From a virus, in the IMG/VR virus record IMGVR_UViG_3300026189_000003, positions 32,001 through 96,000 of that record: 64,000 nt of DNA. One strand, 5' to 3'. The position numbers were made by a program, and so were the translations under genes. Each line of letters opens with the position of its first letter. The stretch's first letter is position 1. The notes beneath the pieces are model-generated. The model had not been told where the DNA came from, made no database searches, and saw nothing but the letters and a program-made list of their open reading frames with translations. Of the stretch, positions 1 through 64,000 are shown piece after piece.

Positions 1-1
1 C

Positions 2-130
2 GGTATCTGTAATTAGTGTTACATGATTATTTTTCATGTGCTTCTTAATTAAACAGGCATTGGCCAAAGCAATCTTACCATAATCAATGCTACGGTTATT
101 GTGGGAAAATATTAAATTTCCTCTGCTCAT
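2..130 (-). CDS. 5' part of a CDS running off the window (MSRGNLIFSHNNRSIDYGKIALANACLIKKHMKNNHVTLITDT...), possibly glycosyltransferase-like
   Basis: Manual translation; ATG at 130 lies 2 nt after the stop of the upstream ORF; frame open to the window edge; beta-alpha-beta start ending 'LITD' resembles GT-A fold N-termini (inference). Confidence 0.55.
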   Translation of the reverse strand, partial: MSRGNLIFSHNNRSIDYGKIALANACLIKKHMKNNHVTLITDT

Positions 131-132
131 TT

Positions 133-480
133 TTATTCTACCAGTTTACTAACTTTTCTTTTTGTGCTTAATTCTTGATATTGTCTATGATAATCATTTA
201 CTGATTCCATCCATCTAGTAGTAATATCTTCATAGAACTGTTGTAGATTTTCAATATCAATGGGTGTTTGATTTGCATCTAGGATAACCATTGCTTGTTT
301 ATCCTCTTTTAAAAAGTTGCCAACAAAAGCAATTAATGTTTGGTCAATCCTAAATAATCCACCATTATATGCAAAGTTTAATCTTGCTTCACATCTTTCT
401 TTTAATTGTTTTTGTTGCACAGATAGAGTTGATCTGTAATTAGCGAACTCTAGTGCTTTTTCTAGTCTTATGTCGGTCAT
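133..480 (-). CDS. Hypothetical phage protein
   Basis: ORF; ATG at 480 (MTDIRLEK) is preceded by GGAGG and a sigma70-like promoter. Confidence 0.7.
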   Translation of the reverse strand: MTDIRLEKALEFANYRSTLSVQQKQLKERCEARLNFAYNGGLFRIDQTLIAFVGNFLKEDKQAMVILDANQTPIDIENLQQFYEDITTRWMESVNDYHRQYQELSTKRKVSKLVE

Positions 481-505
481 AAAAAAACCCTCCAATGTTA
501 TAGTT

Positions 506-534
506 AATATAACATCAAAGGGTTAATTTGTCAA
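506..534 (-). promoter_or_regulatory. Sigma70-type promoter TTGACA-N17-TATATT
   Basis: Direct match on the minus strand upstream of 133..480. Confidence 0.65.
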
Positions 535-556
535 TTAATTAATTAATCAATTAATC

Positions 557-1462
557 TTATAAGTTTGTCGTAGTAGCAAATGATGGTGAAGCTACTTGTA
601 CAGCTGAGGCATTATCTGCCTTATCAAACGTAATAGTTGATGATAAAGTACCATCTACTGAGTCTGATCCTGTGTAAGCCTGACCTTCATTTGGTGCATT
701 ACCTAAACCACCACCTGTAAAAGTACCAGTTTCTGCAACGTGATCATCATTGAAATCAACTTCCATTGTAATCACTGCACCTGACATTTTAGCATTGATG
801 TTTACGTCATTAGCTGAATAATCACCTGAACCAACAGCTGAGTTGAAAATTGCTTGATCTGAACCAGTCAAGTTTTCAAAGCCTACTGACCCTGATGAAC
901 CTGAGGCTGTGTTAGCAAAAGTAACTGTACCTACACCTGACAATAAGTTTGTCCATGATGTATTTTGGTCTGTTGATGAACCACCTGATCTACTAAAAGC
1001 AAACTTGATTTTTCCACCTGAGTTGAAAAAGAATCTAGCCGCGTTTGCAGAAGCAAATGTTACTGTGAAAATATGGTTAACATTACTAGTCCATGCACTT
1101 GTTCTTGATGAAGAAGTACCTGCTTGTCCTGTTGACATATTGGCGCCAGCCGCGTTTGCTTTGTTTGTTGTGATTGCTGTGATATCAGCTTCTAAATTTG
1201 ATAATGGTAATATGTTACCACCTGTTGAAACTGTGTTTGATGCGTTTGTTACGCTTGTCCCTTGGTGAGTAGCCGCTTTCTGTAGTCCCGATAATAATGA
1301 ATTCCATTGTGCCGCTGATATTGTATCACCTGCGGAAATCGATGTAATCTCTGTTAAACCGTAACCAGACGTACCACTCCCTGTTCCGATGACAGCGTTG
1401 ACATTTGTTGCGAACGTGTTATAGTCCGATGCTGTAATCGTATCTCCTTGTGTATAAGCCAT
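557..1462 (-). CDS. Virion structural protein (tail/baseplate-associated, S/T/G-rich)
   Basis: 301 aa, beta-rich S/T/G composition, repeated 'GDTI.A' N-terminal motif, located in the tail operon. Confidence 0.65.
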   Translation of the reverse strand: MAYTQGDTITASDYNTFATNVNAVIGTGSGTSGYGLTEITSISAGDTISAAQWNSLLSGLQKAATHQGTSVTNASNTVSTGGNILPLSNLEADITAITTNKANAAGANMSTGQAGTSSSRTSAWTSNVNHIFTVTFASANAARFFFNSGGKIKFAFSRSGGSSTDQNTSWTNLLSGVGTVTFANTASGSSGSVGFENLTGSDQAIFNSAVGSGDYSANDVNINAKMSGAVITMEVDFNDDHVAETGTFTGGGLGNAPNEGQAYTGSDSVDGTLSSTITFDKADNASAVQVASPSFATTTNL

Positions 1463-1463
1463 G

Positions 1464-2768
1464 TTATTTTACTCCTATTGCAATAGTTATTTTTTCGACT
1501 TCTTGTGAAGTTTTATCGACTAAAGCCCGACCAAAAGTCGCTTTCCAGTCATCGTTTTGATTAGCTTTAACAGCCACGCCTGGAACGTCACTGCTGACTA
1601 ATCTATCTCCTTTTGTCACTGGGCCTTTGACTTTACAGTCGACCCTTCCAGAAAAAGCTACAAAAGGATGTGTAGCATCATCTCCTGCTCCATCGTTCAT
1701 TCTAAACGCCGGTTTGTTTGAGATAACACCAAATACTTTTTCATCTGCCCTCTCGGCAGTCTTTGTTATTTCTTCAGCACCACCTAGTGCAACAACTGTA
1801 CCGTAGTCCATTGCCGTATCAGCCGCAAATCTTTCAGCTATGTCGGCGTATTGAGCCGAAGTTGATAGACCGTAAATTGTTGCGTACCTTAAAGTACTTG
1901 AACCTAAGTTAATTGAAGCATTTGACGTAGGCTTTAAGTCACCTGCGTGTGATTGTGCTGTAGTTTTTGTTAAAATCATTATCTTACTTGAATCATAAGT
2001 TGTTGCTGGAGAACTAATATCTCTTATAGCATCTGTTTTTTCTGATAATGGTGCAGTTGCACTAGCATCTAAGAAACCATCTCTAATGTTTACACCTGCT
2101 TGTACTGATTGTGTACCAGCACCTGCTGTTGTAACACTAAAGTTGTTATAGATATCATATTCTAGTGATGCTGAATTTGATAAGTTGGCAGTAGCAGATG
2201 AAATGTTAAATGCGGCCGGTGAATAAACACATAGTACTTGTTCAGCACCTGCGGCGTTTTTACCAATAATTGCAGTTACAGTAACTTCTGTATCTGAATT
2301 AGATGTGTAACCATTTTTTCTTGCTGTTGTGGCCCAACTGTTGTCCGCAGTTTTCAAAACAACTGTTGCTTGTCTTGAATTGTCTGCTGACATGGCTGTT
2401 GATGCCCATGCACTGCCTGAGTATATTTTTAAAGTGTTAGCATTTGTTGTATCTAACCAAATTGTACCTGCTGTAGGTGAACTTGGTGCACTATTTCCAA
2501 CTGATGGAGTTAGTCTGTCCCATGCTGTACTGTCATATACTTTTAAAATTGATTCTGATGTATCATACCATAACTGTCCTGTTAATGGTGATGATGGGTT
2601 CGATGTATTTGCTTGATTTTCTAGTAGTCTTACGAAATCCTCAGCAATTAGCTCACCGTAACCTGTATAGTTTTTTCCGATCAGTGTTAATCCACCTACA
2701 ACTGATGTTGTACCAGGAGTAACTGTGGTGACCACTGATCCTCTTGTGTTATTAATCGTGTAACTCAT
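1464..2768 (-). CDS. Tail fibre-like virion protein with a C-terminal chaperone-like domain
   Basis: N-terminal 'LIGKNYTGYGE..AE' and 'GQLWYD' motifs; C-terminal 'TSAQYADIAE...KGDRLVSS' domain shared with 45796..48273. Confidence 0.7.
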   Translation of the reverse strand: MSYTINNTRGSVVTTVTPGTTSVVGGLTLIGKNYTGYGELIAEDFVRLLENQANTSNPSSPLTGQLWYDTSESILKVYDSTAWDRLTPSVGNSAPSSPTAGTIWLDTTNANTLKIYSGSAWASTAMSADNSRQATVVLKTADNSWATTARKNGYTSNSDTEVTVTAIIGKNAAGAEQVLCVYSPAAFNISSATANLSNSASLEYDIYNNFSVTTAGAGTQSVQAGVNIRDGFLDASATAPLSEKTDAIRDISSPATTYDSSKIMILTKTTAQSHAGDLKPTSNASINLGSSTLRYATIYGLSTSAQYADIAERFAADTAMDYGTVVALGGAEEITKTAERADEKVFGVISNKPAFRMNDGAGDDATHPFVAFSGRVDCKVKGPVTKGDRLVSSDVPGVAVKANQNDDWKATFGRALVDKTSQEVEKITIAIGVK

Positions 2769-2837
2769 ATGTGGTTGCTCCTTGCGTATTTATATATTTT
2801 ACTTTATATACTACTATTTTGGTATTAAAATCAGTCA

Positions 2838-3488
2838 TTATTGCATCTGTATCCTAATAGTGTATACTATTTCTATTTGTCTATTTGTACTCTTCTGTAC
2901 CGGGTGAAAAATAACGTGCGACAACAATAAACTATTTGTGATATCTAATGTGCCTGACGCTGTATCTTGGTAATATGCATATAAACCAAGTTCGTCAAAA
3001 ACATAGTTAGTATCAGTGGTAGCATTGTCGTTCGCATCTTGCCCTGATGGTTCACCAAAATCTAAAGTACAAGTTACTTTTACGTCAGTATAAGCACCTG
3101 TTGAGCTCACGATTTCAATGTTATTATTAGCATCTCCAAGAGCAACTGAACTAGATGATCCTGGTTTTGCTACAACTTTGTTATAAGTTCTGTTATATAA
3201 ATCAGCTGAATTATCTTTGCTTGATCCAGTATTTGTTGTTTTATACTTGATAGCACCTGTTGATAATACATCAGAACCCCCATTACCAAATCCCATATGG
3301 TAGATACCTGAATCATTCAATGTATGATGACTCAAAGCAGAAGCTATGACAAAAGCCATATTGCCAAAATGTATAGCATTCTTTTTATCTACTAGTACTT
3401 CGCCTGTTTTCTTGTCAGTGATTAACACATGACCTTCCATATGGACGTTTCCTGTATCGTTTGGTTTGTTATTTTGTTTTGTTGTCAT
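2838..3488 (-). CDS. Baseplate/tail-fibre attachment structural protein
   Basis: 'VFDELGL' and 'HVIFHPVQKS.NR.IEIVYTIRI' motifs typical of myovirus baseplate-associated proteins; gene context. Confidence 0.6.
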   Translation of the reverse strand: MTTKQNNKPNDTGNVHMEGHVLITDKKTGEVLVDKKNAIHFGNMAFVIASALSHHTLNDSGIYHMGFGNGGSDVLSTGAIKYKTTNTGSSKDNSADLYNRTYNKVVAKPGSSSSVALGDANNNIEIVSSTGAYTDVKVTCTLDFGEPSGQDANDNATTDTNYVFDELGLYAYYQDTASGTLDITNSLLLSHVIFHPVQKSTNRQIEIVYTIRIQMQ

Positions 3489-3553
3489 TTTAGTTATAAT
3501 ACCTTATATTATATTTATTGTCAAGTTAAACATGGGTTTTATAATTCTTATCC

Positions 3554-5299
3554 TTATGTTACAGTCGCATTCTGACGAGCTAATAGCACCCAACCAGTAG
3601 ATTGATAAAGAAGTTGAACTGTATCTTCAACATTGTTGAATACTATATTTGTTCCATTTACAAAGTTAGTTGGAGTAACAGTACCGTTACCACCATTCAC
3701 TTTCATTGAAATTATTTTAAGTTGTCCTTCTACACCATCTGCCAATGTATAAGCATCTGTGCCCGTTGTTGTTAATAATGTGACTGTTTCTGTTAAACTT
3801 ATTGCACCTGGACCACTAATATTTTGCACACCATAAACTAGGCCATTGCTTTTTAGAGTTCCTGGAACATCTACTGCACCTGACTTGTCAATAGTAAGTT
3901 GTGTGTTTATTGATCCTGCGTTAGTTCCTTTTACAATAAACTTACTTGAATTGTCTGCTCCATCTCTTACAAAACCTACGTAACCTAAACTTTGTGAGCT
4001 AGAACTATCAGTTAGTTTAAAGTCAACTACCGGACCAAAGTTATCACTTGATGCGGCTGAACTTTTAGCTTCAAGAACTATTGCTGAGTAATCAGTATTG
4101 ACAGCACTTGAAACAGTTCTTTGGAATCTTGCTACTGAACCATAAGTTGCAACATTTGCCTTCATTGGTCCACCTACATCAAATTGTGTATCAACTGTCA
4201 GTGTTCCAATTGTTGCGTTTGTAGAACCAAATGTGGTTATACCAGTAATATTTTTAGCATTACCTGTTATGTTAGTTGCTAAAGTGCTTTTGGCAAAAAC
4301 ATTAGTACTGTCGGTAAAAGTTGTTAGCGGAATAGTTGTTGCTAGTTCTGTTGTTCCAATTGAACCAGCTGTGATTGGTGTTGCTGAATTGACCCAAGCA
4401 CTACCGTTCCATTTTAAAACTTGATTGGCGGCCGCTGACGTAATTGTTACATCACTTAATTGACCAACTGTGTTTGAACTAATATCAGTTGAGTTGGTGT
4501 CTGAAGCTACTACCCAAGCACTACCATTATATTTCAAAATTGAATTAGTTGCTACTCCTGATGTGTTAACATCTGATAATGTATTAATTGATGAAGCGGC
4601 AATTCTAGTATCTGCTCTAGCATCTGCCCTTGCATTTGTAAAATATAAATTTGAACCTTCTGATAACGCACCTGTGTTATGATTAGAAAGACTCGATACT
4701 GTACCTGTTACTGCACCTGTAAGCCCTGCTACTACGGTGTTAACAGTAAGTACACCTGCGGCAGTCAATGTTAATGTTTCAGAGGCTGAGCCGGCGCTAT
4801 AAGTGTTAATACTAAATTTTCCTGTTGAATCGGCACCATCTCTTTTAAAACCTAAATATCCTAATTCTCCTGTAGCACCATCATCTTCAATTTGAAAACT
4901 AATTGATGATCCAAAGTTATCTCCCATGTTAGTAGATGATTGTCTTTTAGATTTAACTCTTAATGACGAATACATATCGTCACCAGTTAAACCAGTTCTA
5001 ACTAAAATAGTTGAATTAGTAAGGTTAGCATGATTTACTGTAAGAACTCCTGCTGGAGTACTTGTACCTACGGCAACATTTCCTAAATTTGAAATTGTAA
5101 AAGTGTTTGCATTTAGATTAGCGGCTAATGGATTTTTGTATGCACTAGTTTGAACTGCGTCAGCTAATTCTAAAAAGTTTAAGTCTATCTCTTCATGTGT
5201 TAATGGAGAAGCTTTAATTGATATAGATGAGTCAACATTAGCCTTAAGATTACTTACGGAAGTTGTTGTTGCTCTCAGTTTTATATTCGATATTGCCAT
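3554..5299 (-). CDS. Tail fibre-like structural protein
   Basis: 581 aa S/T/G-rich; internal duplicated module (DNFG...GYLGFKRDGADS / GYVGFVRDGADN); 'LSDV...LKWNG.AWV' fibre repeats. Confidence 0.7.
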   Translation of the reverse strand: MAISNIKLRATTTSVSNLKANVDSSISIKASPLTHEEIDLNFLELADAVQTSAYKNPLAANLNANTFTISNLGNVAVGTSTPAGVLTVNHANLTNSTILVRTGLTGDDMYSSLRVKSKRQSSTNMGDNFGSSISFQIEDDGATGELGYLGFKRDGADSTGKFSINTYSAGSASETLTLTAAGVLTVNTVVAGLTGAVTGTVSSLSNHNTGALSEGSNLYFTNARADARADTRIAASSINTLSDVNTSGVATNSILKYNGSAWVVASDTNSTDISSNTVGQLSDVTITSAAANQVLKWNGSAWVNSATPITAGSIGTTELATTIPLTTFTDSTNVFAKSTLATNITGNAKNITGITTFGSTNATIGTLTVDTQFDVGGPMKANVATYGSVARFQRTVSSAVNTDYSAIVLEAKSSAASSDNFGPVVDFKLTDSSSSQSLGYVGFVRDGADNSSKFIVKGTNAGSINTQLTIDKSGAVDVPGTLKSNGLVYGVQNISGPGAISLTETVTLLTTTGTDAYTLADGVEGQLKIISMKVNGGNGTVTPTNFVNGTNIVFNNVEDTVQLLYQSTGWVLLARQNATVT

Positions 5300-5331
5300 A
5301 TTAATATTTAATCCTTAAATTATGTACATAT

Positions 5332-8300
5332 TTATTCTTCACTAAAGTATCCTGTGGTTATACCTGCTTGATTATCTACATATCCAGGCTCAGTATATGT
5401 TGTATTGTACAGTTTGAAGTTACTATTTCCACCTGCTCTGATGAATATTGCTTGTTCTGTAGGATCTAGCGATGCTTTATCCCATAATGCGTCTGTGCCA
5501 TCCCAAGCTACAGCGTCCCAAGTTGCCTGTACAGTCTTATCAATCATCTGCGATCCAGCTGGGTCAAATGCACTCCATCTAGCTGTTTGTGTAGCATTTG
5601 GAATATCATGTTGATCGTTTGCTGAGTTTATTCTATCATTTGCTGTATGACTTTGAATTGGAGTATTGTGTACACCTCTTCTAAGTTTGCTTAATCTATT
5701 TCCACTAACTTTTCTAAATTCAATTAGTTCTTGATTGATCCAAATGTATCCTGGATTATTATCATTAACTGTACCAGTTACAGTAGCTGGTATTGTACCA
5801 ATTGTTTGACTGTTATCATCTGGATCTTTAACAGAAAGTTCTGCGTATAGTGTTGATGCATCAGCAACATCTATATAAGTTACAGTTGCATCAATGTTTG
5901 ATGATAAAGTTGTTTCAGCAACTTTAGGTAATCTTTTGAATTCAGTATGACCACTGCCACTGTAGAAAATTCTAAATGTGTATTGATCACCATAACCATA
6001 TGTTTCAGTTACGTTGCCATCACCGTCGATGTCAGCAACATCTTTAGCTGTACGTTCAGCTGTAGTTACGGTCAAGGTTAAATTTTCTTTCATACTTGTT
6101 GGAACAAGTTCTTCCGGATTGTCTTCATGTTGAGGTCTTACAAATCCTGCGGCATCAAATTTTGTTGTAATTAATGACCATTTATTATTTGCATAGTCTG
6201 TTGCAAAAGTTCCTGACGTATGATTTTCACTTGTCACATAAACTAAATCTTTTATGTAATCCCATTTACTAAAATCAAATGATGAAACATCAACTGCATT
6301 ATGTTTAACATTACATCTATAAACTAATCCTTGATGTTTAACATAAGCACCTACATCGTAATTGTTACTCACACTCCAAGCGGTAAAGTGTGTCAAGTCA
6401 TCATTTTTTACAATAGTATTACTTGAAATTTGTGATGCATTATTCATTGTAATATCTTTAGTATATGCTGTTCCTGTTTGCCAATTTTTGGCACTTTCAA
6501 ATAAAGTATTGTAGAATATTTGTTGAACATCTGAATCCCAATCAAGTGATTGATCAAAACCAGTTATATCTAAACCTAATAATGAAACTAGTTCACTGTC
6601 AGTAAGTTTATCAAAACCAAATGGGAATCCTTCTAGTTCTAAATCTTTGTATGGTGCAATTACTTTTTTCAACGTAGCCATAAAAACTTTTACGGCGTTG
6701 TCATCATTAGTATCTAACGCGGCAAGTTCTGTTGAGAAGAAATATTTTGCAATTCTTTCAACTGCATTATCTTTAGCTTGTAAGTCACCTTGTCTACCAT
6801 CTTGTGCAATATCTTTGACCGTTCTCTTCTTTTTCAATTCAGCTAGTTGTTGTCCATCTGTGCCTGAGCTCAATAATTCTACATTCTCACTTACTCTGTC
6901 AAACACAACTGAAGATGATATTGTAAAGCTGTCTTCGGCATCAACATTAGCAGATTCTAGAACTGGTTGTTTTTTACTTAGATAGTTTACTAATTTACTT
7001 GAATATGGTTTGGCTTCATTTACATAATCTTTTACAAAGTCAAAAGTATCTGGTGTGTAACTTGCTAACTGTGTCAATGATGCATCATCTTGTACAACGT
7101 CGAAGTAAGAAGTCTTAATTACCCAATCAATATTTTCTTGTTCTGCAAAAATATAGTTGATCATTGCAAACAACAATTCGTTACTGTTTACTCTATTGGT
7201 TCCTGCAAATACGTAATCGTATAATTGTTTCATTAAGTTTCTTGTATCTGCGGAAACATCATCGTTTGTATAAAATTTTGTATTAAGTTTGAATGTACTT
7301 GTTTGGTTAGCAATTCTTACTAGTTCTTTCTTTTCTGAACTACTATCTCCACTGCCTTCGCCACCTTCTGATTGAGAACCAACTGAATAACTGCCACCAC
7401 CTTCGCCACCGCTGTATCCTGAGCCTGGTGAAACTGTTGCGTCACTGCTTGATACTGTTGATGAAGTAGATACTGGAGCATTACCTGATACAATTTCACT
7501 TCTAGGACCGTAAATGTAAATTGCCCATTTATTATTGTAATCTGTATTAACTTTGATTACTTCAAAGTCTGATAATGTTGATGTGTCTATTTCAGAGTAG
7601 GTATCAACTGTTCTATTAACAACAATTGCATTACTGTATCCTGATAGATAATAATCTGATTTATCGTAAATTGGACTGTTATTAAATCCACTTTCCCATT
7701 CTGGATAATCTACGTCCATGTTAATTGTTGATACTAAATCGTTAAGTTTGAAAGCAAAATGTCTTCTTGCTTCTTTAACATCTTTAAACCAAGTTTGTCT
7801 AGGTCTTATACTACTACCATATCTGTTTAATGGACCTAATGTGGTTGTATCTGGCACTGATAAATTATTTGCATCTTTTCCACTTAAACTATCAGTAAAT
7901 TTATTCCATATTCTTTTATCAACTGGTGTACTTGGATCGTTTTCTTTTATCATTAACCATTGCTTGTGAGATGGCTTGTCAACATTCATTATTTTATAAT
8001 TTAATGTAAACAAACTATCATCAGTAATTGATCTTGTACTGTTAGCAACTATTAAACTATTTCTATCAACAGGTGCATACCAGTTCAATCCAAATGCTGT
8101 TGGATCTTTTATAATTCTTGCAATTGATGTTGTTGAATATAATCTCCAATCGTAATCTGGTACAGTTGTTTTATCTTTGACCCAGAAATAATATTTTGTA
8201 GTTTGAAAATTCTGTTTATCTGTTGTTGTAATTGCAGTGTAGTTTGTAGTTGATACTGGTGTTCCATCTCCCACGTAACTTGCTGGTGCATTTGAACTTT

Positions 8301-11300
8301 CAGTCCATTCGTAAATGTCTATTGTTGAACCAGGAAATAGTTTACTCCAATATTTTTGTTTGTATTCTAAATCATAGTTTTCATATTCAAAGTATTTTAA
8401 TGTTGATGTGTTCCACCAAGTTTGACCTACTTGTTCTATTCCCCATGGTTCTTGATTAGTTACAAAAGAACTATCAGCATGATTAGTATAAACAGCAGGA
8501 TCAACTAATCTTTTGAACACTATTTCTTTCTCTGCTATTGCAGGAATTAAATTCTTAACTGGATCATATAAGCTAAATTCTGTTTCTCTATTGTAGTCAC
8601 CTAAATCAGAAATTTTAGATTTGTAAAATAAAGTACTATCAATTTGTGATTTACCTTTGTTAGTTCTTACTGTTCCATCAAATAATGTTTGTGATAAGTT
8701 AGCAGTATCTGTGTAGTCTATATCTGAATTAATAATCCAATACTTTCCACTAATTGTTATAGCTGAATTTACGTTGGCATTTGATGCCAAATTATCATAA
8801 GCTGTTTTTACTGATGCGTTCGAAGTTAATTTTAAATTATACCAATATGAATCACCGCCGTTATCTATCCAAATTTGATCTCCGTCTGTAAATGTAATTG
8901 CCGCACAAACATTTGATACAAAATGATTAACAGTAGCACCCAGATTGGCTTTTTTATCTGCTTGATCAATGCCATTATTTCTTGTCGCTAATCTCACATC
9001 TTTGTAAACATATATAGGATGTGGATTACTTGATAGGTATGTACTGTTTACAGCCGAAGCATTTGTACTAGTACCATCTGTGTCTAAAACATTATAAGTT
9101 GCTTTTTTATAGTTAACTGTGACTGTTGCATTTCCTGTTGTTGCATTAGTTCCATGGAACCTGACTTTCACAGCAGTATTTGATCTATCAGTGATGTTAC
9201 TTGCTAGTGAAGTTATTACCACGTTACCTGACAACGCTTGGTTCGATTTAAATGCATCTGGATTTGCACTAGTACCAACATCTAGTTGTGGTGCTGTTCC
9301 ATCCCATGCTTCATTAATTGTAATTGACACATTACTAATTGAATCACATTTTAATAAGTTGTCAGCAAACGTGACTGTTTTGTTATCACCGTTTGAAATT
9401 GTATCTTGCACAGTAATTGTAATATCTGCGTTTGGCGTAAATTCTTTTCTATATCCGTAACCTGGATTTTGCGAGAATGCACTTGTAATAACACCAGCTG
9501 AATGTTCTACTGCACCTGACCCTACACCTACGCTACCCGAAACTAAGAATGTTGGACTAACATATCCAGTACCACCGTTGTTTACTATGTAACTTAATAT
9601 ACCACCAAATGTAGTATCTCCTGAAGCTGAGGTGCTTCTAGCTGTTACTGTTGTTGATCCTGTTGTAACGGCACCACTAGTGGCACCTGTGAATGTGTGT
9701 GATACTGATGGTGTGCTGGTATTGTTATGTATATGTAATACAACTTGGCCACCTGTTTTCTTAAATGCGTTTGTAACTATAGCTGATCCACCGGACCAAT
9801 TAACAGTTTCTCCTACTGCGAAGTTGACTGCTGTGTTTTGTAAAGTAGAGTTAATTTCAAATGTAGGATTGTTACCTTTTAAATTAATAACTGCACCTGA
9901 TCCTGATGAAGGTGAACCACCTGTGTTAATTACTATGTCAGCCGGCTCGGCATAAAATCCGCCGCCGCCTTTAACAAAAGTAATTCCAGTAATACCACCC
10001 GAACCGTCAATAGATGATACTGTTCCTGATGCACCTGTACCTCCTGAACCACTTACAGTTATTGTGTCACCAACTGAATAACCAGAGCCGGCAGTAGTAA
10101 TAACAAATCCTGCCACTTGGTCAGCTAATGAGTCAACAACAATTTCTGCATTTGCACCACCAAAGTCTCCAAATGTAATAGTTTTAGAAATACTTTGATC
10201 GCTTAATTGTAATTGTAATTTTTTACTACCATGTGTTGTTGTAATTACAGAAGCATTACTTCCATCTAATTCATTTGGTAGTACATAATCAACAGTAGCA
10301 TTTGCAGTGGTGGCTAGTTTACCAGTTGACTCGTTCAATGTTACAGTCAATGGACTATTGCTTACAACACTATCTAATGTTTGTGTAATTGTAGAAAGTC
10401 TATATACGTTCCAATCTAAATTTGTATCTTTTGCTACCCAATAAGTTGAACCTAAAGAAATAGATGTGCTAACATTATTTTGATAATGACTTAATAAGTT
10501 TGCTTTGTCAAATACTTGATATGTAGTGTCATTTGCGTGAACATATCCAGCAGTTGGCATTTCAAAAGTTTCAGTTCTACTTGTGAATAAATTTGCTGTA
10601 GTTTTATCGCCCTTTGGTTTCTTAACCCAAGTATCATTGTCGTCTGCATCTATGGTAATAATATTATCAAATAAATTATCAGTTGTTATAGTTCCATCTT
10701 GCTTTGGTAGGAATGTAATTAATTGAGGATTAGCTTTTACTTTGTTACTGTCAATTTTAAATTCAATAGATTGATTAACATCGCTTCCGCCAAACTCACC
10801 TACTTTAAATGCATAATATTCATACATATTAAAGTTTTGGTTTTGAGTAACTTTAGTACTTCTTGTAATTTTATCTATTGCATTTTTAGTACCTTTTTGT
10901 CTTATAAATCCTTGATAGAATTTTGTTTGATTGTCATCAACAATTTCTAAATTATCTAAATATGTTCTGTTCTGATAACCAATTGTATGTAATCCTGCTG
11001 AGTTTAAATTTTCATTATTAACTGACTTATCAACATCTAAATAGTTTTCCATTTCATTTGTAGTAGTTTCAAAGTTACTAACAAGACCTTTTGTACTGTC
11101 GATCAAATAACCATTAGCTTCTAATTTACCCGACCAGTCATTAGTACGTAACAATGTCTGTTTAATTCTAGGTTGTCTAATTGACAATGTTGGATTATAG
11201 ATTGTGTCTAAGAAAGTTGTTTCGTTATCAAATATTGTGATATGTTCTATTTCTCTTACATATAAGTTTACAAAGTATATTGGTTCTCTGTTATCTTGTG

Positions 11301-14300
11301 TTACTGAAATAGTAGAACCTTCTCTAATTACAGTTGTTGTATTAGGATCAATCGGTGTACCAGTTTTATCTAAAATTGAATATGTGCTTCCTATGATATC
11401 TTCGATGTTTGCAACAACGCCTAACTTAGGTTTAAATTTTAATTTACTTGCACTTGGAGACAATGCAATAACACTACCAGTTCCCCAACCGCCTATGCTC
11501 CAGAATAAAAATTCTTTTGCACTGTATAACCAGTTAAGAGTTTGACTTGCATCATTGTTTATTTCATCAAATACCCAACCTTCGCTTTCAAGGTGTCTTC
11601 CATAGTTTACTAAGAAGTCAAATACTTCCTGAGAAGTTTTAAATTCAGTTCCATATGGAACAACAACTGTTCTGTTGGCTTCAGTTGATTTATATAAAGT
11701 TGCACTGATGCCACCTTCGGTAGGTACTTCATTTACTGTTACAAAATTCTTTGCAACAAATGATGTGTCAGTAACATGAGGTACTACTGTTCTATAAAAA
11801 TTACCTTCGTATCTAACTAACTGATCTTTTTCTAATGTTTGATTTGGCACGTAAGCACCAACTTTTGATGGTACTCCGCCAACAGATATTGGAACTTGCA
11901 CACCGTTTGGATCACTTACTGTTGTTTTAAAATGACTTCTGCTAATATCATAACCTCTAACAGCAAATCCTTTTTCTGTCTTTTCAACTATAACGCCACT
12001 GTATGCACTATTTTGTATACTTGGACTAGCATGAGTCACGTGTGAAATGTTATTATCTGGAATGTAAACACTTGTTCTAGTAGAATTAGGTGAGTATGAT
12101 TCAGTTTGTGCTCTATAACTTGCAAAGTCAACGAATGCTCCTTGTTTATGAGCTAACTGCGGTTGTACATTTCTTAAAATACCACCATATAAATCTGTAA
12201 TAGATTTGTTTTCATTAATTAATCTCTGAGTAACATATTGCTGATAACCAGTACCACTGAACGTATTAGTTCCTACTGTTTCTCTATCAACATAAACATT
12301 ATTGTTTGGTCGTTTACCTGTATTGAAATCGTATACACTTGTAGTATTGATTTTTGCTACTCTAGAATTCAATGTATCAAAAAACTTTTCATAATATTCT
12401 GCAGGTTTCAGTATTGACATTACTGCTGTTGTACCAAAAGAACTAGCACTGTTAATATAGTATGCTCTTTCACTTGGTGCATTGTCACCAATTTTCCAAT
12501 TCTTTTTAGCTTCATCGACACTTGGATTTCTATCAACTAATCCTAAAGTAAGCGGATCAATAACTTTACCTGATGTGTCAACAGGTACATAACTGCTAAA
12601 GCCTTCGTGCCTGTAAATATTTTCTTGATTTGTATAACTTAAATCTAATAAGTTAGCACGTGAACCTTCTCTAATAATACCTTTCTCGATATCATTAATT
12701 AATAATGCTCTTGCAGAAGATTGCTTCCAGTTATAGTTCCTATCCCACCAATGAGGCTTAATTGAGAAGCCTAACATTTCCCATGGATGCGTATCTAGTT
12801 TGTCTGAACCATAAAACTTTTTATAAATTCCTCTCCAGTGTCCTGCTGATCTATCTCCAAATAAATCTTGCGTACTACTCCAGTTCCATGTTTTCCAATC
12901 ATTTTGATCGTAGCCATTATTTTCAAATATATCTACTTGGTTGTTAACTGCCCATCTGTGAACTTGTGGCGTAATAACATCTGTGTATTCGCTGTATGAA
13001 TAATCTTTTTTATTAAAGTAATTGTCAACAGTACTATTGTATGAAATATCAGGAACATAATCTGGGTCCATGAATCTATTTTCAATATCGTTGTAAATTC
13101 TTTTTTCAATTTCTAGCAATGCTCTATCACGATCATCATTAAATTTAAGTGTTAATGATCCATCATGTCCTTCAATAAATGTTTTTGTTCCTGATGAATA
13201 ACTTGCATCACTAACTTCTCTAGGTAAAAATGCATTCGTCATTCCTAGCTTGGCTGGTGTTGACGGTATCCATGCAGGTTGTTTTGCAGAGAAGTGATAT
13301 ATTTTAATTACATCATTTACATCTGGCTTAGATGCTCCTACGAATATTATTCTAGTTCCTGATGAATTTTCAATAACGTAATCGTTATTCATTGTTAATA
13401 ATTTGTCGTTATTATAAATGTATAATGATTTTATATCTTTATCGTCACGTGGGTTGAATGCATAGCTTATGTCTAATCCAGGTTCACCTATCATTTCTAA
13501 AATATCTTGATAGTTTTGTACTGCTTGACTTTGGCTTTGTGTATTGTTCCAAGTTTTATTTGCACTTGTGATTGTAATAGTTTCTATTTGTGCATTCTTA
13601 CCGTAATTGGCCATTAAGCTGTAAGCCCATTTCTCACTTACTTTTTTATTTGTATTCAATGATTCTAAAACAGTATCAACTAATTTTTGATCAGTCCAGC
13701 TTGTAATATCATTGTCTATAGATACTTGTGTTACTTTTTGTAAAAATTTATTTTTAAATCTAATATAGTCGTCTTGTGCTAGTCTTGTTGACTTAATTAC
13801 ATTTCTATCATTGCTGTTAACATGAGTTAAGAATTTTACTAAAGGTGCACTGTGTTGTAATATTTCTTGTCCTTGTTCGTTTTCTTTTTTCGTATCTCTA
13901 TACGTATTATTTCCTAAAGGTTTTCCAGTTATATCTTCCTGTCTAGAAATAGCTGAACTCATATGTGATAATAAATCACTGTATGAATATTCATCAACTG
14001 GATTGTTCAATGCATTATGTGATAAGTTTTTTGGTAACTGGAATCTTGCTTTCTTTAAGTCTTTAGTTTCAAAGCTATCCCATACTACAAAAACATGGTA
14101 TCCTTTTGTAACATCAGCTGTCATTTTAATTGTTTGATTTTTTTCAATGTTGTAATCAACTTTGAATTCTTGTTCAACATTGTTTACATAAACTTTAACT
14201 TTAGAATCATCAGCAATTAACGATTCTAAAACAAAAGTATTTGCACTTGTATAATCATCAACATTAAAGTTTTGTTCTAAAAGCTGTTTAGATTTTTGTT

Positions 14301-16785
14301 TCGGTTGAACCCATTCTGTTTCATACACAGATGAGATAGAATCAACTAATGTTGAGTTCGCATTATCTACAACTGTTAACTTACCACCCATTCCTGCATG
14401 AGTACCACAGTAATAATATACTGTATCTGGTGTGTTTACATCTGGTGTAAACTCAACTGTTCTTGCTGTTGCTTTATCATACTCTGCTCCATAAAAAACA
14501 GTTTCTGAAACTTGTATGTCATTAATAAAGTATTTTACTTTAGTTGAATATCTTGTACCACTGCCATGTGTACCGTCGGCTGTTGTGCTTAATGCAAATG
14601 GATGTGATCCAGCTGAGTAACCTTTACTTGACAAACTTGAATCAGAAAGATCAAACACATATTTGTTTCCTCTAATCAATATTAAATTTTGTTTCTCAAT
14701 GCTATCAATATAAAATTTATTTCCGGTACTTGCTATACTTGGGTTTGTAATAACTTTTTTGTTAACAGTTGATTGTAAAACATTAGGGTAATTAGTTTTT
14801 TTATAATAAACTAATCCAGAAGTATCATCTAGCTGATAATTTTTAAATTTAATACTACCAACACTAGTATATGTATCGTATGATAATGGAAATCCTAATG
14901 ACGCATCATCAGTTCCTGTACCTACTGTGTAACCAAATAGCTGACTACCGTTAAAACTAGAACTGCTATATTTTGATGAATCATCTAGTACTACTCCACT
15001 GTTATCATATAAATTGTACAATGGTGGCTGATTGAATTTTGTTTTACTTTGTGATAATATCCAAGCATAACCAGTCCAATGATATTCTTTACCAGCATTT
15101 ACTACACCAGATTTAACTGTAATCTTGTCATTGTCAACAATAGTTAATCCAGCAACTTTAGTTAATGAAATACTTGTACCTACTCCACTTACTGTCCATA
15201 TAGAACTAGACACATCAAAGTCTACTCCAGTAATATCCCAGCTCTTGTCTGATGCACCATCTCCATCTGAATCATGATCCCATGGAAAACTATCACCTGA
15301 CCATTCAATCGGTGTTGTTTCAAATGCATTGTTTTGGAATAGTATTGACATACCATTTTCTAAAATTATACCATCAAGTGTGTAAGTACTTTGTCCTTCG
15401 ATGTCTGCTTTAGTTTGTGTTGTTGCTAATAAGTTAACTGTATATTTGTGTACTGCACCATAATTGTACAGTTGAATATCTTTCTTAAATTCGATAATAG
15501 GTCTAGTTGCTTTTTTTGATGCATCAAGTTGAAAAGCTGATTGTTGTAATTTATCTGTAGCGTCAAAATATCCACCGTCATAACCTGTGACATCTGTTGT
15601 TGATACATCCCATGGATGTTCTATCTCAACTAGTTTTTGTAAATTTCTATAACTTGTAATATTGTTTTTATGAACCCAGCCGTTTGTTCTAGACCACGGA
15701 TTGTTATCTTTCGAAGAACGATCGATAGTTATGTAATCATGTGTAGAAAGATCTGCTTGAGTATCCCATTTCTTTTCATCCCAACTAAAACTTACATCAA
15801 CACCTGAAGTTGTTTCTGAAGTAAAATCCCAAGGCTGATTTGTTAAAGTAATATATGATTCTGTGTCTAACACATCTTCATTTACTTGTACTAGTTCTAT
15901 ACCTGTTTCACTGCCTACACCTTCAACATAATATTTTTTATCTTGGTATGCTGGCTCTGTCAAATATGTTTTGTTGAATTCAACTAACATACCAGAACTT
16001 AATTTTATACCATTTGGTGAAGTATATTCTTTAGCACCAACTATTGCAGTAGGGCTGACTTTATGTACAATATTAACTGTATCACTTGCTGATATAGTTA
16101 TACTAGAGTTTGCAAACTCTAAGTTTAATCCTAATGTTTCGTAGTCTGTTGTTACAGTTCCGTTGACACTAACAACGTCTATGCTTGACGTGATAGGGTA
16201 AGATAGAGTAAAAGCCGTCTGTGAAGCATTAGCTGTAAAAGCCTCAACAGATCCTGTAACAACAATAGATGGTAAAAGAGGATCTACACTCGGATACCAA
16301 TAATAGTTTTCGTAGTTGATGAATTTATCATAATCAATTGGCGGTGCATAACTGTAATATTTTTGATCAAATAATCTATTTTGATTATTTGTTTTACCGT
16401 TTTCACTGCTTACATGATTTAGTGCTTCAGTATAAAATACTGCATCAATCGTACTTAACGAATCTGGATTTCTAATTATAAGTGATGGCTCTAATTGATA
16501 GTCACCACGTTGTTTTGTTTTTTCAATTTTGTAGTTGTCTTTTTCTTGAGAAAAGTAAACGTCATCTTTTCTACCAATAAATTCTGATGTTTGAATAGCA
16601 TTAGGAGAACTGAAAAGTTGTTCTACTGTTCCATCAAAAAAGTTTTTTAACTTTGCTGAATGAAATACTTCAGGTAAAAAGTCTAAAGCCTTAAAGTCAT
16701 CTGTAGTACTAACATTAGAAGTATACGTATCGCCAATGTTACTGTTAGATGTTGATGTGAATGAAACGTTAGACTCGTACGCCAT
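5332..16785 (-). CDS. Giant (3817 aa) baseplate wedge / structural protein, gp7-like position
   Basis: Directly downstream of and coupled to the gp6-like gene; multidomain; 'YVNEAKPY' motif near the C-terminus. Confidence 0.7.
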   Translation of the reverse strand: MAYESNVSFTSTSNSNIGDTYTSNVSTTDDFKALDFLPEVFHSAKLKNFFDGTVEQLFSSPNAIQTSEFIGRKDDVYFSQEKDNYKIEKTKQRGDYQLEPSLIIRNPDSLSTIDAVFYTEALNHVSSENGKTNNQNRLFDQKYYSYAPPIDYDKFINYENYYWYPSVDPLLPSIVVTGSVEAFTANASQTAFTLSYPITSSIDVVSVNGTVTTDYETLGLNLEFANSSITISASDTVNIVHKVSPTAIVGAKEYTSPNGIKLSSGMLVEFNKTYLTEPAYQDKKYYVEGVGSETGIELVQVNEDVLDTESYITLTNQPWDFTSETTSGVDVSFSWDEKKWDTQADLSTHDYITIDRSSKDNNPWSRTNGWVHKNNITSYRNLQKLVEIEHPWDVSTTDVTGYDGGYFDATDKLQQSAFQLDASKKATRPIIEFKKDIQLYNYGAVHKYTVNLLATTQTKADIEGQSTYTLDGIILENGMSILFQNNAFETTPIEWSGDSFPWDHDSDGDGASDKSWDITGVDFDVSSSIWTVSGVGTSISLTKVAGLTIVDNDKITVKSGVVNAGKEYHWTGYAWILSQSKTKFNQPPLYNLYDNSGVVLDDSSKYSSSSFNGSQLFGYTVGTGTDDASLGFPLSYDTYTSVGSIKFKNYQLDDTSGLVYYKKTNYPNVLQSTVNKKVITNPSIASTGNKFYIDSIEKQNLILIRGNKYVFDLSDSSLSSKGYSAGSHPFALSTTADGTHGSGTRYSTKVKYFINDIQVSETVFYGAEYDKATARTVEFTPDVNTPDTVYYYCGTHAGMGGKLTVVDNANSTLVDSISSVYETEWVQPKQKSKQLLEQNFNVDDYTSANTFVLESLIADDSKVKVYVNNVEQEFKVDYNIEKNQTIKMTADVTKGYHVFVVWDSFETKDLKKARFQLPKNLSHNALNNPVDEYSYSDLLSHMSSAISRQEDITGKPLGNNTYRDTKKENEQGQEILQHSAPLVKFLTHVNSNDRNVIKSTRLAQDDYIRFKNKFLQKVTQVSIDNDITSWTDQKLVDTVLESLNTNKKVSEKWAYSLMANYGKNAQIETITITSANKTWNNTQSQSQAVQNYQDILEMIGEPGLDISYAFNPRDDKDIKSLYIYNNDKLLTMNNDYVIENSSGTRIIFVGASKPDVNDVIKIYHFSAKQPAWIPSTPAKLGMTNAFLPREVSDASYSSGTKTFIEGHDGSLTLKFNDDRDRALLEIEKRIYNDIENRFMDPDYVPDISYNSTVDNYFNKKDYSYSEYTDVITPQVHRWAVNNQVDIFENNGYDQNDWKTWNWSSTQDLFGDRSAGHWRGIYKKFYGSDKLDTHPWEMLGFSIKPHWWDRNYNWKQSSARALLINDIEKGIIREGSRANLLDLSYTNQENIYRHEGFSSYVPVDTSGKVIDPLTLGLVDRNPSVDEAKKNWKIGDNAPSERAYYINSASSFGTTAVMSILKPAEYYEKFFDTLNSRVAKINTTSVYDFNTGKRPNNNVYVDRETVGTNTFSGTGYQQYVTQRLINENKSITDLYGGILRNVQPQLAHKQGAFVDFASYRAQTESYSPNSTRTSVYIPDNNISHVTHASPSIQNSAYSGVIVEKTEKGFAVRGYDISRSHFKTTVSDPNGVQVPISVGGVPSKVGAYVPNQTLEKDQLVRYEGNFYRTVVPHVTDTSFVAKNFVTVNEVPTEGGISATLYKSTEANRTVVVPYGTEFKTSQEVFDFLVNYGRHLESEGWVFDEINNDASQTLNWLYSAKEFLFWSIGGWGTGSVIALSPSASKLKFKPKLGVVANIEDIIGSTYSILDKTGTPIDPNTTTVIREGSTISVTQDNREPIYFVNLYVREIEHITIFDNETTFLDTIYNPTLSIRQPRIKQTLLRTNDWSGKLEANGYLIDSTKGLVSNFETTTNEMENYLDVDKSVNNENLNSAGLHTIGYQNRTYLDNLEIVDDNQTKFYQGFIRQKGTKNAIDKITRSTKVTQNQNFNMYEYYAFKVGEFGGSDVNQSIEFKIDSNKVKANPQLITFLPKQDGTITTDNLFDNIITIDADDNDTWVKKPKGDKTTANLFTSRTETFEMPTAGYVHANDTTYQVFDKANLLSHYQNNVSTSISLGSTYWVAKDTNLDWNVYRLSTITQTLDSVVSNSPLTVTLNESTGKLATTANATVDYVLPNELDGSNASVITTTHGSKKLQLQLSDQSISKTITFGDFGGANAEIVVDSLADQVAGFVITTAGSGYSVGDTITVSGSGGTGASGTVSSIDGSGGITGITFVKGGGGFYAEPADIVINTGGSPSSGSGAVINLKGNNPTFEINSTLQNTAVNFAVGETVNWSGGSAIVTNAFKKTGGQVVLHIHNNTSTPSVSHTFTGATSGAVTTGSTTVTARSTSASGDTTFGGILSYIVNNGGTGYVSPTFLVSGSVGVGSGAVEHSAGVITSAFSQNPGYGYRKEFTPNADITITVQDTISNGDNKTVTFADNLLKCDSISNVSITINEAWDGTAPQLDVGTSANPDAFKSNQALSGNVVITSLASNITDRSNTAVKVRFHGTNATTGNATVTVNYKKATYNVLDTDGTSTNASAVNSTYLSSNPHPIYVYKDVRLATRNNGIDQADKKANLGATVNHFVSNVCAAITFTDGDQIWIDNGGDSYWYNLKLTSNASVKTAYDNLASNANVNSAITISGKYWIINSDIDYTDTANLSQTLFDGTVRTNKGKSQIDSTLFYKSKISDLGDYNRETEFSLYDPVKNLIPAIAEKEIVFKRLVDPAVYTNHADSSFVTNQEPWGIEQVGQTWWNTSTLKYFEYENYDLEYKQKYWSKLFPGSTIDIYEWTESSNAPASYVGDGTPVSTTNYTAITTTDKQNFQTTKYYFWVKDKTTVPDYDWRLYSTTSIARIIKDPTAFGLNWYAPVDRNSLIVANSTRSITDDSLFTLNYKIMNVDKPSHKQWLMIKENDPSTPVDKRIWNKFTDSLSGKDANNLSVPDTTTLGPLNRYGSSIRPRQTWFKDVKEARRHFAFKLNDLVSTINMDVDYPEWESGFNNSPIYDKSDYYLSGYSNAIVVNRTVDTYSEIDTSTLSDFEVIKVNTDYNNKWAIYIYGPRSEIVSGNAPVSTSSTVSSSDATVSPGSGYSGGEGGGSYSVGSQSEGGEGSGDSSSEKKELVRIANQTSTFKLNTKFYTNDDVSADTRNLMKQLYDYVFAGTNRVNSNELLFAMINYIFAEQENIDWVIKTSYFDVVQDDASLTQLASYTPDTFDFVKDYVNEAKPYSSKLVNYLSKKQPVLESANVDAEDSFTISSSVVFDRVSENVELLSSGTDGQQLAELKKKRTVKDIAQDGRQGDLQAKDNAVERIAKYFFSTELAALDTNDDNAVKVFMATLKKVIAPYKDLELEGFPFGFDKLTDSELVSLLGLDITGFDQSLDWDSDVQQIFYNTLFESAKNWQTGTAYTKDITMNNASQISSNTIVKNDDLTHFTAWSVSNNYDVGAYVKHQGLVYRCNVKHNAVDVSSFDFSKWDYIKDLVYVTSENHTSGTFATDYANNKWSLITTKFDAAGFVRPQHEDNPEELVPTSMKENLTLTVTTAERTAKDVADIDGDGNVTETYGYGDQYTFRIFYSGSGHTEFKRLPKVAETTLSSNIDATVTYIDVADASTLYAELSVKDPDDNSQTIGTIPATVTGTVNDNNPGYIWINQELIEFRKVSGNRLSKLRRGVHNTPIQSHTANDRINSANDQHDIPNATQTARWSAFDPAGSQMIDKTVQATWDAVAWDGTDALWDKASLDPTEQAIFIRAGGNSNFKLYNTTYTEPGYVDNQAGITTGYFSEE

Positions 16786-19700
16786 TAATACTCTCCCACA
16801 GCACCAGAAGTAACTGATCTTAGATTAACTCCTGTTAAACCAGAGACAATCTCTACTTGATTAACTGTGGCAGTACTAAAGAATAGTTCATTACTTCCAG
16901 CTTTGATTTGAAATAGGTCACCAAATTTTGCTTCTGCATCTTTTGGTACAATAACCACACTTGATATCTTACTTGACAACCTAGTATGAATAAAAGCGGC
17001 AAGTTCACTATAATAAAATGTATCACCAAAGTCCCAATTAGAAATAGAAAAGTAACTATTGATTGCTTGAATGATTTCTGTTTTAATTTCGTTATCAGTG
17101 TAATTTGTATTTGGTATCTTAACTACTCTAAAGATAGCTTGATTCTGTTCATCAGCAGTTGGTCCAAATAATAATTTAAATTTAGCTGATGAATAAATTA
17201 ATTGATCACTTATTGATCTATATTTTTCTAATTCACCAACACTGTTTTTAATTTCTTGTGAAGTAGGTTCTGCAGGAAATAATGATCTTGCTTTTCCACT
17301 GCTAAACCAGTTTTGTACATTAGTATAATGTGTTTTATCTAATATAACTAATTCAATAATATTACTTACTGAAGGATCAATTCTTTGTGATCTTGGTGCA
17401 CTGTGTTTGTAGTGAAAATAAAATTTCTCTGCGTCACTAAATGCTCTACCTACAAAAGCCTTGTAAGTTTTTTTATTAGTACTATTATACCCGGCTCTTC
17501 TTGTATAAGATGAACTGTTTACATCATTAACTAATTTGATTGCTGTGTTCTCTACACCTGAACCATTACCTCTGTAGAAAAAGAAGTTGTTGGCCGCTGT
17601 TGAATCAGCTGTTACAAATGCTAATCCGTTAACACTTGAAGCGGCAAGTTTAGTAGTAACTTGCGTAACATCTGAACTTAATTTATAATATGTGTATCCG
17701 TCATAATCAATATAATTTTCAAAAAATACATAATGATTATCACTTATTAAATCATCGTGTGCAATTGGATTGTCTGGTGAACCACTATTGTCAGAGTCAA
17801 TATTTGTTACTTTAATTTTTTTAATATCTACGTAGCCGTCTTGTTCTGTAAAGCTATCTGAAATACTAAATGTAATTGGATTGACTAGTTTCGCCGCATT
17901 GCCTGGATCAGTCAACAATTTAACATCTTTGTTTATGTTTAAAAGTTCTATAGTATCTTGTACTGCTTTACCAGTAGTTGAATCAATATTTTTATAGTCA
18001 CTAACATAAAAGAATCTAACTTCATCTTTACTTTCAAATACGTAATCTAATCCTCTTATAGTAAATTCATATTTTGGAGATGAAGCTGTAGATGCCGCCG
18101 GCACATATTTTGCATAAACCAACCATGAAGTATCACTAGCTAGAGCTTGATATCCTGGTGGAAATTTACTGTTATATGCTACACTAAATTCATTAGTTGT
18201 ATCTAGGTAATCGTCAGCTATAACATACCAGCCTTCTTTTTTAAGACTTGGGTCGTTATAATGATAACCTATTCCAAAGTTTACACCTGCCTGCATCTGT
18301 GTTCTAATAGTTTCTTTTTCTGTTGTCGACAATGCAGTTCTAAAGTTTGGCAATATTTTTCTAATCTTATATCCATTTGTGATTTGCTTATCTAATTGTA
18401 TTGAACCTGCTGTATCTGAATTTGTAACAACACCATTATTTCTTACACTTACTACTGTGGTAAAGATACTTTTTGTTGGTGTTGAATAATCATCTACAAA
18501 TTCTAAAACTGTTCCTGGTCTAATCATACCTAGTTTTTCGTTATTGTTTAATGGATTATTATGTACACCAGTTGCTTGTGAAAATGTTTTATCGGCCGCA
18601 CCTGCAATTACAAAATATCCTGTTTGACTTTGACCCGCACTAGGATATGTTACCCATTCATTTTTCTCAGTACTAGCTGACTGCATAACAAATTGATTTG
18701 CATCATGTGTTGCCTCGACAGCTTTTTTATATGTGTCATAATAATAGTTAGATAATAAATTCTTTTGAATTAATGGTTCTAATATGTTTTCAATTATATA
18801 AGTGTAACTAGTATAATCTACAACCGTACCAGTTATTTCTTCACTGTTTAATGTAAAGTCTGGATTTTTATAAAGTATTCCATCTTCTCCATATACGTTT
18901 ACACTTTTTACTGTTCCTGTAGGATCATTGATATCTAAGTATCTAGAATGACCTATGTGCGTTTTGTTTATAGATTTAATTTTTTGAATTGAGTTACTTT
19001 GTGTTAAAGGAAAAATATTATAATCTTCAGCATTAATCATTCTGTCCTGTGAGTAATAAGACTTAGGAGCATTTTGTTTAATACTAGCATCAGATTCAGT
19101 TGCTTGTGAATTTGAAACAGTATAATTTAATGACAATGATAATGTAAGAATATATTCTTGTCCTTCGTTGTTTTTATAACTTATATTAATCTCTTTGTTT
19201 TGAATTCTGTTTTTTCTTAGTACTTGTCCTTGTCCTGAACTTCTTCTAAACCATACTCTAAAATTTCCTTTAGGAGCAACACCAAAGTTACCATCACTAA
19301 AGTTAATAGTAGCTTTATCATTGTTTTGAGATTGTACTGTAAAAATATTTGTATCACTAATAGCTAAACTATTGTATATTGTATTTTGTCCAAATAAACT
19401 TGGTACCTTTTTCCATTTTTCTAAAACAACTCCGCTGTTAGAAACTTTTTGAACATAAACATCTAGTTCATTAATATTAGATAATGGCAAGTCAATTGAT
19501 CTGTTTGGTACAGGCGAAGCAAAATTATAATCTTCAAAGTTCATTTCACCTTCTTTAAAATATGCAAAGAAGCCATTATTGATACTTGAAAAACCTTGGT
19601 TGTCATTTTTGTAAATTAAATTATATGGCTCTGCTTGGTCTGGATCTTTTTCATAAAAGTATCCATCCGGATGAATATCTGATTTAACAACGTCAATGGA

Positions 19701-20330
19701 TGTATTAATACCATCTATGTTTTCACTAAAATTTTGTATAACTGGTTGAGTCGTAGTACTATTAATATTGTACATCTCAGAAAGTATAGTATTCACTGTT
19801 CCACTTTTAACAGGATCACCAAATTGGTTTGTACTATTGAAAGCACTGTTAAGAATTTGTAACCACTGATCGTACCATTCTGTATTGTTTGCATCGTTCC
19901 ATGTAACATTTGTGTTAGATAAATTTGTTCCTTCTGAATCAACTAAAGGTTCAGTAGTTCTAACTTTGTTAACTTTTAATAATCCTCTTGCTGGAGTATT
20001 TCTTTTTGGTGTGTAGTTTACAAGTTTAGCAAGTTTGATAATGCTATCTCTTCTTTCGGCTGTATCAAAAAAGTTTTCTCTTGAATTTAAATCTGTTCTA
20101 AATGCTAGACTTTGTCCCATGTAAGACAATAAATCTATGATAGCAATAAATTCACTTGATTGAATATAGTCATTGAAATCTTCAGGATAGTTTGTTTGAA
20201 TATAATTCAACATACTTGTTCTGATTGAATCGTAATCGTATGACGTAAAGTCTGCCTGTGTAAAACTTCTATATATTGTTTTCCAATCTTCTGCTGAAAA
20301 TAAATTGTCTTGTCTTTGTATTTGACTCAT
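16785..20330 (-). CDS. gp6: Baseplate wedge subunit (T4 gp6-like)
   Basis: 'DFTSYDYDSIR...YPEDFNDY..SSEF', 'FDTAERRDS..KLAKLVNYTPKR', 'FSDGNFG', 'QDRMINAEDY'. Confidence 0.85.
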   Translation of the reverse strand: MSQIQRQDNLFSAEDWKTIYRSFTQADFTSYDYDSIRTSMLNYIQTNYPEDFNDYIQSSEFIAIIDLLSYMGQSLAFRTDLNSRENFFDTAERRDSIIKLAKLVNYTPKRNTPARGLLKVNKVRTTEPLVDSEGTNLSNTNVTWNDANNTEWYDQWLQILNSAFNSTNQFGDPVKSGTVNTILSEMYNINSTTTQPVIQNFSENIDGINTSIDVVKSDIHPDGYFYEKDPDQAEPYNLIYKNDNQGFSSINNGFFAYFKEGEMNFEDYNFASPVPNRSIDLPLSNINELDVYVQKVSNSGVVLEKWKKVPSLFGQNTIYNSLAISDTNIFTVQSQNNDKATINFSDGNFGVAPKGNFRVWFRRSSGQGQVLRKNRIQNKEINISYKNNEGQEYILTLSLSLNYTVSNSQATESDASIKQNAPKSYYSQDRMINAEDYNIFPLTQSNSIQKIKSINKTHIGHSRYLDINDPTGTVKSVNVYGEDGILYKNPDFTLNSEEITGTVVDYTSYTYIIENILEPLIQKNLLSNYYYDTYKKAVEATHDANQFVMQSASTEKNEWVTYPSAGQSQTGYFVIAGAADKTFSQATGVHNNPLNNNEKLGMIRPGTVLEFVDDYSTPTKSIFTTVVSVRNNGVVTNSDTAGSIQLDKQITNGYKIRKILPNFRTALSTTEKETIRTQMQAGVNFGIGYHYNDPSLKKEGWYVIADDYLDTTNEFSVAYNSKFPPGYQALASDTSWLVYAKYVPAASTASSPKYEFTIRGLDYVFESKDEVRFFYVSDYKNIDSTTGKAVQDTIELLNINKDVKLLTDPGNAAKLVNPITFSISDSFTEQDGYVDIKKIKVTNIDSDNSGSPDNPIAHDDLISDNHYVFFENYIDYDGYTYYKLSSDVTQVTTKLAASSVNGLAFVTADSTAANNFFFYRGNGSGVENTAIKLVNDVNSSSYTRRAGYNSTNKKTYKAFVGRAFSDAEKFYFHYKHSAPRSQRIDPSVSNIIELVILDKTHYTNVQNWFSSGKARSLFPAEPTSQEIKNSVGELEKYRSISDQLIYSSAKFKLLFGPTADEQNQAIFRVVKIPNTNYTDNEIKTEIIQAINSYFSISNWDFGDTFYYSELAAFIHTRLSSKISSVVIVPKDAEAKFGDLFQIKAGSNELFFSTATVNQVEIVSGLTGVNLRSVTSGAVGEY

Positions 20331-20764
20331 TATATTGTTTCTCTTTCAAATTCTAGTTGCATTGTTGCTTGTTGATTATAAGGCAAAACATTGATCCCAA
20401 TATCTAATCTTAATCCATTTTCGGATTCTACTACATTAGTATCAATTAATTGAACTCTAGGATCACTATTGATTACTGCTTGACAATCTTCTACTATTAA
20501 TTCTTTATTGTGTTCATCTAATGGTTCATACAGCATATCCCAAATTACTGAACCAAAGTTTGGATTCATAACTCTCTCACCTTTTCTTGTATAAAAATGA
20601 TTAACTAGATCCTGTTTGATTAAATCGAGATCGAATAGCTGATTAGATTTGTCACTAGTTAGTGTACTAAATCCTTTATATGTGCCACGTGGAAAAGATC
20701 CAGTATTACTACTGTTTGTGGAAGAAGTTGAAACTCCAGTATTTGTCGTTGTCGTATATGCCAT
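20330..20764 (-). CDS. gp25: Baseplate wedge subunit / sheath initiator (gp25-like)
   Basis: 'TRKGERVMNPNFGS.IWDMLYEP...DPRV' GPW/gp25 signature. Confidence 0.9.
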   Translation of the reverse strand: MAYTTTTNTGVSTSSTNSSNTGSFPRGTYKGFSTLTSDKSNQLFDLDLIKQDLVNHFYTRKGERVMNPNFGSVIWDMLYEPLDEHNKELIVEDCQAVINSDPRVQLIDTNVVESENGLRLDIGINVLPYNQQATMQLEFERETI

Positions 20765-20783
20765 ATCTTTTTTACTCTACAGA

Positions 20784-20830
20784 TATTTATAGATGATTTT
20801 ATATGCTGTTTTAATTATATATCATAAATA
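20784..20830. promoter_or_regulatory. Divergent pair of late promoters (TATAAATA on minus, TAAATA on plus)
   Basis: TATAAATA at 20784-20791 (-) and TAAATA at 20825-20830 (+) between the divergent gp25 and ClpP genes. Confidence 0.65.
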
Positions 20831-20857
20831 TCTTAAAATACAAAACAATGAGAAATT

Positions 20858-21421
20858 ATGGCTTCAAAATTTGAAAATTTCACCAGTGAAGATAGGATAG
20901 AAGTATCCTTACTGGATAATGACGTACATTATTTGTACGGAGATATTGCTGAGGAAAATACAGCTCAAGCTATCAAATGGATATTGCACTCCAATCTTAA
21001 AAAGAAGCCAAAAAGAACTCTTACTTTATATATAAATTCATATGGCGGAGACGTTTATCAGATGTTTGCATTGATTGATATTATGAAAAATAGCTATCAT
21101 CATATTAGTACTATCGGTATTGGTAGTATAATGAGTGCGGCTTTACTCATATTAGCCAGTGGTGCAAAAGGTCATAGATATCTTGGAAAGAATACTGGTA
21201 TAATGAATCATCAACATTCAGATGCACTTGAATCAAAAATGCACGATCTAAGAGCTTCAATGAAAGAAAATGTTCATGTTGAGCAAAGATGTTTCCAAAT
21301 TTTAAGAGAAGCCACAGGATTTTCACTAGCTGATGTACGTAAAAAATTCAATAATCCTTCAGATCAGTACTTCACGGCAAAACAATTGGTTGACTTAAAG
21401 GTGGCAGATCATATACTATAG
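20858..21421 (+). CDS. clpP: ClpP-family (peptidase S14) protease
   Basis: 'LYINSYGGDV', 'G..MSAA' (Ser), 'MNHQ' (His), 'DQYFTAKQ..DLKVAD' (Asp). Confidence 0.85.
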   Translation: MASKFENFTSEDRIEVSLLDNDVHYLYGDIAEENTAQAIKWILHSNLKKKPKRTLTLYINSYGGDVYQMFALIDIMKNSYHHISTIGIGSIMSAALLILASGAKGHRYLGKNTGIMNHQHSDALESKMHDLRASMKENVHVEQRCFQILREATGFSLADVRKKFNNPSDQYFTAKQLVDLKVADHIL

Positions 21422-21425
21422 GTAT

Positions 21426-21659
21426 ATGAGCGATCAAATCAAAAACTTTTCCAGCGGGAAAGATTGGTGGTATATGGATAGAAAACAAGCTATCCAACTT
21501 CTAGATGTAGTTACTGAAGCATATAATAAGAAGCTTTCAGAAGAACTATGGTATGATGACCATGATGTAGCTCTAAAAATGTATGAAATCAAAAACGATA
21601 TCATGCGATTTCCTGACATAATATTCCGTAATGCTGGAATTAAAATTGAAAAAGACTGA
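21426..21659 (+). CDS. Hypothetical protein
   Basis: 77-aa ORF behind a TTGACT...TATACT-like promoter (21390-21417). Confidence 0.55.
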   Translation: MSDQIKNFSSGKDWWYMDRKQAIQLLDVVTEAYNKKLSEELWYDDHDVALKMYEIKNDIMRFPDIIFRNAGIKIEKD

Positions 21660-21687
21660 TAGTTGGAAAGAAAAATGCAATTACCGG

Positions 21688-21716
21688 TTGACAAGTAATC
21701 AATTATAATATATTAT
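21688..21716 (+). promoter_or_regulatory. Sigma70-type promoter TTGACA-N17-TATTAT
   Basis: Direct match upstream of the 21768 ORF. Confidence 0.7.
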
Positions 21717-21767
21717 AAGGATGTTATGTTAATAAAGTTAATCAAATATCTCGGAGGTAACAAAGAT

Positions 21768-22082
21768 ATGGCAAGAACAAAACAATACGTAGTATACACT
21801 AGAGAGTTCTCAAAAGGAAGAGTTAACAATAAAGTTGGCGTTTTCATCGAGGACAAAAAAAATGCTACAGATAACAACGGCGATGTAAACGGTGGTGTTA
21901 TCAAATTCAAAAACCTTAAAATGAAAAGATCAACACCAACAACTGATCTAGTTTCAAAAGGTTATGACTTCAACGTAAGAGTAATTGGTACTGGTTCGTA
22001 CGAAACTGCGAAACAAATCAGAAGCTCTGTACTTGAATTATTGTCTGATGCAGGTAAAACTGTTATCAATGCTAACGCATAA
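21768..22082 (+). CDS. Small basic hypothetical protein (MARTKQYVVYTREF...)
   Basis: ATG 21768 with GGAGGT Shine-Dalgarno; own promoter and terminator. Confidence 0.75.
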   Translation: MARTKQYVVYTREFSKGRVNNKVGVFIEDKKNATDNNGDVNGGVIKFKNLKMKRSTPTTDLVSKGYDFNVRVIGTGSYETAKQIRSSVLELLSDAGKTVINANA

Positions 22083-22121
22083 TAATAATAATAAGGTAAG
22101 ACAATAATAGTATAAACTCTT

Positions 22122-22149
22122 AAAAAGGCGCTTCGGCGCCTTTTTTTTT
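22122..22149 (+). terminator. Rho-independent terminator (GGCGC-TTCG-GCGCC + T9)
   Basis: Perfect stem with UUCG loop, flanked by A and T runs. Confidence 0.85.
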
Positions 22150-22255
22150 ACTTATTAACAGATATATTTCTGTTGGTGAAATCGGTTAACAGGAGTGTTA
22201 ACCAAAATCAATGTGTTTAAATATTAAACACACAATTTAGTTAGGAGGTCCAATT

Positions 22256-22489
22256 ATGGATATTATTACTAAAATTAAATCATGGGCGTCAGCTTTAGCA
22301 GATGTCGGTGTATCACTTATAGCACTAGGTATAGTTCTAGAAGTGCTATTTGGAGGACAGGGCATTCCGTTCTGGCCTAACATTTCAGTAATCGGAAATG
22401 TACAATCAATTATCGCAGGTTTCTCAGCACAAGGTTTAGTTGGGTTAGTTGCAGTTTGGGTATTGTATCACATATACAAATCTAAATAA
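22256..22489 (+). CDS. Small membrane protein (two hydrophobic helices)
   Basis: AGGAGG Shine-Dalgarno; two hydrophobic segments; followed by a terminator. Confidence 0.8.
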   Translation: MDIITKIKSWASALADVGVSLIALGIVLEVLFGGQGIPFWPNISVIGNVQSIIAGFSAQGLVGLVAVWVLYHIYKSK

Positions 22490-22498
22490 AGACCTCAT

Positions 22499-22523
22499 AA
22501 AAAGGTCGCTTCGGCGGCCTTTT
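22499..22523 (+). terminator. Rho-independent terminator (GGTCGC-TTCG-GCGGCC + T)
   Basis: Stem with UUCG loop followed by TTTT. Confidence 0.75.
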
Positions 22524-22546
22524 ACTTTCACACAAAAGGAGAAAAT

Positions 22547-22669
22547 ATGAATTTTTTCAAAAATAAATGGACATGGGTTGGCATTGCAGTTGTTTTAGTT
22601 GCCGCATGGCTTATGATCGGCGGAGACATTCCAATGATATCTGGTGGTGAAACACCGGCCGCAGAATAA
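22547..22669 (+). CDS. 40-aa single-pass membrane peptide MNFFKNKWTWVGIAVVLVAAWLMIGGDIPMISGGETPAAE (absent from the ORF track)
   Basis: Manual translation; AAGGAG Shine-Dalgarno; one transmembrane segment; flanked by terminators. Confidence 0.75.
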   Translation: MNFFKNKWTWVGIAVVLVAAWLMIGGDIPMISGGETPAAE

Positions 22670-22690
22670 TAAAAATCTAAAGTTTAAATT

Positions 22691-22716
22691 AAGGCGTCTT
22701 CATGGCGCCTTTTTTT
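22691..22716 (+). terminator. Rho-independent terminator between convergent genes
   Basis: AGGCGTC-TTCAT-GGCGCCT followed by a T run. Confidence 0.75.
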
Positions 22717-24145
22717 ATGACTGGTTTGCTAAACTTTTACTTTCGTGATCAGGATATGGTTCTCTAGTTGGGAACCTAGATAATATCGAACCTCTAGTAG
22801 CTTCTGTAACTCTAGGAGAATTCAATGCCGGACCATTTCTAGTTTCTAAAATATTGGTGTACAATAAATTACCATCGCTATCAACTTGTAAAGATATACC
22901 ACTGACTGCAGAGGCAGTGCCTGCCGCTGGTCCGTTCATGTGTATTACTGTTGCTGTTTCATAGTGTCCTGTACTAGCAGTGATATTTGACGAACCTTTT
23001 GAAGCTGTTAAAAAATGACTTTGTTCACTAAAGATGTTAGTTGATCCTGTAGTACTCATATGTAACCCATGTGTTTCTTTTGTTCCAGCTTGTAAGTTAA
23101 GATCTCCTGCTGATTGTATATGCACTTGTCCATATACATCGCCCAGATCGGTTGTTGATTTAGGTTGTGTTAATATATTGTTTTGTTTGTGTTGAGTATG
23201 ATGAGCTTTAATATTGATGTTTCTACCCGCTTCGATATTCATATCTCTGTCAGCTCTAAAGTTTATATCTTTTTCTGATCTAACTGAAATTGAATCAGCT
23301 CCCCACATTTCAATTTTTCCTGAGTCAGATATTTCTACCCAACCTGTACCTTTACTGTTTACAACGTATATTGTGTTGTTAGTGTCATCTAATAGTATTT
23401 GTGAACCACCAACTGTTCTTAATCTAATGTGTTGCTGACTAGCATCGTCCATTACAAAAGAATGACCACCCGGTGTTAAAATACCAAAAACTTTTGAAGG
23501 AGATTCTCTCCTAGCTGTACTGTCAGATAATCCTCTTATGTTATCATTTTCTAAACCTTGTGTTGTGATACTTTTATATAATGGTTCGTGTTTAGCTCTT
23601 CTTACACCATCAACTGGTTTGCCTGCTTCAGTTTTAAAAATATTTAGGCCATCGCTTACTTCTTGGCTGACTCTATTGTGTTCAGCAACAGGAACTACAG
23701 GGGCGTCTTCACCAAATGTTGCACCTTTGGCTATTCCTGGTATCATATGATTCATTCCTGGTTGAAATAAACAACCTAAACAAACACCATTATTTTGATG
23801 ACCATTTACAAAAGCAACTACAACAATATTACCAACGTCCGGTGGTGTCATCCACATACCATAACTTCTTTGTGTTGACTCGTAAGCATTTTCTCTATCT
23901 GCTTCACCCTTAATTAAAGAACCTTGCGAAGTAGTACCTGCAAAAGGAGAACTCCATAAAACAGTTTTCCATTTACTTGAATCAGTTTTGTCTGCTTGGC
24001 TTCCGTATAAAAAAACTTTTAAACGACCCATTCTAGCCGCATCTGTGGCATCCATCACTTCAGCAATCTGTATGCTATTAAGACCAGTTGCTTTAGTCTG
24101 ATGTTGATTATTAAATGCTCTAGTTGAACTTTCGCCTTTTTGCAT
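22715..24145 (-). CDS. gp5: Baseplate central spike (gp5/VgrG-like), no lysozyme domain evident
   Basis: 'MGRLKV' and 'YGMWMTPPDVGN.VVVAF' OB-fold motifs; 'TPGGHSFVMDD', 'GWVEI..SGKIE' beta-helix. Confidence 0.8.
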   Translation of the reverse strand: MQKGESSTRAFNNQHQTKATGLNSIQIAEVMDATDAARMGRLKVFLYGSQADKTDSSKWKTVLWSSPFAGTTSQGSLIKGEADRENAYESTQRSYGMWMTPPDVGNIVVVAFVNGHQNNGVCLGCLFQPGMNHMIPGIAKGATFGEDAPVVPVAEHNRVSQEVSDGLNIFKTEAGKPVDGVRRAKHEPLYKSITTQGLENDNIRGLSDSTARRESPSKVFGILTPGGHSFVMDDASQQHIRLRTVGGSQILLDDTNNTIYVVNSKGTGWVEISDSGKIEMWGADSISVRSEKDINFRADRDMNIEAGRNINIKAHHTQHKQNNILTQPKSTTDLGDVYGQVHIQSAGDLNLQAGTKETHGLHMSTTGSTNIFSEQSHFLTASKGSSNITASTGHYETATVIHMNGPAAGTASAVSGISLQVDSDGNLLYTNILETRNGPALNSPRVTEATRGSILSRFPTREPYPDHESKSLANQS

Positions 24146-26847
24146 TAGTAAGCTCCTCCATCATTATATGGTAATGATAATTTTTCTTTTAATTCTTTTG
24201 CCACTTTATTTTTCTTTTCTTTTATTTGCCAACTGTTAGGATCTTTTGTTAATGAGTTTGCTTTACCTACAACAGTTTCACCAACACCTGAAGCTTTTAA
24301 ATATTTTTCATAGTTAGTATTCTCTAATACATTTTTATCTCCAATTGGATTGGTTACATCAAAGTTTACATCAGATGCACCTATTTTGTTTGCTATCTCT
24401 GGATTACCGGCAAACTCAACTGTAATTTTTGGTACTGGAAGTTGATCATTTTGTTCACCGCTATTATCAGTATCTATTTTCTCAACTTTATCTTTCATTG
24501 ATTGATTGGTACTAGTCACATTGGCGGCGGCATCTTCTTTTTTATCGTAGCTTGAATATGGCTCCTGTAGTACTAATCCTAAATCAGTAATACTATCTCT
24601 TACCATTGACAGTCTTGTCATGAACTGTCCATTGTCAAATGTGTTATCAACTCTAACTACTCTGTAGATGGCAGTTAAAAATTGATCCGTATTCATTTTT
24701 AATTTTTCTGCTGATGTTTGTATTTCTGATCCTGATGCGGCTTCTTTAAGAGTCTCTGATGGATATCTGCTTGTGAAAAGTATAACATTTTCTCTTTTGA
24801 AATTAACTGCTTCTGTTGAAGAAAAATCAGCTGAGAATTCTGGTTTATCTAGCCAATATGGATCACCAATAATATCTAGCTCTGCACGTATCATTTCATT
24901 ACTACCTGTCTTGGCGTTTGTAATTACTGTATTAAATTCGCTACCTGCACCAACCTCAAACATTCCTTCATTGCTTGGCTGAATGTATCTTTCATAGAAC
25001 TGTGTTGGAAACTTTGTACCATACTTTTTAATACCTTCTTTATAACGAGCATCGCTTATTTTTTCTGCTAGTGTACTTTCCGGATCGCTATGAATATTAA
25101 AACGATCGTTCTTACCAAAACCAGCTACTGAACTTTCTTTTTCAAAGTTAATGTCGTTACTGTCTATAGCTGTTAGTTCTCCTAATGTGCCTTTGGCTGG
25201 GCTTCCTGGTGAAATACTACGATCATATTTTTCTGCATCTTTGTTAAATTGTTCTGCTAACGTATTATATGTTTCCAGCGAGTTTGCATCAGGCTCTACA
25301 CCTAAATCCATGTATGATTGTCTTACTTTTTTAAGAGTGTCATATCTAAGTACTAGTGTATCATAATTGCTACTACCTGCATTGCCTCCGGAGGCATGAG
25401 CCAAGTTAGCGGCATTTTGTGCCTTAATGGCTTTGTTATGATCTATGTTGTCTGAATCTTGTTGTATTGATGAGTTCATTGCAGAACCATATCTGTTGTA
25501 TAATCCTACAACAGTGTCTAACCCAAATACATACTGAAAGTTAAAGTTGATATCAAAGTTTGTTACGTCAATGTTCATTCCAGTATTATAATAGTCATAT
25601 CGTTTTACAATAGTTTTGCTTTGCATCATGTAATCAGTACGTTTTTTAGAATACTCTTCGTTTGGTTCAATCTCGTCTCTGACAGCGGCATTGATAGTAA
25701 CCATATCTTGTAAAGATATTGTCCATACAAATTTTCTTGCATAATCATTTCTTAATGGATCATATTTTATTATTTCATGATGACAAGCTATCATAGGCAA
25801 CATTTTTGTTAATTTAATATCTTCCCATTTGTCAGATGTAAAACTATCAGTAATACTATTAATCGCACCTCTTATCTGTTGTTGTGCATATACATTCCTC
25901 GCACAAAAAGTTTCAAGTACTTCACGTATACTAGTATTCTTTTCAATCTCGATCTTAACTGCACCTTCGTCTGTGCCTTGGTTTTGCAAATTCATTGCAT
26001 TAATATCGTCTTGTATAGGACTTGCTAAAAATTCTTGTGCTTTTGAATCATCTGTCTCCTGGCTATCGCCACCTTTCCATGGCCCTCTAACTTTAAATTC
26101 ATATTGATCTAAAATTAATTTAGTTTGACCTAGATAATGTTTTTCTTGCTCGTTAACTTTTTTCTTAAATGCTTGTAGAAATTCATCAAATGAATTAATT
26201 TGTTCACTGATAGAAAGATCTTGGATTAAATTATGATCATCTGATTTAGCAGTATCACTAGATCTTATTGCTTCTACATCATAGATTGTTGCACCATTAT
26301 CTATTCTATACGTCATTCTATTAATATTAATTGCGTAAACTCTTTTAGTGCCTGGTATCTCTTGTTCAGGTATAGAACCATCTTTGGATCTACCTTTCAA
26401 ATAAACCTGTAAGAAATAAGGATGTGAATAATGATTTTCAATATCTAATATTGATGCCGCCTTGTAAATATTTTGTACAAGATTACTACCCAATGGCTGT
26501 GTTATTGCCATTCTCATTTTAGTTGAAAATGTCAAACTAGACACTTGGTTTGGCGAAGCATAGGCTTCCATATCTAATCTTGTTATCTGTGCAACTGTTC
26601 CTGCTGTCTGTGCCAATATGATCATGTCATCAGTAAAAACACTTTTATTGTTTAAGTCATTAATATTAGCTGTAAGTTTCTCTGTACTTCTTTCTAAAGA
26701 TAACCAATTTTTTGTAACATTGGTTGTAGTCATTGCTAACGTAATGTCATACGTTACGTTTTCGTAATTGTGTAATACGTTAGGATTAGGATTGTCTCCA
26801 TCTTTGAACCAGTTCCAAAAACCTTTATTTGTGTTTGCGTACGCCAT
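24145..26847 (-). CDS. Baseplate hub protein (gp27-like)
   Basis: 'LDIIGDPYWL' and 'YRVVRVDNTF.NGQF' hub-type motifs; adjacent to gp5. Confidence 0.65.
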   Translation of the reverse strand: MAYANTNKGFWNWFKDGDNPNPNVLHNYENVTYDITLAMTTTNVTKNWLSLERSTEKLTANINDLNNKSVFTDDMIILAQTAGTVAQITRLDMEAYASPNQVSSLTFSTKMRMAITQPLGSNLVQNIYKAASILDIENHYSHPYFLQVYLKGRSKDGSIPEQEIPGTKRVYAININRMTYRIDNGATIYDVEAIRSSDTAKSDDHNLIQDLSISEQINSFDEFLQAFKKKVNEQEKHYLGQTKLILDQYEFKVRGPWKGGDSQETDDSKAQEFLASPIQDDINAMNLQNQGTDEGAVKIEIEKNTSIREVLETFCARNVYAQQQIRGAINSITDSFTSDKWEDIKLTKMLPMIACHHEIIKYDPLRNDYARKFVWTISLQDMVTINAAVRDEIEPNEEYSKKRTDYMMQSKTIVKRYDYYNTGMNIDVTNFDINFNFQYVFGLDTVVGLYNRYGSAMNSSIQQDSDNIDHNKAIKAQNAANLAHASGGNAGSSNYDTLVLRYDTLKKVRQSYMDLGVEPDANSLETYNTLAEQFNKDAEKYDRSISPGSPAKGTLGELTAIDSNDINFEKESSVAGFGKNDRFNIHSDPESTLAEKISDARYKEGIKKYGTKFPTQFYERYIQPSNEGMFEVGAGSEFNTVITNAKTGSNEMIRAELDIIGDPYWLDKPEFSADFSSTEAVNFKRENVILFTSRYPSETLKEAASGSEIQTSAEKLKMNTDQFLTAIYRVVRVDNTFDNGQFMTRLSMVRDSITDLGLVLQEPYSSYDKKEDAAANVTSTNQSMKDKVEKIDTDNSGEQNDQLPVPKITVEFAGNPEIANKIGASDVNFDVTNPIGDKNVLENTNYEKYLKASGVGETVVGKANSLTKDPNSWQIKEKKNKVAKELKEKLSLPYNDGGAY

Positions 26848-26861
26848 GTTTAACTTCTTTA

Positions 26862-27149
26862 TTAAGCATTTATAGTTGATAGAGCATCAGCACTAGGAAT
26901 TCTAATTGTAACTCCTGTACGGAAATCTCTAATTGGGTCTTTTATTTCATTCATATTTCTTCTTGCAAAAACCCACCATAGCCTTGTGTTACCATACAAA
27001 CTGTATGCTAACAGATCCGGTCTTCGATCAAATTTTGATTCAATTGTGTAGTACTCATCATTGTCATCCATTGGCATAGATGGCATTTGTAAAATATCTC
27101 TATAATCATCGATGATTTTAGTTTTAAAATAAGGTGAGCTTGACGACAT
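26862..27149 (-). CDS. gp53: Baseplate wedge subunit (gp53-like, LysM-like)
   Basis: 'RPDLLAYSLYG..RLWWVFA.RN' signature. Confidence 0.8.
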   Translation of the reverse strand: MSSSSPYFKTKIIDDYRDILQMPSMPMDDNDEYYTIESKFDRRPDLLAYSLYGNTRLWWVFARRNMNEIKDPIRDFRTGVTIRIPSADALSTINA

Positions 27150-27892
27150 TAAATAAATCCTCCTGAACCATCAGGATTACCTTTTTTAAGATGTTTTCCT
27201 GATCTAAAATCATTCAAATTAAATTTATCTCTAATTTGACTTGGCACTGGTGCATAAACTAGTTCCATCATTATTGCCATTTGTGCTGGAACATAACTTT
27301 GTGATGTTAATGTTTCTAAATCACCATATGATAATGTTTGTTTTGCAGATGATCTTCTTTCTCTTTCACTTGGTGGTAAATTTGTTACGTCAGCGGCTCT
27401 GCCGGTCGCACAAGATACATAATCTACATCTGCATCTAATCCAAAACTAACACTTCGTAATAGCACTGGAACTCTTTCAAACATATAAGATCCATATGCA
27501 CTGAATAATAATGTTGGTGGAGCAATACCTCTCTTGGCTTCGTTTTCACGTCCATAATAACTTAATGATACCACTCTTAAAAAATGTATAACTGCTAGTA
27601 AGTATCTTGCCTCACTTTGATCTTGTGCAGAAAAAGGTGCTACAACACTCATACTAGGAGAAGCTCTTCTGGCAAACGCATAGTAATCAAAGTTTGTTTG
27701 AGGTAAATTGTACTGTGAATATTCAACAGCCGTATGCATTATTTGAATACTTGGTGTGTATGGCATTAACAAACCGTTTGTATCTCTAATCGGTTTTAAG
27801 ATACCTTCTTCGCCTCGTTTACCGTAAATTTCATCTGTAGCATTAGGCTTTGCTTGTAGCCTTGCTCTAAAATCATGTTTAACTTCTGTCAT
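27149..27892 (-). CDS. Baseplate tail-tube initiator (gp48/gp54-like)
   Basis: 'PYTP.I', 'PPTLLFSAYG.YMF..VPV' and 'YVP' motifs; context. Confidence 0.65.
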   Translation of the reverse strand: MTEVKHDFRARLQAKPNATDEIYGKRGEEGILKPIRDTNGLLMPYTPSIQIMHTAVEYSQYNLPQTNFDYYAFARRASPSMSVVAPFSAQDQSEARYLLAVIHFLRVVSLSYYGRENEAKRGIAPPTLLFSAYGSYMFERVPVLLRSVSFGLDADVDYVSCATGRAADVTNLPPSERERRSSAKQTLSYGDLETLTSQSYVPAQMAIMMELVYAPVPSQIRDKFNLNDFRSGKHLKKGNPDGSGGFI

Positions 27893-27946
27893 ATAGATAT
27901 TTATAGAACTAATTAAATACAGTTATAAAAAAAGTAAGGAAATTGG

Positions 27947-27975
27947 TTGACTTCTAACGATTTTAACCTTATAGT
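27947..27975 (+). promoter_or_regulatory. Sigma70-type promoter TTGACT-N17-TATAGT for the late sigma gene
   Basis: Direct match; ATG 7 nt after the -10 box. Confidence 0.7.
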
Positions 27976-27982
27976 AGAACAT

Positions 27983-28822
27983 ATGAAAAGAGTTAATTAT
28001 CTAAACAACAAGGATATTCTAAAAGAAATACACAAAAGTAAGAATTCATTCTGCTCTTATGTAGATGTTGATGCGGACTGTCATTATGATTTAATCATTA
28101 AAGACACCATTGAGAACATGAATAAAACCAAAATGATGGAAGCTAGACGAGCCAGAGCGGCAAGATTAACTGTTCTTAAATGCGACGAATTAGGTGTTAC
28201 TAAGGCTAAATTGGGTTCAGAAGAAATTAAAACACAACACGTAAAAGAACAAGACGTTGTTATTAGAGTATATACGTATGATCATGTTCCAGATGATCCA
28301 GACAGAAAAACCAATCCTAAAACAGTTGCTGATACTAAAGTTAAATTAAACTTTATTCCTTTTAAACATTATCGATTAGATGATGAAGGCAATTGGAAAT
28401 TAGTTGGTAAATCGCATTGGCAAGGCGGCATGGAAAACGGTAGCTTTTCTTTAACACATGGTAAGATAACAAACAAGTTAGCTTTAATGTACATGAAACT
28501 TTGCCAAAGATATGGTAGCAGAGGTAACTGGCGAGGTTACACTTATAATGACGAAATGCAATCACAAGCACTATTACAATTAAGTCAAATTGGACTACAA
28601 TTTGATGAGTCCAAGAGTGCTAACCCATTTGCCTATTACACTGCCGCCATAACCAATTCATTTACCAGAGTATTAAATGTAGAAAAGAAACACCAAAATA
28701 TTAGAGACGATATTTTACAAGAAGCAGGATATAATCCATCTTACACAAGACAAATTGAAGACCAAATGAAACAGGCTCAAGCAGAGCTAGGACCTTCGAT
28801 TGACAATTACAACAAAAAGTAG
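27983..28822 (+). CDS. gp55: Late transcription sigma factor (T4 gp55-like)
   Basis: 'NYLNNKD' N-terminus; 'NWRGYTYNDEM', 'FDESKSANPFAYYT...NSF.R...EKK.Q'. Confidence 0.9.
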   Translation: MKRVNYLNNKDILKEIHKSKNSFCSYVDVDADCHYDLIIKDTIENMNKTKMMEARRARAARLTVLKCDELGVTKAKLGSEEIKTQHVKEQDVVIRVYTYDHVPDDPDRKTNPKTVADTKVKLNFIPFKHYRLDDEGNWKLVGKSHWQGGMENGSFSLTHGKITNKLALMYMKLCQRYGSRGNWRGYTYNDEMQSQALLQLSQIGLQFDESKSANPFAYYTAAITNSFTRVLNVEKKHQNIRDDILQEAGYNPSYTRQIEDQMKQAQAELGPSIDNYNKK

Positions 28823-28828
28823 TATAAT
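28800..28828 (+). promoter_or_regulatory. Consensus sigma70 promoter TTGACA-N17-TATAAT
   Basis: Perfect consensus upstream of gp47. Confidence 0.8.
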
Positions 28829-28862
28829 CTAAAAACAACTTATAAGTTTGAGATTGAAAAAT

Positions 28863-29867
28863 ATGTTTAAAAAAGCGGCCTGTTTTACAGACATTCACTT
28901 TGGATTAAAGAATAATTCTAGGCAACACAATAACGACTGTGAAAACTTCGTTAAATGGTTTATTAAAGAAGCTAAAGAATGGGGTGCAGAAACCTGCATT
29001 TTCCTAGGCGACTGGCATCACCACAGATCATCAATCAACATTAGCACACTTAACTACTCAATCTCAAACTTGAAAAGATTAAGTGAGGCTTTTGAGAAAA
29101 CCTATTTTATTACAGGTAATCATGATTTGTTTTATAGAGATAAACGTGAAATATCATCTGTGGTGTTTGCTGAAGAAATTCCAAATATTGAAGTAGTCAA
29201 TGACATACTTGTAAAAGATGATGTTGCTATTGTGCCATGGCTGATTGGCAATGAATGGAAAAAAATACAAAAAATTAAATGCAAATATATGTTTGGTCAT
29301 TTTGAACTGCCAAACTTTAAAATGAATGCTATGGTAGAAATGCCAGATCATGGTGAGATACAGGCAACACATTTCAGTCATATTGAAAAAGTGTTTACTG
29401 GACATTTTCACAAAAGACAAACCAAAGGTAACATCAGTTACATTGGTAATCCGTTTGCCCATAATTATGCTGACGCATGGGATAACGATCGAGGTTGTAT
29501 GTTCCTTGAGTGGGACAAAGAGCCTCAGTTTAAGATATGGGCAGATGGACCGAAGTATAGAACTATTACACTCAGCAAACTTTTAGAATCACCAGCTGAT
29601 TATTTAGAACCGGAAACACACGTTCGTATAAAAATAGATATGGATGTCACATATGAAGAAGCAAACTTTATTAAAGAAAACTTTCAAAATACATATAGTT
29701 TGAGAGAGATCAGTTTGTTGCCTTACAAAGAAGTAGAAGATGAAATAGAGTTCCAAGGTGAAATTAAATTTCAAAGTGTTGACGAGATTGTTTTAGATCA
29801 GTTGACAAATATTGAATCAGACACATTTGACAACTCAGTATTGATAGAGATTTACAACAGACTATGA
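28863..29867 (+). CDS. gp47: Recombination endonuclease subunit (gp47 / Mre11-SbcD-like)
   Basis: Metallophosphoesterase motifs DIHFG, GDWHH, GNHD, GHFH. Confidence 0.93.
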   Translation: MFKKAACFTDIHFGLKNNSRQHNNDCENFVKWFIKEAKEWGAETCIFLGDWHHHRSSINISTLNYSISNLKRLSEAFEKTYFITGNHDLFYRDKREISSVVFAEEIPNIEVVNDILVKDDVAIVPWLIGNEWKKIQKIKCKYMFGHFELPNFKMNAMVEMPDHGEIQATHFSHIEKVFTGHFHKRQTKGNISYIGNPFAHNYADAWDNDRGCMFLEWDKEPQFKIWADGPKYRTITLSKLLESPADYLEPETHVRIKIDMDVTYEEANFIKENFQNTYSLREISLLPYKEVEDEIEFQGEIKFQSVDEIVLDQLTNIESDTFDNSVLIEIYNRL

Positions 29868-31645
29868 TAAAATTAAAGACGCTGACCATTAAGAACTTCA
29901 TGAGTGTGGGTGCCGCAACTCAGGTTGTCAAACTGGATCAACCCGGACTTACTCTGGTGTTAGGTAACAACTTAGATCTGGGTGGCGAGGGATCACGTAA
30001 TGGTACAGGTAAAACTACTATAATAAATGCATTGTCATTTGTGCTGTTTGGCGATGCTGTAACTAATATTAAACGTGATAATTTGATTAATAAAACTAAT
30101 CAAAAAGGCATGAGTGTTGGTTGTGAGTTTGAAGTCGGTGGACACAGTTACAGAATCGAACGAGGCAGGAAGCCTAACTATTTTAAATTCTTAGTTGACA
30201 ATTTAGAAGTAAATGAAAAAGACACTGATGAAGCACAAGGTGAAAATCGTTTAACACAAGATGAAATCAACAGAGTGTTTGGCATGAGCTTGCCTTTGTT
30301 TAAAAACATTATTGCATTAAACACATATAACCAGCCTTTTTTAGCAATGAAGCCTACAGAGCAACGTGCTATAATTGAAGAACTGTTGGGTATTACACAG
30401 CTATCGAATAAAGCAGATAGATTGAAAGAACAAATTACAAACAGCAAAAATGATATTAAAGCTGAAGAGTTACGTATTGAAGCTGTTAAAACATCTAATG
30501 AAAAGATTGAAGAAACAATCAGAAGATTTAAAATAAAAAGCCAAGCATGGCAAGATACAAAAGAAAACAATATTAAAAATTTGCAGAATGCAGTTGATGA
30601 ACTGACACAAATTGATATTGAACAAGAGCTAGAACAACATAAAAAATTAGCTGAATGGAAAGAGCTATCACAAGAAATACAAGGCTTTCAAAAACAACTT
30701 GATTATGATGTTAGAGAACAAACAAACGCACAAAAGCAAGTTGATCAATATAACGAACAGTTAAAAACTTTAGAAAACAAAACGTGTCCCATGTGTGAAC
30801 AACAAATACATGATGACACCGCTCATACAAAAGTAATTACTAATACACAACAACAAATACAAACACATACAACTACTATAACAACATTACAAGAAAGTAT
30901 TACACATACAAATAATCGCATACAACAACTAGGTGATCCGGGTGTGCGTCCAGAAACAAAATATCAAAATATTGATGATGCATATCAACACAAACAAAAT
31001 TTAAGTAACTTGCAAAATGATTTACAAAAAACTAAAGAAGAAACCAATCCGCACAGTGAACAGATTGAAACATTACAAACTAAAAATATTGAAGACATTG
31101 ATTACGGCATGATCAACAGTTTGACAAAATTAAAAGAACACCAAGAGTTTTTATACAGACTATTAACAAGCAAAGACTCATTTATTAGAAAAAAGATTAT
31201 TGATCAAAATTTATCTTACTTAAATGCAAGACTAAATCAATATTTAGAAGAACTAGGACTACCGCACGAAGTTGTATTCCAATCAGATCTAAGTGTTGAG
31301 ATAACCGAACTTGGTAGAGAACTTGATTTTGATAATTTAAGTCGAGGTGAAAGAAATAGATTAATACTCGGTTTGAGTTGGGCTTTCAGAGATATATTTG
31401 AATCAACTAATACTCCAATCAACTTATTGTTTATTGATGAGTTAATTGATAGTGGTATGGATACACAAGGTGTTGAATCAAGTATGGCTATTCTTAAAAA
31501 GATGACCAGAGAAAGACACAAAAACGTATTCTTAATTTCACATAAAGATGAACTTACTGGCAGAGTTAATAGTATTATGAATGTGGTTAAAGAAAATGGT
31601 TTCACATCATTTGGCGAAGACTTTGAAGTAGTTAGTGTCCACTAA
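29864..31645 (+). CDS. gp46: Recombination ATPase subunit (gp46 / Rad50-SbcC-like)
   Basis: Walker A NGTGKTT, zinc hook CPMC, signature LSRGE, Walker B LFIDE, ISH. Confidence 0.95.
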   Translation: MIKLKTLTIKNFMSVGAATQVVKLDQPGLTLVLGNNLDLGGEGSRNGTGKTTIINALSFVLFGDAVTNIKRDNLINKTNQKGMSVGCEFEVGGHSYRIERGRKPNYFKFLVDNLEVNEKDTDEAQGENRLTQDEINRVFGMSLPLFKNIIALNTYNQPFLAMKPTEQRAIIEELLGITQLSNKADRLKEQITNSKNDIKAEELRIEAVKTSNEKIEETIRRFKIKSQAWQDTKENNIKNLQNAVDELTQIDIEQELEQHKKLAEWKELSQEIQGFQKQLDYDVREQTNAQKQVDQYNEQLKTLENKTCPMCEQQIHDDTAHTKVITNTQQQIQTHTTTITTLQESITHTNNRIQQLGDPGVRPETKYQNIDDAYQHKQNLSNLQNDLQKTKEETNPHSEQIETLQTKNIEDIDYGMINSLTKLKEHQEFLYRLLTSKDSFIRKKIIDQNLSYLNARLNQYLEELGLPHEVVFQSDLSVEITELGRELDFDNLSRGERNRLILGLSWAFRDIFESTNTPINLLFIDELIDSGMDTQGVESSMAILKKMTRERHKNVFLISHKDELTGRVNSIMNVVKENGFTSFGEDFEVVSVH

Positions 31646-31654
31646 ATATTTTAG

Positions 31655-32338
31655 ATGGACGATCTAAAAAAACATTTTACTCCTGATTACAATAACAAAG
31701 ATATATGGGATTGGTTAGCAGAAGATACCACTGTACCTTATGTTAAACTTGATATGCATATTCCATGGAAAGATATCTATGCTGAAGCACTTGCCATAAA
31801 AGACAAATGTATAGTGCATAGAGAAGATGAAGGTGGCGGTACTTGGAAAAGTATTTGTATACATGGTGTTGATGCAGAATATACAAATGACTGGATGTAC
31901 TATGATGGTAAATTTGAACAAGAGCCAGAATATAAATGGACATGGGTAGCCGATCAATGTCCTATTACAAAACAATTTTTTGAAAATATATTTCCTTATA
32001 AAAGTTATAAACGATTAAGATTTATGTGGGTTGAACCTGGTGGGTATATCTTACCACATCAAGATAATCAAGAAAGATGTTTAAACCCAATTAATATTTC
32101 AATATACAATCCTAAAGATTGTGAGTTTAGATATAAAAATTATGGGTCAATTCCTTTTACAAATGGTAGTGCATTTTTGATAGATGTAGGACAACCCCAT
32201 GCTGTGTGGAATCGTAGCACAGAAGCAAGGCTTCATATAATTGCACATGGAAAGAAAGATAAAGCCCGTTTTTTACCGTTGTTAGAAAACAGTTGGAATA
32301 AATATTCAATACTACAGGAGCAACAAGATGAATTTTGA
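31655..32338 (+). CDS. Aspartyl/asparaginyl beta-hydroxylase-family 2OG-Fe(II) oxygenase
   Basis: 'PGGYILPHQD' HxD motif and distal 'HAVWN....RLHII'. Confidence 0.75.
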   Translation: MDDLKKHFTPDYNNKDIWDWLAEDTTVPYVKLDMHIPWKDIYAEALAIKDKCIVHREDEGGGTWKSICIHGVDAEYTNDWMYYDGKFEQEPEYKWTWVADQCPITKQFFENIFPYKSYKRLRFMWVEPGGYILPHQDNQERCLNPINISIYNPKDCEFRYKNYGSIPFTNGSAFLIDVGQPHAVWNRSTEARLHIIAHGKKDKARFLPLLENSWNKYSILQEQQDEF

Positions 32339-32690
32339 ACAATTAGTGAGATATACCCTTGAGTATAATAATCAATTAAGGTACTTTCACTGGCAAACTG
32401 AAAGTTTTGCACAACACGAAGCACTAGGTAAACTATATGATGAACTTACAGCATCATTGGATACTTTAGTTGAAATATGGATTGGTAGAAATGGCAAGAT
32501 TAAAGTGGACCAGGGTAGTGTTGAATTGGTGGATTATACAAACATACAAGCAGTGATCGAAAGTGCAGAATCACTAAGATCTGCTTATGAAGATTTTTCA
32601 AAAACAATGAATTTTATTGACGTACAAGATCAGATAGATGACATTGTAAAATCGTTAAATCAAGCAATATATCTGTTTAACCTAAAATAA
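32328..32690 (+). CDS. Ferritin/Dps-like four-helix protein
   Basis: 'FHWQT...HEAL..LYD....LD.LVE' resembles Dps ferroxidase ligands. Confidence 0.65.
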   Translation: MNFEQLVRYTLEYNNQLRYFHWQTESFAQHEALGKLYDELTASLDTLVEIWIGRNGKIKVDQGSVELVDYTNIQAVIESAESLRSAYEDFSKTMNFIDVQDQIDDIVKSLNQAIYLFNLK

Positions 32691-32762
32691 GACTTATTTT
32701 AAGCGTCATACAATGGGGTCAAAGCCACCACCTGGGGTGTTAGTACCCTCGTATTTCTGTGA

Positions 32763-33953
32763 TTATCGCAATGCTTCTATGTCAAAAGTGTGATCTTTAA
32801 CTTTGTTAAGCCAGTATGACCATTCGCTGTTTCTGATTAAATTGTGTTCGTATTCAAAAACATTTGATAAATTGATTAATGTATTTTGATCTATGTCTTC
32901 TAGAATAGAAGTTCTAGTTATATCACCTATGCAATATTTTACTTCAACGTTTTCTCGAATATGTTTTATAACTTTTAACACATCACTTGTATTATAATTA
33001 TCGAGTATATCGTAGTTTCCATCTTGTAGATCTAAAGTGGTCCAAATTCTACCATTGTATTTTTGATCAAATGTTTGTACAAACTCTTTGTAATTACCTT
33101 CATATGTCTTTATTAATAATTCTGTAAAAATTAATGCAGTTATTGAAACATCATAAAATGTAATTGTTTTAATATCTTCATAAACATTTAATATTTTTTT
33201 TAAACTTTCAACACCGTTAGCAACTGAGATATAGTTACTATGTTTTTTTGCAAACTGTGATTTTCTTGGTGAAGTAGACATTGGATAGTAATAAGAATGT
33301 GGATGCAATTTTTCATATGATAGCATAGAACTTATTTGTTCAGGTATATCATAATAAACAAATTTTTTGATATTTCTTTCATCACCATTGAACGGTCTAA
33401 TTTTATAGTCTTTTTTCAGTAGCTCACTGATAACATGACCTCCAAATTTTAATCTATCAACAGCAAGTGGTGGACGTGTATGATCTGCTTTGACCCACAA
33501 CGGAGTATAATCATGATGCCAATTTTCTTCTGCTCTAACAATATTAGTTAAGTTGTTATGAGATTTAGAATTAAAGTCAGGCTTGCCTACTTGTACCCAT
33601 TGATCTACATTTATAATAAAATGTTGTGGATGTAAATGATAATATCTTTCTTTACGATCTAAAATATGACCAATCAATGCATAGTTTGGTATATCGTCAA
33701 TCATGCTTTTTAAAAAGTTGTTATCAATATGTGCAAAAAAGAAAATGCCTTCTTGTATTACTATTGCATACTTTGTTTCCAAATATTCTAACTGTTGATT
33801 AATATTGTCAATGTCACAGACAAATATTTTATCTTCATCAAAATCGTGTATTAAGTTTTGATAAAAATAATCTCGTATACTGTCTAACAGTCCTTTATTC
33901 TTTAAAATAATTAAACTAAAATTATTGAGTATTGCTTTGGTGCTTGACTGCAT
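32763..33953 (-). CDS. Hypothetical protein, possibly a two-domain modification enzyme
   Basis: 396-aa ORF; no firm motif assignment. Confidence 0.6.
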   Translation of the reverse strand: MQSSTKAILNNFSLIILKNKGLLDSIRDYFYQNLIHDFDEDKIFVCDIDNINQQLEYLETKYAIVIQEGIFFFAHIDNNFLKSMIDDIPNYALIGHILDRKERYYHLHPQHFIINVDQWVQVGKPDFNSKSHNNLTNIVRAEENWHHDYTPLWVKADHTRPPLAVDRLKFGGHVISELLKKDYKIRPFNGDERNIKKFVYYDIPEQISSMLSYEKLHPHSYYYPMSTSPRKSQFAKKHSNYISVANGVESLKKILNVYEDIKTITFYDVSITALIFTELLIKTYEGNYKEFVQTFDQKYNGRIWTTLDLQDGNYDILDNYNTSDVLKVIKHIRENVEVKYCIGDITRTSILEDIDQNTLINLSNVFEYEHNLIRNSEWSYWLNKVKDHTFDIEALR

Positions 33954-34425
33954 CTTTATTATTTTCCCAGAACTGTTTATATTCTACATAACAATAGTTT
34001 TTGTAAGTTTTAGAATGTTTAAGTTCTTGCCACTGTGCTGGATCCCATAAAACAAATTCGCCTTGCCTAGATATTTTAACACACAGTAACCATTTGTCAT
34101 TTGCTTCGCAACTTTCAGATGCTTGTTTGATCCATTCATCTAGCTGTTTAACTTCTCCACCTAGTGCTAATTGATGCCAACGAAACTCTCCGTAATTCTT
34201 TGCTTCAATTACTAGCAAAGGAAAACTGTCAGGCGGGATTATGTCTCCTTTAAATCCTCTTGTTTGGCTTTCAGATAATGTTTCTGTTCTTACAATATTT
34301 TGTCCTCCTACAAAAGCACCCGAGTATGGAACTCTTGTAAATGATTCTTGATATAGTTCAGTAAGAAAGTTTGCTACATCTCTTTCGTATGTTTTTCCTT
34401 TGTTTTTAGATTTAGTTCCACTCAT
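33922..34425 (-). CDS. Holliday junction resolvase-like PD-(D/E)XK nuclease
   Basis: 'SKNKGKTYERDVA', 'RVPYSGA', 'GDI', 'IEAKN'; start chosen at the ATGA overlap with the upstream stop. Confidence 0.8.
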   Translation of the reverse strand: MSGTKSKNKGKTYERDVANFLTELYQESFTRVPYSGAFVGGQNIVRTETLSESQTRGFKGDIIPPDSFPLLVIEAKNYGEFRWHQLALGGEVKQLDEWIKQASESCEANDKWLLCVKISRQGEFVLWDPAQWQELKHSKTYKNYCYVEYKQFWENNKDAVKHQSNTQ

Positions 34426-34757
34426 TTTAATTTCCATTCATATCCAATAGTTAATCCTATATTTTCTTTATCGTACTCATATGCAGGTGCTATAAACCAT
34501 CCTCTATCTGTGTATCTCATAAAAGGTACAACGTCTCCTCCGCTGTATCCAGTTGCTAGACCTATTTCTAATTTTACATACTTGTCTATATCAAATTCTT
34601 TTCCTGCGTATATACTAATTGATTCTTCACTATTATAAAACGCACCAGTTATCGTGTTATCTATTTGACATCTTGCATGAGGATGAATACTATTATAATT
34701 TCCTTCTAGTCCTATGTGCATTGATACTGCCATTAATATTGATAAACAGGTATTCAT
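34422..34757 (-). CDS. Exported, probably outer-membrane beta-strand protein
   Basis: N-terminal hydrophobic signal; amphipathic strands ('GAFYNS', 'GLATGY'); aromatic C-terminus 'GYEWKLK'. Confidence 0.55.
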   Translation of the reverse strand: MNTCLSILMAVSMHIGLEGNYNSIHPHARCQIDNTITGAFYNSEESISIYAGKEFDIDKYVKLEIGLATGYSGGDVVPFMRYTDRGWFIAPAYEYDKENIGLTIGYEWKLK

Positions 34758-35411
34758 TTATTTAAACTGATTTTCTTTTCTTTTGCCTTTAGATATTTTA
34801 CCTTTTCTATTAGCTTTAATTAGCCTTCGAAGATCCTTCCATGATTTGAATTTTCTATCATATGCAACCATTCCAGGAAAGGTACGTCGAAATGCTTCTT
34901 CAATGTCTTCGTCTATTTTTTTCAAAACATCTTTTTCTGGGTATGTGCCCAGATTGTCCCAATCACAAATGTCCCAGTTGTTAATATCTTTCCAGTCACC
35001 GTCGATTATAATATTACTTCTTTCCCAGTCCATGTGTGCATGAGGTGATGTTTCTTTATAATTTTTTAAACAAAACTTTTTATACATATCTCTAAATTCA
35101 ATTGGATCTACGGTTCTTCTGAAAAATCCAGTTTGGAACATTTCTAAAACAGTTACTCCGGGAATTTCTTTGTACTCGCACCATACTTCCGTTTCACTAT
35201 CAGCTTGGTAGTTTAATAGATAGCCAGGCTTTACTTCATTAAGTAATCTCACGTGATAGTTTAACCAACCGACGTGTTTGACTCTATATCCTTGAGTCCA
35301 TTCTTTCCTGTATCTGTTTCCAACCTTGTAAGTTTTTTGAACTTTGTTAGGGTTGGTACCTGTTTTGACTAGTATTTTTACTTCTTCGTAGTTCTTAATT
35401 TCGTCGCTCAT
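34758..35411 (-). CDS. Protein-kinase-like (APH/choline kinase fold) phosphotransferase
   Basis: 'EYKEIPG' hinge, HxDxxxxN ('HMDWERSN') and 'DWD' motifs. Confidence 0.55.
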   Translation of the reverse strand: MSDEIKNYEEVKILVKTGTNPNKVQKTYKVGNRYRKEWTQGYRVKHVGWLNYHVRLLNEVKPGYLLNYQADSETEVWCEYKEIPGVTVLEMFQTGFFRRTVDPIEFRDMYKKFCLKNYKETSPHAHMDWERSNIIIDGDWKDINNWDICDWDNLGTYPEKDVLKKIDEDIEEAFRRTFPGMVAYDRKFKSWKDLRRLIKANRKGKISKGKRKENQFK

Positions 35412-35487
35412 TAAAAAAAATTTCCTTTAGATTTAATGCTATTACTTAATATAATACATTTTTTTAAAAAAAGCAATGGAAAAAAGG

Positions 35488-35517
35488 TTGACTTTAGATA
35501 TATGAGTCCCGTATTGT
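35488..35517 (+). promoter_or_regulatory. Sigma70-like promoter TTGACT-N18-TATTGT pointing into a non-coding region
   Basis: Direct match; a divergent TTGCTT-N17-TATATT (35448-35476, minus) serves 34758..35411. Confidence 0.5.
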
Positions 35518-35524
35518 TACACAC

Positions 35525-35870
35525 TATAGGCACTCTTTAGGCAGAACAGGCAAAACTTAGGCAATATAGCATCTCTACAAGGCGCGAACTACTCTGTAAC
35601 AACAGCGGCGAATCGCATGATGCAAGGCAAGTGTTAACTCAGGCACAAATGATGACAGCTCTGCTAGAAACAGATATGCAACTGTCAGCTTACACGTAAA
35701 CAGCCAACTTTGGGTATGTGTAGGTTCCGTTGGATGAAGCAGGAATTATAGGGGTATCGGCCAACCGCCTCTGCAATGTTCCTCAAGTTGGTATGACGAT
35801 CTCTGGTAATATATCAAAGGTCCCTTCGCCCGGCAACGGGTGAAGTATGGCCAAATCCAGGTAATAGGTA
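35525..35870 (+). ncRNA. Candidate large structured non-coding RNA, family unknown
   Basis: No ORF of 60 aa or more; locally GC-richer; several stems with G-U pairs, a GCAA tetraloop hairpin, an apparent pseudoknot and AGGCA repeats (see findings). Confidence 0.6.
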
Positions 35871-35989
35871 TAAAGAACACATACAACTATCACTTTCTAA
35901 TACGATGTAATTAAAATTTTTGCTTTTAGAAAACTAACGCAGAGCGTTGTACAATAGAGCTTATGCTCTATTCCTACGTAGAAACAATC

Positions 35990-36226
35990 TTAGACAATTG
36001 GTATCATTGATCCTTTGAACTTTTCAACATTATCTTTTATAAACTCCTGTATGACTTTTTTATCTTCATAGGTCAACAGCCAGGCCTGATCGATATTGAT
36101 TGATCCTCTCATGTACCAACATATTTCAGTGATGTTCTTTTTAATGTCTAGTGATTCAGTGGCCAACTCGTCAAAGTAGGTTGCGATCTCAGACGGCGAG
36201 CTTGTGATTAAGAAGTTACGAAAAAA
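35990..36226 (-). CDS. -1 frameshift extension (76 aa) of the tail chaperone, gp51/GT-like
   Basis: Frame RNFLITSSPSEIATYFDELATESLDIKKNITEICWYMRGS...IPIV* opens just before T_TTT_TTC and has no ATG near its 5' end. Confidence 0.7.
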   Translation of the reverse strand, partial: FFRNFLITSSPSEIATYFDELATESLDIKKNITEICWYMRGSINIDQAWLLTYEDKKVIQEFIKDNVEKFKGSMIPIV

Positions 36227-37047
36227 TCCGCAGGATCCAACCTAACTTCAGTTTCAAATTCTTTTTCAGTGTCTGGACAGATAAGAGTTTGTTTAGTATT
36301 AGTGCCTACGGTGTTTAGCTCGTTAATTTTTGCATCAATTTTTTTAGTGTCGTGTGTGGTCGAATTTTCTAAAAACTCTTTGATGTGTTTTGAATCAATT
36401 ACTGCATCGCCTTCTGGCGTTACAATTTTTTGTATACTCTCAACAGTGACGTCAACGTTCAAGTTAGCTAATTTTACAAACATGGATTTGAACTGTTTGG
36501 CCTGTGCGCCATCAATGTCTTCGATGTTTTTAATTGCTTTGGCTTGATCGTATGCTGTAAGATTGATTCTTGTTTGTGTTGAGTAGTTGAAAGGTTTAAC
36601 ATAAACAGAACAACCATTATCTAGTACAACACAATTGGTTTCAGGTATTTCTGTGACCTGTTCCAGAATGTTGTTAAGGTTGATAGAATATGTGGTAGTT
36701 TTGTTTGAATGTGGTGATTTAATTTTTGTTTCCATAAATTCACCATACGTGGCCATTCTTATTGCAATCAGCAACAAGTCCACATCACACACTGGTAAGT
36801 TTATTGGATCTTTGACATTAGGTGCACAACTGCCTACAACTTGTACAACTGCATCACCATTTAATAGTGCATCCGGATTACGCATGATAACTTCATCTTT
36901 ACCAGTCATAGCAAACACAGGTATCTCTCCTGTTACAGCCGAATCCACAACTTCATTGAACTTTCCACGTGACGGGAGTTTCACGTATAATTTTGGAGCT
37001 CTATAAAACTGTTTTAACGGATTTTGATTTTTATCTTTTTGTTCCAT
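36208..37047 (-). CDS. Baseplate hub / tail assembly chaperone (T4 gp26-like)
   Basis: 'NPLKQFYRAPKLYVKLPS.G', 'MTGKDE...PDALLNG', 'LLIAIRMATYG'; divergent from the tape measure gene. Confidence 0.75.
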   Translation of the reverse strand: MEQKDKNQNPLKQFYRAPKLYVKLPSRGKFNEVVDSAVTGEIPVFAMTGKDEVIMRNPDALLNGDAVVQVVGSCAPNVKDPINLPVCDVDLLLIAIRMATYGEFMETKIKSPHSNKTTTYSINLNNILEQVTEIPETNCVVLDNGCSVYVKPFNYSTQTRINLTAYDQAKAIKNIEDIDGAQAKQFKSMFVKLANLNVDVTVESIQKIVTPEGDAVIDSKHIKEFLENSTTHDTKKIDAKINELNTVGTNTKQTLICPDTEKEFETEVRLDPADFFVTS

Positions 37048-37090
37048 TTATTATTTCCTAATATTTATAAAGTACACATATTAAGGTCTA

Positions 37091-37098
37091 TATAAATA
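37091..37098 (+). promoter_or_regulatory. Late promoter TATAAATA
   Basis: Exact T4 late consensus upstream of the tape measure gene. Confidence 0.65.
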
Positions 37099-37153
37099 TC
37101 TTTATAGTAATACTTATAAGGAATATTAACTGCGTACTTAATTATTTATCATT

Positions 37154-39502
37154 ATGGATTTTATAGATATTGACATCGACGGAAAAAATGTAAGAATACC
37201 AGAATTCGCTTCTGATAAGAGTATTCAGCAGATTCACAAGGTCCTTAAAGAACAGCTAAAAGTCTCTTTGGGTAACAAAGATGGCAAAGCCATTGCCAAG
37301 TTGCTCAGCACAAGAAACACCCAATCACAGAAAATAGCGGCCGCAGAAGAGAAGGCAAGAAAAAAAGCAGAAAAAGATAGAGAGAGACAGACAAAAGCTC
37401 AAGAGAAAGCAAACGATGAACTAAAAAAACATGGTCAAAAATTAGATGCCAATCAAGGCATATTAAAAAAAGCCATGGACAACTTGGCAGGTTCAGGTGG
37501 TGTGTTTGGATCAGCCATGGGAGGCATAAGCAAGTTTGCAAGATTTATTAGTCCACTGACAGCGGCCTTTGCCGGTTTGGTAAAAGGTGTACAAGCGGCC
37601 TTTAAATTTTTAATGAGATTAGGAAGACTAGAAAATACATTGTTCAGAACAGGACTATCAGGATTTTCTGATAGAGATGGTCAAGTGGCAACAGGAGTAT
37701 CCACTTTTGCCAAGCAGGCACTAGATGCCAATCTAAGTATTGATCAGTTTGCAGAATTGACTCAGCAGTTTGCAACAGCGGCCGGTGAGTTTGGAACACA
37801 AACTTTATCAGATGCAATCAACAGCACACAGAACTTAATCAAAGAACAAGGCTTCTTGGGTTTATCAGTAAATGAAATGGCAGGAGCCACTGCTGAAGTT
37901 TCTGATGTGTTAAGACAATTAGGTTTCGATCAAACAATGCAGAGTGGTACTATTGCAACACAGACAGTACAACTTTTGAGAACAACACAGGCATTCACAA
38001 AATTAACAAACGCATCAAACGAATTAATTAGAACTTTAACCTTACAGGCAAGTCAAGTCAATTCATTTACCAATGCATTACAAATGTTAGATGGTGGTAG
38101 CAGATTGTCAACATTGGAAGCGGCACAAACAGCCTTTGCAGGATTGGCCGCATTTGGAGAAGGTGCAGGTAGCGAATTAGCAATGGCAGTATCAGATGCA
38201 ATAGGTAAAGGTGGATTACAGTTCACACAATTCGGACAAGACTTACAGGCAGTGTCACCGGGACTATTTGCTAGTTTACAAAATTTATCTGAAGTAGTTA
38301 AAGCTGATGGTGATGTGATTGGAGCATTAGATGATTTCAAAGATGCAATTAAAGATGTAGATGAAGGACAAAGACCATTCTTACGTAACTTGATGATTGC
38401 AGGAGTACCGATGGCAGACTTTGTAACTAGATTGGCCAATATGTCAGATATCATAGATGACAACAGTTTTTCAATCATGGAAGAAACCAAGGCACGTGAA
38501 ACAGCAGGACAGCTAGGTAAAATACAAGCAGAGCTGGCTCAAATCATTGCCAAAGTCAAAACTGCATTTACATCATTGTTGGTTTCATTTTTAACACCAG
38601 ATGTGATAAACGGTTTTGCAACAGTGATGGAAGTGGTGATGGGTGCGTTAGACAAATTAGCAAATTACATCAAAGGTGATTTCTTTGACAGCCTTAATGG
38701 TTATATGCACAAGATAGGAAACTTTATATCACAACTGTTTGATGGCAGTATGTTTAACAATATAATAGGTGGCATGAGCACAGGCTTAACAGATATGTTT
38801 GTTGCAATATTAAGCAAAGCAATGGCACTGGTAACACCAGGTGGTCATGATGCAGATACATTTAAATTATTAGATCAGCACATGGCAAGTTACAAAGATG
38901 CTACAGGTAAAATGAAAGGTATGTCACCAGGAAATCCGCAATACGCACAATTGCAGAAACAACAATCAGATGCTATCAAGGCCATGTATCTAGCTGAAGG
39001 TGGATATGATAAGGATGAGATCGACAAGTATATAAAGACAGGTAAAGACACATCTAGTTTAAGAAATATGGATAGATTCATGAGAGGCAAAGGCTTCTTT
39101 GGTGTAGGCTATGGTGATAGCAATTTAGATCACAAGGCGGCACTTGTAGATAGTGTAGGACAGTACGGGTACAGCTTTGACGACCAACCCAAGAAACAAA
39201 TGACATCCACAGGATTCAAAGACAGTGAATATGTGCCAGGTAGTTCAACTTACGATAATCCATATGCAGGAAAATTTGGTCGTGTAGAAGCAATGGATTT
39301 TGGAACATCGGTCACTAAATCAAATATTAAAATAATGCCAATGATGGGTGATGCCAGCAGTCCAAGTAAGACTGTAAATGAAAAATTGTTAGAAGAATAT
39401 ATTAAAGCAAATGAATTATCTGCAGAACAAACTGCTGAATTACGTAAGATGTATAATGAATTGATAAAAATCAACAGTAATACCAAAGAAACCCAAACTT
39501 AA
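37154..39502 (+). CDS. Probable tape measure protein
   Basis: 782 aa, helical A/G/L/Q-rich with hydrophobic stretches; next to the frameshifted chaperone and before the portal. Confidence 0.65.
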   Translation: MDFIDIDIDGKNVRIPEFASDKSIQQIHKVLKEQLKVSLGNKDGKAIAKLLSTRNTQSQKIAAAEEKARKKAEKDRERQTKAQEKANDELKKHGQKLDANQGILKKAMDNLAGSGGVFGSAMGGISKFARFISPLTAAFAGLVKGVQAAFKFLMRLGRLENTLFRTGLSGFSDRDGQVATGVSTFAKQALDANLSIDQFAELTQQFATAAGEFGTQTLSDAINSTQNLIKEQGFLGLSVNEMAGATAEVSDVLRQLGFDQTMQSGTIATQTVQLLRTTQAFTKLTNASNELIRTLTLQASQVNSFTNALQMLDGGSRLSTLEAAQTAFAGLAAFGEGAGSELAMAVSDAIGKGGLQFTQFGQDLQAVSPGLFASLQNLSEVVKADGDVIGALDDFKDAIKDVDEGQRPFLRNLMIAGVPMADFVTRLANMSDIIDDNSFSIMEETKARETAGQLGKIQAELAQIIAKVKTAFTSLLVSFLTPDVINGFATVMEVVMGALDKLANYIKGDFFDSLNGYMHKIGNFISQLFDGSMFNNIIGGMSTGLTDMFVAILSKAMALVTPGGHDADTFKLLDQHMASYKDATGKMKGMSPGNPQYAQLQKQQSDAIKAMYLAEGGYDKDEIDKYIKTGKDTSSLRNMDRFMRGKGFFGVGYGDSNLDHKAALVDSVGQYGYSFDDQPKKQMTSTGFKDSEYVPGSSTYDNPYAGKFGRVEAMDFGTSVTKSNIKIMPMMGDASSPSKTVNEKLLEEYIKANELSAEQTAELRKMYNELIKINSNTKETQT

Positions 39503-39520
39503 TAAGGTTGATAAAAACAC

Positions 39521-39554
39521 TTGACAACAGCAAAGAAAACATATACTATAAATA
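39521..39554 (+). promoter_or_regulatory. Overlapping sigma70-like (TTGACA-N17-TACTAT) and late (TATAAATA) promoters of the portal gene
   Basis: Both motifs read directly. Confidence 0.6.
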
Positions 39555-39561
39555 ATATATC

Positions 39562-41283
39562 ATGAGTTGGCGAAAATATTTTAAAGAATACGGTACAGAA
39601 GCTGGAACAAACTCTCCAATAGGGAGTACTTCTACATCAGCAAATAATACCGCTCACAGCAAGTATAACACTTGGTTACCAGAAGTGTATGCTGGTATGC
39701 CGAACAGACGTGAAAGATACTATCAATATGACATGATGGATCTTGACACAGAAATTAATGCGGCGATGGATACTATTGCTGAATTTTGTTCTCAAATAGA
39801 CGAAGAAACAGGTTCACCTTTTAGTATCAAATACAAAGATGAGCCAACTGACACTGAATCAGGTTTGTTAACTGACACATTAAATCAGTGGAACAAAATT
39901 AATCAATGGCAAAAAAGATGCTTCAAGATGGTACGAAACACTATCAAGTACGGAGATCAAATGTTTGTCAGAGATCCACAAACATACAAATGGTATTGGG
40001 TAGATCCAACTACTGTTGAAAGAATTGTTGTTAATGAAGGTAAAGGTAAAAAACCTGAAGCATACTTCATTAAAAATTTAGATCTTAATGTTAAAAATTT
40101 AAATATCACATCAGATGCTTATTCACATTTTAATTCACCGTTGAGCGGTGGTAATCAAGCATTAGGTTCACCAATGTCAGGTGGACAATCAAACAGAGCA
40201 TATCAACCAACAGGACAATCAGCCGCAGGCGGATATGGCGGAACAAGATTTCAAAGAGATGCAACTGTGTATCCAATTGATGCATCACACGTTGTACATT
40301 TAAGTTTAACAGAAGGCATGGATAGATTTTGGCCTTTTGGAATTAGTTTATTAGAACCTATTTTTAAAACTTTCAAACAAAAAGAACTTTTAGAAGATTC
40401 AATAATCATTTACAGAGTACAAAGAGCACCTGAAAGACGTGTGTTCTATATTGACGTAGGTAATATGCCAACATCAAAAGCAATGTCATTCATTGAAAGA
40501 GTTAAAAACGAAATACACCAAAGAAGAATTCCAAACCAAACAGGTGGTGGTTCAAATGTTATGGATGCAACTTACAATCCATTGTCAATGATAGAAGACT
40601 ATTTCTTTGCTCAAACGGCAGAGGGCAGAGGATCTAAAGTTGAAACACTGCCAGGTGGAACACAACTAGGTGAAATAGATGATTTAAGATATTTTAATGA
40701 TAAGCTAATGAAAGGTTTAAGAGTACCAAGTGCGTACTTACCAAGTTCACCAAACGATCCGCAAACTGCATTCACAGATGGTAGAGTTGGTACAGCTTAC
40801 ATTCAAGAATTTAGATTTACGAAGTTCTGTAAAAGAATACAAAACTTCATACAACCTAGTGTTGATAGAGAATTTAAAATGTTCTTAAAACACAGAGGTA
40901 TTGAAATTGATTCAGGTATGTTTGAATTACAATTTAATGAACCACAAAACTTTGGCAAGTACAGACAAATTGAATTAGATACACAGCTAGTTAATATCTT
41001 TAACCAAGTACAACAAGTACCTTACATTAGTAAGAGATTTGCTCTTAAACGTTTCTTAAAAATGAGTGAAGATGAAATTTATGAGAATCAAAGATTATGG
41101 GCTGAAGAAAATAAATCTCAAATGCCAGGTGAAGAAGCTGTTGCAGATGATTTAGGTGCAGTAGGCGGAGCACCAATGCCAGCAAGTGATATGCCAACAT
41201 CAGCAGATGATGTAAGTCCAGATGACGATGGACAGACTTCACCTATACCAGGTGATCAATCAGATAACACAGAAGAAGCTTAA
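39562..41283 (+). CDS. gp20: Portal protein (T4 gp20-like)
   Basis: 'LEDSIIIYRVQRAPERRVFYIDVGNMP', 'EDYF', 'VETLPGG..LGEIDD'. Confidence 0.95.
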   Translation: MSWRKYFKEYGTEAGTNSPIGSTSTSANNTAHSKYNTWLPEVYAGMPNRRERYYQYDMMDLDTEINAAMDTIAEFCSQIDEETGSPFSIKYKDEPTDTESGLLTDTLNQWNKINQWQKRCFKMVRNTIKYGDQMFVRDPQTYKWYWVDPTTVERIVVNEGKGKKPEAYFIKNLDLNVKNLNITSDAYSHFNSPLSGGNQALGSPMSGGQSNRAYQPTGQSAAGGYGGTRFQRDATVYPIDASHVVHLSLTEGMDRFWPFGISLLEPIFKTFKQKELLEDSIIIYRVQRAPERRVFYIDVGNMPTSKAMSFIERVKNEIHQRRIPNQTGGGSNVMDATYNPLSMIEDYFFAQTAEGRGSKVETLPGGTQLGEIDDLRYFNDKLMKGLRVPSAYLPSSPNDPQTAFTDGRVGTAYIQEFRFTKFCKRIQNFIQPSVDREFKMFLKHRGIEIDSGMFELQFNEPQNFGKYRQIELDTQLVNIFNQVQQVPYISKRFALKRFLKMSEDEIYENQRLWAEENKSQMPGEEAVADDLGAVGGAPMPASDMPTSADDVSPDDDGQTSPIPGDQSDNTEEA

Positions 41284-41287
41284 TATA

Positions 41288-41491
41288 TTAATGTATTGTT
41301 TGGTTAGTAGGCTCTACTACTACATCATCATTAATACGATCCATTAGGTATTGGGCAACAACTTTTAGATCAGCAATGGTATTTCTTTCTTCTTCGTCAA
41401 GGTCTTTACGATCTTCCATTATAACAATGTAATTGTTAATAGCATCAAGCTCAGCTTGGAAAAGTTCTTTTACACTTACAATTTTTTCCAT
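41288..41491 (-). CDS. Hypothetical protein
   Basis: 67-aa ORF filling the gap; helical; ends '..TIH'. Confidence 0.55.
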   Translation of the reverse strand: MEKIVSVKELFQAELDAINNYIVIMEDRKDLDEEERNTIADLKVVAQYLMDRINDDVVVEPTNQTIH

Positions 41492-41535
41492 TACTTCGTA
41501 ACCTTTCTTTAAGTTATTTACTAAATAATATTATC

Positions 41536-41736
41536 ATGCGTATAAAAGAACTAAAAGAAGCCTATTTTCCAGATCAAGACAAGTATTCGTCTGCTCAAAT
41601 AGGTTCATCAAGAAAAACTCGACTTACTTTAAAACATTTAAATAAGCTGAGAAAAGTAAGAGAAATACGTTTACAAGATCAACAAGAAAATGCTGAATTT
41701 GTATCACGTATGTATAATGTTAACCAAGCTGTTTAA
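41536..41736 (+). CDS. Small head-assembly protein
   Basis: TAAATA promoter; 'RKTRLTLKHLNKLRK'; lies between portal and scaffold genes. Confidence 0.65.
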   Translation: MRIKELKEAYFPDQDKYSSAQIGSSRKTRLTLKHLNKLRKVREIRLQDQQENAEFVSRMYNVNQAV

Positions 41737-41885
41737 GACCTAAAAGATCTTTATAAACAGCTTATATTACGGTTTTTTCAAAAAAAACCGCAATATCCCA
41801 CCGTTTGAGAGAAGAAATTTTCAATTTCTGTTAAATACAAGCAATTAAAATAGTAGTACGTGCTAATTTATAAGGAGATATCGAT

Positions 41886-42755
41886 ATGTCAGAAATGAGT
41901 TCAAAACTAGAGCAAGTTTTAGAATTTCTAGTGAATGGCGAGCAAGACAAAGCAGAAGCTATGTTACACGACGCCATTGTTGAAAAAGCTAGATCAATTC
42001 ACGAAGAACTTGTAAACGAAGACTCTACAGCAGAAGAAAAAGTTGAAGAAGCTACAGAAGAAAAAGTAGAAGAAGCAACTGATTCTGAAGAAGCAGTAGA
42101 AGAATCAAAAGAAGAAGAGTCAACAACAGAATCAAAAGACGAAGAAGCTGTTGAAGAAACTGTAGGCGGCGAAACAGGCGACGCTGAACAAGATCTTAAA
42201 GACGAATTAAAACAAGAAGCTGAAGATAACGCAGAAGAAATCGAATACGAAGAAACTAACGAAGACGATGGTGATGAAGACGGTGAAAAAGACGATCATG
42301 ATCATGAAGACGTAGAAGACAAAGTAGACGATTTAGAAGATGCTTTAGAAGAGCTGAAAGATAAATTCGAAAAAATTATGGCCGGTGACGATATGGAAGC
42401 TGAAGAAGAAGCTCCAGCCGAAGACGAAATGGAAGTTGAAATGCCAGCTGAGGAATCAGTTGAAGTTGAAGCTACTGAAGAGTCTAAGGAAGACGCTTTA
42501 GAAGAAGCATCATTGACACCAGTTAAAACAGATAACAAAGATGGATCAGAAAAATCAAAATCACCAGTAGCTAACGCAAACATGAAAGACATGGGTGCGG
42601 CACCTAGCGTATCAAAAGGTGGTGATGAGAAAGGTGCTCCAGCCCCGAAAGCGGCTGACATGGGTGCTACAACTGTTCCAAATACTTCGACTGTAGCTGT
42701 AGCTAAAGCAGACGGCGGTGACGCAAAAGCTAAATCTACAATTTCAGGCAAGTAG
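41886..42755 (+). CDS. Highly acidic prohead core / scaffolding protein
   Basis: Very D/E-rich; many (V/L)EE candidate protease sites; precedes the prohead protease. Confidence 0.7.
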   Translation: MSEMSSKLEQVLEFLVNGEQDKAEAMLHDAIVEKARSIHEELVNEDSTAEEKVEEATEEKVEEATDSEEAVEESKEEESTTESKDEEAVEETVGGETGDAEQDLKDELKQEAEDNAEEIEYEETNEDDGDEDGEKDDHDHEDVEDKVDDLEDALEELKDKFEKIMAGDDMEAEEEAPAEDEMEVEMPAEESVEVEATEESKEDALEEASLTPVKTDNKDGSEKSKSPVANANMKDMGAAPSVSKGGDEKGAPAPKAADMGATTVPNTSTVAVAKADGGDAKAKSTISGK

Positions 42756-42782
42756 TATTGTTAAAGAAAGCGAGAACCTAGA

Positions 42783-43415
42783 ATGATTCGTCCATTAACA
42801 GAAGCATTAACTTTCGATCAAGCAAAGATTGAAGTTTTATCGGAAGGTAAAGACGACCATAAACATCTTAAGATGAAAGGTGTTTTTATTCAAGGTGGCG
42901 TAAAAAATCAAAACCAAAGGATTTATCCAGTTAGTGAAATCTCAACTGCTGTAGGCAACATCAAATCACGTATTGATGCAGGTTACAGTGTTTTAGGTGA
43001 AGCTGACCATCCAGAGAACTTAACAGTAAATTTAGATCGTGTCTCACACATGATCGAAGAGATTTGGATGGATGGACCTAATGGTATTGGAAAACTAAAA
43101 ATAATGCCGACACCGATGGGTAAAATTATAGAAACTTTACTCAATAGCGGTGCGAAACTAGGTGTAAGTTCAAGAGGGTCAGGTAACGTAAATGAAACCG
43201 GTGAAGTTCAAGGATTTGAAATTATCACTGTTGACATTGTTGCTCAACCTTCGGCCCCCGATGCCTACCCAAAAGCCATTTATGAAGGCTTATGGAATAT
43301 GAGGGGTGGTCAACAACTACATGGTTTGAGTCAAGCAAGTTTGTTTGATAAACAAGCCGAGAAGTATTTGGCCAAAGAAATTACGAAACTAATAAGTGAG
43401 TTAAACAAGAAGTAA
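42783..43415 (+). CDS. gp21: Prohead protease (gp21-like)
   Basis: 'NQNQRIYP', 'GEADHP', 'LGVSSRGSG', 'DIVAQPSAPDA'. Confidence 0.95.
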   Translation: MIRPLTEALTFDQAKIEVLSEGKDDHKHLKMKGVFIQGGVKNQNQRIYPVSEISTAVGNIKSRIDAGYSVLGEADHPENLTVNLDRVSHMIEEIWMDGPNGIGKLKIMPTPMGKIIETLLNSGAKLGVSSRGSGNVNETGEVQGFEIITVDIVAQPSAPDAYPKAIYEGLWNMRGGQQLHGLSQASLFDKQAEKYLAKEITKLISELNKK

Positions 43416-43425
43416 GGAGATTCAG

Positions 43426-44514
43426 ATGGCAGACATTAAAGAAATTTTTGGATCAGATGTTTTAAGCGAAGAGCTTACGACACAAGTTCAAGAAGCTTGG
43501 GAGAAAAAGCTGTCCGAGACTCGAGAGGAAATCTCAGCAGAACTTAGAGAAGAGTTTGCACAGAGATATGAGAATGATAAATCACAGATTGTTGAAGCAA
43601 TGGACAACATGATGTCAGATGCATTAAAGAAAGAAATTTCAGAATTTGCAGAAGACAAAGCAAATGTTGTTAAAGAAAGAGTTGCTTATAAAAAAGCAGT
43701 AGGTGAGCATTCAAATATGCTGTCTAAATTTATCACTGACGCTTTAGTAAAAGAAGTTAGTGAGCTAAGGGAAGATAGAGATAGCCTTAAAGGTCAATTT
43801 ACAAAATTGGAAAATTTTGTAGTCAGACAACTCTCTAAAGAGCTAACTGAATTCGAACAAGATAAGAAAGATCTAGTTGAAAGAAAAGTAAAATTAGTTG
43901 CTGAAGGTAAGAAAATTATCGAAGAAACTAAATCAGCTTTCATCAAGAGAGCCTCTTCTCTTGTAGAGAAAACAGTAGACTCAATTCTACGAAATGAAAT
44001 GACAACACTTAAAGAAGATATTAAAGTTGCTAAAGAAAACAACTTTGGTAGAAAAGTGTTTGAAGCTTTCGCAGGTGAGTATATGAGTTCATACCTTTCA
44101 GAAAGTGGTGAAATTAAAAAATTGCAATCAGATATAACTGAGAAGCAAAATGCAATTTCAGAACTAGAAGGAAAAGTAGAGCAAAAAGATACTGAAATTC
44201 AAGAAACAGAAACTAAACTAAAAATCGCTGAGGACAAAATGGTTAGAGAAAAAACTTTAGCAGAACTTGTCGCTCCGTTATCAAAAGACAAGCGTCAAGT
44301 TATGGTCGAGTTACTTGAATCAGTTCAAACTGCAAACTTAAAAAAGCAGTTCGACAAATATTTGCCAGCAGTGCTTAATGAAACAGCTGAAGTACAAGAA
44401 TCAGCTAACATCATTACAGAACACACTGGTGATAGAATAAATAATCAATCTATTAATAGTAACGAATCAGACGATATCGTGAACATTAAAAGACTAGCAG
44501 GACTAAGGAGTTAA
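43426..44514 (+). CDS. gp22: Prohead core scaffold protein (gp22-like)
   Basis: Coiled-coil; located between protease and major capsid genes. Confidence 0.85.
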   Translation: MADIKEIFGSDVLSEELTTQVQEAWEKKLSETREEISAELREEFAQRYENDKSQIVEAMDNMMSDALKKEISEFAEDKANVVKERVAYKKAVGEHSNMLSKFITDALVKEVSELREDRDSLKGQFTKLENFVVRQLSKELTEFEQDKKDLVERKVKLVAEGKKIIEETKSAFIKRASSLVEKTVDSILRNEMTTLKEDIKVAKENNFGRKVFEAFAGEYMSSYLSESGEIKKLQSDITEKQNAISELEGKVEQKDTEIQETETKLKIAEDKMVREKTLAELVAPLSKDKRQVMVELLESVQTANLKKQFDKYLPAVLNETAEVQESANIITEHTGDRINNQSINSNESDDIVNIKRLAGLRS

Positions 44515-44518
44515 TACT

Positions 44519-45691
44519 ATGTCAGAAAAAACATTAACTGAAAATTGGAATGATACTAAGTCAGCACTGTTAGAAGGTTTAGAAGGCCAAAAAAAAGATA
44601 CTATGAGTGTAATCTTAGAGAACACTCAATCGTACTTGGCAGAGGCCGCCTCAGCAGGTGCAACAGGAGCCGGTAACGTTGCCGCTCTTAACAAAGTAAT
44701 TCTTCCAGTAATTAGAAGGGTTATGCCTACAGTTATCGCTAACGAAATCGTTGGTGTACAACCTATGACAGGACCAGTGGGTCAGATCCACACATTAAGA
44801 GTAAGATACGCAGAAACAGACCAAGGCGTTACAGCAGGCGAAGAAGCATTATCACCAGCTAAAATTGCCAGAGGTTATTCTGGAGAAGAAGGTGCTACGA
44901 CTGATACAGCCGCAGGTACTTCTACTATGGAAGGTAAAGCAGGAAACAAGCTATCTATTCAAATTTTAAAACAAACAGTTGAAGCTAAGACAAGAAAACT
45001 ATCAGCAAGATGGACTTTTGAGTCAGCTCAAGATGCCAATGCAATGCACGGTTTAGACGTAGAAGCAGAAATCATGGCCGCTTTAGCACAAGAAATAACA
45101 GCTGAGATCGATCAAGAAGTGATCAACTCACTATTATCATTGGCTACTGCCGCAGGTTCAGACTACGACCAATCGGCAACAACTGGTACAGCAACTTTCG
45201 TTGGTGATAAACACGCCGCTTTGGCAGTTTTAATCAACAGAGAAGCTAACAGAATCGCACAAAGAACAAGAAGAGGTGCAGGTAACTACGCAGTTATGTC
45301 ACCAGCCGCTTTAACAGTTCTTCAGTCAGCGACAACTTCAGCTTTTGCAAGAACAACTGAAGGTACATTCGAAGCACCAACTAATACTAAAATGGTTGGT
45401 ACACTTAACGGTGCAATGAGAATATATGTAAACTCATACGCTTCAGACGGTACTTCAATTCTTGTAGGTTACAAAGGTGCAGGTGAAGTAGATTCTCCAG
45501 CATTCTATTGTCCTTACATTCCACTAATGAGCTCAGGCGTTGTAATTGATCCAGCTACATTTGAACCAACAGTGTCATTCATGACAAGATACGGTTATGT
45601 AGAATTATCAAACACAGCATCTTCATTAGGTAATGCAGGTGACTACCTATCAAAAATTAACGTAAACTCAGGTAACTTATCTTTTATCTAA
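44519..45691 (+). CDS. gp23: Major capsid protein (gp23-like)
   Basis: 'GVQPMTGPVGQI', 'RKLSARWT.E.AQD', 'EITAEID', 'FYCPYIPL', 'MTRYG'. Confidence 0.97.
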   Translation: MSEKTLTENWNDTKSALLEGLEGQKKDTMSVILENTQSYLAEAASAGATGAGNVAALNKVILPVIRRVMPTVIANEIVGVQPMTGPVGQIHTLRVRYAETDQGVTAGEEALSPAKIARGYSGEEGATTDTAAGTSTMEGKAGNKLSIQILKQTVEAKTRKLSARWTFESAQDANAMHGLDVEAEIMAALAQEITAEIDQEVINSLLSLATAAGSDYDQSATTGTATFVGDKHAALAVLINREANRIAQRTRRGAGNYAVMSPAALTVLQSATTSAFARTTEGTFEAPTNTKMVGTLNGAMRIYVNSYASDGTSILVGYKGAGEVDSPAFYCPYIPLMSSGVVIDPATFEPTVSFMTRYGYVELSNTASSLGNAGDYLSKINVNSGNLSFI

Positions 45692-45718
45692 GAGATATAT
45701 TACAGTTTTACTTTATTC

Positions 45719-45748
45719 AAAACGCCCGGCTTTATGTCGGGCGTTTTT
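45719..45748 (+). terminator. Rho-independent terminator after the major capsid gene
   Basis: AAAACGCCCG...CGGGCGTTTTT. Confidence 0.85.
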
Positions 45749-45795
45749 CTTTTATGCTCTCCCTAAGATGGTAAATAATTACGAAGGAACAAGTT

Positions 45796-48273
45796 ATGGG
45801 CAGAACCACTAGAAAAACCACAGGAACACTGACATTCTCAAGTGATGTAGAATTTAACAATGAAGCACTCAAAGTTAATACTACAGACCTTACAACAGGT
45901 GATAATATTATCACACTTAATAAGAATCAAGGTTCATTATCAGATGCAGGACTTGAAGTTGATAAAGCAGGATCAATACAAGCAAGTCTAATTTATAACG
46001 ACTCTGGAACTGGTACTTGGAGATTTACAGGTGCAAGTGCAATTGATATGACTGGTGCATCACTGACAAACTTTTCCGTAACGAGCTTAACTAATCTTAA
46101 TGTAACTAATTTTGTATCTAACAATGTTGATATAGGTGGCGGAGCCATTGATGGCACTACAATTGGTGGAACAACACCAGGTGCAGGTAGTTTTACCACA
46201 CTTCAAGCATCAGGTGGTATTACTGGTACACTTACTGGTACAGCATCATCGATAGCTAATCATTCAACTACTAATCTAGCAGAAGGTTCAAATCTATATT
46301 ATACTGACACTAGATGGGATAGTAGATTAGGAACTAAAACAACAGATAATTTATCAGAAGGTTCTTCAAATTTATATTTCACAGATGCAAGATGGGATAC
46401 AAGACTTGGTACAAAGTCAACAACGAATTTAGCAGAAGGCACTAACTTATACTTTACCAATGCTAGAGCAGATGCTAGAGCAGATGTTAGAATAGCGGCA
46501 TCATCAATTAATGCTTTATCAGATGTTAATACATCAGGTGTTGCAACAAATCATGTACTACAATGGAATGGCACAGCTTTTGTACCAGCATCAATTGGTA
46601 ATTCTTTTTCTAACATTGTAACAGATAAAGATAATAGCACTAGTGCTGTAACAGGTGCCACACTTCAAAACGAAGCGGCATCAGGTCTTACAGCAACTAT
46701 TACACCACAAGATTCGAGTGCAAAACTTTTAATACAATCTAATATAAAATACAGTGTACAATCATCAACAGGTAGCACTGCATTTTATATCAGATTATGG
46801 AGAGACAAAGGTGCAGGCAGTGAAAAACTATTAGCAGAAGATGTAGTATATGAAGCTACAAACACAGCTACAACATTTCAAACTAACTTTAGTGTATTTG
46901 ATGCCCCGGGTGATACAAGTGCTCACACGTATGCAGTATACTATGATGCCTCAACTGCTAATGGTACATTAACACCAAATCCGGCACACTCTGAAGGAAC
47001 TGCAAGTGAGAATTATATAACGGCTTCTGAATCAATTATAACTGCAGATTTAGTCACGTTAACAGGTTCAAATACTTTAACAAATAAAATATTAACATCA
47101 CCAACTATTACTACTCCAATTATAAATGGCACAATTTCTGGTACAGCTATTAAAGATGAAGACAATTTTGCTTCAGACAGTAATCAACATTTAGCAACAC
47201 AGCAAAGTATTAAATCTTATGTTGATGCACAGGTTCAATCAAAAGATACATTAGGTGAACTTACAGATGTTGATACATCAGGTGCTTCAAATGGTAAGAT
47301 TATAAAATATAATGGTACTACTTGGGTAGTAGCAGATGATACAGACACAGATACAGGTATATTAAATGTTGTAGAAGATACAACTCCACAACTTGGCGGA
47401 GGATTAGATTTAAACTCGCAAAATATTACAGGTACTGGATCAATTAACATAACTGGTGGTATTACAGCGTCTACAACAGGTGCATTTAAAGATGGAACAT
47501 ATTCAGGTAACGTTACAGTAAGTGGTAATTTAACTGTTGAAGGAGATACAACTACAATTGATGTAACTCAGTTAGAAGTTGAAGATCCAATGATTTATCT
47601 AAATAGAAATGCTGGTAGTAATTCAACTAACACATATGACTCTGGTATATTAATTGAAAGAGGTAGTAGTGAAGTTCATGCTGGTATGATTTGGCAAGAA
47701 GCTACAGACAGATTTAAATTTTTAACATCAACAGGAATCACACCTTCAACAACAGTTGTACCGTCAATTACATTAGCAGACGTACAAGCGGCTACAGTAC
47801 ATACAAATGGTATATTACCTAGTGCAGATGCTACATATGACATTGGAAGTTCGTCATTAGGATATAACATGGTTTACGCAAAAGCAACATCGGCTCAATA
47901 TGCTGACTTGGCAGAGCTTTATGTTTCAGATGCAGAATATGAACCTGGCACAGTTGTCGTGTTTGGTGGTGTCGAAGAAGTAACGCAATCAACAGCCTCT
48001 TTAGATCATAAGATTGCTGGAGTAGTTTCTACTAAACCTGCATACTTAATGAATGACAAACAAGAAGGTTGCACAGTTGCAGTTGCATTAAGAGGTAAAG
48101 TTCCGGTTAATGTTATAGGTCCAGTTAGCAAAGGCGACTTAATTGTTTCAAGTGATACACCAGGTGTTGGTAAAGCACATCCAGGTGTTACAAATTGTGT
48201 TTACGTTATTGGAAAATGTATTGAAGATGACGATTCAGAAAATCTTGTTAGACTAGTTAATTGTGTAGTTTAA
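45796..48273 (+). CDS. Fibre-like virion protein with a C-terminal chaperone-like domain
   Basis: S/T/G-rich; 'NL.EG.NLY(Y/F)T..R' repeats; 'VEDTTPQLGG.LD'; C-terminal 'TSAQYADLAE' domain. Confidence 0.75.
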   Translation: MGRTTRKTTGTLTFSSDVEFNNEALKVNTTDLTTGDNIITLNKNQGSLSDAGLEVDKAGSIQASLIYNDSGTGTWRFTGASAIDMTGASLTNFSVTSLTNLNVTNFVSNNVDIGGGAIDGTTIGGTTPGAGSFTTLQASGGITGTLTGTASSIANHSTTNLAEGSNLYYTDTRWDSRLGTKTTDNLSEGSSNLYFTDARWDTRLGTKSTTNLAEGTNLYFTNARADARADVRIAASSINALSDVNTSGVATNHVLQWNGTAFVPASIGNSFSNIVTDKDNSTSAVTGATLQNEAASGLTATITPQDSSAKLLIQSNIKYSVQSSTGSTAFYIRLWRDKGAGSEKLLAEDVVYEATNTATTFQTNFSVFDAPGDTSAHTYAVYYDASTANGTLTPNPAHSEGTASENYITASESIITADLVTLTGSNTLTNKILTSPTITTPIINGTISGTAIKDEDNFASDSNQHLATQQSIKSYVDAQVQSKDTLGELTDVDTSGASNGKIIKYNGTTWVVADDTDTDTGILNVVEDTTPQLGGGLDLNSQNITGTGSINITGGITASTTGAFKDGTYSGNVTVSGNLTVEGDTTTIDVTQLEVEDPMIYLNRNAGSNSTNTYDSGILIERGSSEVHAGMIWQEATDRFKFLTSTGITPSTTVVPSITLADVQAATVHTNGILPSADATYDIGSSSLGYNMVYAKATSAQYADLAELYVSDAEYEPGTVVVFGGVEEVTQSTASLDHKIAGVVSTKPAYLMNDKQEGCTVAVALRGKVPVNVIGPVSKGDLIVSSDTPGVGKAHPGVTNCVYVIGKCIEDDDSENLVRLVNCVV
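46264..46470 (+). repeat. Three ~25-aa tandem repeats within the fibre gene
   Basis: TTNLAEGSNLYYTDTRWDSRLGTK / TDNLSEGSSNLYFTDARWDTRLGTK / TTNLAEGTNLYFTNAR. Confidence 0.8.
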
Positions 48274-48938
48274 ACAGCATAATCATCTTTGATATTGTTA
48301 ACCTTATTATAAAATTCAGTAAAAACTCTTAACCATTTAGTCATATCTTTTATCATATCTTGAATATGATAATAACTGATTGGTAAAGTAAAAAAGCTAT
48401 GTCTTTTTTTAGTATCTTTGTATTTTTTTTCTATTGTTCTTAAACCATTTAAATCTTTTTCTATATCAATCATTAATCTTTTATAAAAATCATCACTTCT
48501 AAATCTATTGTATATAAATTGATGATTTTCATCTTCACTGATATATTTTATGTTAACTTCTTGTACATCAAAATATAACGCTCTTACAGGATTAATATTT
48601 GGTCTATATTTTTTTAATATACTTGGAAAATAGTAAGTAGATCCTTTTGTTAAAAAGTTTTCAATAACCGTAAAATATGAATCTTCTAAATCATACCTTA
48701 ATTGTAAATCTATTTCTGAATCATTTTTTGTTTGTCGTTGGTAAGCTAAAACTAATTTATTATAAAGTTTTTTAACTTCTGGTCTTTCAATACCGTCAAA
48801 AAACTCGTAAAACTTTTTCTTATTAACACCATTCTTGTGCATATATGATTTTAAAACAGGACTCATTTGATTTTTATTTAGATATATTTCTAAATCATTA
48901 ATAAGTCGCAAGTGTTTTATATGATAGATTTTGCTCAT
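48270..48938 (-). CDS. Hypothetical protein
   Basis: 222-aa ORF preceded by TAAATA-N5-ATG. Confidence 0.65.
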   Translation of the reverse strand: MSKIYHIKHLRLINDLEIYLNKNQMSPVLKSYMHKNGVNKKKFYEFFDGIERPEVKKLYNKLVLAYQRQTKNDSEIDLQLRYDLEDSYFTVIENFLTKGSTYYFPSILKKYRPNINPVRALYFDVQEVNIKYISEDENHQFIYNRFRSDDFYKRLMIDIEKDLNGLRTIEKKYKDTKKRHSFFTLPISYYHIQDMIKDMTKWLRVFTEFYNKVNNIKDDYAV

Positions 48939-48963
48939 ACATATATTTACTTTTGTCTTTGAC

Positions 48964-49383
48964 TCATTTCAAGTTAACTAAATCTTTTAGCTTCTTGATG
49001 TTTTTCTTATTGCTTAAAGTAATTTTAGCGCCGTTGTGTAGGGGTTTAGGAAACTGTCCTATGTCTACCCATGCATATCCTGAACTTTCGTGATTAAGTG
49101 TAGGTACAAACTCTTTTGGTGTAATTATAGCATACGTGTAATATGTAAAACTTTTATCTTTTGAATGATATGTATCTAATGGATTTAAAGTTTCTATAGG
49201 CGGAACAAATCCCATTTCTTCTTGTAGTTCTCTTCGTAAAGCATCCATTGGTTGTTCGTCTTTTTCAATCTTACCTCCCCAAAAAGACCATGTATATGGG
49301 TAACTAACTTTGCCACTTCTTAAATTTAAGAGCATTCTGTTAGTGCTTTTAACGACAAATGTGGTTCCTACTGCTTTATACAT
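48964..49383 (-). CDS. NUDIX hydrolase
   Basis: Nudix box GGKIEKDEQPMDALRRELQEEMG. Confidence 0.9.
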   Translation of the reverse strand: MYKAVGTTFVVKSTNRMLLNLRSGKVSYPYTWSFWGGKIEKDEQPMDALRRELQEEMGFVPPIETLNPLDTYHSKDKSFTYYTYAIITPKEFVPTLNHESSGYAWVDIGQFPKPLHNGAKITLSNKKNIKKLKDLVNLK

Positions 49384-49430
49384 ATTCACCTTATTATTTT
49401 TATTACTTGTTTATTATAGTAAATTTATGT

Positions 49431-50792
49431 CTATGGTGCAAGTTCTAATTTCCAAAAACCGTTTTTATATTGCCCTCTATGACTGTCTATCCACTCAGCA
49501 CCAGTCCATCTATATTGAGTACCTGTGTTAGTATTAGTCACATAGTGAGTTGAAGATTCTGCTGATGCATCAAAACTGATTGACCACGCACCACTAGTAT
49601 ATTGAATTATATCGTTAGCACCGGCTGAGAATGTACTACCGAATGTTTTATTACCTGCAAGTATTGGATTAATGATCAAATATCTTTGTCCGTTTTGTGC
49701 AGTTGGTAAACCGTTTCCTGGGTAAGATGTTTCAGGGTCGACAATTTTATCAACTGCCACCTGTGTATTTGTTGGTAGAGAATCTACATCTAATGTAAAC
49801 ACTAATTTATTTTTATCACTTGGATGATAAGCTATTGTTCCAAAAACGTCTAAACTAGCATCTTCTGGATCACTGCTTTGTCTTAAAATTAATTTACTAA
49901 TACCATCTTGCAACTCACCGTACTGTTCTAAAAATTCTTTCCATTGTTCATTATCGTTAACACCATATGCACCTAGTAATGCTACATTATTTCCAACAAC
50001 AGAAATCTGTGCATTTTCTGGTGTAATAATTTGTGTAGCAATTTGTCCTGGAAAGTTTTCAAAGAAATCAATAAATCTTGGATCATAATCTAAATCGTCA
50101 ATTGAATCTGTATTATTAACTCTCGCAACAATTTGTTTAATGATTGATTGTTTTTTAACTTTAGCAGGAGGATTTAACCATACAGGCAAACTAAATGTTA
50201 ATGTTGCAACATCAAGTTCACTTGTTGTTCCTTGCGGTACTGTTCTAGAAGTATAGTTAATATCAATTAATTCTACGTTAGTTATGTTAGTCCAATCTAA
50301 TGGATTATCGTTAGCTTGTAGTTCTACAGCAGGATTAAACAATACTAATATTTGTTCTAATATTTGTAATTTTTGATCAGTGTTTGAACACCATACATCG
50401 ACAGCCATGTTTAAGTTATAAGGAACAGGCATATGACGTTCTACAGTATACGTATTACCTATTTCAGCAATATAATTTTTTGATGACGTATCAAATTTTC
50501 TTTCATTAACTTGAACTTTGTCAATTGATCTTGGTTCTTGTAATCTATCTCTAGCAATTTGTAAATTAGTAATATAAGCACTCATAAAAGGTGCCGAGTT
50601 CATAACATTTTCTGAGTTATGTCTTAAAAGGTGTGCGACCATTCTTGACATATCAGCATAACGTATTGGAACTCTAATAAATGATTCACTATCGCTGTTA
50701 TCTTTTTTACCAGTTTGTACAGAAAAATTATCAAACAGTCTTATAAACTGTAAAATGTATCTTCTTATTTGTTGATCATACCAATATTGCAT
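49431..50792 (-). CDS. gp15: Tail terminator / sheath stabiliser (gp15-like) with C-terminal extension
   Basis: 'YDQQIRRY', 'VPIRY', 'PVPYNL', 'QILEQILVLFNP'. Confidence 0.85.
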   Translation of the reverse strand: MQYWYDQQIRRYILQFIRLFDNFSVQTGKKDNSDSESFIRVPIRYADMSRMVAHLLRHNSENVMNSAPFMSAYITNLQIARDRLQEPRSIDKVQVNERKFDTSSKNYIAEIGNTYTVERHMPVPYNLNMAVDVWCSNTDQKLQILEQILVLFNPAVELQANDNPLDWTNITNVELIDINYTSRTVPQGTTSELDVATLTFSLPVWLNPPAKVKKQSIIKQIVARVNNTDSIDDLDYDPRFIDFFENFPGQIATQIITPENAQISVVGNNVALLGAYGVNDNEQWKEFLEQYGELQDGISKLILRQSSDPEDASLDVFGTIAYHPSDKNKLVFTLDVDSLPTNTQVAVDKIVDPETSYPGNGLPTAQNGQRYLIINPILAGNKTFGSTFSAGANDIIQYTSGAWSISFDASAESSTHYVTNTNTGTQYRWTGAEWIDSHRGQYKNGFWKLELAP

Positions 50793-50794
50793 TT

Positions 50795-52045
50795 TTAATC
50801 CGCCTTAGGTTTTATTACTTTACTTAAGAATTGTCTTTCTTTGCCGTCTTCTGTAGCAGTTGATGGTGATGTATTATTGATAAAGCTATCAAGTTCTTTA
50901 GTTGAACTTACATAAGTTCCTCTCATGTTTTCAGAAATCTTAATAAATCTGTTACCTTCTTTTCTAAACAATCTACTAGGCGAATAATCAGTTCTTAACA
51001 CATACTGACCATCTTTGATAGATGATGGAAAACTGTTACCAGTGTGTGATATTGTAATACCTTTGCCTGCTGTACCATCTTGGTTTTTTAAATTTATCTT
51101 ATGTGTATCTACTTCGTTAGTATATAAATGACTAACGTCCATTCCTTTAGTAGGAACGTTACTTTGTGCTTCGTTAATTATTGCATCATTAATATCAATT
51201 TCAGATTGATATGTTGAAATAATATTTTTTAAATCGTCGGCATTTTCACCACTACCAACAATATCTCTAAATTCTTGTGTGTCTTGCATTGCAACAGCTC
51301 TACATCTCCAAATATGCGGCCACCAACCTGGATCATATCCATCAGCACCTTTGGCTGTATCTTCAACTACAAAAAACTTATTAATTTTTATATTTTCTTT
51401 TGGAGTAAAACTTGATACAGTTGCACTTGTTTCACTTTTATCTCCAGTGATAGTTTCGTTTTGTGCAAAGTCTCCACTTATAGGAGTGATCCTAATTGTT
51501 TTAGCTTCGTGATTATAATTGATAACAGTTGCTTGAGTACCACTAGTACCACCTGTTATAGTTTCACCTTTTCTAAATTTTTTTGTCGGTTTAGCTGACA
51601 ATGTAATACTTGCAGATTCTAATCTAGAATCATCTTCTAGATGAGGCATTTCAAACACATCACCTGGCATAATTTTTCTACCAACTCTGTCAATCATGTC
51701 GTTGGTATGAAATGTAATAAAAATAGTATCAGCAGTTTGAAACAAACCAAACTGTGTTAAATCAAAATCTTGATCAGCTACATTGTATACACCACGTAAA
51801 TCAAATACGTCTGAATCATACTTTCTATCTCTGTTTTCACCAAATAGTAAATCTTGTACATTTAAAACACTTGTTATAGAGTTAGTAGGCTGATCAGAAC
51901 TTGCACTGTTAGTATTAATATGCGGACCTATGTATTTGTGTAAAAATACGCCCGTACCTCCCACTAAGAAGTGTTCTTTAATTGTACGATCTGCAAACTT
52001 GTAGTCGTTACCTTTATTTGGTTTCCATAAACTTAATCTTGGCAT
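50795..52045 (-). CDS. gp14: Neck protein (gp14-like)
   Basis: 'QDLLFGENRDRKY', 'LTQFGL', 'GDVFEMPH'; located between gp13 and gp15. Confidence 0.75.
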   Translation of the reverse strand: MPRLSLWKPNKGNDYKFADRTIKEHFLVGGTGVFLHKYIGPHINTNSASSDQPTNSITSVLNVQDLLFGENRDRKYDSDVFDLRGVYNVADQDFDLTQFGLFQTADTIFITFHTNDMIDRVGRKIMPGDVFEMPHLEDDSRLESASITLSAKPTKKFRKGETITGGTSGTQATVINYNHEAKTIRITPISGDFAQNETITGDKSETSATVSSFTPKENIKINKFFVVEDTAKGADGYDPGWWPHIWRCRAVAMQDTQEFRDIVGSGENADDLKNIISTYQSEIDINDAIINEAQSNVPTKGMDVSHLYTNEVDTHKINLKNQDGTAGKGITISHTGNSFPSSIKDGQYVLRTDYSPSRLFRKEGNRFIKISENMRGTYVSSTKELDSFINNTSPSTATEDGKERQFLSKVIKPKAD

Positions 52046-52101
52046 AGTATTATCCTTACAAAGTATTTATTGAAGTAATAAAATTGGTAAATAATTATGT
52101 A

Positions 52102-52848
52102 ATGGCAAAAGAACAAAGCAAAAGACAAGAATTAATTGAAGATATTAAGACTATACTGGGCGACGGTATGGTAGATGTAGAGCTTGATCCAAAGCACTAC
52201 GAACAAGGTATTGATTTAGCTGTTGATAAGTTTAGACAAAAAAGCTCAAATAGTACTGAAGAAGCATACATATTTCTAGAATTTCAACCAGATGTAAACG
52301 AATATACACTATCAAGCGAAGTAATAGAAGTAAGAGATATATTCAGAAGATCAGTAGCAGGTTCTAATAGCAGTATTGATTTAGATCCTTTTGAACTAGC
52401 TTACACTAATTTGTACTTTTTACAAGGTGGTAGAATTGGTGGCTTATTAACATGGGATGCTTTTGCTCAATATCAAGAAGTTGTTAGAAGATTATTTGGA
52501 GGTCATATAAATTTTAAATATAATCCAAATAATAATAAACTAACAATTATGAGAAGACCAAGAGCAAATGAAAATGTTCTTATAAGATGTTACATGGAAA
52601 AACCTGTAGATACATTAATTACAGATAGATATAGCAGATCTTGGATTAGAGATTATTCATTAGCACAATGTAAAATGATGTTAGGTGAAGCAAGATCAAA
52701 ATTTGGAGCATTGCCAGGTGCTCAAGGATCGGTATCATTAAATGGTGACACTCTTAAAAATGAAGCCCAAGCATCAATAGAAAAACTTGAAAGAGATATT
52801 GAAACTTACGGCACTGGAGAAGATCCACTTACATTCGTTATTGGATAA
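52102..52848 (+). CDS. gp13: Neck protein (gp13-like)
   Basis: 'LG...VDVEL', 'WIRDYSLAQCK..LGEARSKF', 'LNG..LK.EA'. Confidence 0.85.
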   Translation: MAKEQSKRQELIEDIKTILGDGMVDVELDPKHYEQGIDLAVDKFRQKSSNSTEEAYIFLEFQPDVNEYTLSSEVIEVRDIFRRSVAGSNSSIDLDPFELAYTNLYFLQGGRIGGLLTWDAFAQYQEVVRRLFGGHINFKYNPNNNKLTIMRRPRANENVLIRCYMEKPVDTLITDRYSRSWIRDYSLAQCKMMLGEARSKFGALPGAQGSVSLNGDTLKNEAQASIEKLERDIETYGTGEDPLTFVIG

Positions 52849-52862
52849 ACTATAAAAATCAG

Positions 52863-52891
52863 TTGACATCTTTGTTTTTATCAAGTAATAT
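52863..52891 (+). promoter_or_regulatory. Sigma70-type promoter TTGACA-N17-TAATAT
   Basis: Direct match; ATG 6 nt downstream. Confidence 0.65.
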
Positions 52892-52897
52892 AAACAT

Positions 52898-53521
52898 ATG
52901 ATCATTGGACTTGTTGGATTTATCGGCTCTGGAAAAAACACGGTTGCAGAGTCATTTCAAAAAAAAGGTTACAAATTTGATAGCTTTGCGGCACCATTAA
53001 AAGACTGTGCTTCAAGTGTATTTGGCTGGCCTAGAGAAATGCTTGAAGGAGATTCAGATCAAAGTAGAAGTTTTAGAGAAGCACCAGACCAGTGGTGGAG
53101 TAATAAATTAGGTATAAAAGATTTTACTCCTCGTTTTGCATTACAATATCTAGGTACAGAAATATTTAGAGATAGCTTTAATGACAACATATGGTTATCT
53201 AGTTTAGAGGGTAGATACATGGGTAATGGGCGTAAAAAAACTATAGTGAGCGATTGTCGATTTAAGAATGAGATAGGTTTAATTAAAACTATGGGCGGAG
53301 CAGTTGTAAGAGTTTCGCGTGGTGCAGAGCCACATTGGTATGAAACAGCTATTCAAGCCGCCGAAGGAGATGCATTTTCTCAGCATACTTTAAGTGAAAT
53401 GGGTGTACATAAAAGCGAATGGGACTGGGTAAGTTCTAGGGTTGATTACACAATTTACAACGATAAAGACATTACACACTTAGATAACGAAGTAGACAAA
53501 ATTATAAAAGATTTATCTTAA
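52898..53521 (+). CDS. gp1: Deoxynucleoside monophosphate kinase (gp1-like)
   Basis: 'IIGLVGFIGSGKNT' P-loop, 'FAAPLKD', 'TPRFALQYLGTE', 'SDCRFKNE', 'HKSE'. Confidence 0.92.
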   Translation: MIIGLVGFIGSGKNTVAESFQKKGYKFDSFAAPLKDCASSVFGWPREMLEGDSDQSRSFREAPDQWWSNKLGIKDFTPRFALQYLGTEIFRDSFNDNIWLSSLEGRYMGNGRKKTIVSDCRFKNEIGLIKTMGGAVVRVSRGAEPHWYETAIQAAEGDAFSQHTLSEMGVHKSEWDWVSSRVDYTIYNDKDITHLDNEVDKIIKDLS

Positions 53522-53889
53522 ACATCGGGTTTTAAATCACCCTGCTTCCAGCCTACTTCCTCAACACTTTTTACTCTACTACAATTAGCACATATTGTTT
53601 TTAAATTATTCCAGCTAGAATTTTTTAAATTACCATCTACATGATAAACATCCATTTGTGCAGGGTGTTTAGCTTTAAACCCACACTTCTCACATATTGA
53701 CTTTCTTTTGTATCCGCTTTTTTCCCATGAGTGTTTTAAGCCTGTTCTTAAGCCTAAATCTTCTTTTATACACTGATCGCATTTACTACGATAGTATACT
53801 TTGCCTTTACGTCTATAGTTAAACGCACTAGGCCTTGTTTTACACTTGTGACAAAGCGGTCTAATATGCTTGGAAACTTGTACATTCAT
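53518..53889 (-). CDS. Zinc-binding HNH-like protein
   Basis: Four CxxC pairs; 'VYHVDGN..N....NL.TICANC'. Confidence 0.7.
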   Translation of the reverse strand: MNVQVSKHIRPLCHKCKTRPSAFNYRRKGKVYYRSKCDQCIKEDLGLRTGLKHSWEKSGYKRKSICEKCGFKAKHPAQMDVYHVDGNLKNSSWNNLKTICANCSRVKSVEEVGWKQGDLKPDV

Positions 53890-54012
53890 AAGTGTATTTA
53901 ACAGATTCGATACCTTTAAAGGTGAGTTGTATTCAGCTTTATTTGTGAAAAAACTATAAATATTAATATTAATTTAGGAAACATAATATATGTTTGAACA
54001 GGGAGATTTAAA

Positions 54013-57000
54013 ATGCCAACACTAACATCACCAGGTGTATCAGTAAGCGTCATTGATGAATCTATGTATGCCCCGGCCGGCCAAGGTACAGTACCTTTGG
54101 TTGTACTTGCAACTAAACAGGATAAAACAGATCCAAGTTCAAGTAACATAGCAGTAGGAACAACTGCCGCTAATGCCGGTAAGCCATATTTGATTACATC
54201 TCAACGTGAACTAGTTACAACCTTCGGCGAACCAGCTTTCCAATCGTTGTCAGGAACACAAATTCACGGCGATGAAAGAAATGAGTATGGTTTGCTATCA
54301 ACTTATTCTTATTTAGGAATTTCAAATAGAGCTTATGTTGTAAGAGCAAATATTGACTTAGACGAAGTCAAAGCTTCATCAACAGCTCCAGCACTAACAC
54401 CAGCAAACGGAACATACTGGTTAGACACTACCAACACAGACTTCGGTTTATTTCAAGCGAATACAACCGCAGGTGCATGGGAAAAACTAACACCAGCAGT
54501 ATTAATGGACAAACCGGGTGCAAATGGTGGTAACGTATCATCAGCTGGTACAGGTGCTAAACCAATATCAAGTTATGGTAACAACGGAGACTTTGCTATC
54601 GTAGGTTCAGCCACACCAATTAGAGCTTATCAAAAAATAGGCGGTGCGTGGTTAGTAATCGGCGGTGGTACTTGGAAAGGTGCTTCAGGTACAAACGGTG
54701 CTAACGTTTATATTAGACCAGGTACAGGAACACCACCAACAGTAGCCAAAACAGGTAACTTCAATGATATATGGTTAAAAACAACTTCAGCAGGACAAGG
54801 TGCTAACATCGTTGTTAAGAAATACAGTTCTTCAACAGGTGCATTTTCATCAGTCACAGCTAACGTCTACTCAAGAGATGATTCAGCTACTGCTTCTTTA
54901 GGATCAGGACTTGCAGAAAATGACGTCTATGTAAGATTTGACGATTGGTCAGATGAAACTATGGCGGCAGAAATAAAAGCAAACTTGATTTCTTCAGCAT
55001 CAACTTTAGCAACTACGGCCGTATCTAAAAGAGATATTCTAACAAACGCAGGTGCAACAGCATCTCCGGAGATAGAATTTAACTTAAGAGTTAGAGGCGC
55101 AGGTACTTCAACAGTCATAACTGGTACAACTTCACTACACAGTGGAATTAACTTAACTGGTTCTGAAACACACGCGGTATTTGAGCTTAACGGTCAAACA
55201 ATAACAGCAGTAGGTTCTGGCGCAGGCGGAACAGTATCACTAGCAAACGTTGTAACTGCAATTAATAATTCAGCTTCAACAACTGGTGGCGTATCAGCTG
55301 ATATTGATTATCAAAGTGCTACAAAACAATATCTAAGATTAACTAGAGCAGGTGGTTATGCAGTCTACATCCAAAAATCAGATGATGACAGTAACGTGGC
55401 GACTCAAGCATCAGAAGTAACAGCATTAGGATTTACTCCTAATCTTGCTGTAGCTTCAGCGGCACATAAAGCATACTACAAAACACTTTGGTCAGATCTA
55501 AGTTATGAAGCATCTAATTCAGCACCAACTAGTGATCCAGTTAATGGAACACTTTGGTACAAATCAACACAAGACGCTGATATCTTTATAGCAGTTAACG
55601 ATGGCGGAACAATGAAATGGCACGCCTACGCAAACTCAAAAGATAGATTCACAGCAGGTTCAGTTGTATCAGGTGGTTTAAAAGATTTACAAATTGTATC
55701 TTCAGAACCAACTACACAATCAGATGGAACTGCTTTAGAATCAGGCGATGTTTGGATTGATTCAAATGAGTTAGACTCATATCCAAAAGTTTACAAATAC
55801 AACACAGGAACAAGCAAATGGGTATTAATTGATAATACAGACCAAAGCTCTGCATCAGGAATAGTTTTTGCAGATGCAGTTGGTAATCCAGGCGGTACAG
55901 GTGAAGACGGTCAAGATTGGGGTTCAGCATACAGCAACTTCCATTCAGATGCACCAGATCCAGCTGTATATCCAGAAGGCATTTTGCTTTTCAATACAAG
56001 ACTATCAGGTTACAATGTTAAAAAATACGTAACAAACTACACTTTTGATAGTACAAACAACGGAAATGTTTGGGTAACTGAATCAGGTAATAGAGTAGAT
56101 GGCACACCATTTATGGGTAGAGCCGCTCAAAGAAGAGTTATTGTTACTGCAATGCAGGCCGCATTAGCAAACAATGATGATATCAGAGCAGAATCTAGAT
56201 TCTTTAACTTGATTGCCGCACCAGGATATCCAGAGTTGTTAGACGAAATGATTACATTAAGTACAGACAGAAAATTAACTGCTTTCGTACTTGGTGATAC
56301 TCCATTTAGACTAGCACCAGACGGAACTTCAGTACAAAACTGGGCAACTAATACAGATAAAGCCGCAACAAATGGTGAAGAAGGTTTAACTTCAGCATCA
56401 GCTTTTGCTGGTTTATATTATCCATCAGGTTTTACAACAAACTTAGATGGTAATAATGTAACTGTTCCACCAACGCATATTGCGATGAGAACAATTGCAT
56501 TTAATGATCAGGTTGCTTTTCCATGGTTCGCACCAGCAGGATACACAAGAGGTATAGTTGACAATTCAACTTCAGTAGGTTATATCACAACTGAAGGAGA
56601 GTTTCAACCAGTAACTTTATCAGAAGGTCAAAGAGATACGTTATACGCAAACAAGATTAACCCGATTGCGTTTATTCCAAATAGAGGTTTAACAGTGTTT
56701 GGTCAGAAAACATTATCACCAGTGTCATCAGCTCTGGATAGAATTAATGTTGCAAGACTAATAGTACACATGAGATATCAGTTAGACTTATTAGCGAAAC
56801 CGTTCTTGTTTGAACCAAATGATAGAGTAACAAGAGATCAAGTAACAGATACATTTAACAGATTCATGGAAGATTTAGTGACTAAGAGAGCACTATTTGA
56901 TTTCCTAGTAGTTTGTGATGAAACAAATAACACAGGTGCAAGAATTGATAGAAATGAATTGTACATTGATATTGCAATACAACCAGTAAAAGCAATTGAA

Positions 57001-57054
57001 TTTATATACATTCCACTTCGAATCAAAAACACAGGTGAGGATTTAACAAGTTAA
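54013..57054 (+). CDS. gp18: Tail sheath protein (gp18-like) with a large internal insertion
   Basis: 'SPGVSVSVIDES', 'PWFAPAG..RG', 'LYANKINPI', 'GQKT', 'DRINVARL', 'FEPND', 'PVKAIEFIYI'. Confidence 0.95.
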   Translation: MPTLTSPGVSVSVIDESMYAPAGQGTVPLVVLATKQDKTDPSSSNIAVGTTAANAGKPYLITSQRELVTTFGEPAFQSLSGTQIHGDERNEYGLLSTYSYLGISNRAYVVRANIDLDEVKASSTAPALTPANGTYWLDTTNTDFGLFQANTTAGAWEKLTPAVLMDKPGANGGNVSSAGTGAKPISSYGNNGDFAIVGSATPIRAYQKIGGAWLVIGGGTWKGASGTNGANVYIRPGTGTPPTVAKTGNFNDIWLKTTSAGQGANIVVKKYSSSTGAFSSVTANVYSRDDSATASLGSGLAENDVYVRFDDWSDETMAAEIKANLISSASTLATTAVSKRDILTNAGATASPEIEFNLRVRGAGTSTVITGTTSLHSGINLTGSETHAVFELNGQTITAVGSGAGGTVSLANVVTAINNSASTTGGVSADIDYQSATKQYLRLTRAGGYAVYIQKSDDDSNVATQASEVTALGFTPNLAVASAAHKAYYKTLWSDLSYEASNSAPTSDPVNGTLWYKSTQDADIFIAVNDGGTMKWHAYANSKDRFTAGSVVSGGLKDLQIVSSEPTTQSDGTALESGDVWIDSNELDSYPKVYKYNTGTSKWVLIDNTDQSSASGIVFADAVGNPGGTGEDGQDWGSAYSNFHSDAPDPAVYPEGILLFNTRLSGYNVKKYVTNYTFDSTNNGNVWVTESGNRVDGTPFMGRAAQRRVIVTAMQAALANNDDIRAESRFFNLIAAPGYPELLDEMITLSTDRKLTAFVLGDTPFRLAPDGTSVQNWATNTDKAATNGEEGLTSASAFAGLYYPSGFTTNLDGNNVTVPPTHIAMRTIAFNDQVAFPWFAPAGYTRGIVDNSTSVGYITTEGEFQPVTLSEGQRDTLYANKINPIAFIPNRGLTVFGQKTLSPVSSALDRINVARLIVHMRYQLDLLAKPFLFEPNDRVTRDQVTDTFNRFMEDLVTKRALFDFLVVCDETNNTGARIDRNELYIDIAIQPVKAIEFIYIPLRIKNTGEDLTS

Positions 57055-57065
57055 TTAAAGAATAG

Positions 57066-57093
57066 TTAAGGGGATAGGCAACTATCCCTTTAA
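57066..57093 (+). terminator. Stem-loop after the sheath gene (terminator or processing hairpin)
   Basis: TTAAGGGGATAG-GCAA-CTATCCCTTTAA. Confidence 0.6.
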
Positions 57094-57168
57094 TAACCCT
57101 TTAACAAATTTTTTACAATGGTAAGAAACAAATTAAAGAGTAAATACAGTAATAAGGAGCAGTAGACA

Positions 57169-57762
57169 ATGGCAACACTTTCAAAATTTGGTGTACCAAT
57201 CGACGGATCGACAGGTAGAGGTGGTATTTTACAACCTAAATTAAAATATAGATTTAGAGTAAGATTCACTAACTTTGGGAATCTAGGTGCTTCTCCACTG
57301 CAATTAACACAACAAGTTATGTCAGTAACGAGACCAAAAGTAAATCATGAGGAAGTACCAGTTCACTCGTACAACTCAATTTCATATATGCAAGGTAAAC
57401 ATACATGGGAAGCGATTAACATTACTTTAAGGGACGATATTAACAATAACATTTCTAAACTAGTTGGACAACAAGTTCAGAAACAAATGAACCACTTTGA
57501 ACAAACTTCAGCAGTAGCTGGATCTAATTACAAGTTTGGTACTAAAATAGAAATATTAGATGGTACTAATAACACAGAATTAGAGCAATGGGACGTAGAA
57601 GGTTGCTTCTTACAGAACGTTGATTATTCAGATGGTGACTATGCAGTGTCAGAACCAGTACAAGTTATTTTGACAATAAGATATGATAACGCAATACATC
57701 AAGCACCGGGTGATACAATTTTCCCTCTACTTTCAGTAGGTCTTGGTGGTACGAACGCATAA
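57169..57762 (+). CDS. gp19: Tail tube protein (gp19-like)
   Basis: 'QPKLKYRFRV', 'GKHTWE.I.ITLRDD', 'LTIRYDNA'; follows the sheath gene. Confidence 0.88.
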   Translation: MATLSKFGVPIDGSTGRGGILQPKLKYRFRVRFTNFGNLGASPLQLTQQVMSVTRPKVNHEEVPVHSYNSISYMQGKHTWEAINITLRDDINNNISKLVGQQVQKQMNHFEQTSAVAGSNYKFGTKIEILDGTNNTELEQWDVEGCFLQNVDYSDGDYAVSEPVQVILTIRYDNAIHQAPGDTIFPLLSVGLGGTNA

Positions 57763-57787
57763 TATTATTAGTCTATAAACTTGTTCG

Positions 57788-58798
57788 ATGAGTACAGTAT
57801 TAAAACCCGCAAACAGAGCCGCGAAACTTTATACAAGCGGCTCTGACTTTCAATCAGCACCCAGACAACAACATCAGTTTGTAGTAGTTTTCAACTTATA
57901 TCCTGATGTTATTGACAGCTTTCTGAGACCACAACAACAATTCTTAAAAAACTTTAGAGACAATTTACATTTTATTTGTCATACTGTTGATGCACCTAAT
58001 TTTAGTGTAGTACAAGATATTGTTAATCAGTACAATCGAAAAAGAGTTATTAATAGAAAAGTAGAATTTGATCCTATGACGTTAAGAATGTATGACACAC
58101 ATGACGGCTTGGGAATAAAATTTATAAAACTATTGTATGAATTTGAATTCAATTCAGCAAGGCTTTATAAGAAAAAAGGATCAGGTACAAGAGATGTTAA
58201 TGAAGACCACAACTACATTCAAAGTATCTATCAAACAGAAGAACAGTTTCAACGTACTCATAACTTTGGTTTAAGAGAGTTTGAAGCAGACAAACACAGA
58301 TTATTAAAAAGCATAGACTTCTATCAACTTGCAGGTAAAGTTTATACAAAGACAAGAGTAGTACATCCTAGATTGTCTAGAGTAGATATGGATAACTTTG
58401 ATTATAGCTCGAGTCAACCAGTTAATTTAGCAATGGCATTTACATATGAAAACTTATTATTTGAAGAAGTAAATGTAGAATTTGAAGAAGCTGAATATGA
58501 TTTAAAAGCCATGATGGATGAAACAGCAGACTTTGAAGATTTTGTTCCAGCTCCACCTTCAACAGAAAAATCTCCGGCTTTGACTAAAAAAGATGGACCA
58601 CCTCCGGGACATCCTGAATATAACAAAGGTGCAGGAGGAAAAGAACCAGCACTGGAAACTGCCAACGAAACACTTAACAATTTAAATGTACAAAAAGTTG
58701 TTGATGGAGTTGGTAATGTTAAAAATGAAGTAGCTGGAAAAGTCAGGAATACAGCCAAGTCAATTGGTAGTATGTTTAACTTTGGTGGAAAAGCCTAA
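57788..58798 (+). CDS. Second tail-tube-fold protein
   Basis: 'P.F......NQYNRKR', 'FDPMTL.MYD', 'DYSSS.P....FTYE'. Confidence 0.7.
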   Translation: MSTVLKPANRAAKLYTSGSDFQSAPRQQHQFVVVFNLYPDVIDSFLRPQQQFLKNFRDNLHFICHTVDAPNFSVVQDIVNQYNRKRVINRKVEFDPMTLRMYDTHDGLGIKFIKLLYEFEFNSARLYKKKGSGTRDVNEDHNYIQSIYQTEEQFQRTHNFGLREFEADKHRLLKSIDFYQLAGKVYTKTRVVHPRLSRVDMDNFDYSSSQPVNLAMAFTYENLLFEEVNVEFEEAEYDLKAMMDETADFEDFVPAPPSTEKSPALTKKDGPPPGHPEYNKGAGGKEPALETANETLNNLNVQKVVDGVGNVKNEVAGKVRNTAKSIGSMFNFGGKA

Positions 58799-59232
58799 TG
58801 AGCAATAAAAGAATAAGCACACAATTATTTGAAGGTATAGGAGCAATCAAACAAGTCATAAGACAGTTTGGTACAATTACAAATGAATTGGCTACTAATT
58901 CTTTAGATCCATCAACAGCCATACTTGAAAATATTGATCCATCAGTTGCTAGACAAAGTATTAATGGTGGCAAGTATGATATTATAAAAGGCATTTTTGA
59001 CAAACACGTCGAGAACGAGCAGTTGTCAAATGCATATACATTATTGGCCTTAGATGCTTTAAAAAAGTTTAATTTAAGATTTGATGAATTACTAGAAGAA
59101 AAAGAAAACAGTATTTCATTTAGTGAATTAGGTATTGCAGTGCTTAATAATTATAGACCAAGTACAAGTCAACTTGGTAATAAACAGCCAATAACTGCAA
59201 CACCAAATGTTGCAAGACATATTATACAATAA
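58798..59232 (+). CDS. Hypothetical protein
   Basis: Translationally coupled ORF in the tail operon. Confidence 0.65.
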   Translation: MSNKRISTQLFEGIGAIKQVIRQFGTITNELATNSLDPSTAILENIDPSVARQSINGGKYDIIKGIFDKHVENEQLSNAYTLLALDALKKFNLRFDELLEEKENSISFSELGIAVLNNYRPSTSQLGNKQPITATPNVARHIIQ

Positions 59233-59253
59233 TAAAACGAAGTAAATACTTGT

Positions 59254-59679
59254 ATGAGAAAGTTTCACTCGGGTACATATGAGCCAAAGAATCCTCAAAA
59301 ATATGCTGGGAAAAAGAATCCCAGATATAGATCAGGTTGGGAATTAACCTTCATGCGAATGTGTGATAACCACCCAGCTGTTTTAAGTTGGCAAAGTGAG
59401 CCAGTAAGAATACCATATAGAAATCCATTTACTGGAGACTATACATATTACGTTCCTGATTTTGTAATGATATATAAAAATAAGACAGGACGTAAAGTAG
59501 CCGAGTTAGTTGAAATAAAACCTAGTAGCCAAACTATTTTGGAAAGAGCTAAAAATAAGTACGATAAAGCTAGAATAATATTAAATAAAGCAAAATGGAA
59601 AGCGGCAGGCGAGTGGGCAAAGAGAAAAGGAATGCGATTTAGGGTCTTGAATGAAGACTCAATATATGCTATAAAGTAA
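59254..59679 (+). CDS. gp4: Head completion nuclease (gp4-like, TnsA-type fold)
   Basis: 'YRSGWE..FM..CD', 'IPY.NP', 'YVPDF', 'VEIKP', 'N.AKW.AA'. Confidence 0.9.
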   Translation: MRKFHSGTYEPKNPQKYAGKKNPRYRSGWELTFMRMCDNHPAVLSWQSEPVRIPYRNPFTGDYTYYVPDFVMIYKNKTGRKVAELVEIKPSSQTILERAKNKYDKARIILNKAKWKAAGEWAKRKGMRFRVLNEDSIYAIK

Positions 59680-59680
59680 T

Positions 59681-60283
59681 ATGAATAAAAAATTAGAAGA
59701 AACATTTAACTTACCAAGCATGGAAGAAGCTATGGAAAAAGAAAAAGAAGAGATAGAAAACCATATTGAAGAAAACACACTGTCAACACCTTTGTCAGAA
59801 TATGAAGCAATAGAAGAAGCTACAGAAGAAAAAGAAACTAGCAAAGAACTTGAAGAACAACAAGTTAAAAAAGCATTATCAACTGCTGAAAAGATCGACA
59901 AAGCATTACCACAAGTTAAAGACTTAGAATCACATGATTCTGATATGGACCAATATTCTACGGAAGCTATAAAGAGCTACAAAGAGCTTATGGATTTAGG
60001 TATGGCGTCAGAAGCCAGACACGCAGGTAAGTTTTTTGAAGTAGCACAAACAATGATGAAGAACGCCATAGAGGCTAAAAACGCCAAAGCTGACAAAAAA
60101 TTGCGTATGATTGAGCTACAACTTAAGAAACAAAGGGTAGATCAATGGGATAATAAAGGCGGAAAAGACGAAGAAATCATTGAAGGAGAGGGCTATATTG
60201 TAGGAGATCGCAACAAATTATTAGATCAAATCATTGATAGAGTTAACGAAAACGACAAAGATACTGACAAAGGAGATAAATAA
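59681..60283 (+). CDS. Hypothetical protein, possibly terminase small subunit
   Basis: Helical; 'FEVA..MMKNA' and a C-terminal 'DRNKLL' resemble gp16-type proteins; follows gp4. Confidence 0.45.
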   Translation: MNKKLEETFNLPSMEEAMEKEKEEIENHIEENTLSTPLSEYEAIEEATEEKETSKELEEQQVKKALSTAEKIDKALPQVKDLESHDSDMDQYSTEAIKSYKELMDLGMASEARHAGKFFEVAQTMMKNAIEAKNAKADKKLRMIELQLKKQRVDQWDNKGGKDEEIIEGEGYIVGDRNKLLDQIIDRVNENDKDTDKGDK

Positions 60284-60287
60284 TTGT

Positions 60288-60911
60288 ATGAAAACGTTTA
60301 AGCAATACCTAGCGGAAGCAGTCAAAGAAATTCCAGTTAGAATAAAAGTAGCATCTGAAGTAACAGATGATATGATGAATACTATTGAGTCTGAATTACA
60401 AAGATATGATGTAGTTACAGTAGGCTCTCCACAAAAAACTATTATGCAAGAGCATCCATTAGATTTTGGAACTAAAATTAGAAATGCAGAAGTGTTTATA
60501 ATTGACGCTGTTATAAGAATGCCAATGAGTTTTGAAACGTTTAGAAGAAATTTATCTGATAAAACGGGTATACCATATGATTACGTTGTAGTCAAAGGTG
60601 AGAACGATCCGTTAGAAGCAGAAAACGAAGCTGAGATTAAAAGAAACACAGCTAACGCAGAAGACTATGAACCAAAGATAGGCCAAGAATATACTGACGA
60701 AGAAGGTAAAGTTGAAGGCGAACACTTTGGTGAAAAGCACAAAGAGAATTTTTTAAAGACTTTACAAGATAATAAAGAGAAAGATCCAGATAGAGCTGAG
60801 GTTACAGTTGAAGGACCATTAAGTCAAAAGAAAGCAGATGCACCAGCTGACAATAGTCAGCCTAAAGAAAGCGAAGCATCAGCATCTCCTTTAACAAAGG
60901 ACAACAGATAA
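60288..60911 (+). CDS. Probable internal head protein
   Basis: N-terminus MKTFKQYLAE resembles the T4 capsid-targeting sequence; TAAATA-N5-ATG promoter. Confidence 0.6.
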   Translation: MKTFKQYLAEAVKEIPVRIKVASEVTDDMMNTIESELQRYDVVTVGSPQKTIMQEHPLDFGTKIRNAEVFIIDAVIRMPMSFETFRRNLSDKTGIPYDYVVVKGENDPLEAENEAEIKRNTANAEDYEPKIGQEYTDEEGKVEGEHFGEKHKENFLKTLQDNKEKDPDRAEVTVEGPLSQKKADAPADNSQPKESEASASPLTKDNR

Positions 60912-61396
60912 TGGAGCCTAAAGTTCAGAAGTATTCAGTACACGTGAACGATCTTGGAGACTTTGATTTAGACGAAGATAGATCAATTGCACCATCAATT
61001 GAGTTTGCTCTTAAACAGGCAGGCATTGAAGCAACAGTTGATCAAAACGAATTTAATAGTTCTGGTGTAGAAGTTAGTACAACAGCTACAGCAGGCGAAG
61101 TTGAAACAGCTCTACAAAGAGATGAAATAGATGCAGAGGTATCAATTATGGAAGACAACGAGCAATATGTAAAAACTGGTCCAGGTCATTTTAAACAAGA
61201 TGACTTTACTACTTCAGTTAAAAAATCAAAGAAATTTAAATACGTTCCAGCAAAACATGGTGACAATGGTTTAGCAAATGAAGATGAGCTAACCAAAGAA
61301 AAAGTCAAAGAGATGGAAGAACGCTTTGATAAGCTGATGGTAGAATACCAAGAGTTTATAGCTGAGTCATCAGATCAAAAAAAAAGACTGAAATAA
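60911..61396 (+). CDS. Acidic probable head protein (short product)
   Basis: Coupled to the upstream gene; ends YQEFIAESSDQKKRLK across an A9 run. Confidence 0.65.
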   Translation: MEPKVQKYSVHVNDLGDFDLDEDRSIAPSIEFALKQAGIEATVDQNEFNSSGVEVSTTATAGEVETALQRDEIDAEVSIMEDNEQYVKTGPGHFKQDDFTTSVKKSKKFKYVPAKHGDNGLANEDELTKEKVKEMEERFDKLMVEYQEFIAESSDQKKRLK

Positions 61397-61956
61397 GCGA
61401 AGCTCCATTTACCCAGCCAACAGGCAGTGCGGCGAATACACCTGCACCGACTCCTACATCAAACGCCATTGGCGATGAAGAAAAAAAGCAGGCAAGATCT
61501 AGATCACAAGACGCAATAACAAACGTTATTTCCAGAGACTATAATGACCTCATAAAGAAAAGAGGTATAGCTAAAAATGATCCTATGTTCCAAAAAGCAA
61601 TTGGACAAATTTTTTCAATTGGCACAGGACAAAGAAACAAAGGCAAAATTATCACAGTAGGTGACGTTGATGATGTTGCTAGAAGTATCAGACAAACTAA
61701 ATCAGGAATAGGTCCTATAAGAACAGGCAAACAAGATGTTGGCCTAATTAAAAAAGTATTAGGCAGATTACCATCAGGTGAACCTTTCGCAGGGTTAGAA
61801 GACATGATTAATACACCAGAAGATGCTGAGAAGTTTATGAAGATTAGAGATTTAAGCCTTGACATTTTAAACACAATCAGTACAGAGAGAAAACTGAGAG
61901 GATTGGCAGACTTACCTAATGCCTTTGATGATTTTGAACGTTCAGTAACTGGATAA
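61377..61956 (+). CDS. -1 frame continuation of 60911..61396 (includes track ORF 61585..61956)
   Basis: The -1 frame is open from the A9 run (KKKTEISEAPFTQPTG...DPMFQKAIG...) to TAA at 61956. Confidence 0.6.
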
Positions 61957-61971
61957 TTAAAAGATTCTATC

Positions 61972-63291
61972 GTGAAAAATATTTCACACATTAAAAATGA
62001 GTTAGACGAAATATCGCCAAGTTTTTGTGCGGCCAAATGGCAACAGGTAACTTTACATTTACAAAATGGTCATACTCATAGTTGTCACCATCCACAAACT
62101 CATAAAATACCTTTGGAGGAAATAGAAAAAGATCCTTCAGCATTGCATAATACTGAGTACAAGAAACAACAACGTAAATTAATGTTAGAAGGCAAACGTC
62201 CTGAAGAATGTAGTTACTGTTGGAAAGTAGAAGATACCGAAGGTGCTCACTTCAGTGACAGGATTAAAAAAAGCAGTAGCTCGTGGGCTAGAAAAAATAT
62301 ACAGACAATAGCTAAACAAGATTGGAACTACAACACAGTACCAACACACGTTGAAGTCAGTTTTTCAAATGTGTGTAATATGAAATGCATTTATTGTAGT
62401 CCTGTGTTTAGTAGTGAATGGTGGAGTGAAATAAATCAACATGGTGGATATCCTACCAGCGATCAGTTTAACAATTTAGACTGGATCATGGAAACAAGTA
62501 GAACACCGTATTTGAAAAGAGAACACAACCCATACATAGAAGCATGGTGGAAGTGGTGGCCCACTATCAAAGATAAACTTCATGTTTTACGTGTGACCGG
62601 TGGTGAACCTTTTTTAAGCAAGGACACAGCCAAGCTGATAAGTGACATCAAAACAGGAGGGTGTGAACAATTGGACTTGCACATCAACAGTAATCTACAA
62701 ATACCTTTTTGGAAACTAAACAGTTATCTGAATGACATATCCAAATTAAAAGAAGAGCAACTTATAAAAGATGCAAAAATTTTTACCAGCTGTGATGCAC
62801 ATGGAGAACAAGCAGAGTATATCAGAGAAGGTATGGAATACGAAACATGGTTAAACAACTGTAAAAAGGTGCTTAAACGCGGTATATCCTTGCATATAAT
62901 GGTGACAGCAAATGTTCTGAGCATTGATAGTATGAAACTGTTAATGACGGATATATACCGCTTAAAACAGGATTATAAGGCGGTTACGTACGGGGTCAGC
63001 ATATTAAACAGTCCTAAGTTTTTAAATGTATTGAACTTGCCCAAAACCAAATATTGGATAGAAAAGTTCGATGAGCTAGTTGAATATGTGTCTGAACATC
63101 CACTTACAGAAAATAACGAGCTGAATTATATACAACGGTTAAGGAACTATTTTGTTAACAACGAAGTTAATAACAAAGACTTCACAGTGAACAGAGTAGA
63201 CTGTCTTAAATTTATCCAAGAAATTGACCGCAGACGTAATAAAAATTTTACTAATACATTTACTAACTACAAGTTTCTAATACACACCTAA
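61972..63291 (+). CDS. Radical SAM enzyme with an N-terminal Cys-rich (SPASM/twitch-like) region
   Basis: CNMKCIYC, GGEP; N-terminal C...SC...CSYC. Confidence 0.88.
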   Translation: MKNISHIKNELDEISPSFCAAKWQQVTLHLQNGHTHSCHHPQTHKIPLEEIEKDPSALHNTEYKKQQRKLMLEGKRPEECSYCWKVEDTEGAHFSDRIKKSSSSWARKNIQTIAKQDWNYNTVPTHVEVSFSNVCNMKCIYCSPVFSSEWWSEINQHGGYPTSDQFNNLDWIMETSRTPYLKREHNPYIEAWWKWWPTIKDKLHVLRVTGGEPFLSKDTAKLISDIKTGGCEQLDLHINSNLQIPFWKLNSYLNDISKLKEEQLIKDAKIFTSCDAHGEQAEYIREGMEYETWLNNCKKVLKRGISLHIMVTANVLSIDSMKLLMTDIYRLKQDYKAVTYGVSILNSPKFLNVLNLPKTKYWIEKFDELVEYVSEHPLTENNELNYIQRLRNYFVNNEVNNKDFTVNRVDCLKFIQEIDRRRNKNFTNTFTNYKFLIHT

Positions 63292-63342
63292 AAACGCATA
63301 CAAGTAACTTTTTAAGTTAGCACATACGGTTTAAATACAACT

Positions 63343-64000
63343 ATGTATAATTTACTAAAGCCAACAGATATAAAAATACTAGAAATTGAAGGTTCTTCAT
63401 ATTGCAATGCAGGTTGTCCTTACTGTGCTAGACACTTACCTGGAACTAGTATTCGCGACACTGGATTTACACAAACACATCTAACGTTAGACGTATTTAA
63501 AAAAGCTGTATCTGATCTTGGAAATCATGCACACAATATGGAATGCTGGTTTGTTGGAAACTTAGGTGATGCAATAATGAATCCAGACATATTATCAATG
63601 TGGCAAATAGCTGTTAATAGTTTCAAGTCTTGCGAAATAGAAACTAATGGCGGATTACGATCAAAAGAATTTTGGAAGCAGATGGGAGAAGTTGGATATC
63701 AAGCTAACAAAAAAAATGACACCAACAGTAACATAATAACATTTTCAATTGATGGACTAGAAGATACTAACGAAATTTATAGAAAGAAAGTTAATTGGAA
63801 TAAGTTGACAGACAACATTAAATCTTATATTGATGCTGGTGGTACTGCTCACTGGAAATGGTTAACGTTTGAACACAACGAACATCAAATAGAAGAAGCA
63901 AAAGCACTTGCAAAAAGTTTAGGATTTAGAAAATTTATAACAACACATTCTACAAGATATGCAGAGCAACAAAAAGAAAAAGAATTTTATGATAAATTAA
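63343..64000 (+). CDS. Radical SAM enzyme (partial, runs off the window)
   Basis: Manual translation MYNLLKPTDIKILEIEGSSYCNAGCPYCAR; 'GNLGD', 'TNGG', 'FSIDG'. Confidence 0.88.
   Translation, partial: MYNLLKPTDIKILEIEGSSYCNAGCPYCARHLPGTSIRDTGFTQTHLTLDVFKKAVSDLGNHAHNMECWFVGNLGDAIMNPDILSMWQIAVNSFKSCEIETNGGLRSKEFWKQMGEVGYQANKKNDTNSNIITFSIDGLEDTNEIYRKKVNWNKLTDNIKSYIDAGGTAHWKWLTFEHNEHQIEEAKALAKSLGFRKFITTHSTRYAEQQKEKEFYDKL

Follow-up and report, generated by a model that had tools for sequence, protein, structure and literature searches.

A double-pseudoknot RNA predicted in T4-like marine jumbo phages and its possible relation to the gene 32 translational operator

Introduction

Gene 32 is the textbook case of autogenous translational control, and the T4 gp32 protein prefers A/U-rich unstructured RNA, of which it covers approximately 7 nt. 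Regulatory proteins are also titrated by small RNAs, such as CsrB and RsmZ for CsrA, CrcZ for Hfq/Crc and 6S RNA for RNA polymerase. In the T4 gene 32 operator, a pseudoknot precedes a stretch of over 40 nt with UUAAA/UAAA repeats and the ribosome-binding site; each of the two parts is required, and the binding of gp32 is cooperative (PMC535899). Four non-coding RNAs defined by RNA-seq ('lncRNAs') have been annotated in phage PA5oct (PMC7318152), and a bulk catalogue contains more than ten thousand viral RNA candidates from IMG/VR (PMC10690425).

The locus described here lies in a stretch of 64,000 nucleotides (the window) from an IMG/VR viral contig that is 107,640 bp long and has a GC content of approximately 34%; the window covers contig positions 32001-96000. 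A preliminary description based on the letters of the window had proposed a pseudoknotted non-coding RNA at this site. Like GOLLD and ROOL, whose function is unknown, and like the PA5oct RNAs, the RNA is phage-linked, driven by a promoter, ORF-free, structured and several hundred nucleotides long, and it matches neither the GOLLD nor the ROOL models. With the gene 32 operators of T4 and RB69 it has a common layout, in which a folded element lies beside an unstructured stretch of more than 40 nt that contains short repeats. In this study, we analysed the distribution, the predicted fold and the repeats of this RNA and weighed its possible roles.

Results

As judged from homology and covariation, a structured non-coding RNA of approximately 360 nt is encoded by an autonomous gene at window positions 35524-35885 (+), which corresponds to 67.5 kb of the contig. 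Its 5' end was placed near 35524 from the position of the promoter and its 3' end is set only by the limit of conservation (conserved ...ATACA); no intrinsic terminator was found 3' of the RNA. The promoter detected by a consensus scan at 35482-35517 (+) is of the sigma70 type (host type), with an extended element AAAAAGGTTGAC at 35482-35493 in the −35 region, an 18-nt spacer and the −10 hexamer TATTGT at 35512-35517. It includes the TTGACT-N18-TATTGT sequence (35488-35517) that had been noticed in the preliminary description. All 21 aligned relatives have exactly the same AAAAAGGTTGAC block, whichever the orientation, and a −10-like element comes after it. Promoters of the GGTTGAC type occur in nine forward copies and no reverse copy in the contig.

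A search for ORFs of at least 60 aa in six frames left 35412-36207 as the only internal gap of at least 300 bp in the window, which agrees with the earlier statement that this is its sole long ORF-free stretch. The right part of the gap (35990-36166, −) is a small conserved ORF belonging with the gp26 gene, and the truly ORF-empty part is 35412-35989. The GC content was rightly described as higher than that of the flanks (44-47.5% over 35500-35900 vs approximately 32% around). The neighbourhood comprises a PDDEXK/RusA-type resolvase gene (33922-34437, −), a gp26-type baseplate hub gene (36208-37047, −) and a gp20 portal gene (39562-41283, +). A local minimum of GC skew at the locus is accounted for by the switch of gene orientation. 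The T4-like flanking genes, the matches of the portal protein to jumbo phages and a complete 328-kb relative together point to an uncultured, T4-like marine jumbo myovirus as the source of the contig.

Relatives of the locus were gathered via the portal protein, which provided 80 loci, while the gp26-like protein used as a query matched patterns with no relative confirmed. By nhmmer and blastn, the RNA element was found in 21 of the 80 portal loci with 70-84% nucleotide identity over window positions 35480-35880, and the neighbouring proteins (e.g. the 782-aa ORF) diverge to 23-40% identity in the same relatives. A pattern derived from the core had 35 matches in IMG/VR, of which 33 are true copies and two (L086 and L114) chance matches within coding DNA, and 118 in marine metagenomes, all on contigs of at least 1 kb, of which 68 belong to the family and 50 do not. 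The family thus delimited comprises approximately 90 distinct homologues from IMG/VR and marine metagenomes, all of them in T4-like jumbo myoviruses related to Pseudomonas phage PA5oct, including the complete 328-kb genome, which has terminal repeats. The core pattern had no match in 185,579 GTDB genomes, which gives no indication of a copy in cells or prophages, and none of 50,697 records of GenBank phages matched the locus at the DNA level by blastn.

The slot occupied by the homologues is constant, with the PDDEXK resolvase gene on one side and the gp26-like hub gene or its module on the other. The cassette alone is inverted in nine loci, and in six more the inversion extends to the resolvase gene. 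In the window, the RNA converges on the gp26 operon; relative to the PDDEXK gene it is divergent in some relatives and tandem in others, and no gene is consistently co-located with it. The independent inversion of the cassette indicates that the RNA is a self-standing unit and not the leader of a fixed downstream gene. A cis-regulatory leader or riboswitch, which requires a fixed co-oriented position, was rejected because the cassette alone is inverted and its orientation to the neighbours varies.

Beyond these relatives, a covariance model of the core (R1) matched weakly (14-22 bits) in a clade with a portal protein of 56-58% identity, and the matches occupied exactly the slot described above. 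Read by eye, the RNAs of this distant clade are larger (approximately 450-500 nt) and have the same core, both pseudoknots with other letters and the 5' repeats. Three freshwater or estuarine variants carry a hairpin inserted inside P5, and pseudoknot 1 is retained in them by compensatory changes.

Among cultured phages, the portal protein is closest to those of the jumbo phages PA5oct (54% identical), Phosso and Atu_ph07. The matching slot of PA5oct contains a GGTTGACA-N17-TATAAT promoter followed by approximately 0.9 kb of GC-richer DNA annotated with ORFs of 39-50 aa only. The single R1 candidate in the 287-kb PA5oct genome lies in this slot; it is weak (18.8 bits, E 0.02) and has no evident pseudoknots. 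The four annotated PA5oct ncRNAs are at 8.3, 22, 103 and 246 kb, i.e. away from the slot. Phosso has an unannotated gap of approximately 1 kb after the resolvase gene in the matching slot, where R1 had no match, and R1 gave nothing above noise on this Sinorhizobium phage or on Vibrio phage 2.275.O.

The comparative test of the predicted fold by covariation was decisive. Over 25 distinct sequences, 94.8% of the cells of the 52 proposed pairs (both pseudoknots included) were paired, vs 34-44% in controls with the partner slid by 1-3 columns. Changes on both sides were found in 30 of the 52 pairs, and none of 500 shuffles reached the observed values. RNAalifold predicted 56 pairs from 18 sequences, 29 of them with compensatory changes. 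All-against-all column covariation was swamped by clade structure and was replaced by a stacked-helix scan. The folding energy of the single sequence was unremarkable vs shuffles (z = −0.72 for the plus strand and +1.15 for the minus strand). The conservation and covariation in relatives, by which the preliminary description had proposed to judge the RNA, were strongly positive. The selection at the RNA level on the plus strand which it had suggested is borne out by invariant G-U pairs (e.g. 25/25 at one P6 pair), which are compatible with this strand only.

According to these data, the predicted fold consists of a variable P1 domain and the hairpins P2 and P3; two pseudoknots lock P3, P5 and P6 into a compact core, and the hairpin P7 lies 3' of it. 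All pairings read by eye in the preliminary description (GCATC/GATGC, TGACAG/CTGTCA, CTTACACGTA/TATGTGTAGG, TAGGGG/CCTCTG and the hairpin at 35824-45) were found where it had placed them. The P1 domain (35569-35623, +) is closed by GCAUC 35569-73 and GAUGC 35619-23, a helix that is 100% paired and covaries in two of its five pairs (AU/GC, AU/UA); its internal helices vary in size by clade, and the inner ones covary. In the P2 hairpin (35653-35687, +), UGACAG 35653-58 pairs with CUGUCA 35682-87 around a loop of approximately 23 nt. Four of its six pairs covary; in the MAFFT alignment, the L051 clade is out of register by one column here. The P3 hairpin (35689-35724, +) is formed by CTTACACGTA 35689-98 and TATGTGTAGG 35715-24, with seven of ten pairs covarying, and its loop is the 5' strand of pseudoknot 1.

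Pseudoknot 1 (35704-35791, +) joins CCAACUU 35704-10 with AAGUUGG 35785-91. It corresponds to the interaction of loop 35703-10 with 35785-92 postulated earlier; all cells are paired (100%), six of the seven pairs covary, and it is retained with different sequences in the divergent loci L231, L279, L070 and L057. Two elements are additions to the preliminary description. The helix P5 (35742-35782, +), in which GGAAU 35742-46 pairs with GUUCC 35778-82, encloses P6 and is 100% paired with four of five pairs covarying. Pseudoknot 2 (35729-35765, +), which was revealed by the stacked-helix scan, is formed between the P6 loop, where CCAAC occupies 35761-65, and the invariant GGUUCCGUUGGAUGA, which contains the complementary GUUGG (35729-33). 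It is also 100% paired and occurs in three compensated sets: GUUGG/CCAAC, GUCGU/ACGAC (L036) and GUUGA/UCAAC (L056, L057). P6 itself (AGGGG(U) 35750-55 / (G)CCUCU 35767-72, +) is 100% paired, with two of five pairs covarying and one invariant G-U. The most conserved letters of the whole RNA are those of the core, GGUUCCGUUGGAUGA and the GGCCAACC loop, and not the repeats.

The 3' domain (35793-35866, +) consists of the P7 hairpin (35824-32 / 35837-45) and flanking single strands. P7 is 96% paired and three of its nine pairs covary. The hairpin as such had been recognized before; the GNRA loop assigned to it (35833-36) is present in some members only. On either side of it runs a conserved single strand of the type UAUGRC...GGUAAU (35793-35812 and 35847-35866); the two resemble each other and, as read from the alignments, shift jointly between clades (GGUAAU to GUAUGAU).

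The RNA had been described as possibly new and as neither a tRNA, a tmRNA, RNase P RNA nor an intron, and both statements agree with our searches. No match at the gathering score was found over the 64-kb window with the 4227 models of Rfam release 15, which include tmRNA, RNase P, group I and group II introns, GOLLD, ROOL, HEARO, 6S and riboswitches. A permissive Rfam scan of 35300-36300 (E up to 10) gave only two matches at chance level (E 4.7 and 5.4), RT-6 with 13.9 bits (threshold 46.7) and bxd_1 with 12.7 bits (threshold 75). ARAGORN found no tRNA or tmRNA in the window.

The RNA resembles tmRNA, RNase P RNA and group I introns in its size (approximately 350 nt) and in having pseudoknots. 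A tmRNA with a tag ORF was rejected: there is no tRNA-like end, the frame after a conserved AUAGCA is not kept, and the stretch concerned forms covarying helices. The order of the elements P3, PK1, PK2, P5 and P6 corresponds neither to the P3-P7 order known from group I introns nor to RNase P with its P4, and a group I intron was also dismissed for the absence of flanking exons and of an Rfam match. A DGR template or a retron RNA was dropped, as there is no second copy of the stretch in the contig, and so was a TnpB/IscB guide RNA, as the flanking ORFs lack domains of this kind. The RNA family is real and widespread and appears undescribed; we found no described family and no paper on it. Since the bulk catalogue of viral RNA candidates (PMC10690425) may contain it as an unnamed entry, 'new' is used here in the sense of a new RNA family.

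The motif AGGCA occurs six times in 35528-35645, each time unpaired, which is the densest cluster in the contig (mean 0.7 per kb). The 5' single-stranded array (35528-35572, +) has AGGCA at 35528, 35539, 35548 and 35559 and a degenerate AGCA at 35568, with a spacing of 9-11 nt; it is unpaired in the consensus fold, and such arrays are conserved in the relatives. The other two copies (35625 and 35641) are in the single strand J1/2 (35624-35652, +) together with the conserved AAAUGAUG. Among 25 RNAs, the number of AGGC(A/U) units was 3-7 (mean 4.3) vs 0.7 in shuffles (0.5-0.9), and almost all units were within the first approximately 50 nt and the J1/2 linker, which are unpaired segments.

The second-densest AGGCA cluster of the contig (contig positions 99,829-99,875, outside the window) is in the 5' leader of a gene for a gp32-like single-stranded DNA-binding protein (SSB). 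This gene starts at contig position 99,882, has its own leader and lies approximately 32 kb from the RNA gene; its product matches the Pfam gp32 model with E = 1e-5 and 26.1 bits, slightly below the curated cut-off of 26.8. In three divergent genomes, namely the contig of the window and two others (one of 242 kb and a complete one of 328 kb), non-coding chains of at least three units are present only in the RNA and in the gp32 leader, and the chained units are always on the transcribed strand. Most of 80 gp32 leaders from IMG/VR (55-92% protein identity) have a promoter, a hairpin and 2-6 tandem AGGC(A/U)AAYAU units. These 10-nt units run into the Shine-Dalgarno sequence AGGAGGC(A/U). Nine of the 80 leaders have no AGGC(A/U) unit, only GGCA variants.

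Alignment of the RNA array with the gp32 leader of its own genome gave a score of 30 vs 17 ± 2.3 after shuffling (0/500 shuffles reached it). Similarly, J1/2 and the start of P2 aligned with the gp32 ribosome-binding region and first codons with a score of 23 vs 14.3 ± 2.4 (reached by 6/1000 shuffles). The clade that has AGGCUAA in the RNA has AGGCUAA in the gp32 leader too. In a distant genome (G005), the repeats of the gp32 leader are without AGG (CUAAYAUC type) and the RNA has few units; this difference of the repeats means that the link between the RNA and gp32 weakens with distance. The gp32 leader of PA5oct has no AGGC units. A repressor of the RegA type (PF01818) was found neither in the three genomes with the chained units nor in PA5oct, a search in which the control genomes were equally silent.

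Discussion

The closest parallel to the RNA is the gene 32 operator of T4. The unstructured segments of the RNA, the 5' array of approximately 45 nt and the 29-nt J1/2, flank P1 and carry six units. The two systems also differ: the operator of T4 is a cis element of the gene 32 leader, whereas the RNA is a separate gene without a downstream coding sequence; the repeat units are AGGC(A/U)AAYAU here and UUAAA/UAAA in T4; and the folded part, a 28-nt pseudoknot in T4, is here a domain of approximately 250 nt with two pseudoknots. The possibility that the RNA is the gene 32 operator itself was rejected, as it sits outside the gene 32 leader and its ribosome-binding site. Protein-titrating small RNAs are alike in having several accessible copies of a motif which is also present at the ribosome-binding region of the regulated mRNA. 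The motif here is AGGC(A/U) (GGC) and not the A(N)GGA of CsrB and RsmZ, so CsrA does not fit, and there was no Rfam Csr/Rsm match. Unlike in the sponge RNAs, the units are in open strands and not in hairpin loops, a big pseudoknotted domain is attached and the RNA is phage-encoded.

Of the functions offered in the preliminary description (scaffold, sponge or ribozyme), the sponge gains indirect support from the AGGC(A/U) units common to the RNA and the gp32 leader. The most likely role, which we put forward tentatively and at somewhat less than an even chance, would be that of a trans-acting mimic or decoy of the gene 32 translational operator. The gp32 leader with its hairpin and repeats would be the counterpart of the T4 gene 32 operator. 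The RNA would display the repeats of this leader in trans and would thereby bind whichever factor recognizes them in the leader, in the simplest case the SSB. Until single-stranded DNA appears, it would serve as a decoy or reservoir, raise and buffer the SSB pool and relieve the repression of the gp32 mRNA. The core with its pseudoknots may nucleate the binding, shield the RNA from nucleases, or both. We know of no phage for which an autoregulatory circuit tuned by an operator-mimicking RNA has been described.

A more specific form of this proposal, which is attractive but rather doubtful, is that the RNA is a trans copy of the operator. The duplicated 5' end of gene 32, comprising the leader repeats, the ribosome-binding region and the first codons, would have been fused to the double-pseudoknot domain, and the RNA would store SSB, set its free level and release it to single-stranded DNA at the start of replication. 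The G/C-containing 10-nt unit may alternatively be bound by another, sequence-specific protein instead of the SSB. A sponge role fails to explain the elaborate and nearly invariant double-pseudoknot core.

This core may instead be the functional centre of the RNA, as a ribozyme, a scaffold for a ligand or protein, or part of a ribonucleoprotein, with no relation to gp32; the repeats would then be a generic unstructured 5' element of two abundant transcripts, serving, for example, stability. We consider this a serious possibility, although we lean against it. The peak of conservation in GGUUCCGUUGGAUGA and the GGCCAACC loop argues for it, as does the persistence of the core in the distant clade in which the repeats fade. 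Double-pseudoknot cores are typical of ribozymes and aptamers, and the T4 gene 32 leader is a known stabiliser of mRNA. A generic stabiliser would, however, suit other abundant transcripts as well, whereas chained units are confined to two loci in three genomes; moreover, no model of a known ribozyme or riboswitch matches, and a consistently co-located gene is lacking. That the repeats act in DNA, as direct-repeat operators with a period of approximately 10 bp on one face of the helix, bound by a phage transcription factor at both promoters while the RNA has another role, appears improbable. The spacing of 9-11 bp and the position of both arrays just downstream of sigma70-type promoters would suit such operators, but the array of the gp32 leader is in phase with the Shine-Dalgarno sequence and merges into it. 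Two further units of the RNA lie beyond P1 in the unpaired linker, the units keep to the transcribed strand, and the T4 gene 32 operator as the closest parallel is translational and acts on RNA.

A short mRNA or a dual-function RNA for a micropeptide is very improbable. The only small ORF, of 16 codons, extends from the ATG at 35650 to the TAA at 35698-35700, with AGG 5 nt upstream of the ATG, and an ORF of 16-17 codons with the same stop is found in the clade of the window (the window, L022, L030, L014, L016, L021 and L026). In the L029, L036 and L051 clades, however, the ORF is frameshifted or ends after 8, 27 or approximately 48 codons owing to indels whose lengths (7 nt and 4 nt) are no multiples of three, while the helices are kept; since the ORF is broken in three clades that retain the fold, coding is not the conserved function. 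In addition, residue changes track compensatory pairs (e.g. Leu/Pro along a P2 strand), and most of the conserved RNA is outside the ORF. We give a similarly slight chance to a transcript of a replication origin, a primer or R-loop RNA like those of T4 oriF and oriG or ColE1 RNA II, which would recruit SSB via the repeats. It would be consistent with a strong early-type promoter on a non-coding transcript, with the position next to the resolvase gene at a switch of gene orientation, and with the repeats connecting the RNA to the replication protein gp32. No sequence mark of a DNA-unwinding element is present, however; inversion of the cassette would flip the direction of the fork, origins do not need a conserved double-pseudoknot fold, and the change of gene orientation suffices for the GC-skew minimum.

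Large new RNA folds with strong covariation are rare, and earlier cases proved to be ribozymes, riboswitches or unusual assemblies. The RNA described here combines two pseudoknots supported by covariation, a nearly invariant core and a wide spread in marine jumbo phages with no known relative. If the decoy idea is wrong, the core would still be a candidate ribozyme or aptamer. If it is true, an RNA layer would be added to the management of replication proteins by giant phages; that a phage RNA and an mRNA operator compete for the operator's repressor is a concrete and testable idea.

Neighbourhood of the RNA gene

Two adjacent hairpins (35937-35975) lie between the structured RNA and the convergent gp26 operon, and this pair is retained only in those relatives which have the same orientation. 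Since a T-run follows the first hairpin when it is read on the minus strand, this hairpin probably terminates the gp26 operon. The structured RNA gave no sign of an intrinsic terminator of its own. The 58-aa ORF located directly after the gp26-like hub gene (35990-36240, minus strand) is present in all relatives, with 45-71% identity.

The 111-aa ORF (34422-34757, minus strand), which has a weak match to a PHROG entry annotated as PagP-like, is missing from the close relatives. In the distant relatives L048 and L050 it is 90-92% identical, whereas the other proteins of these two are 25-80% identical, which suggests that this small gene was moved by recent lateral transfer. The minus strand also carries a back-to-back pair of very long ORFs, one of 3817 aa (5332-16785) and one of 1181 aa (16785-20330).

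The gp32 leader and the matching slot in cultured phages

The gp32-like SSB gene has its 5' leader outside the window on the same contig (G000:C1:99768-99881, corresponding to 769-882 of locus L127). This leader contains the promoter TTGACT-N17-TATACT and a hairpin, after which four or five AGGC(A/U) units follow with a period of approximately 10 nt and reach into the Shine-Dalgarno sequence. This layout of promoter, hairpin and repeats is kept in most of 80 related gp32 leaders, which carry 2-6 units each; perfect 10-nt tandem repeats represent the extreme form among them. The leader looks like a gene 32 operator in the style of phage T4 with a different repeat unit.

In the cultured jumbo phages PA5oct (L115:5797-6750, i.e. 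MK797984.1 75796-76750) and Phosso (L330:1127-2140, PV764938.1), the matching slot between the resolvase gene and the gp26 module is ORF-poor and its GC content is above that of the flanks. The PA5oct slot opens with the promoter GGTTGACA-N17-TATAAT and gave one weak match with R1, the covariance model of the RNA core, and the Phosso slot consists of about 1 kb that lacks annotation and contains many hairpins. Both slots may encode large RNAs which have remained unrecognised in these phages.
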